The notes: generated from the sequence alone by a model not told the origin. Shown: positions 1 through 40,532, counted from the stretch's first letter. The stretch: 40,532 nucleotides of DNA from Nitrospirota bacterium (GCA_029858565.1 JAOUEV010000031.1:1-40532); one strand, 5' to 3'. Numbers and translations are program-made.

Positions 1-846
1 GCAGATCGGGTCTATCTCGGTGATCCAGACCTGGGCTGACAGAGCGCGCAGCGCCTGGGCCGAGCCCTTGCCCACGTCGCCGTAGCCGCAGACCACCGCG
101 ACCTTGCCGGCCACCATGACGTCGGTGGCGCGCTTGATGCCGTCCACCAGGGATTCGCGGCAGCCGTAGAGGTTGTCGAATTTGGATTTGGTGACCGAGT
201 CGTTCACATTGATGCCCGGGAACTTCAGTTCACCGCGCTCGTGCATCTGGTAGAGGCGGTGCACGCCGGTGGTGGTCTCCTCGGTCACGCCCTTGATCTG
301 CGCCAGGCGGGTTGAGTACCAGGTCTTGTCCTGCTTGAGTTTGTCCTTGATCGAGGCGAACAGCACCGTGGCCTCTTCGCTGTCGGGCTTGTCGAGCACC
401 GAGAGGTCCTTCTCTGCCCTGGCGCCCAGGTGCAAAAGCAGCGTTGCGTCGCCGCCGTCATCGAGGATCATGTTGGAATAGCCGCCGTCGGCCCATTCGA
501 AGATGCGGTGGGTATAGTCCCAGTATTCTGGCAGGGTCTCACCCTTGACAGCGAATACCGGCGTGCCGCCCGCGGCAATGGCGGCCGCAGCGTGGTCCTG
601 GGTGGAGAAGATGTTGCAGGATGCCCAGCGCACTTCCGCGCCGAGCGCTTTCAGCGTCTCGATCAGCACGGCGGTCTGGATGGTCATGTGCAGCGAACCG
701 GTGATGCGCGCGCCTTTAAGGGGTTGGGACTTGGCGAACTCTTCACGAATGGCCATCAGGCCGGGCATCTCGGTCTCGGCAATGGCGATCTCTTTGCGGC
801 CCCACGAGGCCAGGTTGATGTCTGCTACTACGTAATCTTTGGTCAT
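1..846 (-). CDS. ahcY: Adenosylhomocysteinase (SAH hydrolase), 3' end truncated by window edge
   Basis: Manual translation from ATG 846: [31 protein letters not shown]...[16 protein letters not shown]...[16 protein letters not shown]...[19 protein letters not shown]...[19 protein letters not shown]. Not in the supplied ORF track. Confidence 0.97.
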
Positions 847-874
847 AACGCTCTCCATTCACAGGGTAAATGAA

Positions 875-955
875 TGGGCGCCGTTGTTGCCGGTGAACTA
901 TCCATCGAGCCTGACAGACCCACCTTGCGGTGACTGCTGCAGCGCCCCTCGACGG
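875..955 (-). promoter_or_regulatory. SAH riboswitch upstream of ahcY
   Basis: Minus strand reads CCGUCGAGGGGCGCUGCAGC...GUCAGGCUCGAUGG...AACGGCGCCC, matching the SAH riboswitch consensus (GAGGAGCG(C/U)UGC, AGGCUC, pseudoknot strand AACGGCGCUC). It lies directly upstream of ahcY. Confidence 0.9.
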
Positions 956-971
956 GGTCACACAATGATTG

Positions 972-995
972 AGGGCAGCCACTGAGGGCTGCCCT
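972..995. other. GC-rich hairpin between metK and the SAH riboswitch (possible weak terminator or processing stem)
   Basis: AGGGCAGCC-ACTGAG-GGCTGCCCT forms a perfect 9-bp stem with no clear U-tract. Confidence 0.45.
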
Positions 996-1026
996 AGAAT
1001 TTCACTTAGCTCGGATTTCGGTTCTA

Positions 1027-1057
1027 ATTCCACATTCCGAATTCCGAATTCCGCATT
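1027..1057. repeat. Heptamer array, family A (ATTCCG[A/C] x4), abutting the metK stop codon
   Basis: attccac attccga attccga attccgc att. Confidence 0.85.
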
Positions 1058-2213
1058 ACTTAAGACCAGCGTCCTTCTTCAGCTTCGCAGCCTTGTCCGT
1101 CTTTTCCCAGGTGAACTCCGGCTCGTTCCGGCCGAAGTGACCGTAGGCTGCCGTTTTCCGGTAGATCGGCCGCCGCAGGTTCAGGGTCTTGATGATACCC
1201 TTGGGTGTCATGTCAAAGTTCTTCCTGATGAGATCGACAAGCTTGTCATGGCTGATCTTGCCGGTTCCGAAGTCGTCAACATGGATCGAGACCGGATCGG
1301 GAACGCCGATGGCATAGGCCAGCTGCACCTCGCACTCGGAAGCGATCCCGGCTGCCACGATGTTCTTGGCGATGTAGCGAACCATGTACGCCGCAGAACG
1401 GTCCACCTTTGAGGGGTCCTTGCCCGAGAAGGCTCCGCCGCCGTGGCTTCCCACGCCGCCGTAGGTGTCCACGATGATCTTGCGGCCCGTGACGCCCGTA
1501 TCCCCCATGGGTCCGCCGACCACGAACTTGCCCGTCGGGTTGATATGATAAACGATCTTGTTATCCACGAGCTTCTTCGGAAGCACCGGCTTGATCACCT
1601 TCTCGATGATATCCTTCCGGATCTTGGCCTGGGCGATATCGGGAGCATGCTGGCTCGAGACGACGACGGTGTGGATCCGCTTCGGCTTGCCGTTTTTGTA
1701 CTCGATAGTGACCTGGGACTTGCCGTCGGGCCGCAGGTACGGCAGGATACCCTTCTTCCGCACGTCGCTCAGACGCTTGGTGATCTTGTGAGCCAGACTG
1801 ATCGTGAGCGGCATCAGTTCAGGCGTCTCGTCGCAGGCATAGCCGAACATGAGTCCCTGGTCCCCGGCGCCGCCGGTGTCCACGCCCTGGGAGATGTCGG
1901 GCGACTGCGCGTGCACCGATTCCATGATGCCGCAGGTCTCTGCATCAAAGCCGTACTTGGCTCGGGTATAGCCGATCTCGGTGATCGTCTTGCGTACCAG
2001 GTCCTGGATGTTGACCTTGCCCTTCGAGGTGATCTCGCCTGCGACCACGACGAGTCCCGTGGTCAGAAGCGTCTCGCAAGCGACCCGGCTCATGGGGTCC
2101 TGTGCCAGGAACGCGTCCAGAACCGCGTCCGATATCTGGTCCGCTATTTTATCGGGATGCCCTTCGGTAACCGATTCTGAAGTAAAAAGGTAGTTCTTAT
2201 GAACACTGCTCAT
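1056..2213 (-). CDS. metK: S-adenosylmethionine synthetase
   Basis: [28 protein letters not shown] and AAYGHFGR motifs; AAGGAGG RBS. Confidence 0.98.
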
Positions 2214-2252
2214 CTTATTTGCCCTGCCTCCTTAAACGGATAAAGTTCAACA

Positions 2253-2280
2253 GTTATAGCATAGCCATGGCTTTTGTCAA
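2253..2280 (-). promoter_or_regulatory. Sigma70 promoter of metK
   Basis: TTGACA-16 bp-TATAAC with a TG extended -10. Palindrome AGCCATGGCT lies in the spacer. Confidence 0.7.
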
Positions 2281-2362
2281 GACAAAACTGCCTGGAAAGC
2301 GCAAAATCTTGTGGTCACTGACATGGGCACCCCCAACAGGCTGATGCTGAGCTTTCTTCCGG

Positions 2363-4348
2363 TCATTTTCCGGGTTCAGCTGTTTTCGTGGCGAATGATG
2401 CGGGATCAAAACGCTTCAGATTGGGCATAAAACTCACGGATCCCGCCGGCATCTCATAAAGCCGGACCTCGAAAGGCACGGTGCCCCGTGCGGGTATGGA
2501 AGATCGGGAAGCCTGGACCATTGATTCCCTGAGCGCATCAATATTCACCGAGCGTTTTGCAAGCACAGCCCGGTCCCGCTGGGAAAAGAGCTGCACTCCG
2601 TTCAACACGCGTACGGTAGCCAGTACTTTCTGACCGGCATCGAGCACATCGGCCTCGAGATACCAGCCCTCCTTGGGCCGGTCCTGCATGTTCTGGACCG
2701 CTCCGGTAATGACCAGGTCGCCGCTCGCGGGATCCGGATAAGCCATGCCGTTAACCACCGCAAGGCCGTCAGGCGTGATAAGGGTCATCTTCTTCTGGAC
2801 CGCCCCGGCCTGTTTCGCCATCTGTTTCAGCGCCTGTTCCATCCGACCAGACAGGGTCCCTTCCCCATATAACGCGCCGAGGATAACAAGCGCCGAGAGA
2901 CCGAGACCTACCTTCCCAAGTGTAGATATCTCTGCGCCGAAGGTCTCCTCTTTGGTGAAGACCATGAGGCGCCGCGCGATGACCACGAAGATGCCGAGCA
3001 AAAAGGAGACGCCGCCCCAGGCGATCGCTGCAGCGGAGATCCGCTCCACGGAAAAACCGGAGCCTGATGCCAGTGCGACCACGGCGCTCATACCTGCGCC
3101 AAACACAGCTCCGAAGAACGTGCCTATCAGGATGTTCACGAGGAAAAAGAACCGTTTCCCGGTCTGCGCCTGTACAACTGCGATCAGGAGTCCGATCATG
3201 ATCCCCAAGCCGGTGATGCCGCTCGCCGCTACCGCGACGAGATACAGGACCGGCATCGCCGACAGAACAGGTATGATCCTGGCGGCGATATCCATGCCAA
3301 GCGTGAACAGAAGCACGACCGGGATGGTGCAGATGATGCCGGCTATCGCTCCGGTTATATTGCCCGATGAGAACGGATTGATCTCGCCGTCATAGTCGGT
3401 ATCCGCGGTTCCGCTCGCTGGCTGTTCATCGTGCGCTGAAGGCTCGGATTCTTCCGCCTCGTCGGAATCGGCCCTCGGCATGGACAGCGCCGCACCAAGG
3501 TCCGTATCATCTTCGTTCTTGGCAGCAGGTTTGAGAGGAGGCGTGAACACCGGTCCGGTCTTTGCCGCTGCAGCGGCTGGTTTGGGACTTTCCGCCTGCT
3601 CGATCCTGGGCATGGCAAGTGCCGCTCCCAGATCGAGGTCATCATCGTCGGTCTTTTGTGCCGGTGGCGATGGAGGAGCGGACTTGGCCGCTGCCGGACC
3701 GGGCGCAGGTTTCGGCGTCTCAGCGGGAGCCGCCGGCATGGCGAGCGCGGCGCCGAGATCAAGGCTGACGTCTTCCTGTTCCGCGGGAACGGACAGGAGT
3801 GCAGCAGCAGTTGGAGGTGTCCTGGATTTGGAGGAAGGAAGCGGTTTTGGCTCCGCTATGATGTCCGTGGGGAACTGGAATGCCGCCTCCGCTGCCTGCG
3901 CATCCTCTTCGGAGATACTTATCTCCGAAGAGCCCTCCTGATCGTCAAGGCCTGACTGATCGCCAAAGGAGAAACCGCCCTCCATGACCGCGCCCCCGCC
4001 ATCGGCAGAGGCGGCGGCAGCGGCGTGGGGTTCACTGAAATCGAAATCGCCGAGAGAACCCGCATCTGTCTGCGGAGGCTGATATTCACGGGGCTGAAAA
4101 TCCTGATCTGGCTGGGGTGGCATGGTGGCTTCGCCCGGACCCGCGGCAAGCGGTACCGGCGGTGCCGGCGGGGGAACAGCGGACTCGACAGCGGCTTCAT
4201 CACGGGCCATCTTGTCAAGCTCGAACTCGTCCTTGGTGACCGTGACCATTTCGCCGCAGCGGGAGCATTTGAAGCGTACTCCCTTCCCGGCGATTTTCTC
4301 GTCTGCCACGCGGAACAGCTTGCTGCAACTTCCGCAACGGATGTCCAT
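2363..4348 (-). CDS. MJ0042-type zinc-ribbon membrane protein: N-terminal Zn finger, long acidic Pro/Ala linker, about 5 TM helices, C-terminal DUF3426-like extracytoplasmic domain
   Basis: MDIRCGSCSKLFRVADEKI...FKCSRCG. Hydrophobic segments at about aa 330-495. C-terminal LVITGAVQN...LEADVLD beta domain. Confidence 0.8.
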   Translation of the reverse strand: MDIRCGSCSKLFRVADEKIAGKGVRFKCSRCGEMVTVTKDEFELDKMARDEAAVESAVPPPAPPVPLAAGPGEATMPPQPDQDFQPREYQPPQTDAGSLGDFDFSEPHAAAAASADGGGAVMEGGFSFGDQSGLDDQEGSSEISISEEDAQAAEAAFQFPTDIIAEPKPLPSSKSRTPPTAAALLSVPAEQEDVSLDLGAALAMPAAPAETPKPAPGPAAAKSAPPSPPAQKTDDDDLDLGAALAMPRIEQAESPKPAAAAAKTGPVFTPPLKPAAKNEDDTDLGAALSMPRADSDEAEESEPSAHDEQPASGTADTDYDGEINPFSSGNITGAIAGIICTIPVVLLFTLGMDIAARIIPVLSAMPVLYLVAVAASGITGLGIMIGLLIAVVQAQTGKRFFFLVNILIGTFFGAVFGAGMSAVVALASGSGFSVERISAAAIAWGGVSFLLGIFVVIARRLMVFTKEETFGAEISTLGKVGLGLSALVILGALYGEGTLSGRMEQALKQMAKQAGAVQKKMTLITPDGLAVVNGMAYPDPASGDLVITGAVQNMQDRPKEGWYLEADVLDAGQKVLATVRVLNGVQLFSQRDRAVLAKRSVNIDALRESMVQASRSSIPARGTVPFEVRLYEMPAGSVSFMPNLKRFDPASFATKTAEPGK

Positions 4349-4473
4349 GCCGCCCGATCTCCTGTCCAGAGGTCTTGAAACTGCCGGTTTATCTGCGTTC
4401 CGTCCGGCATCGTGCCCGGTACGTTACGTCGGCCTATTGTAATGGATTTGATCAGAAATTTCCACAACCGACA

Positions 4474-4650
4474 TCACTTTTTTTCTTCCTCGTCCCCGTT
4501 CTCCGACAACCGGTCCTGTCCCGCGATGCGATACTCTTCCGAGGCCCATTTGCCAAGGTCGATCAACCTGCAACGTTCCGAGCAAAAGGGCCGGAAAGGA
4601 TTCTCTTCCCAGGTCGCTGCCTTTTTGCAGGCGGGGCATCGAACGATCAT
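4474..4650 (-). CDS. yacG: DNA gyrase inhibitor YacG (58 aa)
   Basis: Manual translation [44 protein letters not shown]... shows the CxxC...RPFCSxRC..IDLGxW signature. GGAGG RBS. Below the ORF-track length cutoff. Confidence 0.93.
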
Positions 4651-4669
4651 ATCCGCACCTCCACGTCCA

Positions 4670-5893
4670 TCAACGGCCGGTCAACAAACAGAAGAGAAGA
4701 TTATCGAGCGCGTCAATGACTTCCTTGAACCGGCCGCCGTGGCTTTTCGATCGGGAGAAAAGCTCGATGCGCAACGCCGTTATCTCGGGATCGTCACAGC
4801 GTTCATAGGTAATATGGCCGTTCTGAAGCGCGAACCGCTCCATGACCAGAAGCTGTTTCGCTTTCTCGACAAAAGGAAGCAGCAACTCCCGCACCGAGGA
4901 CAGCATTTCGGTCGACTTCGGGTCTGAGATCCCCGGCGACTCCCGCAGAAGACCTGCTATCTCGCGCGTCAGGACCTCGAGCGTACAGTATTCAAGACCC
5001 CGCACGCCTCTCCTCCATTGGAGCAGCAGCGGGTTTCTCCTGATCCAGAGAAAATTCCGTGAACCGAGATCGATCAGTCCGGCCACCGCGTCCTGTATCG
5101 CCGCAAGCGCAGGAACGGACGAGGGCGGTGCGCCAGAGGTCTTGATGATCGATGTCCGTTCTTCTCCCGCAGCCAGGTAGTTCCACAGATTCCCAAGAAC
5201 GATCGCGCCGTTCAGATCATCAGGCGTGTCGAAGTGGATCAAGGACAGGACTACTCTGCCCTTGCCGCATGTCCCTTCCAGGACCGCGGGTTCGTTCCTC
5301 AGTCTTTCGGGGTCAAGGTTGATCCCGTAGGTGCGTTCGAGACCGGACCATGCGCCCAGGGACCGCGCGTCCCCCACATTCACATCGGAACTGAAGGCAT
5401 CGGGCAATGCTTCACCATAGGTTGCAAGGACCGCGACGCTGTTGTCTGCCGTGAACTGGGAGGGCCACCAGGCATGGAACACAGGATCAGCGATCCCCCG
5501 CCACAAAGCATGGTCCGTAACAGTGAGCCTGATGGGTCCGCTGAAGCTCGGGACCCGGTCCTTTGTCGGCCTTCTCCTGACCGGGAGCAATCCGATCCCG
5601 TCCTCGGTGGCCAATCCCGCGCCGCCGCAGAATCCCACATAGGAACCGCCGTTCCTGACGAACTGCATGACCGCATCGACCCCGCCGTCACCCAGCGCCT
5701 TGATCTTGTTCGACGCCCAGCCACCAGGAACGAAGAGCGCGCTGTAGTCGCGAAGCCGACCCGACCGCACGTCCGCTGCGCGAATGATGTCGCAGGCCAG
5801 ACCGCAGGACGCCAGTGCCCGGTGCGCCATCACACCCCAGAGAAAGGACTCATCCCACAGCAGGGCCGCCCGTTTTAAAGGTAGCCTATCCAT
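4670..5893 (-). CDS. BPL-N / class I glutamine amidotransferase-like protein
   Basis: [18 protein letters not shown] (nucleophile-elbow Cys) and LSLIHFD. The likely ATG at 5893 follows the cbiG-H stop by 1 nt. Confidence 0.75.
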
Positions 5894-5894
5894 G

Positions 5895-7775
5895 TTAAAT
5901 ATCGAACTTCCTCTCATAGCCCCGGGGCGTGATCATGAGATCGTTCCATCTAAAGGTCTTTGAGTTGCCGATGACCACCGTGGTCTGCATATCGATATCG
6001 CTGTCCTGCATATGGCCAAGGTCCGTCACGATGACCTGTTCCTGCTCCCGCATCGCGCCTTTGACGATGCCCACGACCGTTGCGGCCGCCCGATGCTTCA
6101 GGACGATCTCCCGCGCCCGGTTAATGTGGCCGGCCCTGCCCTTGCTGCGCGGGTTGTACAGCACGATCACAAAATCCGCCGCCGCCGCCGCATCAAGCCG
6201 TTTCTCGATCATTTCCCAGGGTGTCAGGCGGTCGGACAGGCTGATGCAGGCGAAATCATGCATCAGCGGAGCGCCGAGCCGAGAAGCAGCCGCGTTCAGC
6301 GCCGAGATACCTGGAATCACTTCAACAGGAATCGCGGTCTTGCCGTTTATTTCTTTATTACATTCCGCATTCCGCATTCCGCACTCCGCACTTCGTAGCA
6401 CCTCGAACACAAGCCCGGCCATGGCATAGACGCCCGGGTCTCCGCCGCTGATCACGGCGACCGTCCTGCCGGTCCTCGCCAGTTCCACCGCTTTCCTGCA
6501 CCGGTCGACCTCCTGGGTCATGCCGGTCGACAGGACCTCTTTGTCCTTCAGCAGGTCCTGGATAAGATCGAGGTACGTGCCGTACCCGACGATCACGTCG
6601 GCATGCCTGATCGCCTCCCGTGCCGCAGGCGTCAGATGCTCCAGGCTTCCCGGTCCGGTCCCGACAACGAAGATCCTGCCCTTGCGCGCTTCCTTGGCAT
6701 CTTTCTTCCCCACTCCGCACTCCGCACTCTGCTCTGTCTTTATTGCTATTGCCACGGTCACATTCCCTTTCTTCTGTTTCTGCACCAGCAGCCGCCCTTC
6801 TCCGGCCGCGAGCAGCGCCGCAGGTTCGGCCACACCGATCGCGCCTGTTGCCTGAAGAACGATGTCAGACGGCGTAATGCCCTTCACGCTGTTCAGCTCC
6901 TCCGCCCTGAAGGTCCTGAGCAACAGGCCCTGCTTTCTCACAAACCCGACGAGGCCCGGCTCCTCGGCCTTGATATCGATCGTTGCTGCGCAGCACAGGG
7001 ACAGGAAAGCGAGATTATGCTCCGCGAACGTGCTCGCAACAGCTGCCTCGATCTCCTCGGCAGGTGTCCCGCTGTTGCACCCGATGCCTACCACGAGATT
7101 ACGTGGCCGGAGATAGAGCTGTCCCTTTACCCTGCAGGTATCGATCGTACACTTGTCGCCATCCCCCTCATTCTCAGGGGTTTCGCCGTAAGCGTTCCTG
7201 CGATTGGTGATGATGACATCTGCCTGTCGCGGCTCAGCCACCCGGAGGAAATCATCGGGCAGCTGCAGTTCAAGCCCCTGGTCCGGATAGACCCGCAGTG
7301 CGCCGTTGTTCACGTACCTCGTTCCGACCAGCGGCAGCAGGTTATCGTTCTCCACGACCAGATCATGGTCCCGCGCCCAAAGGTCGATCGCAGTCAGACC
7401 GTTGACGTCCGATGCAGTGGTGATGACCGCTTCGCCCTTTATCATGCCCGCGACCTTCCGCGCAAGATCGTTCGCTCCGCCAAGATGGCCGCCCGCCAGG
7501 CTGATCACGTACTTTCCCGCGTCATCGATCACCACCACCGCGGGATCGGTCTTTTTATCCTTGAGCAGCGGCGCAATGGTCCGCACCACAATGCCGGTGG
7601 CCATAATGAACACCAGTGAGGCGTTGTTCTTCCACTGCTTCTCAACGGCTGCAGCAGAGAACTTCAGGATCTCAGCGCCTGGCAATTCTGATTTCAACCG
7701 TTCTGACAGCTCAAGGCCGTTGTTTGTAATATGGAATATGGCAGTGTTCTTCATTCCGCATTCCGCATACGTCAT
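5895..7775 (-). CDS. cbiG-cbiH: CbiG-CbiH fusion (cobalt-precorrin-5A hydrolase / cobalt-precorrin-3 C17-methyltransferase)
   Basis: FIMATGIVVR, DPAVVVIDD, GGHLGGAN and VVGIGC (CbiG). VVGTGPG, SGGDPGVYAM, LGAPLMHDF and MITPRGY (CbiH/CobJ). Confidence 0.95.
   Translation of the reverse strand: MTYAECGMKNTAIFHITNNGLELSERLKSELPGAEILKFSAAAVEKQWKNNASLVFIMATGIVVRTIAPLLKDKKTDPAVVVIDDAGKYVISLAGGHLGGANDLARKVAGMIKGEAVITTASDVNGLTAIDLWARDHDLVVENDNLLPLVGTRYVNNGALRVYPDQGLELQLPDDFLRVAEPRQADVIITNRRNAYGETPENEGDGDKCTIDTCRVKGQLYLRPRNLVVGIGCNSGTPAEEIEAAVASTFAEHNLAFLSLCCAATIDIKAEEPGLVGFVRKQGLLLRTFRAEELNSVKGITPSDIVLQATGAIGVAEPAALLAAGEGRLLVQKQKKGNVTVAIAIKTEQSAECGVGKKDAKEARKGRIFVVGTGPGSLEHLTPAAREAIRHADVIVGYGTYLDLIQDLLKDKEVLSTGMTQEVDRCRKAVELARTGRTVAVISGGDPGVYAMAGLVFEVLRSAECGMRNAECNKEINGKTAIPVEVIPGISALNAAASRLGAPLMHDFACISLSDRLTPWEMIEKRLDAAAAADFVIVLYNPRSKGRAGHINRAREIVLKHRAAATVVGIVKGAMREQEQVIVTDLGHMQDSDIDMQTTVVIGNSKTFRWNDLMITPRGYERKFDI
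6361..6395. repeat. In-frame heptamer array, family A, in a CbiH loop (LRSAECGMRNAEC)
   Basis: cattccg cattccg cattccg cactccg cacttcg. Confidence 0.9.
6711..6731. repeat. In-frame heptamer array, family A, in the CbiG/CbiH linker (QSAECGV)
   Basis: cactccg cactccg cactctg. Confidence 0.8.
7752..7768. repeat. Short heptamer array, family A, at the CbiG N-terminus (YAECGM)
   Basis: cattccg cattccg cat. Confidence 0.7.
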
Positions 7776-8530
7776 TTCCTGAATTCATGCTTGAAATCCT
7801 TATTATAGAGCTTTGATTCTTTCCCGAGCGATTCTCCGGATGCGCGGAGGGACTCTCCCACGTAGATCAATGCGGTTTTCCTTATACCGGCCTCATTCAC
7901 GATCTGCGCGATGTCATTGAGCGTTCCCCGGAGCACTTTCTGCTCCGGCCAGGTCGCCTTCTCAATGACCACCACCGGCGTGTCTCCGGAATAGCCCTGC
8001 AGCAGTTCGTCGCGCACCTTCTCGATCATCCCGACGCTCAGGAAGATCGCCATCGTGGCCTTGTGCGATGCAAGCAGGCCGAGCCGCTCAGGTGCCGGGA
8101 CCGGGGTCCTGCCTTCCATCCGGGTAAAAATGACGGTCTGGCTGATCTCGGGTACGGTCAGTTCCTGCCCAAGGACCGCGGCACCCGCCATGGCGGACGA
8201 TACCCCGGGGATGACCTCAAAAGGGATGTTCAGTTCGCGGAGACGTTCGATCTGCTCGGTAATAGCGCTGTAGAATGAAGTGTCGCCGGTGTGCAGTCTC
8301 ACGACCGACTTGCCGTTCTCCGCTGCTTGTCGCATGACCGCAATGATCCCGCCAAGATCCATCTGAGCGGAATCGTGTATTTCCGCCCTGATGCCGCTGA
8401 GCAGCGCGGGGTTCACCAGGCTGCCAGCGTAGATCACCACGTCAGCATTGTCCAGCGCTTTCCTGCCTTTTATGGTAATGAGCTCCGGGTCCCCGGGTCC
8501 GGCCCCCACAAAGAGTATCTTCTGCATCAT
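7772..8530 (-). CDS. cbiF: Cobalt-precorrin-4 C11-methyltransferase
   Basis: FVGAGPGDPELITIKG, YAGSLV, RLHTGD, ELTVPEISQTVI and SKLY...F.H motifs. Confidence 0.95.
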   Translation of the reverse strand: MMQKILFVGAGPGDPELITIKGRKALDNADVVIYAGSLVNPALLSGIRAEIHDSAQMDLGGIIAVMRQAAENGKSVVRLHTGDTSFYSAITEQIERLRELNIPFEVIPGVSSAMAGAAVLGQELTVPEISQTVIFTRMEGRTPVPAPERLGLLASHKATMAIFLSVGMIEKVRDELLQGYSGDTPVVVIEKATWPEQKVLRGTLNDIAQIVNEAGIRKTALIYVGESLRASGESLGKESKLYNKDFKHEFRK

Positions 8531-9270
8531 TGTTTCCTCACGATCACCAGCGAAAAGTAGTTCAGGTCCCCGCTGCGCACGCGGGTGATGTCCTTTATGA
8601 TGCGCTCGTCTTCCATTCCCGCGCGCGCGACATAGACCGCGCCTGCGGCCAGCCCCATCCGCACCAGCACCTCGCGAACCTCATCAAAGACCTTGTTCAC
8701 CTTCATCAGCACCACCGTATCGAACCGTTCCAGCGTTTCCTGGAGACTGTCCAGATAGTTCGCCGGAAGGATCGCGATCCGGTCGTTCCCCAGTCCCAGA
8801 TACATGCCGGCCTGCGCGGCAGCTGCGGTGATCGACGATATCCCCGGGATGAACTCGATGGTCAGGGCCGGCCTTTGCTCAAGCAAGCGGGAATGAAGAT
8901 AGAAGAAGGTGCTGTAGATGGACGGATCGCCGATGGTGATGAACGCCGCGTCACTGCCTCCGTCAAGCTGTGAAAGGATTGCATCAGCGGCTGCCTTCCA
9001 TTTTGTTTCCAGCTGCTGGTCTGATTCTTCACTCTGCATTCCGCATTCCGCATTTGAGGCGGTTTTCACCATCGGGAAATGCAGCTCCACGATCTTTTTG
9101 CCTTCGACACTTACGGCGCCCTTGATGATCGAGAGTGCCAGGCTTGCCCCTTCCTCCCGCCCCTTGGGAACGCAGAGCACCGGGACGCTCTTGATGATGC
9201 GGGCGGCCTTCAAGGTCAGCAATTCCGGGTCCCCCGGACCTACGCCGACAACGTACAGTTTTCCGGCCAT
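8527..9270 (-). CDS. cbiL: Cobalt-sirohydrochlorin C20-methyltransferase
   Basis: GVGPGDPELLTLKA, FPM, FITIGDPSIYSTF, VVLMKV and NYFSLVIV. Confidence 0.95.
   Translation of the reverse strand: MAGKLYVVGVGPGDPELLTLKAARIIKSVPVLCVPKGREEGASLALSIIKGAVSVEGKKIVELHFPMVKTASNAECGMQSEESDQQLETKWKAAADAILSQLDGGSDAAFITIGDPSIYSTFFYLHSRLLEQRPALTIEFIPGISSITAAAAQAGMYLGLGNDRIAILPANYLDSLQETLERFDTVVLMKVNKVFDEVREVLVRMGLAAGAVYVARAGMEDERIIKDITRVRSGDLNYFSLVIVRKQ
9030..9055. repeat. In-frame heptamer array, family A, in CbiL after the FPM motif (SNAECGMQSE)
   Basis: cactctg cattccg cattccg cattt. Confidence 0.85.
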
Positions 9271-9271
9271 G

Positions 9272-10564
9272 CTATCCTTTCACTCCGGTGACAATATATA
9301 TGGGATTGAGCGCGCTCATCAATCGCTTGCCAGCCACCGGCTTGGAGCGGGAGACCGATATCTCCGACACCTCCGCGCTGTACCCGCATGCTTCGAGAGA
9401 TGCAAGCGCTTCCTGCAGCGTTTCCAGGGTCGCCGCATTGATCACGATGATGCCGGACGTCATCTTTTCCTGAATGTATCGCACGATATCGCTCAGGTTC
9501 CCCCCGCTCCCGCCGATGAACACCCGGTCCGGAGCTGCAAGCCCGGACAGGGCGTCCGGCGCTGTTCCCCGGACGATATCGTAGTTCCTTATGCCACAGG
9601 ATGCGCGGTTGGCCTTCAGGTGGCCGATCTGCTCATCATCCCGCTCAACGGCAATGACCTTGAGTCCCGGGACCATTCGTGCCGCTTCGATGGAGACCGA
9701 ACCGGATCCCGCGCCGATGTCCCACAGCACGCCCTGCTCCGGCAGGCGCAGTTTATGGATCGACACAGCCCGCACTTCGTCCTTGGTGATCAAACCGCGA
9801 GAATGGGAAAGCTCCTGTTCCTTCAGCCCGAATCTCGCGTTGCCTGTCTTTTGTCCCTTGTCGCTCGTCTCTTGTCGCTGCAAGATCACCACATTGGGAT
9901 CAGCGAACTGCATGGCCACGGCCTGTTCAACGGTCCCTGACCAGACGCGTTCTTCAGGATACCCGAGCTTCTCGCAGACATGCATGAGAAGTGCGGAGTG
10001 CGAAGTGCGGAGTGAGGAGTGAAGAACTCGCGCTATTTGAGAGGGATTGTTCTGCTTATCCGTCAGCACGGCAAGTTTTCCGAACCGTTCGAGAAGCCGG
10101 GGAATATCATCGACTTCATAGGGAAGCTTCCGCCGTTTTGCGATATCCGGTCCGCCATGCACGCTGATGCAGAAGGCGTCGTCCCAGGGAAGATTGACCC
10201 GGCTAAAGGCCACCTGCATGCTCGACAGGTCAGGCAGGACCTCCACCCGGTCGCTCCCGAACTCCTCGATCATGCGCCTGCCGATGCCGAAGAAGAACGG
10301 GTCGCCGGAAGCGAGGAGAACAACCGCACCTGGTTCGTTGTTCCCGGCACTCAGTTTATCCCTAATGAAAGCTATCGTCTCCGGCACCTTGTCGATGACC
10401 TTGATGCGGTCTTTTACAGCCTCATACTCGGCATAGCGCTTGAACACGTCGAGCAGTCGGGACGAGGTCAGCAGCACACCGGCTCCACCGACCGTTTCTA
10501 TCGCTTTCTCGCTCAGGGGGCGATAACCGATACCGACAAGAATGAGCCTACCTGCTTTCGGCAA
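9272..10564 (-). CDS. cbiET: CbiE-CbiT fusion (cobalt-precorrin-7/6B methyltransferases, CobL-like)
   Basis: LASGDPFFFGIG, GLITKDEVRAV, WDIGAGSGSVSIE and PDRVFIGGSGG. Probable TTG start at 10564 with an AAGGAG RBS. Confidence 0.93.
   Translation of the reverse strand: MPKAGRLILVGIGYRPLSEKAIETVGGAGVLLTSSRLLDVFKRYAEYEAVKDRIKVIDKVPETIAFIRDKLSAGNNEPGAVVLLASGDPFFFGIGRRMIEEFGSDRVEVLPDLSSMQVAFSRVNLPWDDAFCISVHGGPDIAKRRKLPYEVDDIPRLLERFGKLAVLTDKQNNPSQIARVLHSSLRTSHSALLMHVCEKLGYPEERVWSGTVEQAVAMQFADPNVVILQRQETSDKGQKTGNARFGLKEQELSHSRGLITKDEVRAVSIHKLRLPEQGVLWDIGAGSGSVSIEAARMVPGLKVIAVERDDEQIGHLKANRASCGIRNYDIVRGTAPDALSGLAAPDRVFIGGSGGNLSDIVRYIQEKMTSGIIVINAATLETLQEALASLEACGYSAEVSEISVSRSKPVAGKRLMSALNPIYIVTGVKG
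9844..9878. repeat. In-frame heptamer array, family B (TTGTC[GT]C-like), in the CbiE/CbiT linker (RQETSDKGQKT)
   Basis: ctgtctt ttgtccc ttgtcgc tcgtctc ttgtcgc. Confidence 0.8.
9990..10024. repeat. In-frame heptamer array, family A, reverse orientation, in CbiE (LHSSLRTSHSAL)
   Basis: agtgcgg agtgcga agtgcgg agtgagg agtgaag. Confidence 0.9.
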
Positions 10565-11702
10565 TGATCTCTCCTTCATAGGACACAAGGTGAATAGACA
10601 CGGGAACACCTCCGGTCACTGTTTCGCAATACCTCTTGGCTGCTTTACAAACAAGCCCGATCGAAGACCGGGGATCATGGGCCGTCGTATTGACCAGGTC
10701 AAATATCTCACGGGTCGTATTGAACTCCCGGTCCTTCGGCAGATCCATCCCCAGGGACACCAGGTAATCCCGTGCAGCCTGCGCTTCCAGCGCACCGTGA
10801 CGGACATGTGTCTCGGGCGTTCCCATGGCGATCTTGACCATCTTGGCCCACTGCGCGCACAGATGGACCTTCCGGAAGCCGTGCTTTTTCGCGTCCGCAA
10901 GCGAGAACTCGGCGAAGTCACCCATCATGGCATAGGCTTCGGCCGGAAATGCATATTTCTTCTGGTGGGCCTTCTCCGATGTCCTTCCGGTCGACACCAC
11001 GACCTCGCCGATGCCCTGCGCCTTTGCCACGTCGAACGACGCGGTGATCGTCGCTGTCCAGGCGGCCTCCGACAGCGGCTTGACAATGCCCGTGGTCCCG
11101 AGGATCGAGATTCCGCCAATGATGCCAAGGCGGTGGTTCAGCGTCTTCTTTGCCAGTTCCTCGCCCTGGGGAACGGAGATCGTTATTTCCAAGTGCGAAG
11201 TGCGGAGTGCGGAGTGCGGAATGTCAGTCTTGCATTCACTCACCGCCTCTTGTACCGCAGCAAGGATCATCTTTCTCGGTACTGGATTAATAGCCGCTTC
11301 CCCGACGGGAATCGCAAGACCGGGTTTCGTAACAGTTCCCACGCCTCTTCCGCCTTTTACGTTTATTATCGCTGCATCGCCACTCTGCTCTCCGCATACC
11401 GCGCTTCGCACTTCTGCTACTATCTCTGCGCCATTCGTGATATCCGGATCATCGCCCGCGTCTTTGATCACTGATGCTCGCGCAAACTGTACGCCGTTGT
11501 CAATTCCGCACTCCGCACTCAGAACTCCGAACTGAATCCTGCTGCCGTCCGGAAATGGAATGGTGACTGATTCGATGCGGACGTTACTCCGCACTCCGCA
11601 CTCCGCGCTCCGCACTAGCAACAGCGTCGCCGCCTTCGCTGCCGCAGCAGCGCAGGCGCCCGTTGTGTAGCCGGACCTCAGTTGTTTACTTTTCGATCCC
11701 AC
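10548..11702 (-). CDS. cbiD: Cobalt-precorrin-5B C1-methyltransferase CbiD, carrying four heptamer arrays
   Basis: LRSGYTTGACAAAA, KDAGDDPDITNG, GVGTVTKPGL, AINPVPR and LGIIGGISILGTTGIV. Confidence 0.96.
   Translation of the reverse strand: MGSKSKQLRSGYTTGACAAAAAKAATLLLVRSAECGVRSNVRIESVTIPFPDGSRIQFGVLSAECGIDNGVQFARASVIKDAGDDPDITNGAEIVAEVRSAVCGEQSGDAAIINVKGGRGVGTVTKPGLAIPVGEAAINPVPRKMILAAVQEAVSECKTDIPHSALRTSHLEITISVPQGEELAKKTLNHRLGIIGGISILGTTGIVKPLSEAAWTATITASFDVAKAQGIGEVVVSTGRTSEKAHQKKYAFPAEAYAMMGDFAEFSLADAKKHGFRKVHLCAQWAKMVKIAMGTPETHVRHGALEAQAARDYLVSLGMDLPKDREFNTTREIFDLVNTTAHDPRSSIGLVCKAAKRYCETVTGGVPVSIHLVSYEGEIIAESR
11192..11224. repeat. In-frame heptamer array, family A, reverse orientation, in CbiD (IPHSALRTSHL)
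   Basis: agtgcga agtgcgg agtgcgg agtgcgg aatgt. Confidence 0.9.
11381..11415. repeat. Degenerate in-frame heptamer array, family A, in CbiD (EVRSAVCGEQSG)
   Basis: cactctg ctctccg cataccg cgcttcg cacttct. Confidence 0.7.
11502..11536. repeat. In-frame heptamer array, family A, in CbiD (QFGVLSAECGI)
   Basis: aattccg cactccg cactcag aactccg aactgaa. Confidence 0.85.
11585..11616. repeat. In-frame heptamer array, family A, in CbiD (VRSAECGVRS)
   Basis: tactccg cactccg cactccg cgctccg cact. Confidence 0.9.
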
Positions 11703-12204
11703 GCCGCGCCTGTGTCCCCTTGCTCCAGTAGTGCCTGATCTCTTTCATTTCCGTCACCAGGTCCGCGGCGTCCATGATCCTCTTGTCCGCGTACCTGCCG
11801 GTGATCACCAGTTCCACATCCTTCGGCCTGCTCTGCATGATGTCCAGAAGTTCCTCGACCGACAGGAGCCCGCAATGGACCGCAACGTTCGCTTCGTCCA
11901 TGATGACCAGATCGTACTGACGCTCCCGGAGCGCATCTCTGACCTCTTCATAGCCTTTTCGCGCTGCCCGCAGGTCCGCGACCCCTGGTTTGCGTCCGAT
12001 CAGCAGACCCTTGCCGTATTGCCGGACCGTGATGCTGTCCTCGAACCGTTCCAGTGCATGGTGCTCGCTCGTCCGCCTGCTCTTGATGAACTGAGCGATG
12101 AAGACCTTCATCCCTGCTCCTGCCGCCCTCACCGCCAGCCCCAGGGCAGCCGTGGTCTTGCCCTTGCCGTTACCGGTATAGACTTGGACGAATCCTTTAC
12201 GCAT
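11686..12204 (-). CDS. cobO: Cob(I)yrinic acid a,c-diamide adenosyltransferase (CobO/BtuR)
   Basis: VQVYTGNGKGKTTAALGLA, QFIK, ELVITGR and ADLVTEM. Confidence 0.96.
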   Translation of the reverse strand: MRKGFVQVYTGNGKGKTTAALGLAVRAAGAGMKVFIAQFIKSRRTSEHHALERFEDSITVRQYGKGLLIGRKPGVADLRAARKGYEEVRDALRERQYDLVIMDEANVAVHCGLLSVEELLDIMQSRPKDVELVITGRYADKRIMDAADLVTEMKEIRHYWSKGTQARRGIEK

Positions 12205-13048
12205 GTCGTTCCTCCAGCGTCCTCAGTATCTCCCTCCGCGCTTCGCCGATCGTCAGCGGAACGCGTTCGAACCCGACGCCGTCCTCGTGCTTCAGCCGGT
12301 AAATAAGCTCTGCCATCTGCGGCAACCTAAGCTTCACGTTCTGCATAGTCTCCGGCGCGGTGAACACTTCTTCGGGAGTGCCGCTCCGGGCGATCTTCCC
12401 CTTGCTCAGGATGAACAGCCGCGACAGGAACAACGGCACGAGATCCACGCTGTGGGTCGCCATCACCACGGTCACGCCGCGTTCCCGGTTCAGCTTCATC
12501 AGCAGGTTCATCATCCGGTATTCGCCCATGGGATCGAGCCCCGCCGTGGGCTCGTCGAGCAGCAGGATCTCATGGCCCATGGCGAGCAGCCCGGCGATGC
12601 AGACCCGCTTCCGCTGTCCGAAGCTCAGATGATGGATCGATTTCTTCGCAAGGCCCTCCATGTCCACCTGCTGCAGCGCCGATAGCGCGCGCTGCCTGAC
12701 CTCGCTGTCCGAAAAGCCCATGTTCTGCGGCCCAAAGGACACGTCCTCGAGCACCGTGGGTGCAAAAAGCTGCTCGTCAGGATTCTGGAAAACAAGACCG
12801 ACCTTTGCATAGATCTGCTTTGGCGAAAGCTTGCGCACATCACTCCCGTCAAGAAGCACCGATCCCTTATAGTCCTTTATCAAGCCGTCCATGACCTTCA
12901 GCAACGTGGTCTTGCCCGATCCGTTCGATCCGAGAATGCCGAGGAATTCTCCTTTGCGCACATCAAGAGCGATGTTGCCGAGGGCCTGCGTACCGTCGGC
13001 ATAGGAGAATACATCGATATTCACCGCCAGCCTGGCTAGATCTTCCAT
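12197..13048 (-). CDS. cbiO: Cobalt ECF transporter ATPase
   Basis: GSNGSGKTT, VFQNPDEQLF, LSFGQRKR and LLLDEPT. Likely ATG at 13048. Confidence 0.92.
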   Translation of the reverse strand: MEDLARLAVNIDVFSYADGTQALGNIALDVRKGEFLGILGSNGSGKTTLLKVMDGLIKDYKGSVLLDGSDVRKLSPKQIYAKVGLVFQNPDEQLFAPTVLEDVSFGPQNMGFSDSEVRQRALSALQQVDMEGLAKKSIHHLSFGQRKRVCIAGLLAMGHEILLLDEPTAGLDPMGEYRMMNLLMKLNRERGVTVVMATHSVDLVPLFLSRLFILSKGKIARSGTPEEVFTAPETMQNVKLRLPQMAELIYRLKHEDGVGFERVPLTIGEARREILRTLEERHA

Positions 13049-13788
13049 AACACTCCCAGGCAAATGAGCAGGACCATCGTCATCGCGACTTCATGCAATC
13101 TGAAGGGTTTATGCTTCAGCATCGGCATGGTCCCGTCATACCCCCGCTGCATCATGGCCACGGTGGTGCTCTGGCTGTGATCAAAGGCCTTGATCGTGAG
13201 CGATCCCGCCAATGTGCCGAAGGAGCTTAAGCCCCGCCTCAGGGTCGAATACCCGAGCCGGTTCTTCTGTGCCTGATAGATCACCTGGGCGTCATCAAAG
13301 AGCACGAAGATATACCGGTATGCGAACATCAGTATCTCGACAAATCCTTTAGGGACCCGGAACCAGGAAAGACCGGCGATGAATTCGGCAAAAGGCGTGG
13401 AAAATCCCAGGAGCGCTATCAGCGACACAGCGCTGACGATCCTGTTCGCGATCTGCAGCCCCTCCAGGAATCCGTCCCGATAACCGTTGATCGCAATCCC
13501 CATAAATTGCGCTGAAAACATCGGGTCTTTGCCCGCGAAGAGCAACTTGACCGCAATAATGACTGCAGCAATGAACAGCGGCTCGGAATATCGAAGCAAT
13601 AATACGCGAAGACGAACGCCCATCCCGAATGTGAGAATAAGACAGATCAGCGTTACCAAACCGGGGAAAGCGAATCCCCGATAGCTCAGGATCATCGCCA
13701 GTATCACCAGGGCGGAAAGAATCTTGACCCGCGCATCGATCCGCGCAAGAGCGTGATCAATCCGGCTATGTTCTGTCAGCACATGCAT
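13036..13788 (-). CDS. cbiQ: Cobalt ECF transporter T component
   Basis: IDARVK, AYRYIFVL, QAQKNRLG and AMMQRGYDG; hydrophobic. Confidence 0.92.
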   Translation of the reverse strand: MHVLTEHSRIDHALARIDARVKILSALVILAMILSYRGFAFPGLVTLICLILTFGMGVRLRVLLLRYSEPLFIAAVIIAVKLLFAGKDPMFSAQFMGIAINGYRDGFLEGLQIANRIVSAVSLIALLGFSTPFAEFIAGLSWFRVPKGFVEILMFAYRYIFVLFDDAQVIYQAQKNRLGYSTLRRGLSSFGTLAGSLTIKAFDHSQSTTVAMMQRGYDGTMPMLKHKPFRLHEVAMTMVLLICLGVLWKI

Positions 13789-13816
13789 AAAGCCTTTCGT
13801 ATCTTGATCATATCAT

Positions 13817-14119
13817 CTACCCCTGTGAAGCCTTCTGCTGCTCTCCGCCGGCAAACCGGGGCTTCTCAGTCACCAGCACGCGCCAGTAGTATCCGGCAGC
13901 GAATCCGCCGACTGCTCCGGCCATCAGGAATACGAACAGGAGAAGATCGCCCTGGTCCGTATTGATGATCGGATCACGAGGCTCCCTTCCCTGCTCCTTG
14001 GCGTATTTCTCGACCACGGACTCGTCCACACCTGCCCATTTTTCAGAAGCAGTGACGTGTGACGAGAGACAAGCGACAAGCAGAAACAGCAAAAGACAGA
14101 TCCGCACTCGGAATTTCAT
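13817..14119 (-). CDS. cbiN: Small cobalt transport accessory protein (CbiN-like)
   Basis: Signal peptide, KWAGVDESVVEKYA and a C-terminal TM helix GDLLLFVFLMAGAVGGFAAGYYW. Lies between cbiM and cbiQ. Confidence 0.75.
   Translation of the reverse strand: MKFRVRICLLLFLLVACLSSHVTASEKWAGVDESVVEKYAKEQGREPRDPIINTDQGDLLLFVFLMAGAVGGFAAGYYWRVLVTEKPRFAGGEQQKASQG
14051..14080. repeat. In-frame heptamer array, family B, within the CbiN signal peptide (LVACLSSHVT)
   Basis: agtgacg tgtgacg agagaca agcgaca ag. Confidence 0.8.
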
Positions 14120-14862
14120 ATCGCCACCTCCTCCGGTTTGAGCACGCGCATTTTGACGAGAAGGTCCGGCCGCTTCTTGTACAACAGAACGACCATGCCT
14201 GCGGTCATCGCCCCTTCAAGGATCCCCAGCGGCAGCTGCGTGGGGATGAACGCAAGCAGGATCTTTCCGAAGAGCGGCAGGAAATCCGAGTCGCCGCGAA
14301 TGCCTGCTGCAAGCTCCGCCGCTGTGCTTGCATAGGTCGCCCAGTCGGCAAAAAGACCGGCCATAAACCCTGCAATCAAAAGGTTGGCCTTCAGCGCCCT
14401 CATCGTTCGAAAGGTAATATAACCTGCAAAAGAGCCCACGACCCCCATGGACAGGATATTCGCCCCCCAGGTGCTCAGGCCACCGTGGGAAAGAAAGAGC
14501 GCCTGGATCAGGAGCGCCACAGCGCCCACAAGGGTGCTTATTGCCGGACCAAGCAGGATTCCCGATATCCCTGTCCCGCAGGGATGGGAACAGGTGCCGG
14601 CTGTAGGAACAGGAATCGGCATGCAGGAGATAATGAACACAACCGCCGCCATAAGACCAACAAGGGGCTTGAACGAGAGATCATCTTTTGACAGCTTTTT
14701 GAGCTGATAGAGGCCGAAAGCCATAAAGGGCAACACGACCAGGAACCAGGCAACGGCCCAGTTAAAAGGCAGAATTCCCTCGGATATATGCATGGCATGA
14801 GCGTCAGAGACGAGCGACAAGTGACAAGAGACAAGCAAAAGCGCCATAAAAACATATCGCAT
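14116..14862 (-). CDS. cbiM: Cobalt ECF transporter S component with signal peptide
   Basis: AHA/MHISEGILP, GTCSHPCGTG, HGGLSTWGAN and FIPTQLPLGILEG. Confidence 0.95.
   Translation of the reverse strand: MRYVFMALLLVSCHLSLVSDAHAMHISEGILPFNWAVAWFLVVLPFMAFGLYQLKKLSKDDLSFKPLVGLMAAVVFIISCMPIPVPTAGTCSHPCGTGISGILLGPAISTLVGAVALLIQALFLSHGGLSTWGANILSMGVVGSFAGYITFRTMRALKANLLIAGFMAGLFADWATYASTAAELAAGIRGDSDFLPLFGKILLAFIPTQLPLGILEGAMTAGMVVLLYKKRPDLLVKMRVLKPEEVAI
14806..14835. repeat. In-frame heptamer array, family B, within the CbiM signal peptide (LVSCHLSLVS)
   Basis: agagacg agcgaca agtgaca agagaca ag. Confidence 0.85.
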
Positions 14863-15878
14863 TATCCTATACCTCCGGCAACTTTGAGTAAAGCATTCAC
14901 GATCGCTACTGCCGCGGGCGTACCGCCCTTTCTTCCCAAAGCAGTGATAAAAGGGAACTGCTGCTCTGCTAGCAGCGCCTTGGACTCAACCGCCTTCACG
15001 AATCCCACGGGCACGCCGACAACCAACAGTTCGGAGTTGCGAGTTCTGAGTTCCGAGTTCAGAAGTTCAATCGTTTTCAAAAGTGCGGTCGGTGCATTCC
15101 CGATGACAACAATGCCGATATTAGGATTTTCCTTGAAAGCTTTCTCAATCCCCAGCTCTGCCCTGGTTTTCCCTTCGGGCACCTGTTCATTCGATTCCCG
15201 CCCCTGCGCTCCGGTGTTCTGTATCGCGCAGATCACCTTACCTCCCCACGGATGCATCCACTTCTTGTTAATCCCTGTCCTGACCATCTCAACGTCAGTC
15301 AGGATATCCCTCCCTGCTTTGATCGCAGCAAGGCCGGCAGCAACGGCATCAGGATGAAAGGTCAGCGTGTCCTTGAAATCGAAATCCGCGGTCGCATGGA
15401 TCACCCGCTGCACGATCGGCAAGCGGTCAGCCGGGATCTTGCCCAGGTCCGCTTCAGCGGAAAGGATGTCGAAGCTCCGTTTCTCGATCGCCGCAGGCGC
15501 GAGCGGGTCAGCTGCGCTGATCCTTTCGAGCGCGATATGAGCAAGCTTTTCATGGATCCCGAGCGGCTCGGTGTAGATGAACTGCACGCCGGGATAGGCT
15601 GCGCGAGCCTCGTCGATCATTTCGGGAATGTCCTTGGTCACATGCTGTCCCGCGGTCAAAAAGAACGGGTGCAGGATCACCTTTTTCGCGCCGTCGCCGA
15701 CCGCCTGCTTTATTGCATCAGGGATCTTCGGAGCGGCAAACTCCATGTACGCGACGCGAACGCAGGTTTCCGCACAGCCGGGATGTATCAGCCGGTGGAG
15801 GATGCCTGCCACCTGGTCGAGCTGATTCGCGTCCTTCTTCGGGCTGCCGTGGCCGAGCAGCAAAATACAGTCTTTCAT
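14862..15878 (-). CDS. cbiX-cbiC: CbiX-CbiC fusion (sirohydrochlorin cobaltochelatase / cobalt-precorrin-8 methylmutase)
   Basis: MKDCILLLGHGS, AYMEF.P and PFFLTAGQHVTKDIP (CbiX). IEKRSF, RVIHATADF, IGNAPTAL, PVGFV and GRKGG (CbiC). ATG at 15878. Confidence 0.93.
   Translation of the reverse strand: MKDCILLLGHGSPKKDANQLDQVAGILHRLIHPGCAETCVRVAYMEFAAPKIPDAIKQAVGDGAKKVILHPFFLTAGQHVTKDIPEMIDEARAAYPGVQFIYTEPLGIHEKLAHIALERISAADPLAPAAIEKRSFDILSAEADLGKIPADRLPIVQRVIHATADFDFKDTLTFHPDAVAAGLAAIKAGRDILTDVEMVRTGINKKWMHPWGGKVICAIQNTGAQGRESNEQVPEGKTRAELGIEKAFKENPNIGIVVIGNAPTALLKTIELLNSELRTRNSELLVVGVPVGFVKAVESKALLAEQQFPFITALGRKGGTPAAVAIVNALLKVAGGIG
15027..15061. repeat. In-frame heptamer array (GAGTTCN, family A variant, reverse orientation) in CbiC (LNSELRTRNSEL)
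   Basis: cagttcg gagttgc gagttct gagttcc gagttca. Confidence 0.85.
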
Positions 15879-15882
15879 TCCT

Positions 15883-17238
15883 TCACTTCTCCCTGACGTA
15901 TGAAATAAATTGCGATGCGCACCGGGCATCACTTCCGAAATGCAGGTGGATATAGCTTGCCAGCGTCCGTTTGTACCGGAACCCCTCATCCGGCAAAGCT
16001 TTTCCCCTGCTGTCCGTCACCTGGTATGCACTTCCGGCGTTTACGCCCACGATCTCCGAATAGTGGAATTCGTGGCCTCTCCGAACGTCTCCGGCCCTGC
16101 CGATAATGCTGTCCTCCCGCAGAGCGACTGCGCGATATCCCAGACGAGGCTTGCCAAGCATCCTGGTCTCGAAGGGGAATATCCCGGCCATGGGGAATTT
16201 CACGCCATCCCCTGTTATTGCCTGGGACAGGTACATCAACCCGCCGCATTCTGCGTACATGGCGTTGCCTGACTCGGCCCAGTTGCGGACCGACGCGCGC
16301 ATGGACTCGTTGCGCGATAGCGCTTCGGCATGCAGTTCCGGGTACCCGCCGCCGAAATAGACCGCATCGGCATCGGGAATTGCCTCGTCCGCCAGAGGGC
16401 TGAAATGAATGATCTTGGCGCCTCCGGCGCGAAGCATATCAAGGTTGTCTTCGTAGTAGAAACTGAATGCCCTGTCCCGCGCAATTGCAATCCGCACCGG
16501 TTTGCCGTTCTTCGCGTCCTCCGCGCCTTCTCGGTTATCATTTTCCTTGTTTCTGTTTCCAGCATTTTGAATGATTTTATCGATATTGATACGTTCAAGC
16601 ATGACGTCCGCAAGCCTCGACAGACTTTCCTTGCCGAGCGGATTTTCCTCAACGGTCGTCAGCCCCAGGTGGCGGTGCGGGATTTCGAAGTTCAGGTCGC
16701 GAGGCAAATAGCCAAGCACAGGAATATCACGGACGCTGTTCTTCACTCTCTCGAAATGGCTTTCTGAAGCAACCCGGTTGAATATCACGCCAGCGAAATA
16801 AATTGGCTCTTGTCTTCCTCCGCACTCCGCACTCCGCACTCCGCACTCGACAAAGCCGCGAACCACCGCACCCGCGCTCTCCGCCATGCCATAGGCATCC
16901 ACAACAAGTACCACAGGCAGATCCAACAAAGCCGCAAGTGTTGCCGTACTTCGGTCGCCGTCATAAAGCCCCATAACGCCCTCGACAACCGCGATGTCCG
17001 ATCCGGCGGCATGCTTCGCAAAGCATGCTTTCACATAATCGGGACCGCACATCCAGAGATCGAGATTCCGGGATATCTGATCAGCAGCCAAACGATGCAG
17101 TCCCGCATCGATGAAGTCCGGACCGGCCTTGAAGGGTTGAACCGCAAGCCCCTTTTTCCGCAAGGCGGCCATGAGGCCGAGCGTCACCGTGGTCTTCCCG
17201 GATCCGCTGTGAGTGCCTGCGACAACTATGCCGCCCAT
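15883..17238 (-). CDS. cbiA: Cobyrinate a,c-diamide synthase
   Basis: GTHSGSGKTT, FKAGPDFID, VEGVMGLYDG, PHRHLGL, GGGYPELH, AECGGLMYL and GHEFHYS. Confidence 0.96.
   Translation of the reverse strand: MGGIVVAGTHSGSGKTTVTLGLMAALRKKGLAVQPFKAGPDFIDAGLHRLAADQISRNLDLWMCGPDYVKACFAKHAAGSDIAVVEGVMGLYDGDRSTATLAALLDLPVVLVVDAYGMAESAGAVVRGFVECGVRSAECGGRQEPIYFAGVIFNRVASESHFERVKNSVRDIPVLGYLPRDLNFEIPHRHLGLTTVEENPLGKESLSRLADVMLERINIDKIIQNAGNRNKENDNREGAEDAKNGKPVRIAIARDRAFSFYYEDNLDMLRAGGAKIIHFSPLADEAIPDADAVYFGGGYPELHAEALSRNESMRASVRNWAESGNAMYAECGGLMYLSQAITGDGVKFPMAGIFPFETRMLGKPRLGYRAVALREDSIIGRAGDVRRGHEFHYSEIVGVNAGSAYQVTDSRGKALPDEGFRYKRTLASYIHLHFGSDARCASQFISYVREK
16818..16850. repeat. In-frame heptamer array, family A, in CbiA (VECGVRSAECG)
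   Basis: ctccgca x4 perfect, then ctcga. Confidence 0.92.
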
Positions 17239-17257
17239 GAGATATCATGCTCCTTCA

Positions 17258-18259
17258 TCAGAGGCTCCAAAGCGCCGCTGCTGCCGCGGCCAGCGCAGTT
17301 GCCATAATCGACGCCAGGGACGCCAATAGCAATGCTGTCCTGGCAGACTCCTGATAGTCAGAGTTGCCGGCGTCTCCGATCCAGGGTTTTTCAACAAGAA
17401 TGCCGCCATAAGTCGATGGCCCGCCGAACCGCACTCGCAACGCTCCTGCCATGGCTGCCTCAGGCACGCCGCTGTTCGGGCTTGTATGGTTTCTGCCGTC
17501 GCGACGCATGATTGCATAAGCGTGGCACATCTCACCAAAGACGCTGCCGGGTTTCTTCACGAGCCCATAGGCAAATACCGCTGCCACGATAAGAAAGCCC
17601 GTTATCCGCGCTGGGATATAGTTCGCCGCATCGTCCAGCCTGGCCGCTGCCCGGCCGAAATTCAGGTACCGCGCATTCTTGTATCCTACCATGGAGTCGA
17701 GCGTGTTCACTGCCTTATACGCCAGGGCAAGCGGAAGACCGCCGAGAGCCAGATAAAAAAGCGGCGCGACCACGCCGTCCGAAAGATTCTCAGCAAGCGA
17801 CTCGATCGCAGCCTTCAGCACGCCCTGTTCATTCAGGGTTTTCGTGTCCCTGCCAACGATCATGCTGACGTTCCTACGTCCGGCCTCAAGGTCGCCGGTG
17901 CCGATCGCATCAACGACGCCTTTTACCGACGAGATCAATTCCCGCGCCGCAATCGTCTGGGCAATCAGGAATACAAGGACCAGCGGTCCGATAACGGTCA
18001 TCCCTGCGGCAGCAGTCCTGTTCAGGAAATCAGTTGCCAGCGCTGCCAATAGATAGACCGGAAGAACAATGACAAGGACCAAAACCACACCGGCCAGACG
18101 TTCCCCTCGCGGCGTAGAACAAAACCGGCGAAGCGCATTTTCGCAGGCGCTGATGGCCCGTCCGATGAACCTCACCGGATGGGGCAGCCAGGCAGGATCG
18201 CCGATCAGAAGATCGAGCGCACCGGCCAAAAGCACCTGTGTTGCGGTGACCGGAATCAC
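17258..18259 (-). CDS. cbiB: Adenosylcobinamide-phosphate synthase
   Basis: LDLLIGDP..PHPV, IVGRDT, ESLAENLSDGVVAP, NTLDSMVGY and SPNSGVPEAA. The GTG start overlaps the cbiP stop. Confidence 0.95.
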   Translation of the reverse strand: MIPVTATQVLLAGALDLLIGDPAWLPHPVRFIGRAISACENALRRFCSTPRGERLAGVVLVLVIVLPVYLLAALATDFLNRTAAAGMTVIGPLVLVFLIAQTIAARELISSVKGVVDAIGTGDLEAGRRNVSMIVGRDTKTLNEQGVLKAAIESLAENLSDGVVAPLFYLALGGLPLALAYKAVNTLDSMVGYKNARYLNFGRAAARLDDAANYIPARITGFLIVAAVFAYGLVKKPGSVFGEMCHAYAIMRRDGRNHTSPNSGVPEAAMAGALRVRFGGPSTYGGILVEKPWIGDAGNSDYQESARTALLLASLASIMATALAAAAAALWSL

Positions 18260-19767
18260 AGGAGTCCCTCGATGAATTCCAAGTCCACGTGCTGCCGAAA
18301 TACATCTGCCAGCCGGTCAAGAGCGCTCTCGATACTAGCCCCATAATTTACTCCACTCTCGAACGGAGCCAGTCCTTTCCGCACACGGACCTGATTGAGA
18401 ACACCGCGCCGGAACGCGTCATTGTCGAATATCCCGTGCAGATAAGTCCCCCAGCAATTATTGTTCATGGAACCGTCGAGAACAATCGCGGAATCTCCAT
18501 CTGACCTTTTGATCTTGAAAAGACCGATTTCTCCGATGCTCGTCCCCATATGAATCTCATAACCTGCAATCGGAGATTCGCTGTTCCAATCCGCAATCCG
18601 CAATCCGCAATCCGCAATCAAATGCGCTTCCGACCAGCAGGTTATCTTCTCTTTATCGAACCTCGTCTCGATGTTCAGGAGACCTATGGCGTCCATGCTC
18701 CGGTGTTCGCTCTCGACGCCGTGGTGATCGTCAATCCGTTTCCCGAGCATCTGATAGCCGCCGCAGATGCCGATGATCTGCGTACCCTTGGCAAATGCCC
18801 GCCGGATAGATTCGTCCAGATGCTGTTCCTTAAGCTGCAGCAGATCGGCAACCGTATTCTTCGATCCCGGCAGAATGGCCAGGTCGGCATTCTCGATATC
18901 CTCGGATCGGTCGGAATATTGGAGCATGGCATCCGGTTCCAGCATAAAGGGATCAAAGTCCGTAAAGTTCGAAATTGATTTCAACCGAACCACTACGATC
19001 CTTACCGCTTTACTTTCCGCACTCCGCACTCCGTACTCCGCACTCCGTGCCAACGCCAGCCCGTCCTCCTCCGGCAGCCCCATATTGGTGATATAAGGAA
19101 GCACGCCGATCACGGGCTTGCCGGTCTTTTCGCGGATCATGTCCAGCCCTGGATCAAGGATCGCTTTATCGCCGCGAAACTTATTGATAATAAATGCCTT
19201 GATACGATTGCTATCCCGCCCGACCAGTTTGACCGTGCCGTAGAGCGATGCGAACACGCCGCCCTTGTCGATATCGCCGACCAGCAGCACAGGCGCTTTC
19301 GCATGCCGTGCCATGGACATGTTCACAATGTCCACATCTGCCAGGTTGATCTCCGCCGGACTGCCTGCGCCTTCCATGATAATAAGATCGTGCTTCGCAG
19401 CAAGCCGTTTATAGGATGTCTTTACGGTCTTCCACGCCTCGTCACGAAACGCATAGTAATCCCGTGCCTGCATGGTTGCATGGACCTTGCCCCGCAGGAT
19501 CACCTGGGAACCGCGCTCACCCGCTGTTTTAAGCAGCACCGGATTCATATCCACCGACGGTTCGAGACCGCAGGCGCGCGCCTGGAGCACCTGCGCACGA
19601 CCGATCTCTCCCCCTTCGATTGCGATGGCAGAATTAAGAGCCATGTTCTGCGCCTTGAAGGGCGCGACATTCATGCCCCTGTCCCGGAATATCCGGCAGA
19701 GCGCGGCGACGAGAAGGCTCTTGCCCGCTCCGGAACCGGTGCCTTGTATCATTAACGCTTTGCTCAA
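18256..19767 (-). CDS. cbiP: Cobyric acid synthase (CbiP/CobQ)
   Basis: MIQGTGSGAGKS, FKAQNM, EGAGSPAEINL, SNFTDFDP, GICGGYQMLG, GYEIHMG and GTYLHG. Probable TTG start at 19767. Confidence 0.96.
   Translation of the reverse strand: MSKALMIQGTGSGAGKSLLVAALCRIFRDRGMNVAPFKAQNMALNSAIAIEGGEIGRAQVLQARACGLEPSVDMNPVLLKTAGERGSQVILRGKVHATMQARDYYAFRDEAWKTVKTSYKRLAAKHDLIIMEGAGSPAEINLADVDIVNMSMARHAKAPVLLVGDIDKGGVFASLYGTVKLVGRDSNRIKAFIINKFRGDKAILDPGLDMIREKTGKPVIGVLPYITNMGLPEEDGLALARSAEYGVRSAESKAVRIVVVRLKSISNFTDFDPFMLEPDAMLQYSDRSEDIENADLAILPGSKNTVADLLQLKEQHLDESIRRAFAKGTQIIGICGGYQMLGKRIDDHHGVESEHRSMDAIGLLNIETRFDKEKITCWSEAHLIADCGLRIADWNSESPIAGYEIHMGTSIGEIGLFKIKRSDGDSAIVLDGSMNNNCWGTYLHGIFDNDAFRRGVLNQVRVRKGLAPFESGVNYGASIESALDRLADVFRQHVDLEFIEGLL
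18587..18619. repeat. In-frame heptamer array (CAATCCG x4.7) in the CbiP GATase domain (LIADCGLRIADW)
   Basis: caatccg x4 perfect, then caatc. Confidence 0.92.
19013..19047. repeat. In-frame heptamer array, family A, at the CbiP synthase/GATase junction (ARSAEYGVRSAES)
   Basis: ctttccg cactccg cactccg tactccg cactccg. Confidence 0.9.
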
Positions 19768-19904
19768 TTTCTGTTTTCCTCTACACAAAACAATGTTAAC
19801 CACGGGCGGCTGCGCCGCACACGGACAAGTTCAAAATTAGTCATTTTTGATTCCATCTGTGTGTCATGACAAAGTCATGACCCGTGGTTCCCAAGTTTTT
19901 TCTG

Positions 19905-20975
19905 TTACTGCACCGGCTGTTCAGCGTTCTTTTCCGACACCCCTGCTGATGAAAACGTCGCCATCTCGCTTAGAATGCGCAGGCTTGCCTCGACCAGCGA
20001 AATCCCGAGTGCCGCGCCGGTACCTTCGCCGAGCCGCAGGTTCAGGTCCAGAAGCGGCCGCTGTTCCAGGCGCTCCAGCATCTTCCGGTGGCCGATCTCG
20101 ACCGATTGATGGGCAGCGATGATGTAATCTTTCACCGCGGGACAGAGTTCCGCTGCGATCAACGCGCCGGCAGTTGAGATGAAACCGTCCACAACGACCG
20201 GGATTCTGTACAGCGCAGCTCCGAGAACCAGTCCTGCAATCCCGCCGATCTCGTATCCTCCCACCTTGGCCAGCACATCAAGGGCGTCTTTTCGATCCGG
20301 CTGGTTCAGTTGAATTGCTTTTCTGATCGTCGCGACCTTGCTTTTAAGTCCTGCGTCGTCGATACCGGTGCCCCTGCCCGTTACCAGTTCGGGATCTGTT
20401 CCCGTGATCACCGATACGATTGCAGATGACGGCGTGGTATTACCGATGCCCATGTCGCCGGTCCCGATGATGTCCAGACCTTCGCGGTACTTTTCCACCA
20501 AACCCACGCCCGCCAGGATTGATTCTTCAGCCTGTTCCCGCGTCATGGCCGGACCAACAGCCATGTTTGCCGTACCTTTGGCGATCTTCCGTATCTCCAA
20601 TCCTTCGGCAGGCTCGAAATCATGGTCAACACCCATGTCCACCACGATCACCCGGGCGCCCGCATGGCTGGCGAGCACATTCACGCCCGCGCCGCCGCGC
20701 AGGAAGTTGTAGACCATCTGTGGGGTCACTGCAGCCGGGAACGCACTCACGCCCTCCGTCGTCACGCCGTGATCTCCCGCGCAGGTGAAGATGATCTTCT
20801 TTTTGATTACCGGCTTGTCCTTGCCGGTAATCAGGCAATACCGCTTGGCCAGCTCTTCGAGGCGGCCCAAGCTTCCCTGCGGCTTGGTCAGGTCGTCGAG
20901 CTGTGCCTGAATCGCGTTCGTTCGCGAGCCGTCAACGGGCTTGATATGTGCAATGACTTCTTTCAATGTTTTCAT
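19905..20975 (-). CDS. cobT: Nicotinate-nucleotide:benzimidazole phosphoribosyltransferase
   Basis: LTKPQGSLGRLE, DHGV, GDMGIGNTT, VVVDGFI and LRLGEGTGAAL. ATG at 20975 with an AAAGGAG RBS. Confidence 0.96.
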   Translation of the reverse strand: MKTLKEVIAHIKPVDGSRTNAIQAQLDDLTKPQGSLGRLEELAKRYCLITGKDKPVIKKKIIFTCAGDHGVTTEGVSAFPAAVTPQMVYNFLRGGAGVNVLASHAGARVIVVDMGVDHDFEPAEGLEIRKIAKGTANMAVGPAMTREQAEESILAGVGLVEKYREGLDIIGTGDMGIGNTTPSSAIVSVITGTDPELVTGRGTGIDDAGLKSKVATIRKAIQLNQPDRKDALDVLAKVGGYEIGGIAGLVLGAALYRIPVVVDGFISTAGALIAAELCPAVKDYIIAAHQSVEIGHRKMLERLEQRPLLDLNLRLGEGTGAALGISLVEASLRILSEMATFSSAGVSEKNAEQPVQ

Positions 20976-21016
20976 TTTTATCTCCTTTAGGATATTCGAT
21001 TCGTTTTTTATCGGCA

Positions 21017-22327
21017 TCAGAGCTTCCCGCTTGCCTGCAGATCTTCGGAAAACAGCTTGGCAGCGCCTTTCGCAGCGCAGAAACTCCCGCACATGGTGCA
21101 GGAATCCTCGTGCTCGGGCATGCGGCTTTTACGGATCGCCTTTGCTTCTTCAGGATAGAGCGCGAGTTCGAACTGTTTCCCCCAGTCGAGATCCCTCCTC
21201 GCCTTGCTCATCTCCCGGTCCCGCTCCCTGCCCTTTTCAGGGTACTTGTTCATATCGCCGATATAGGCCGCGATCTTTGCCGCCTGCACACCCTGGCGCA
21301 CGTCCTCCTCATTCGGCAGCGCCAGGTGCTCTGCCGGGGTTATATAGCAGATCAGGTCGGCGCCGAAGCGGCTTGACTGGGCTGCGCCGATGGCCGCGGT
21401 GATATGGTCGAACCCCGGTGCAACATCGGTTGAGATGGGCCCGAGCATATAGTAAGGAGCTCCATTGCTCATCCGTTTCTGGAGCTGGATGTTTCCCTCG
21501 ATCTCGTCGAGCGGCACATGGCCGGGACCTTCCACCAGCATCTGACATCCCATTTCCCTGCCGATCTCCGCGAGTTCGCAGTTGATGACCAGTTCCTGGA
21601 TCTGCGCCCGGTCGGATGAATCATGGATCGCCCCTGCCCTGAGGCCGTTGCCGAGGGACAGAACTACGTCGTATTTTTTCAGGATCGAGACGACGCGGTC
21701 GAATTTCTCATACAGGGGGTTTTCCCGATTATTGGCAAGCATCCATGCCACCATGCCGACCCCGCCCTTGCTCACCAGACCGCCATACCGGTATCCCTGC
21801 TTCCGCAGACGCTCGATGGTGTAGAGATTGATGCCGCAGTGAATCGCCATGAAGGCTATGCCGTCTGCGCACTGCTGTTCGATCAGGTCGAACAGCATCT
21901 CCTCGTCGAGCTTGTTCGGATCTCCGTATTTCCGTCCTGCCTCGCAGAACGCCTGGTACAACGGGACGTTCCCGACCGGCAGGTCCACGGCAGCCAGCAC
22001 CTCGCGCCGTACACGGTCCAGGTCTCCACCGACAGAAAGTTCCATGAGCGTGTCCGCGCCGGCCGCTTCGGCGATCTTTGCCTTCCGGACCTCCGCAGAG
22101 TAATCGACGATGTCCGAAGATGTCCCGATCGAGGCATTTATCTTGGTGCGAAGTCCCTTTCCGATACCGACAGCTTTCGGTTTCCTGAAAACGTTCCCGG
22201 GAATAACGACTTTCCCTTCTGCAATCATGGTCCTGATGAAATCCGTTGATACGTCTTCCGCAGCAGCGACATCCGCCATCTGCGGCGTAATCAGCCCGCT
22301 GCGGGCACACTCGATCTGAGTTGTCAT
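21017..22327 (-). CDS. bzaF: ThiC-family radical SAM enzyme, most likely the 5-hydroxybenzimidazole synthase BzaF
   Basis: ThiC fold (TKINASIGTS, GADTLMELS, VEGPGHVP, C-terminal CTMCGSFC). It is the first gene under B12 riboswitches and is adjacent to cobT, the context that defines bza genes. Confidence 0.8.
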   Translation of the reverse strand: MTTQIECARSGLITPQMADVAAAEDVSTDFIRTMIAEGKVVIPGNVFRKPKAVGIGKGLRTKINASIGTSSDIVDYSAEVRKAKIAEAAGADTLMELSVGGDLDRVRREVLAAVDLPVGNVPLYQAFCEAGRKYGDPNKLDEEMLFDLIEQQCADGIAFMAIHCGINLYTIERLRKQGYRYGGLVSKGGVGMVAWMLANNRENPLYEKFDRVVSILKKYDVVLSLGNGLRAGAIHDSSDRAQIQELVINCELAEIGREMGCQMLVEGPGHVPLDEIEGNIQLQKRMSNGAPYYMLGPISTDVAPGFDHITAAIGAAQSSRFGADLICYITPAEHLALPNEEDVRQGVQAAKIAAYIGDMNKYPEKGRERDREMSKARRDLDWGKQFELALYPEEAKAIRKSRMPEHEDSCTMCGSFCAAKGAAKLFSEDLQASGKL

Positions 22328-22468
22328 AGGTCCGCTCCTTGCGCATATGCGCGATACTGCATGAGACCGCGCATTCCTTTTTCTCGCCGGCCAATTGTAT
22401 CGTGCGGCGCCTATGACGACCGTGTGAATACTGAAATGATCATACGAGACTCCTTTTACGCGAAGATC

Positions 22469-22650
22469 GGAATAAGACGTCTCCTGGCTTAGGACAACCT
22501 ACTTGCCGGCCTTCCCATCCCTGCACGGACAGTGGCATAAAGATCAACGAGTCGTTTGCAACTTGTCTCTCGTCGCTGATCCTCGGCTTTCGTTTCCATC
22601 ACAGTTGCGCGACAGCAGGGGAATCGCACCCCTTTCCGTTCTCTTATTCC
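22469..22650 (-). promoter_or_regulatory. Cobalamin riboswitch 2 (proximal)
   Basis: P1 GGAAUAAGA/UCUUAUUCC, AGGGGUGCGAUUCCCCU, CAACUGUG, GCCACUG, UGGGAAGGC and B12 box AGCCAGGAGAC. Confidence 0.9.
22562..22583. repeat. Family-B heptamer remnant inside the variable stem of riboswitch 2
   Basis: c ttgtctc tcgtcgc tgatcct; positions 22562-22574 are the exact reverse complement of 14061-14073. Confidence 0.55.
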
Positions 22651-22672
22651 TCCGTTTCATTACAATTTTTTG

Positions 22673-22712
22673 AAAACAAAAAATCCCCGGTCTTCTGGAG
22701 AGGACCGGGGAT
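22673..22712 (-). terminator. Intrinsic terminator, the expression platform of riboswitch 1
   Basis: Hairpin AUCCCCGGUCCUCU-CC-AGAAGACCGGGGAU followed by UUUUUGUUUU on the minus strand. Confidence 0.85.
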
Positions 22713-22767
22713 GAAAGATGATGCTATCAGCCCACACATCGTCTTAACGCCGAAGACCGTGCGAGAA

Positions 22768-22930
22768 ACATCAAGACAGGTCTTCTGGCTTTCCCTCCTC
22801 TGCCGGCCTTCCCAATTGATCTTCAATCAGTGGCTAACGTCGGCAGAGGCATTGACCCCGCTTTCGCGGGACCGGGATCACAGCGGCGGGTCCGCTCCCG
22901 ATTTGCACGGGATTCCCTTCGCCTTGATGT
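22768..22930 (-). promoter_or_regulatory. Cobalamin riboswitch 1 (distal)
   Basis: P1 ACAUCAAGG/UCUUGAUGU, AAGGGAAUCCCGUGCAAAUCGGG, CCCGCCGCUGUG, GCCACUG, UGGGAAGGC and B12 box AGCCAGAAGACCUG. Confidence 0.93.
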
Positions 22931-22953
22931 GTCAGCTATTCAATTGTGTTCGT

Positions 22954-22982
22954 TTTATACCACGGCAGGCAGGGCAAGTCAA
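22954..22982 (-). promoter_or_regulatory. Sigma70 promoter of the cobamide operon
   Basis: TTGACT-17 bp-TATAAA with a TG extended -10, 24 nt upstream of riboswitch 1. Confidence 0.8.
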
Positions 22983-23005
22983 AGGGAATTCTCCCGCCAG
23001 CCGGA

Positions 23006-24352
23006 TCAGGGCTTCTGGAACGGGAGCATGAGGTCGCGGGCACGCTTGCATGCCATTGCTGCGGCAGCGGTCATTTTCTGCTCGCTGTCGATGTTCTTGT
23101 CCGGCAGACCAGCCACACCGATGCTCATGGTCACCTTCGTGGAATCGGGCCAAGTAAAAGGATGGTTCGCCACGACCTCGAGAATGCGCGCGGCTGCCTG
23201 TACCGCGTCGTTCCTGAGCGTGTTCGGGAGCATTACCACGAGCGCGTCCCCGGTCCACCACGCAGCCGTGTCCACCTCGCGGATCGTGCTCTGCACCAGT
23301 TTGATGATCGCCTTTACGAGCTTTTCGTCTGCCACCCGTCCCATGGATTTGCCGTCCAGGTCGATCATCATGCAGCTCATCTGCTGCTTGAAGCGCACGC
23401 TGCGCTTAAACTCCTTGGAGAACATGGCCTCGAACTGCAAACGGGTGAACAATCCGGTCGAGGCATCAACGACTTCTGCCATGGTCCCCATGTGGGAAGG
23501 ATCAGATGGAGTTGGTTTGGCAATTGGCTTTCTATCCCCTGCCGGCGCGTGTGCAAGCGCAGGCGATGCTGGTTGCGTTCTCGCGGCCTGAGGCTTCGCT
23601 GCAGGTTTCGCGGCCGGAAAGGTCTGCGCTGGGCGTGATGGGCCGGATGCCGCGCCGTCCGGCGATGTCCCCGAACCGCCCTTCTGCGGATGCGGCTGTT
23701 CCGGCTGGGGACGCAATACCTGCGATGTGATCGGCGTTGACCGAGGGTCCCAGTCAGGCATGTTCACTTCAGCGGCAACGGGCGCCTCCCGTGGCCGAAA
23801 TTTCGCAACTGCCTGCGGGGCTGCCTCCTGCAATGGTTTCAGCTGCGCATTGATCCTTGCTCCACCCTCGGCCTCTGATTCTGATGCGGCAGTTTCAGCG
23901 AGAGAGGCGGCCTTATTCACAGCAACCGCCCTCAGCATGGACATGATCCTGTCGTCAAGCTCGTTCTCGGTAAAGGGCTTCGCGAGATAATCATCAGGCC
24001 CTGCCGGCGGCCGGTTAAAGGACTCCGGTGCGGAGCCGCGGGCCGTGAGCAGGATGATCGGGATGTTCTTCGTTTCATCGCGCGACCGGAACCTTCTGCA
24101 AAGGTCGCTGCCTTCGATATCCGGAAGCGCAAAATCCATCAGGATCATGTTCACGGCCTGGTTCTTCGCAGCCATGAGCGCCGACATGCCGGACCCGGCC
24201 CAGACCACGTCGTAACCCGAATGTTCGAGAAAACGGCGTGTGCCGTTGCCCTGGGTCTGGGCGCTCTGTACGAGCAATACCTTCGCCTTAGGTGTTATGG
24301 CAGTTGTGTTCGTCATGATGCAACTTACAGGGGCATTTTTATTGTAGTCCAC
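23006..24352 (-). CDS. Atypical response regulator: receiver domain, Pro/Ala-rich linker, degenerate GGDEF domain
   Basis: REC (MILMDFALPDIEG, IPIILLTA, DDYLAKPF). GGDEF-like D.STGLFTR...MMIDLD...AAWWTGDALVVMLP...TMSIGVA. Start uncertain. Confidence 0.8.
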   Translation of the reverse strand: MDYNKNAPVSCIMTNTTAITPKAKVLLVQSAQTQGNGTRRFLEHSGYDVVWAGSGMSALMAAKNQAVNMILMDFALPDIEGSDLCRRFRSRDETKNIPIILLTARGSAPESFNRPPAGPDDYLAKPFTENELDDRIMSMLRAVAVNKAASLAETAASESEAEGGARINAQLKPLQEAAPQAVAKFRPREAPVAAEVNMPDWDPRSTPITSQVLRPQPEQPHPQKGGSGTSPDGAASGPSRPAQTFPAAKPAAKPQAARTQPASPALAHAPAGDRKPIAKPTPSDPSHMGTMAEVVDASTGLFTRLQFEAMFSKEFKRSVRFKQQMSCMMIDLDGKSMGRVADEKLVKAIIKLVQSTIREVDTAAWWTGDALVVMLPNTLRNDAVQAAARILEVVANHPFTWPDSTKVTMSIGVAGLPDKNIDSEQKMTAAAAMACKRARDLMLPFQKP

Positions 24353-24555
24353 GGCGCAAGCAACGAGCGCTTCCTGGCCCTATTCCTTGTGAGAACTGTC
24401 CGAAACCTGTCGTTCTATATACGAAATGAGCAAGGGCCAGAAATAAAATCGATGAGTGCTGACAAGAGGTCTTTCTGAAATTTAGACGATATGCACAAAA
24501 GCGCCCGATGCCGACCGCTCGTCGCAACATATTCCCGCCTGTCTGATCAGTAGTC

Positions 24556-24924
24556 CTATTGCATCGGTTCGGGGTCGGTCATATCAGCCCCGTCGATCAT
24601 CATGGCGATTTCGTAAGGCACAAAAGGTTTCTGGCGGAAATCGTTGGCCCCGGCCCGAAGGAAATCCTCACTGCAGTCAATGCCGCTGATCCCGATGATG
24701 ATCGTGCGGGGCATGACCGCGCGGATCGCCTGGGTAAGCGTGATCCCGTCCGTGTCCGGCATTTCAAAGTCAGTGATGACAAATCCGAAAGGCTCCTTCC
24801 GGATATGCTCCATGGCCTCGCAGGCGGTCCCGCAGGACACGACCTCATATCCGTAGGATTCGAGCGCGTATTCCAGGCAATGCCTGACGTCTTCACAGTC
24901 ATCAATGACCAATATTCTCGACAT
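24556..24924 (-). CDS. Single-domain (CheY-like) response regulator
   Basis: MSRILVIDD, ITDFEMPDTDG, IIGISG and AGANDFRQKPF. Confidence 0.85.
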   Translation of the reverse strand: MSRILVIDDCEDVRHCLEYALESYGYEVVSCGTACEAMEHIRKEPFGFVITDFEMPDTDGITLTQAIRAVMPRTIIIGISGIDCSEDFLRAGANDFRQKPFVPYEIAMMIDGADMTDPEPMQ

Positions 24925-25135
24925 ATCATCATACCTATCCCGCACGCAACAGGCGGTACCTTGTCTTGATAGTATATTTTGACTGTCCCGTCCGGTATCC
25001 ATGTGGTCACGCCGAACGACTTCTTTTTTGTTTGCAACAATTTATACTGTTATAGTTTAAGTCAAATATCTGTCTTTTGCAATCATCACGAAGGGGTATT
25101 TTTGGGGTATGGGGAGAAGGAACAAAATGCAGATA

Positions 25136-25969
25136 TCACGGATGTATCAGTTTATGCTCGATCGCAATGGCAATGGCCTGCATCCTGCCGTTGGCGTTCA
25201 ACTTGGAATAGATCTTCTTCAGATGGAACTTCACCGTGTCGTTGCTGATCTTGAGTATTCCTGCGATCTCGCCGATGCTCTTTCCGTCCTTGAGCCAGAT
25301 CAGGATCTCGATCTCCCGCGCGGTGAGCGAGGCGATGGGCCCCTTCTTCTCCCCCAGAGGCGCGCGCTGCAGATAGGGCACCACATGCCTCATCACGACC
25401 GACTGGAGCAGGACCTCGACCTCGGGAACCGTCATATCCAGGTGCGATGCCACTGCCTCGCGGTCCTTCCCTTTTGCCGAAAGTTGCAGGACCTCACGGT
25501 CCAGTTCAGTGAGCTTCACATCCTGAGGCAGGTCACCCCGTGATATCCGGTGGTAATACTCACGCAGCAGTAGGTCGATGACCGGCCAGCTGAGCCATGT
25601 CGCTCCGGAGGAAATCCTGCGAAGCGCATGGATCATCTCTTCGAAGCCCGAGTTCTTCAGGATATATCCAGCAGCTCCGGCATCGACCATCTCCAGCACC
25701 ATGCGGCGGTCGAGATGCATGGACAGGGCAATGATCCTGGATGCTGATCCGGCAGCCCGCAGCTGGCGCGTTGTTTCGATGCCGTTCAGGCCGGGCATGG
25801 AAACGTCCATCATCACAATGTCCGGTGACAGTTTGGGAGCCTGGAGCACCACGGTCCATCCCTGGTCAGCCTCGCCCACAACGGTCATACCCGGCTCGTC
25901 CTCGATCAGCATCTTCAGGCCTTCGCGTATGATCTTATGGTCTTCTGCCAGATAGATGCGTATATCCAT
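25136..25969 (-). CDS. NarL/LuxR-family response regulator with two tandem LuxR-type HTH segments
   Basis: MDIRIYLAEDH...VMMDVSMPGLNG...GAAGYILK. First HTH LTELDREVLQL..G. Second HTH LTAREIEILIWLKDGKSIGEIAGIL.IS..TVKFHL. Confidence 0.88.
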   Translation of the reverse strand: MDIRIYLAEDHKIIREGLKMLIEDEPGMTVVGEADQGWTVVLQAPKLSPDIVMMDVSMPGLNGIETTRQLRAAGSASRIIALSMHLDRRMVLEMVDAGAAGYILKNSGFEEMIHALRRISSGATWLSWPVIDLLLREYYHRISRGDLPQDVKLTELDREVLQLSAKGKDREAVASHLDMTVPEVEVLLQSVVMRHVVPYLQRAPLGEKKGPIASLTAREIEILIWLKDGKSIGEIAGILKISNDTVKFHLKKIYSKLNANGRMQAIAIAIEHKLIHP

Positions 25970-26882
25970 TATCTCCCCCCCGGGGTTCAGCTTTAAGATC
26001 AACTGCGGAACTGTTGAGAACAGCGTTGGTATTTCCCTCAGCTTCAGATGACAACAAGCAGTGCCCGCGCAACCGGGCTCCTATCTTCATCTCAACGTAC
26101 GCCTAGGGCAAAGCTGATTCTACAGTCGGGTAATAATGCACTGATAACTTGCGGGAGGGCATTGCATGACCAGCGATCCGGGGACCGCTGTGCGCACCTG
26201 TCATGCAACTGAAATATCAAGCGATTTGACACTTGAATATAGTGATGTCACTGTTTATTGTCAAGCGGATTTTATTTTTTCGCAGCAGTCCTGTACATTA
26301 CCGCAAGTCAATCCAGCAGAACTGAGCTATACACCTCCTCTGCTCGTTTCAAAGAGCCTGGGGAAAGGCATTGGTCAATGGAGAATGATATTACAGCGGT
26401 TATTCTGGCAGGTATTATGAATCTGATAAGGCCCGGGATAGTTACAGGTAGGACTGTCCGGCATTGTTCAGTACATCAGGTCCATCAGATCACACTGCTT
26501 AGCACTATATGACCGCAAGATCCTCGTCCGCTGCATCAAGATGTTCTTCCTCCTTGTTACCTCATCTGATGATATTCATGAACGCGCCGATATTCAATGG
26601 TTTCAATCTGTGATCACGTTGTTCTGTTCCTGCACAGTCACAACAGGAGCGGTCACGGTCTTATGCGTCGCCGTGTTGGTCTGCGCAGTCACAGGCAGTT
26701 GACCGCCTGCATATGTCCGAGCATAGGCCTCTGACAGGATAAAAGGCCCTACTCCCGAACGGGACTCCGTTATCGCGCAGGATAAGTCCACAGGAGGCGC
26801 CGGAGGCGGATTGACCGTAATTACCGCGTCTACGGTAACCGAAAATATGACCAAAGCTTTTTTAATGCCAGTCCTCAAGTAG

Positions 26883-27590
26883 TTAAAAAGCGAAGGACAG
26901 CAGGAGCAGGAGACCTCCTTGCGATGTCTTTTTATATCGGATCTCCGTTTCTCCTGAAGGCAGCGGTTCATTCTCCCTGACGCCATCGCCAAGCACCTTG
27001 ACCGAGGAATCCATGATCGCGCCGATGCCGAAATTGAAGCTGTCGCTCCGAGCCTTGTCGCGGCGCCACCCGAACATGATCCCGGCCCCGATCGATCTGA
27101 TCGGCCCGCCGCCGTCCGATGCAGGTTCAAATGCGACAAAGGGCCCCCACCCGCCTTTCCCCTTGTCGCCATACCAGTGATCGCTCGTGAAGGGAAAGAA
27201 ATAGTGCGTTTCCAGCATAAACCTGACGATATCGTTGTTCTCCTCGTTAACCCGCACGACCCCGTTCACGATGCTCGCATCAACGACCCGGTTCCTCTTG
27301 CCCAGGTCGTGGGTGTAGGACAACGCTACGCCGAAGCCCAGTCCTTTGAACTTTTCAGCCGATTTTTGGATGTTCTCCAGTTCCTTCACGCTGTCCGACA
27401 AACTCTCATCCACAGCTTTTTTCTCGGGTGCGCTCAACGTTGCATCGGGGATCTGCCTTACCTTCTTTTGCAGGTCCTCGAGCTGCGCTTTGCGCGCTCC
27501 CGGCTCGGGGTCTGTTTCCTGGGCGCCTGCCAGGCTCCAGCACATCAACCACATCAGCGCAACAGTTGCGACACCATAGCTATTGATCAT
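26883..27590 (-). CDS. Secreted or outer-membrane hypothetical protein
   Basis: ATG 27590 with a GGGGAGG RBS. Signal peptide ending AGA/QE, coiled-coil segment, beta-rich C-terminal half ending in Phe (LLLLLSFAF). Confidence 0.7.
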   Translation of the reverse strand: MINSYGVATVALMWLMCWSLAGAQETDPEPGARKAQLEDLQKKVRQIPDATLSAPEKKAVDESLSDSVKELENIQKSAEKFKGLGFGVALSYTHDLGKRNRVVDASIVNGVVRVNEENNDIVRFMLETHYFFPFTSDHWYGDKGKGGWGPFVAFEPASDGGGPIRSIGAGIMFGWRRDKARSDSFNFGIGAIMDSSVKVLGDGVRENEPLPSGETEIRYKKTSQGGLLLLLSFAF

Positions 27591-27656
27591 GCCCCTCCCC
27601 TTTACAGCGATAGCCAGAATGAATTTCACGGGCACATTCTGCTCCAGCACAGCACG

Positions 27657-27702
27657 ACTATACAGATTTCCTATCCCTTTGGGAACTACCCATAAGGGTA
27701 GG
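27657..27702 (-). promoter_or_regulatory. Duplicated promoter, copy 1: palindrome CTACCC-N4-GGGTAG, -35 TTCCCA, 17 bp, -10 TATAGT
   Basis: 27679-27702 is identical to 30542-30565 (24 bp), and TCTGTATA is conserved at the same spacing. Confidence 0.7.
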
Positions 27703-27774
27703 AGATAAAAGACCAGTATTCCTGAGCTGTTGCATGGCCTGAATACAGCCCCTGTGCCGGCCGGCGGGATGGTA

Positions 27775-27803
27775 TTGCGAAATTTGTCATACTGCGGTAC
27801 TCT
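27775..27803 (+). promoter_or_regulatory. Putative sigma70 promoter of the aminotransferase
   Basis: TTGCGA-17 bp-TACTCT upstream of AAGGAG and ATG 27846. Confidence 0.45.
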
Positions 27804-27845
27804 GCAAATATCCCTATTTCACCCGTATCCAACACAAGGAGCGCC

Positions 27846-29036
27846 ATGGATAGCCTGTTCTCCGACCGGATTGCCGATGTTCCCCGGTCCTTCATCCGAG
27901 AGATATTAAAGACCGCGCTGCAGCCGAACGTCATCTCTTTTGCCGGCGGCCTTCCGAACCGGGACCTGTTCCCGGTCAAGGAAATAGCCGAGGCGGCGAG
28001 AAAGGTCCTTGACCGCGAGGGACGGGACGTTTTCCAGTACGGAAATTCCGAGGGGTCTGTGAAGCTCCGGGAGTTTATTGCCCGGCGCTATGAATCCAGG
28101 CTCGGGCTGCAGGTTGCTGTTGACGACATCTTGATCACGAACGGTTCGCAGCAGGGACTCGATCTTCTCGGAAAAGTGCTGCTGAACGAGGGAGATGGAC
28201 TGATCATTGAGGAACCGGGCTACCTCGGGGCTATTCAAGCATTTTCGCTTTACCGCCCCCGGTTCCTGCCGGTACCGCTCGTGCAGGAGGGCCTTGATAC
28301 CGCGGTCCTGAAACAAACCCTTGCGCAAAGCAGGCCGAAGCTCCTGTACACAGTGCCGAATTTTCAGAACCCCTCGGGGATCACCTATTCCAGAGGGAAC
28401 CGGCAGGCTGTAGCGGAGGCGGTCAGGGAAAGCGGCGCCCTGCTGATTGAGGATGATCCCTACGGCGACCTTCGGTTCTCAGGCGAACCTGCGCCGTCGT
28501 TCCGTACGTACCTTCCGCAGACCACCATCCTGCTGGGGTCGTTCTCCAAGTCCGTGGTGCCGGGATTCCGGTTGGGGTGGATCGTGGCGCCCAGGCCGCT
28601 TATGGACAAGCTGGTGATCGCGAAACAGGCCGCTGACCTCCATACCAGCCACATGATCCAGGCGATCATGCATCAGTATCTTGCGGACAATGATATCGAT
28701 CAGCACATCCAAACCATCCGCGATGCCTACGGCAAGCAGTGCGCTGCCATGCTGGCCGGCATGGAGCGACACTTTCCCAATAGCGTGACCCATACACGCC
28801 CGGAAGGAGGCATGTTCGTCTGGGCCGAACTTCCGCGCGGTCTTGCCGCGCTGGACCTCTTTGAGCTTGCGGTGAAGGAGAATGTAGTCTTTGTGCCAGG
28901 TGATCCTTTTTATGTCAACAAAAGCAGGACACGGGCCATGCGGATCAACTTTTCCTGCGTTGATGAATCAACGATAGCAGCCGGGATCGAGAGGCTGGGC
29001 AACGTCATGAAAAGGATGATCGAACAGACGGGATGA
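27846..29036 (+). CDS. PLP-dependent class I aminotransferase (LysN/MocR-like catalytic domain, no HTH)
   Basis: SFIREILK, ISFAGGLP, TNGSQQGLD, PNFQNPSG, IEDDPYG, GSFSK..PGFRLGW and PEGGMFVW. Confidence 0.93.
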   Translation: MDSLFSDRIADVPRSFIREILKTALQPNVISFAGGLPNRDLFPVKEIAEAARKVLDREGRDVFQYGNSEGSVKLREFIARRYESRLGLQVAVDDILITNGSQQGLDLLGKVLLNEGDGLIIEEPGYLGAIQAFSLYRPRFLPVPLVQEGLDTAVLKQTLAQSRPKLLYTVPNFQNPSGITYSRGNRQAVAEAVRESGALLIEDDPYGDLRFSGEPAPSFRTYLPQTTILLGSFSKSVVPGFRLGWIVAPRPLMDKLVIAKQAADLHTSHMIQAIMHQYLADNDIDQHIQTIRDAYGKQCAAMLAGMERHFPNSVTHTRPEGGMFVWAELPRGLAALDLFELAVKENVVFVPGDPFYVNKSRTRAMRINFSCVDESTIAAGIERLGNVMKRMIEQTG

Positions 29037-29114
29037 GCAGTGGAGTTGTCTTTCGCTTGAGGTGATGAATATACGGCCTGGCTGCCTGCAATGGAGCTGA
29101 TCCCTTTTACTACT

Positions 29115-29151
29115 ACGCTGCCGCCGGTTGCGACCCCGACGGCAGCGTTTT
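29115..29151 (+). terminator. Probable intrinsic terminator after the aminotransferase
   Basis: ACGCTGCCG...CGGCAGCGT stem followed by a T-run. Confidence 0.6.
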
Positions 29152-29404
29152 GGAACAAGGTGACCCCCCCCTTTTTCCGGCCCCTCCGACTTGCGATAGT
29201 TCAGAACACCGCGTTCGGTCACCAGTCTAGGATCACCATGCTTGCTGCTTTCGCTACTGGACAGTTGTATAACCCTGTCAACCATTCCTGCAGGTATTTC
29301 ACTATGACCCGTCTGCACATCCAACAGGATTACTTTCGGACCTGCAGCCCGTCTCATGGCACACTCAAGGCACCTGCCGCTCCCTGCAGATCGGAACTTA
29401 CTTT

Positions 29405-29911
29405 TTACTCCTGCTCTTCGCTCCGGGTCAGGACCATTGGCACGGGGATACCTAATACCTTCATCGAGCCCCGGAGCGTATTCTCCTGGTACTCAAGTTG
29501 AAAGGAATACCTTCCCAGCAGAACGTTCGTGACCTGCAGTTCTACACGGTTCCCCAACAAGGTGGCAACGCCTGTTCCTGAGCGGCCCAGCAGGCCGTAT
29601 TCATTCAATTCGTAATATCCACCTCGGTTGATGAACTCATAGGTTCCGCCCTGGGTCCCCTTCCAGGTGCCAGCGAGGATATCCTTGCCCGGCACAGGGA
29701 GGCCGGCCGAAGGTGATGACAGCGGCTTCTGCCGCATGAACCTGCCTGTTCCCGAGCAGGGATCGCAACGCATACGTCGCATTCCTCCACAGAGGGGACA
29801 CGGCCTTGTTTCATGTTCTCCGGCATCGGCGTGCCCGATCACATACCCGCGGCCGCTGCAGCTTGAGCAGGATATGCTGCCCTCTCCAAAACAATGTATG
29901 CAGGTTGTCAT
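29405..29911 (-). CDS. DnaJ-type CxxCxGxG zinc-finger protein with a small beta-rich C-terminal domain
   Basis: CIHCFGEG, CSSCSGRG, CPLCGG and CDPCSGTG; LAGTWKG domain. TAATG overlap with the upstream gene. Confidence 0.75.
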   Translation of the reverse strand: MTTCIHCFGEGSISCSSCSGRGYVIGHADAGEHETRPCPLCGGMRRMRCDPCSGTGRFMRQKPLSSPSAGLPVPGKDILAGTWKGTQGGTYEFINRGGYYELNEYGLLGRSGTGVATLLGNRVELQVTNVLLGRYSFQLEYQENTLRGSMKVLGIPVPMVLTRSEEQE

Positions 29912-30469
29912 TATATTTTATCCAGCTCCGACGTCCCGGTACTTTCAAGACCGGGATTCCCGATCTGACCTTTGCCGCTGTTTTGACTTATTCCCGAACT
30001 GGCTGCGGCATCACCCTTCGCTGAGTTATTGGTCTTTCTCGCCGTACTGTATATGTAGTCTATATATCCACGACTCTGGATCTTTCCTTCATCGGACAGT
30101 TGACGGTACTTCCTGACCAGCTGGATCTCATCGGTGCCGATCTCCTGTTTGAGATAGTCGCACTGTTCCTGGGACAGGGGAGCTTTTCGCCTGGATTTCC
30201 CGTTTCTCCCTCGATAGTTGTCCGGAACGAGGAACTGCCCCTTGACATCCCCAGGCAGCTTTTGCTGGTGAGCGACGATGACCAGCAGTGAAAGGTCCAG
30301 CTCCAGGCTTTGCGCGATGGCACGAAGGGTCCTGTCCTTGGGAATGTGGTCTTTCACCAGGATGGCCCGGATGATCTCCGCACTGATGCCGATAAGCTGT
30401 GACGCGGCCTTGAGGCTTCTCACCTTGCGATTTTTCAGCTCACGATCAATGATCTCCGCCAGCTTCATT
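29911..30469 (-). CDS. XRE/Cro-like HTH protein
   Basis: ATG 30469 with an AAGGA RBS. SLKAASQLIGISAEII...P...TLRAIAQSL. Repressor-like tail EIQLVRKYRQLSDEGK. Confidence 0.65.
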
Positions 30470-30519
30470 GGTTCCTTTTTTGCAGTAGATGTGGTCGGCC
30501 CGTTTTCACTGTTCACAGG

Positions 30520-30565
30520 AATATACAGACTTTTCCCTATCTTGGGAACTACCCATAAGGGTAGG
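30520..30565 (-). promoter_or_regulatory. Duplicated promoter, copy 2: palindrome CTACCC-N4-GGGTAG, -35 TTCCCA, 17 bp, -10 TATATT
   Basis: 24-bp identity with 27679-27702 and the same spacing to TCTGTATA. Confidence 0.7.
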
Positions 30566-30752
30566 TGAATTAACCTGCTGATAAATCAAGTGTTCAGCGC
30601 CAAGCAAGGATCTTCCACGATCCTTCATTTAAGCGGGTAGTAACTGCTCACAGGATAAGCTGAGTAGGAAGAAAAGTCGGAGTGTTCAAGTCCTGGTAGG
30701 AAGCATGGGACCGACAAAATGGGTCATATTCATAGCTGCTATTGCAGGAATG

Positions 30753-31568
30753 TCAATTTTTCCTGAGCAACGCGAGTGCTTTTTGATGGGTGACACTGTT
30801 CTTAGCCGCAAGAAGCGGCACAGTGCGGTCAAGACCGGCCCGAACACTCCCCAGGGAACTGCCTGCCCAGTCAGTCACGATACCCCCAGCTTCCTCCAGT
30901 ATCAGCATGCCCGCAGCATAGTCAAAGGTCCGGGACGGTGTCGCAGTGACAAAGACACTTGTGGCGCCTGACGCCAGGTAGGTCAGGTCGAGCGCTGTTG
31001 ACCCGAAGCAGCGCGTTCTCCGCGCAGACGTGAGCAGCGGCAGGATCAGAGGAAGATCATTAGCGGGATCCGTCGCCTCATAGGATACGATCACGATATC
31101 AGCCGTATCCGGGGTCCGGAGCGTTTTGCCGTTCTTGAACGCGCCTTTCCCCCGCACAGCCCAGAACTCGTCGCCAACCGCGAGATTCATGACATAGCCT
31201 GCCTTGAGTTCCGCAAGGGTGCTCCCATCCAGAAGTGCTATGGCGAACCCGAAGAACGGCACGCCGTTCTTTGCATTATTGCTCCCGTCAACCGGGTCCA
31301 CGAGCACGACCTGGGTACCTGCTCCGAACGTTCTGGTTCCCAGTTCCTCGGAAACGAGCGTGAAGGCAGCGCCATTGGTGGCATGGACCTGTTCCATCGC
31401 CGCCACCATGATATCCTCGGCCCATTTGTCCACGGGAAAGGTCTTGTCCCCGCCTGCGCCGCGCCCGATCGCGGTCCTGCCGGTCTCAAGATCAAGGATC
31501 GCGGGAAGTCCTGCGCGCATCTCTTTGCCGATGCCGCGGAACACCTCAAGCCACTGTTCGGTCGTCAT
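30753..31568 (-). CDS. Inositol monophosphatase / FBPase (FIG superfamily, archaeal-like bifunctional type)
   Basis: GAGGDKT..VD..AE, LVSEE, VDPVDGSNN, RCFGSTALD and R.FDYAAG. Confidence 0.88.
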   Translation of the reverse strand: MTTEQWLEVFRGIGKEMRAGLPAILDLETGRTAIGRGAGGDKTFPVDKWAEDIMVAAMEQVHATNGAAFTLVSEELGTRTFGAGTQVVLVDPVDGSNNAKNGVPFFGFAIALLDGSTLAELKAGYVMNLAVGDEFWAVRGKGAFKNGKTLRTPDTADIVIVSYEATDPANDLPLILPLLTSARRTRCFGSTALDLTYLASGATSVFVTATPSRTFDYAAGMLILEEAGGIVTDWAGSSLGSVRAGLDRTVPLLAAKNSVTHQKALALLRKN

Positions 31569-33424
31569 GACACCTCCTTTTCTTCCTGTGCCGGGGAACC
31601 CTGCCTGGCCGCAAAATGGCCGTACACTTCCTCCGCAGCCTTCCTGGTCATGCCCTTCACTGCAGCCAGGTCCTCTACTTTGGCCTGGCGCACCTTTGCC
31701 AGGCTCCCGAAATGGCGCAGCAGCGCTTTTTTTCTTGTCTCGCCGATGCCCGGAATGTCGTCGAGCTCGGATGCAATTGCGCGCTGGGCCCGCAGTTTCC
31801 GGTGATACTCAATAGCGAACCGGTGCGCCTCGTCCCTCACCCGGGCGACCAGGTGGGTCACCGCGCTCGCGGGGTCCAGAATGACCGGCTCTTCCACGCC
31901 GGGAAGGAATACCCGTTCGAACTCTCTTCTCGATCCGTCCTCCCCGCTTCTCGCCTTGGCCAACCCCAGGACATCCGGCTCCTGCACCTCCAGTTCCTTC
32001 AGTACATCGAGCGCCTTGTTGAGCTGGCCCTTTCCGCCGTCGATCAGGATGAGGTCCGGCAAGTGCCCTTCTTCCTTCGCCCGCAGATACCTGCGGCGGA
32101 CGACCTCCGCCATGCTCGCGAAATCGTCCTGGCCCGCGACTGTTCTGATCTTGAATCGTTTGTAGCTCCGCTTGTCCGGAAGGTTGTTCTCAAAGGCCAC
32201 CATGCTGGCAACCGCCTCCGTTCCCTGGATGTTCGAAATATCAAAAGCCTCGATCCTTCGGGGCAGATGCTTGAGCCCCAGCTCCTCCTGCAGCGCCCGA
32301 AGAACGCGCTCTTTGCTCTTGCGGGAAAGGGTCTGTTCCTTCAGCGCCTGCATCGCGTTATCGCATGCCATTTGAACAAGTTCACGTTTCCTGCCCCGGT
32401 GGGGCACGGAGACTTCCACTTTCGCGCCGCGCCGGTCTGCAAGCCAGCGTTCGAGAATATCCCGGTCCGGGACCTCGAGCGGCAGCAGGACCTCAGCGGG
32501 CACGATCATTTCCTTTGCATAGAATTGGTGCAGGAAATCCGTAAGGACATCCTCTCCGGACATGCCGCGGACTTCCGTGAAGGTGAAATCCTTTCTCCCG
32601 GTCAGCATGCCGTTCCTGATGAAGAGCACCTGGATGTCCGCGTGGCCGCCTTCGGCTGCGTAACCAATGACATCCTGGTTCTCGAATCCCGGGGAGATGA
32701 TCTTCTGCTTCTCAAAGGCCCCTTCGATCTTCGCTATCCTGTCGCGAAGCTCCGCCGCCCGTTCGTACTCCAGCTGCTCCGAAGCATCCGTCATGCGCTG
32801 CTTCAGGATCGTGATAAGGTCCCGGTTCTTTCCCTCGATGAACAACCGCACCTGTTGCACCATGTCGCGGTAGGCGTTCTGGTCGGCCTCACCCGAGCAG
32901 GGAGCCAGACATCTGCCGATCTGGTGCTGCACGCAGGGCCGTTCCGGTTTTTCCCGGTTGAACTCCTTTTTGCAGGTGGCGAGCGGAAAGGTGCGACGGA
33001 TAAGAGCAAGGATCTCCCACATGCCGCCGGCAGGCACATAGGGACCGTAGTAGACCGAACCGTCCTTCTTGAGCCCCCGGACAACGTCAAGGCGAGGATA
33101 CTCGGCCTTCATGTTCAGCTTCAAATACGGGTAGTTCTTGTCGTCACGCAGGATGATATTGAACCGCGGGTGGTGTTTCTTAATGAGCGTGGCCTCGAGG
33201 ATCAACGCCTCAAGCTCCGTATGGGTAACGATGGTCTCCAGGTCCGAGATATTCCGGACCAGCGCCTCGGTCTTTTCATCCTTCGCGCCCTTCTGGAAAT
33301 AGGACCGTACGCGATTCCTGAGGGATAGCGCCTTGCCCGCATAAATGATGTGTCCGCGTGCGTCCTTCATGAGATAGACGCCGGGCGAGTCCGGAAGGTT
33401 CTGGAGCTTTTCTTCGAGGGTCAT
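31565..33424 (-). CDS. uvrC: Excinuclease ABC subunit C
   Basis: GIY-YIG (PGVYLM...IIYAGKA), EALILE, LRDDKNYPY, RIEAFDISN, DGGKGQL, RDEAHRFA and HhH motif. ATG at 33424. Confidence 0.97.
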   Translation of the reverse strand: MTLEEKLQNLPDSPGVYLMKDARGHIIYAGKALSLRNRVRSYFQKGAKDEKTEALVRNISDLETIVTHTELEALILEATLIKKHHPRFNIILRDDKNYPYLKLNMKAEYPRLDVVRGLKKDGSVYYGPYVPAGGMWEILALIRRTFPLATCKKEFNREKPERPCVQHQIGRCLAPCSGEADQNAYRDMVQQVRLFIEGKNRDLITILKQRMTDASEQLEYERAAELRDRIAKIEGAFEKQKIISPGFENQDVIGYAAEGGHADIQVLFIRNGMLTGRKDFTFTEVRGMSGEDVLTDFLHQFYAKEMIVPAEVLLPLEVPDRDILERWLADRRGAKVEVSVPHRGRKRELVQMACDNAMQALKEQTLSRKSKERVLRALQEELGLKHLPRRIEAFDISNIQGTEAVASMVAFENNLPDKRSYKRFKIRTVAGQDDFASMAEVVRRRYLRAKEEGHLPDLILIDGGKGQLNKALDVLKELEVQEPDVLGLAKARSGEDGSRREFERVFLPGVEEPVILDPASAVTHLVARVRDEAHRFAIEYHRKLRAQRAIASELDDIPGIGETRKKALLRHFGSLAKVRQAKVEDLAAVKGMTRKAAEEVYGHFAARQGSPAQEEKEVS

Positions 33425-33499
33425 GCAGTATTTTACCACGGAAGGGGGGCTGGAGACAGGAACGACACAAGAAAGTGAACCGCGGGAGTTGTCAGACCA

Positions 33500-35314
33500 T
33501 CACATCTCGACCCGCGTCACCACTCCGTGGAGTTTGTTCGACGGCAGCCGGTAGAACTGGACGATCGTGGGCGTCAGTTTTTTAATGACCGAGAACAACT
33601 GCCAGAGGATATTGGCTGTTGATATGTCCTCTACTCCGTAGAATATGGCCCGCTCGGTGATCCCGGCCTCGCGCAGGATCTCTTCCACATCCGGGATCTC
33701 CATGTATCCCATCTGGATCTCGAATGCCCGGAGGCCCGGTGCGATGTCCTCCTTGAAGAACCCGGTCACTCCAAAAGGGTCCTCACGCCGTACAATGGAA
33801 ACAATGATATTGTCCTCATAAACGATCCCGTTCTTGAACATTGCGTGTACGAGATAAGGCGGCATCTCCCGGGTGTCCTTGGCAAAGAACAGCGCAGTGC
33901 CGCGGATCCGTGGAGCACCTGCATAGATCTGACCGTAGCTCAGCAGGAACACATCCCGGGGAAGCGGCTGCAGCGATAGATAGAGTTGCTTCTGCCCCCG
34001 CGTGTAGAGAACGATTATAAAGAGCGGGACCGCAGCGATGATCAGCGACCAATAGCCGCCATGCGGTATCTTATAAGTATTGGAAACGAGGAATGCCACA
34101 TTCACCGCGGTCACGAAGATCGCCACGGCCGCGTGCCAATACTTGCTCCGCCGCAGGAATATCCATGTCATGATGAATCCGGTAAGGGTCATCGTGCCGG
34201 TCACTGCCAGGCCGTAGGCTGCGGCAAGATTGCTCGACCGCTGGAACAGGAACATGATGGACAGCACGGCGCCGAGCAGGAACCAGTTGACGAAACCGAT
34301 ATAGATCTGCGATTGCCGCGCGCGGGATGTGAAACTGATCCGGAACATAGGCATGATGCGGGTCGAGATGCCCTGGTAGACGATGGAGAACATGCCGCTG
34401 ATCATGGCCTGGGAGGCGATCACCGTGGCCATGATGCTCAGGAGCAGGAATGGAATATAGAGCGGCCGGACCTGATCGCGTACCATCTCGAACAGAATGA
34501 ACTTTGCATGCGGGTGATGCATGAGGTATGCGCCCTGGCCCAGATAGTTGATCACCAGCGCAATAAAAACGAAATTCCAGGCACGGATGATCGGCTTCCG
34601 GCCGAGGTGACCCATGTCCGCGTAGAGCGCTTCACCTCCTGTTGCGCACAGGATGACCTCTGACAGCACGAGAAATCCCGTCATAACGTTGCCTGACAGA
34701 AAATGCACCGCCTCAAGCGGATTCAGCGCTTTCAGGACCGACGGCGCCGTAACGATCGCTACCAACCCAGATAGCGCGAGCACGCAGAACCAGATCACCA
34801 TGATAGGTCCGAAAGCGCCGGCAACCTTGTCCGTCCCCTTGCGCTGCACCGAGAACAAGACTATCGCGATGAAAGCCGCGACCGCGATCAGAACGTTCTG
34901 CTGGAGCAACTCCAGACCCGGGATCAGGAGCGCTCCTTCGACCGCGGAGAGAATACTGATGGCCGGCGTGATAACGCCGTCACCGATGATGAGCGCGATA
35001 CCGGCAAAAGAAAGCGCGGTGACGAATGCTCGCTGCCTCGGCGAGGTGAGCAGCGGCGTGAGGATCTCGCGGAGAACAATGGTCCCTCCTTCACCGCGAT
35101 GACCGAGGCTCATTGCCAGCCAGGCATATTCAATGGTCACCAGGATGATGAGGGTCCAGACGATGAGGGATAGCACACCGATGATATGGTCTGGCGACGG
35201 GTCCGTGAGCAGGAAAACGACCGTAAGGGTATAAATAGGACTTGTGCCGATGTCACCGAACACCAGGCCGAGCGATTGGACAATGCCTTTTACAGTATCT
35301 TTTTGCGTGCTCAT
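33500..35314 (-). CDS. kup: KUP/HAK/KT potassium transporter, downstream paralog
   Basis: GLVFGDIGTSPIYT, GEGG, GDGVITPAISILSAVEG, TGGEALYADMGH and AAAYGLAVTGTM. Confidence 0.96.
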   Translation of the reverse strand: MSTQKDTVKGIVQSLGLVFGDIGTSPIYTLTVVFLLTDPSPDHIIGVLSLIVWTLIILVTIEYAWLAMSLGHRGEGGTIVLREILTPLLTSPRQRAFVTALSFAGIALIIGDGVITPAISILSAVEGALLIPGLELLQQNVLIAVAAFIAIVLFSVQRKGTDKVAGAFGPIMVIWFCVLALSGLVAIVTAPSVLKALNPLEAVHFLSGNVMTGFLVLSEVILCATGGEALYADMGHLGRKPIIRAWNFVFIALVINYLGQGAYLMHHPHAKFILFEMVRDQVRPLYIPFLLLSIMATVIASQAMISGMFSIVYQGISTRIMPMFRISFTSRARQSQIYIGFVNWFLLGAVLSIMFLFQRSSNLAAAYGLAVTGTMTLTGFIMTWIFLRRSKYWHAAVAIFVTAVNVAFLVSNTYKIPHGGYWSLIIAAVPLFIIVLYTRGQKQLYLSLQPLPRDVFLLSYGQIYAGAPRIRGTALFFAKDTREMPPYLVHAMFKNGIVYEDNIIVSIVRREDPFGVTGFFKEDIAPGLRAFEIQMGYMEIPDVEEILREAGITERAIFYGVEDISTANILWQLFSVIKKLTPTIVQFYRLPSNKLHGVVTRVEM

Positions 35315-35347
35315 GGCAGCAACCGGGGTGGACGAAGTTCTTTCCCA

Positions 35348-37162
35348 TCACATCTCGACGCGGGTCACCACCCCGTGCAGCTTGTTCGCGGGAAGTTTGA
35401 AGAACTGGACAATGTTCGGTGTCAACTTCTTGATGACCGAGAAAGCCTGCCAGAGGATGTTCGAAGCAACAATATCCTCGACGCCGTAGAAGATCGTCTT
35501 CTCGCTGATCCCGGCCTCGCGGAGGATCTCCTCCACATCAGGGATCTCCATGTATCCCATCTGGATCTCGAAAGCCCGGAGACCCGGTGCGATGTCCTCC
35601 TTGAAGAATCCGGTCACGCCAAAGGGATCCTCACGCCTCACAATGGACACGATGATGTTGTCTTCATAGATGATATGGTTCTTGAACATCGTGTGGACGA
35701 TATAGGGCGGCACCGCCTGGGCGTCCTTGGCAAAGAAGAGCGCCGTACCCCGGATCTTTGGCACCGCAGAGAATATCTGATTATAGCTCAGCAGGAATAC
35801 ATCCATGGGAAGCGGCTGGAGGGAATAATAGAGCTTTCGCTGTCCCCGGGTGTAAAGCATGATGATCCCGAAAGGGATCGAGGCTATGACGAGCGACCAG
35901 TAGCCGCCGTGCGGGATCTTCGTGGTGTTTGAAAGCAGGTACACTGTCGCTATCAGCGTCACGAGTGCGGACACGGCCGCTTTGACGCTATCCTGACGCT
36001 TCAGGAAGATCCAGACCATCATGCTCCCGGTGATTGCCATGGTGCCGGTGACCGCGAGACCATAGGCCACGGCAAGGCGTGCGGAGGTCTGAAACTCGAA
36101 GATGATGAACAGGACCGCCAGGAGCAGCGACCAGTTCACGGCGCCAATATAGATCTGCGTTTGCCGTTCATGAGACGTGAAATCGACCTTGAGGATCGGC
36201 ATGATGCGGGTCATGATGCCCTGGAACACCAGTGAATACATGCCGCTGATCATGGCTTGCGATGCGATGATCGTTGCCGCGATACTAAGCAGCAGGAACG
36301 GGATATAGAATGCCGGAGCCTGATAGAAGAGCATTTCGAACAGCACGTTCTTCACGTCGGGATGACTGGCCAGGAAGGCCCCTTGTCCTAAGTAGCTCAG
36401 CAGAAGCGCCGGAAACACGAAGTTCCAGGCCCGCCTGATCGGAACGCCGCCCAGATGTCCCATATCAGCATAGAGGGCCTCCCCGCCGGTGGCGCACAGG
36501 ATGACCTCGGCGAGGACGAAAAATCCCGTGGTCACATTCTGGCAGAGGAACCGGATTCCGGGCACGGGGCTAATTGCGTTCAGCACGATCGGCATCTGAA
36601 TGATCGACGCGATCCCTGACAGTGCCAGTATTGCGAACCAGACAAGCATGATCGGTCCGAACGCACCGGACACCTTTTCGGTGCCTTTCTTCTGGACCGA
36701 GAACAGTGCGATGGCGATGACCGCGGCAATTGCGATAAGAACGGCCTGGCTCGTGCCGGAAAGCACGGGAATGAGCAGGAGTCCCTCGACTGCGGAAAGA
36801 ATGGAGATGGCCGGCGTAATCACGCCATCACCGACGAACAGGGATATGCCCACGTACGATATGAGCGTCACGAACGCAGCTTGACGACCCGTGGTCAGAT
36901 AGGGCAGCAGGATCTCGGTCATGACGATGATGCCGCCTTCGCCGCGCCTTCCCAGTCCCATGGCGAGCCAGGCATACTTGATCGTGACCAGTGTGATCAT
37001 CGTCCAGACAATGAGCGACAGGACCCCGATAACGTTCGGCACTGTTCGCTCGGTAAGAAGGAAGACGACAGTCAGTGTGTAGATGGGGCTTGTGCCGATG
37101 TCGCCGAACACAAGACCGAGTGACTGAACTATGCCGCGGAAATTTGCCTTCTGCTGGGTCAT
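35348..37162 (-). CDS. kup: KUP/HAK/KT potassium transporter, upstream paralog
   Basis: Same signature motifs. Same length (604 aa) as the tandem copy. Confidence 0.96.
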   Translation of the reverse strand: MTQQKANFRGIVQSLGLVFGDIGTSPIYTLTVVFLLTERTVPNVIGVLSLIVWTMITLVTIKYAWLAMGLGRRGEGGIIVMTEILLPYLTTGRQAAFVTLISYVGISLFVGDGVITPAISILSAVEGLLLIPVLSGTSQAVLIAIAAVIAIALFSVQKKGTEKVSGAFGPIMLVWFAILALSGIASIIQMPIVLNAISPVPGIRFLCQNVTTGFFVLAEVILCATGGEALYADMGHLGGVPIRRAWNFVFPALLLSYLGQGAFLASHPDVKNVLFEMLFYQAPAFYIPFLLLSIAATIIASQAMISGMYSLVFQGIMTRIMPILKVDFTSHERQTQIYIGAVNWSLLLAVLFIIFEFQTSARLAVAYGLAVTGTMAITGSMMVWIFLKRQDSVKAAVSALVTLIATVYLLSNTTKIPHGGYWSLVIASIPFGIIMLYTRGQRKLYYSLQPLPMDVFLLSYNQIFSAVPKIRGTALFFAKDAQAVPPYIVHTMFKNHIIYEDNIIVSIVRREDPFGVTGFFKEDIAPGLRAFEIQMGYMEIPDVEEILREAGISEKTIFYGVEDIVASNILWQAFSVIKKLTPNIVQFFKLPANKLHGVVTRVEM

Positions 37163-38196
37163 GGCGCGGCGCTTTGCCCCTTATCCTTCATATAACGGAA
37201 CACCTGGACACGGGAATTCAGCTGATCGGCAATGTAGATCTGGTCGTTCTCGTCAATGGCAATGCCCGCAGGCATGTTCAGAAAACCGGGCCACGGCCCG
37301 GCCTCTCCAATGAATAGCAGTACCTTGCCGGTGGAGTCGAATATCTGATAGTTACTGAACGCCGCGTCGGTCACATAGATGTGCCCCTCGGAATCGACGG
37401 CCACACCCTTGGGGTTCGCGAACATCCCGGGCCGGTCCCCCACCTCGCCGAACCTGGACAGATACTTGCCGTCTGCCGTGAACACCTGGACCCGGAAATT
37501 TCCGCTGTCCAGCACGTAGACCTTGCCGGTATGATCCACGGTCACATCAAGCGGGATATTGAGCCTGCCATCGGCATTCCCGCGGCCGCCGAACTCGAAC
37601 AGGAACCTACCGTCAAGATCAAATACCATGATGCGGTGCTTTGCGCGATCTGCCACATAGAGCCGCCCAAGGCCCTCGTTGATCGCCAAGCCGACCGGAA
37701 CCCCGCCAGAAAGGGAAAAGTTGGTTACATATCCTCCCTGGCGATCGAAGACAACAACCTTGGCGCCACTGCTGTCAGCGACGTAGATCCTGCCCTTTCC
37801 CTCCATGACAGCCGCAGCGGGCAGGCGAAAAGACCCATCGTTCCCCGTAATGATCATCAGCCGTTTTTCAACAAGGTCCAGCACCATGACCCTCCGCGAC
37901 ACGATGTCGCAGATCAGCAGTACATTCTGCCGGACACTGACCCCATAGGGTCTGACCATTCCGTCAAAATACGGCTTCCCAAAGATCCGCTCGAAGAAGG
38001 AGTAGCGCCTTCCGATGTCGTCTTCGGTGTATATGGACTGGACGTACTGGATCCTCGGGTGATCAGGCGGCTTGGGCCAGACAAGGTTGGCCGGTTCGAT
38101 CCGGGTGCGGGGCTGTGCGCAGGAGCAGAGCAAACACCCCATGACGAGCGTGAAACCAAGAGTTGCTGCGCGATAGGATATCGAGAAAAGGCTCAT
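37159..38196 (-). CDS. NHL-repeat beta-propeller lipoprotein
   Basis: Lipobox-like LLCSC, WPKPPDHPRI, and repeated F..P.G.AVD..G.IYV.D..N.RVQVF units. Confidence 0.88.
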   Translation of the reverse strand: MSLFSISYRAATLGFTLVMGCLLCSCAQPRTRIEPANLVWPKPPDHPRIQYVQSIYTEDDIGRRYSFFERIFGKPYFDGMVRPYGVSVRQNVLLICDIVSRRVMVLDLVEKRLMIITGNDGSFRLPAAAVMEGKGRIYVADSSGAKVVVFDRQGGYVTNFSLSGGVPVGLAINEGLGRLYVADRAKHRIMVFDLDGRFLFEFGGRGNADGRLNIPLDVTVDHTGKVYVLDSGNFRVQVFTADGKYLSRFGEVGDRPGMFANPKGVAVDSEGHIYVTDAAFSNYQIFDSTGKVLLFIGEAGPWPGFLNMPAGIAIDENDQIYIADQLNSRVQVFRYMKDKGQSAAP

Positions 38197-39332
38197 TTTT
38201 CGTACTGAAATACCTGTACTCTGCCATTCATCTGATCCGGGACATAGAGATAATCCCTGTTGTCAATAAAAATGCCTGCCGGTGACCAGAAGCCATCACG
38301 CTGATCGCCGATACCGCCCCATCGCTGAAGATACATGCCGTTCTGATCGAAAATAAGGATGGTATTGGCGACGCCGTCGCTCACATAGACATGGCCGTCG
38401 GAGTCTATGGCGATCCCCGTCGGATTGTTGAGGGGATGGGCAAGGTCTGCAATAAGGGAAAACCGCCGTACGAAGATGCCTTCACTGTCAAACATATGCA
38501 CCCGATTCCGGTGCGCATCAAGAACGAAGAGATTTCCCGCACTGTCCAGTGCGAGACCCACGGGAGAACGGAGGCCATCCTTCGTGCCCTGGTCACCCAG
38601 GTCACATACCCTCTGGTATGTTGTAAAGGCCCCTGCTGCATCGCTGGAATAACAGGGATTGGCCGGCGATTGTATTACCCCTGTTTTAGTCTGATTCCCG
38701 CGCGTTTCGATGGACGCCCAATCGCGCTGGTTCGTATACATGAGGACCTTATGTGCATGCTTATCGGCCACGTAAAGCCGATGGCGCCGCGAGTCAACAG
38801 CCATTGCAGCGGGATAAGCAAGGCTGCCGGTCTTCCCGAGTGTGAAGACAAGATTCCCTGCGCGGTCAAGTCCGAATATCTTCCCCTGGGGAGGATCTGC
38901 AACATAGATATCCCCGGCTTCGGCCACAGCAACAGCCGACGGATCCATGAACGATGCATTCACTGCAACGGTGGGAGTCGGCGAGGAAATGATCTTTACC
39001 GACCGTTCGTTCCGGTCAAAGATGAACAAACGGGGTACGGGAGAACGATCGACCACATAGACGCGGAACTGGTCAGCTGATACAGAGACCGGTTTCTGAA
39101 GCGAGGTAGCGGCGGGCGCCAGGGGATCCGACTGGCGGTATCGCTCCGTGAGAAAGCTGGCCTCGTTCCGCAGCGTCTCGACATATCTGATACGAACCGG
39201 TCTCGAGGGGTCCGGCAAATCACCCTCATCGGGTTTTCCGATGAGCAGCGCGCATCCCCCGATGCCAAACGCGATCAGAAACAACATGACATAGGGGATT
39301 ATCTTCTCGTGTATGTTCTTATTAGCTCTCAT
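38193..39332 (-). CDS. NHL-repeat beta-propeller lipoprotein
   Basis: Likely ATG at 39332 (AAGGA RBS), lipobox-like IGGC, and NHL repeats (LNNPTGIAIDSDGHVYVSD, FWSPAGIFID). Confidence 0.85.
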   Translation of the reverse strand: MRANKNIHEKIIPYVMLFLIAFGIGGCALLIGKPDEGDLPDPSRPVRIRYVETLRNEASFLTERYRQSDPLAPAATSLQKPVSVSADQFRVYVVDRSPVPRLFIFDRNERSVKIISSPTPTVAVNASFMDPSAVAVAEAGDIYVADPPQGKIFGLDRAGNLVFTLGKTGSLAYPAAMAVDSRRHRLYVADKHAHKVLMYTNQRDWASIETRGNQTKTGVIQSPANPCYSSDAAGAFTTYQRVCDLGDQGTKDGLRSPVGLALDSAGNLFVLDAHRNRVHMFDSEGIFVRRFSLIADLAHPLNNPTGIAIDSDGHVYVSDGVANTILIFDQNGMYLQRWGGIGDQRDGFWSPAGIFIDNRDYLYVPDQMNGRVQVFQYEK

Positions 39333-39366
39333 ATCCTTAAATATACCACAACAATCCTGCGCGACA

Positions 39367-40532
39367 CTATTTTTTCTTATGGCAATAGCCGCACAGATCG
39401 GTCTCGCGGGTGACGCCGAAGGCCAGAAGATACTTTGTTTCAGCGCTGTGCGGTGAATGGCAGCTGATGCAGGAAAGCTTCCTGCCGGGCCGCAGCGGAT
39501 CCCTGACGTTCCTGGTGGGATGGCTGACGCCATGTACAAATCCCGCGATCACATGGACATCCGATGCTTTTTCCCGGTGGCAGGTCGTGCAGAGCTCCCA
39601 TGATCTTAGGCGGGTCCATGCTGAATGATCGCTGCCATGGGGATCATGACAGAGATTGCAGTACCCGGAATCCACCGGACCGTGCCGGAAAGGCATGGAC
39701 ATGACATCGCTATGACATTTCTCGCAGGTTTCCGGAACGGTCAGTCCGTTCTTGGCAGGCTTCAGGGGATCGATATCCCGGGTTTCCTCCTGCCGTCCGG
39801 CAGTGTAGGCAAGCCGGACCGCGGAGTTGATAGTCGCTGCCGTCCCTGCCGACTTTTTGACAACATAGGAAAGCGTCTCTTGATATTCTCCCGAGGGATC
39901 GCCAAGCTGCCAACGCAGCTCATCGCCTTGTACCTGCGGTTCCCTGACCGCCCCGCGGAGGATACCGCTCCCCTTCACATACTGCATTCCTTTGGGAAGC
40001 CTCTCAACGATCTTGAGGTTCTTGACACCAGCTGCCTTGCTGCTATAGGACACATTGATGATGATCTTTTCGCGATCCGCAAGAAGGGGCAGTTTCAGGC
40101 TGTTTCGCACCTGGACATCAGGAGGATAGGCAACCAACTCGATCCGGTTATTGACAATGCGGTTCTCTTTCGTCGTATTCGGTACTTTGGGAAGGGCCGC
40201 TCCCATCCCCGCGACAACGATCCTATTCTTGCCGGTGATGCCGTAGGATGCAATAAGCCGGGATATCGCGCGGGCCCGTGCGATGGTAAGCTTTTGCAGG
40301 TCTTGAGTACCTTTTTTCTTTTTCCCCTTCTCACTGGGGAAAACCGCATCATCCACATGTGCCTCAATCCGCACTTTGTCAGCCGGATTAAGCTTAAGAT
40401 GCTCGAGCAACCCTCGAAAGAGTTCCTGTTCACGTTCTTTACGCTTTTTTATTTCCATGTCCCGGGCATTCTTTCGTTCCTGATACTTTGCCCGGTCGGC
40501 CCTATTCTTCGGCTTCGGCACCAACGGCACAT
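39367..40532 (-). CDS. Multiheme c-type cytochrome fused to an OmpA-like C-terminal domain and a DUF11-like domain, 5' end truncated by window edge
   Basis: Five CxxCH motifs (CEKCH, CNLCH, CTTCH, CISCH, CGYCH) in the 'CxxCHxPH' doubled style. OmpA-like IEAHVD...LTIARARAI...NNRIEL. DUF11-like IVERLPKGMQYVKGS. Confidence 0.85.
   Translation of the reverse strand, partial: VPLVPKPKNRADRAKYQERKNARDMEIKKRKEREQELFRGLLEHLKLNPADKVRIEAHVDDAVFPSEKGKKKKGTQDLQKLTIARARAISRLIASYGITGKNRIVVAGMGAALPKVPNTTKENRIVNNRIELVAYPPDVQVRNSLKLPLLADREKIIINVSYSSKAAGVKNLKIVERLPKGMQYVKGSGILRGAVREPQVQGDELRWQLGDPSGEYQETLSYVVKKSAGTAATINSAVRLAYTAGRQEETRDIDPLKPAKNGLTVPETCEKCHSDVMSMPFRHGPVDSGYCNLCHDPHGSDHSAWTRLRSWELCTTCHREKASDVHVIAGFVHGVSHPTRNVRDPLRPGRKLSCISCHSPHSAETKYLLAFGVTRETDLCGYCHKKK

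Follow-up and report, generated by a model that had tools for sequence, protein, structure and literature searches.

Dispersed arrays of four tandem heptamers have, to our knowledge, been known for decades in Geobacter, Xanthomonas and cyanobacteria, the cyanobacterial ones reportedly being the STRR sequences described by Mazel in 1990, without a mechanism ever having been found. REP/REPIN sequences with their RAYT transposases are short non-autonomous repeats dispersed in hundreds of copies, which form hairpins from inverted pairs just downstream of genes and have lineage-specific sequences. Rickettsia palindromic elements are selfish palindromes of 100–150 bp that survive in ORFs only in frame and at structurally permissive sites. 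In the Gmet_H4 family of Geobacter metallireducens, 49 elements each carry the heptanucleotide GGACCGG four times in tandem, according to the accessible text of Aklujkar et al. (2009, PMC2700814). For the GGGNATC and GGGGA(C/T)T heptamers of Xanthomonas and Nostoc, that of Rehm et al. (2015, PMC4692102) reports ~190 dispersed copies with a clear four-unit preference, a non-coding excess, a coding-strand location no more than 50 bp past the stop codon and lineage-specific units, and reads units with G3–4 tracts as G-quadruplex formers. A 7-nt unit in a coding region is described in the available part of PMC13001214 for the neuO VNTR, a single locus in which translation of three units gives a cyclic 7-residue peptide and slippage between 3 and 53 units switches the frame.

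The arrays described here, in a 40,532-nt window (the whole stretch of DNA that was analysed) and in the sediment-bacterium genome holding it, can be classed with the four-heptamer elements of Geobacter metallireducens and with the Xanthomonas and Nostoc GGGNATC repeats as one kind of element. Our CGGANTG arrays have in common with these and with STRR a unit of exactly 7 nt, dispersed copies and a preference for about four units. As with Gmet_H4, ~four tandem 7-nt units are dispersed in tens to hundreds of copies, although the unit and the phylum are different; as with the Xanthomonas/Nostoc repeats, there is a non-coding excess and a post-stop position in which the coding strand is the G-rich one. 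In contrast to the latter, CGGANTG contains only GG and no G3+ tract, so that the four-unit rule cannot here rest on G4 formation. Operon-level enrichment, orthologous persistence across genera, concerted evolution and an after-stop rule are features of the present arrays that the accessible text on Gmet_H4 does not report, and the term ‘four-helix’, which bears on the mention in the first-pass annotation of heptamer arrays flanking four-helix-bundle genes, does not occur in its main text (PMC2700814). The neuO repeat is similar in its coding 7-nt unit and cyclic 7-residue peptide, but here many loci are involved, the limit is ~4.6 units and all frames are open. The lineage offers a comparative handle on such repeats, as the same array sites can be traced across genera, metagenomes and phages; this comparison reveals that the module has a fixed length of 32 nt, that copies after stop codons follow a sense rule independent of G-quadruplex potential, that arrays survive in frame in protein loops and that they evolve in concert. 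Below, G000 denotes the genome holding the window, other G numbers related genomes (G003, G008, G009, G019, G028 and others) and M126–M131 metagenomic relatives.

The window contains 15–17 period-7 arrays, all within the cbi operon or to its left (Table 1). Tandem Repeats Finder placed period-7 arrays at 15 distinct places, 14 of them in 6361–19047 and one at 1026–1057, and none of its four rows to the right of 19047 has period 7. A low-threshold scan returned 16 period-7 runs (15 in 5895–19803 and one at 1034) and none in 19804–40532, leaving the right-hand 20 kb array-free, whereas periods 5, 6, 8, 9 and 10 gave 1–7 evenly scattered runs each. Both scans bear out the first-pass annotation, made from the sequence alone, in its claim that 7-bp arrays are concentrated in the cobalamin genes and absent on the right. 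Two-unit CGGANTG matches (≤2 mismatches) numbered 42, with 37 in 6361–19047 and 3 at 1026–1053, against 6.75 ± 2.87 in shuffles, of which 0 of 100 reached 42; together with the excess at period 7 only, this upholds the earlier statement that the arrays are not random microsatellites. Its count of 16 arrays in nine ORFs needs some qualification: the cbiN item has only two units (14 nt), what it listed as a fourth cbiD array has degenerated to a remnant, and the array at 7752–7768, placed after the cbiF stop and before the conserved CbiG start, is probably intercistronic. The remnant that it placed in the second riboswitch was not recovered, neither riboswitch containing a two-unit match at the same threshold. 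An ORF check of the window confirmed that every host ORF is open, and the listed peptides ECGVRSA, ECGMRNA, DCGLRIA and RTPHSAL are direct translations of the units. The units do lack stop codons on either strand, but this is unremarkable, being shared by 8264 of 16384 heptamers (50.4%). Pfam confirmed cbiGH, cbiF, cbiL, cbiET, cbiD, cobO, cbiO/Q/N/M, cbiXC, cbiA, cbiB, cbiP, cobT and a ThiC-like gene in the host region.

Table 1. Heptamer arrays and associated features of the window (aa, amino acid positions in the encoded protein)
Feature	Coordinates	Strand	Remarks
After-stop array, CGGAATT/CGGAATG units	1026..1057	-	Abuts metK stop, upstream of SAH riboswitch; folds with degenerate downstream partner (z -4.4)
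Anaerobic cobalamin operon (Pfam and ORFs)	5895..22327	-	bzaF-like, cobT, cbiP, cbiB, cbiA, cbiXC, cbiM, cbiN, cbiQ, cbiO, cobO, cbiD, cbiET, cbiL, cbiF, cbiGH
cbiGH array, aa 462-472 SAECGMRNAEC	6361..6392	-	Sense; 5' half of in-frame inverted pair, pair kept in G003 and G009
CbiG-CbiH linker array, aa 349-355 QSAECGV	6707..6729	-	Sense
Array 3 nt past cbiF stop	7752..7768	-	Directly before conserved CbiG N-terminus MKNTA; one unit more (+7 nt) in a relative ~97% identical
cbiL array, aa 73-79 NAECGMQ	9036..9054	-	Sense
CbiE-CbiT linker array, TTGTCCC-type (family B), about aa 244-253	9851..9879		Tandem Repeats Finder only
cbiET array, aa 196-207 LHSSLRTSHSAL	9985..10022	+	Antisense type; orthologous site in G003 and G009, remnant in G008
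cbiD array, aa 161-171 IPHSALRTSHL	11191..11220	+	Antisense type, low-confidence loop; site and phase identical in G003, G009, M129; remnants in M127, M128
cbiD degenerate remnant, about aa 101-107	11381..11401	-	Loop with pLDDT <50; arrays intact in G003 and G009
cbiD array, aa 57-66 QFGVLSAECG	11505..11533	-	Encodes beta-hairpin; orthologous in G003, G009, M126, M129, M131, other units in each
cbiD array, aa 30-39 VRSAECGVRS	11586..11616	-	~10 residues longer than outgroups; orthologous in G009, M126, G019, G028; remnant in G008
cbiN weak two-unit GACAAGC run, aa 13-18	14068..14081		Doubtful member
cbiM N-terminal segment, family-B array (GACAAGN), aa 10-19	14806..14835		
cbiXC array AGTTCCG/AGTTCGG, aa 310-320 (LNSELRTR)	15028..15060	+	
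cbiA perfect array, aa 131-141 ECGVRSAECGG	16818..16848	-	Orthologous site in G003 and G009, remnant in G008
cbiP perfect (CGGATTG)4.7 array, aa 395-406 LIADCGLRIADW	18587..18619	-	Degenerate remnant in G009
cbiP array, aa 253-263 RSAEYGVRSAE	19016..19047	-	Orthologous in G003, and in G008 with a different unit
Two tandem cobalamin riboswitch aptamers (22457-22676 and 22758-22941), operon head	22457..22941	-	No heptamer array inside

Across G000, a strict scan found 118 period-7 arrays against 0–38 for each of the periods 4–13, and a relaxed scan 213 arrays of any unit, of which 132 belong to family A (78 inside ORFs, 54 intergenic). Non-coding DNA, 17% of the genome according to a crude custom gene caller (82.6% coding; cbiXC missed), holds 52 of the 118 strict arrays. 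The family pattern has matches in 22 of 31 related genomes, and the family is present in relatives without cbiD and on phage contigs. Such a genome-wide distribution, with a density in HypF and a NifEN-like gene (~1 array per kb) similar to that of the cbi genes, refutes the operon-specific RNA/DNA tag proposed in the first-pass annotation. The canonical module is ANTG(CGGANTG)4, ~32 nt long, with a sharp 5' (left) edge and a fuzzy right edge: of the 75 long arrays, 56 have ANTG or GANTG at the start, and ANTG plus four units, or 32 nt, is the form most often seen (17/75). Median array length is 28 nt in genes and 27 nt between them, with a mode of 32 nt and an upper limit of ~32–34 nt in both, and the 32-nt mode returns on viral contigs (31 of 170 arrays) across many unit families.

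The cbi operon is the densest cluster in G000, containing 10 of the 73 mid-gene arrays against an expectation of 0.33 (Poisson 3e-12). Enrichment in a particular operon, for which the first-pass annotation had proposed a genome-wide scan, is strong in this case, but arrays occur genome-wide and other loci are dense too. A locus-biased process, which it had also suggested, agrees with the cbi excess, with clustering that persists once the cbi operon is left out (10 mid-gene pairs at 0.3–3 kb versus 2.6 expected, p 0.0005) and with the sharing of unit variants between neighbours: those ≤300 nt apart carry the same variant in 15 of 24 pairs versus 7.9 expected (p 0.003), and those ≤5 kb apart in 47 of 100 versus 33.4. 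Host genes and other genes showed no difference in codon score or GC3. Among the relatives, 4 of 5 exact pure (CGGATTG)3 matches in G003 and 7 of 35 CAGGAGT-type matches in G008 lie in the respective cbi operon, although these enrichments are not independent replicates because G003, G008 and G009 inherit the same sites.

Orthologous sites in cbiD, cbiET, cbiA, cbiP and cbiGH carry differing, internally uniform unit variants in G000, G003, G009, G008 and M126–M131, as do those in HypF and the NifEN-like gene. Periodicity is kept at such sites despite about 30–40% protein divergence; in several relatives the arrays have decayed to remnants and the host genes are retained. The cbi arrays are old rather than recent: four genera and metagenomic relatives have arrays at the same loop positions. 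That each genome shows its own unit variant at these shared sites points to concerted evolution and not to slippage or plain inheritance. In-gene arrays are always in frame and are read as 7–12 residues in variable loops, linkers and N-termini; in CbiD, three of four sites fall in low-confidence or variable loops according to an alignment and an AlphaFold2 model (pLDDT 83.6). The alignments and this model agree with the earlier description of the peptides as lineage-specific insertions as regards lineage and placement, but at some sites the array substitutes for a loop of equal length rather than lengthening it, and there a simple insertion model fails.

We favour, with a probability of about 0.55, the reading that the arrays are a dispersed non-autonomous repeat of a lineage that is probably Nitrospirota, copied by block-wise conversion that is strongest among neighbouring copies, and tolerated where it falls in loops. 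Modules would be copied and re-homogenised as blocks via ectopic gene conversion or template switching, and not by unit-by-unit slippage. If exchange is most intense among neighbouring arrays, a locus that bears arrays would gain and retain more, and the cbi operon would be the largest cluster built in this way. The arrays would be of no use to the host enzymes, the in-gene copies serving as filler. As in REP/REPIN sequences, there are inverted hairpin pairs: of the arrays with a partner within 200 nt, 44 have it 3' of the G-rich strand and 1 has it 5', and the paired loci fold (median z -4.2). However, the arms are tandem heptamers instead of imperfect palindromes, more than half of the family-A arrays are in ORFs rather than extragenic, and matches to the RAYT (Y1-transposase) family PF01797 show no relation to array abundance in these incomplete genomes (0 in G016 and G018 with 63 and 65 pattern matches, 5 in G001 with 4). 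The arrays resemble Rickettsia palindromic elements in surviving in frame at permissive protein sites, but are 32-nt tandem arrays and not palindromes.

The placement of the intergenic copies points in part elsewhere. Among arrays ≤30 nt after a stop codon, CGGANTG lies on the coding strand in 29 of 31, tight against the stop, which in 22 of the 29 stands 2–8 nt ahead of the first full unit (median distance from the upstream stop to the array, 10 nt); the sense rule is kept at the 3' ends of all four tRNAs followed by an array, and in a phage head module arrays lie between the genes. Strict orientation, post-stop placement and the phage arrays look like functional constraint and would not be expected of a repeat that is purely selfish or neutral. 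It is conceivable, if distinctly less probable than our preferred reading, that the modules are functional cis-elements, namely sense-read intercistronic or 3'-end RNA signals (processing, stability, translational coupling or Rho protection) or operator arrays for a protein with 7-bp heptads as its recognition sites, like the omega repressor of plasmid pSM19035 (ribbon-helix-helix type). Overlapping cbi genes leave no intergenic space, so that signals would there be embedded in permissive codons. Periodicity that outlasts protein divergence, a length fixed regardless of unit and a variant particular to each genome, as sites co-evolving with a trans factor would show, speak for such a role, as do the matching after-stop coding-strand bias in the accessible text of Rehm et al. 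(PMC4692102) and the global regulatory role proposed in that of Aklujkar et al. (PMC2700814). However, mid-gene family-A arrays are orientation-neutral (22 versus 21), and about half of the cbi arrays of G003 are sense and half antisense, which speaks against a role at the RNA level for in-gene copies. Of the intergenic arrays, two thirds are singletons without unusual fold (median z 0.2), an Rfam search gave no family matching the arrays, no candidate binding protein was found, and the decay to remnants in persisting host genes is also unfavourable. More speculatively still, a lineage-specific trans-acting machinery (a templated polymerase, recombinase or conversion system) might write and rewrite 32-nt modules into any resident DNA, including post-stop intergenic sites, permissive codons and phage genomes; the modules would then serve as intercistronic signals on the sense strand, and copies in coding sequence would be collateral. 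This would account for the unit-independent length, the sharp 5' edge and the genome-wide switch of variant at orthologous sites, and remnants would mark lineages that have lost the activity.

We consider it improbable that the coding arrays are contingency loci in which one-unit slippage toggles cbi genes. Since 7 is coprime to 3, a gene is inactivated when a single unit is gained or lost; the neuO repeat provides a precedent in the available text (PMC13001214), and a one-unit strain difference exists at 7751 (array 7752..7768). Yet this sole variable array, seen by comparing contigs and not raw reads, is probably non-coding, and arrays end at ~4.6 units with equal length inside and outside genes, unlike the 3 to 53 units of neuO. 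All host ORFs are open in G000, G003, G009 and G008, contig ends show no excess of arrays (4 of 213 versus 2.3 expected), and sixteen switches in one biosynthetic operon would leave mostly dead operons. Selection on the encoded peptides, for example as Cys- or His-bearing loops (ECGVRSA, HSALRTP) binding cobalt or other metals in cofactor enzymes, appears just as improbable: sense units do place a Cys at every seventh residue, and antisense units a His, and of the hosts examined the three densest (Cbi enzymes, HypF and NifEN-like) all handle metal cofactors, but the same sites in relatives encode GSRVKGQ, QFKVQSS, GSQKSEG or HAPCPMP without conserving Cys or His, half of the family is non-coding, and the remaining hosts are diverse in function. 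A chance origin as microsatellites, or an artefact of assembly as the breaking of short-k assemblies at arrays might suggest, is contradicted by the shuffles, by the excess at period 7 only and by the occupation of the same sites in independently assembled genomes and metagenomes, and can be regarded as negligible. The copying process of the dispersed repeat that we favour, or a binding factor, would, if found, explain a widespread class of bacterial repeats and a source of loop insertions in enzymes. Heptamer arrays also have an impact on annotation and assembly, as they mislead start-codon calls and short-k assemblers break at them.

In the window, Tandem Repeats Finder reported 15 places with period-7 arrays, 14 of them within 6361-19047 and one at 1026-1057, and none of its rows to the right of 19047 had period 7. 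A low-threshold scan of the window returned 16 period-7 runs, of which 15 fall in 5895-19803 and one at 1034, leaving zero in the right-hand 20.7 kb; periods 5, 6, 8, 9 and 10 gave 1-7 runs each, evenly scattered. Two consecutive CGGANTG units with at most 2 mismatches were matched 42 times in the window, compared with 6.75 ± 2.87 matches in shuffles. These three results confirm the heptamer arrays that the first-pass annotation had described across the cobalamin genes, and the zero count on the right bears out its statement that arrays are missing there. Its total of 16 in-frame arrays in nine reading frames stands overall, with three corrections: the cbiN item comprises just two units, that counted as the fourth in cbiD has degenerated to a remnant, and the array at 7752-7768 is probably noncoding. 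An array remnant had also been placed in the second cobalamin riboswitch; none was detected in either riboswitch. An Rfam search of the window returned riboswitches only. The operon start (21017-22941) combines the tandem cobalamin riboswitches with a ThiC-like (BzaF-type) gene adjoining cobT.

Features of the window, position and modelled structure of the CbiD array sites, and peptides encoded at cbiD site 3 in the genome of the window (G000) and in relatives
Feature	Position or genome	Strand	Content	Basis
Cobalamin operon hosting arrays (anaerobic pathway)	5895-22327	minus	cbiGH up to ThiC-like bzaF	
Two tandem cobalamin riboswitches heading the operon	22457-22941	minus		Rfam
SAH riboswitch	3' of metK			Rfam
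CbiD array site	aa 30-39		helix end and loop	AlphaFold2 model
CbiD array site	aa 57-66		confident beta-hairpin	AlphaFold2 model
CbiD array site	aa 100-112		loop, pLDDT below 50	AlphaFold2 model
CbiD array site	aa 161-171		loop, pLDDT ~51	AlphaFold2 model
cbiD site 3	G000		HSALRTS, unit CACTCCG	
cbiD site 3	G003		QSAIRNP, unit CAATCCG	
cbiD site 3	G009		NSEFRIP	
cbiD site 3	M129		KSEIRIP	
cbiD site 3	M127, M128		remnants	

The genome to which the window belongs (G000) totals 3.92 Mb in 144 contigs, the window being contig C76; among named relatives, its CbiD is matched best by Nitrospirota MAGs (54-56% identity). A strict scan of this genome counted 118 arrays of period 7, compared with 0-38 across periods 4-13; period 8 is the second commonest class (38) and is reminiscent of the octanucleotide repeat sites of Geobacter. 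A relaxed scan found 213 period-7 arrays, of which 132 lie within one mismatch of CANTCCG/CGGANTG (family A), the commonest unit variants being CACTCCG (43), CAATCCG (42), CATTCCG (16) and CACTTCG (12). Since 78 of these 132 arrays fall in long reading frames and 54 are intergenic, according to calls from our own crude caller (82.6% coding), they form a genome-wide family, and the operon-specific tag considered in the first-pass annotation can be dismissed.

The arrays behave like a module and not like an open-ended microsatellite, as is evident from their fixed length and sharp left edge. Median lengths are 28 nt within genes and 27 nt between them, with a mode of 32 nt and almost none longer than 34 nt. 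ANTG or GANTG precedes the first full CGGANTG in 56 of 75 arrays of at least 27 nt, the commonest form being ANTG(CGGANTG)4 (32 nt; 17/75), and the right edge decays gradually. At the variable position, CGGA is commonly followed by ATG, GTG or TTG, and CTG is rare in every context (6 of about 400 units). The unit also includes the local Shine-Dalgarno core, GGA(G); in this genome the cores GGAG and GAGG are about 5-fold enriched upstream of starts. A start-codon/Shine-Dalgarno cassette was nevertheless rejected, because antisense mid-gene arrays contain the C variant just as rarely (1/59 units), which makes the rarity of CTG a property of the family.

Mid-gene arrays of family A are orientation-neutral (22 sense, with the G-rich CGGANTG strand as coding strand, and 21 antisense). 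Those of CbiD occupy variable regions in an alignment with 10 orthologues, and were placed on an AlphaFold2 model with a mean pLDDT of 83.6; further arrays of the operon lie in N-terminal segments and in the linkers that join CbiG to CbiH and CbiE to CbiT. Elsewhere in the genome the host proteins are functionally diverse, including transglutaminase-like, LeuA-like, NifEN-like and transketolase-like proteins, HypF, PrmC, LolA, PBP1, MlaE, pseudopilins and a hybrid kinase. The cbi operon holds 10 of the 73 mid-gene arrays versus 0.33 expected (Poisson 3e-12), so the locus bias proposed from the window alone is upheld as an enrichment. It is not unique to this operon: HypF and the NifEN-like gene carry about 1 array per kb, and mid-gene arrays cluster even when the cbi operon is left out (10 pairs at 0.3-3 kb versus 2.6 expected, p 0.0005). 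What sets the cbi operon apart is thus a matter of degree and not of kind. The data do not support weak expression or a foreign origin of the hosts as the cause, given that they differ neither in codon score (p 0.16) nor in GC3 (p 0.13), and only in gene length.

Outside genes, the arrays follow stop codons closely (median distance to the upstream stop 10 nt, 18/44 within 4 nt; median distance to the following start 79.5 nt). CGGANTG lies on the coding strand in 29 of 31 arrays within 30 nt past a stop (binomial 4.6e-7), and in 22 of these 29 the stop codon stands 2-8 nt ahead of the first full unit, sometimes within a degenerate extra unit. In the window itself (869-2213), an after-stop array separates metK from the SAH riboswitch, which precedes the next gene. 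Read along the G-rich strand, an inverted partner within 200 nt lies 3' of the array in 44 cases and 5' of it in 1, and relative to shuffles the paired loci fold with a median z of -4.2 versus 0.2 for singletons. A second repeat, internally palindromic and reading CTCCCTCTCCC...GGGAGAGGG before a GGGGTG-rich stretch, is common to the spacers of three such pairs (C41:368-477, C131:73193-73356 and C3:1177-1363 of G000). Arrays also occupy the spacers of a seven-tRNA cluster (Pro, Arg, His, Arg, Arg, Lys, Leu; C14:127,800-129,400, L111:15865-17310), where sense-type arrays lie 5-17 nt past four tRNA 3' ends and antisense-type arrays precede two tRNAs; each of these tRNAs could thus be enclosed in a stem. 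At the array loci searched against Rfam, only tRNAs were matched.

Of the 19 genomes of the family that were searched (counting G000), only 4 have cbiD, and in all four, arrays occur throughout the syntenic operon (10 in 19.4 kb in G003, 16 in 20 kb in G009 and about 10 in G008). In G009, 4 of the 37 exact pattern matches listed fall in the cbi operon; in G003, 14 among the 100 matches listed (152 in all) lie on the cbi contig; and in G008, 7 of 35 CAGGAGT-type matches are in the operon. As the array sites are inherited, these enrichments are not independent replicates. Two genomes of another family also carry arrays in cbiD (5 in G019, 2 in G028), with units AAGGGTC and GGGGCAT. Strict arrays were present at only 19 of 160 cbiD loci drawn from a diverse set of organisms (2.16 Mb), so that the trait is one of particular lineages and not of cbi genes as such. 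In HypF, four genomes with few CGGANTG matches have remnant-like loop peptides and no arrays; that of G001 has three arrays of other units, so that pattern counts are too low where units have drifted (4 CGGANTG matches in G001).

When array-encoded residues are marked in protein alignments, the loop sites occupied in G000 prove to be occupied also in G003, G009, G008 (often as remnants) and the metagenomic relatives M126-M131. The arrays at cbiD site 3 all share one peptide phase but differ in their units. Each array at an orthologous site is internally uniform, from which we infer that arrays are rewritten as blocks: that all four units underwent the same point mutation in parallel is not credible, and the frame bars unit-by-unit slippage of coding arrays. 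Exchange between arrays looks local: neighbours within 300 nt share a unit variant in 15 of 24 cases versus 7.9 expected (p 0.003), 4 of 5 pure (CGGATTG)3 matches of G003 lie within its cbi operon, and the cbi arrays of G008 form their own CAGGAGT family. HypF follows the cbi genes in this pattern. For footprints of filled versus empty sites, the metagenome search gave no near-identical contig, the best CbiD match being 68%. In G009, the 830-nt cbiET-cbiL gap (C20:14049-14879, L092) has a weak match to a Y1 transposase (23 bits), interrupted by stops, that may be an IS remnant within the operon; a run of X in the G009 cbiA translation (L092, ~5018-5118), possibly a masked or unknown stretch, was excluded from comparison.

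In the assembled contigs of two runs, the sole unit-number difference seen was one additional CATTCCG unit at window position 7751, on one contig (depth 5.5 of 7.8) of an approximately 97% identical relative in run X2. Since 7 extra nucleotides would shift the frame and the conserved CbiG N-terminus begins at the ATG that ends the 7752-7768 array, this array is most likely intercistronic. Contigs of both runs stop at long arrays, which makes the unit numbers of coding arrays unreadable from them. Joints linking separate arrays (e.g. 6387 to 18587 and 11220 to 16821) were read as de Bruijn ambiguities at shared 31-mers and rejected as rearrangements, and the occurrence of arrays at contig ends was discarded as a sign of instability (4/213 arrays at ends versus 2.3 expected).

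The arrays are real and belong to a kind of bacterial repeat that is known but unexplained. Literature searches turned up no paper describing such arrays either in Nitrospirota or in cobalamin operons. Sections of Rehm et al. (PMC4692102) describe for GGGNATC repeats a four-unit preference and an after-stop, coding-strand bias, both of which the CGGANTG arrays share; as CGGANTG has no G3 tract, the four-unit rule here cannot rest on G-quadruplexes. For Geobacter, a section of Aklujkar et al. (PMC2700814) reports 49 four-heptamer elements within and between genes. We propose, with a probability of roughly 0.55, that the arrays represent a non-autonomous module which copying of the conversion type would spread and homogenise, above all among neighbouring arrays, and which would be tolerated within genes where it stays in frame in protein loops. 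A RAYT as mobiliser was rejected, having no correlation with array abundance. A cis-regulatory function of the modules appears rather unlikely to us; the sense-orientation rule after stop codons argues for it, as do the copies of the module in phages. The four-unit pattern was found on 44 IMG/VR contigs of phages and proviruses (L215-L258), which carry CGGANTG modules along with many other heptamer families and contain 170 period-7 arrays, again with a mode of 32 nt (31/170). One of them, L238 (13.3 kb), includes a head-module operon with genes for the major head protein and head-tail adaptor, and has 14 arrays over its length, several of them 1-6 nt past stop codons.
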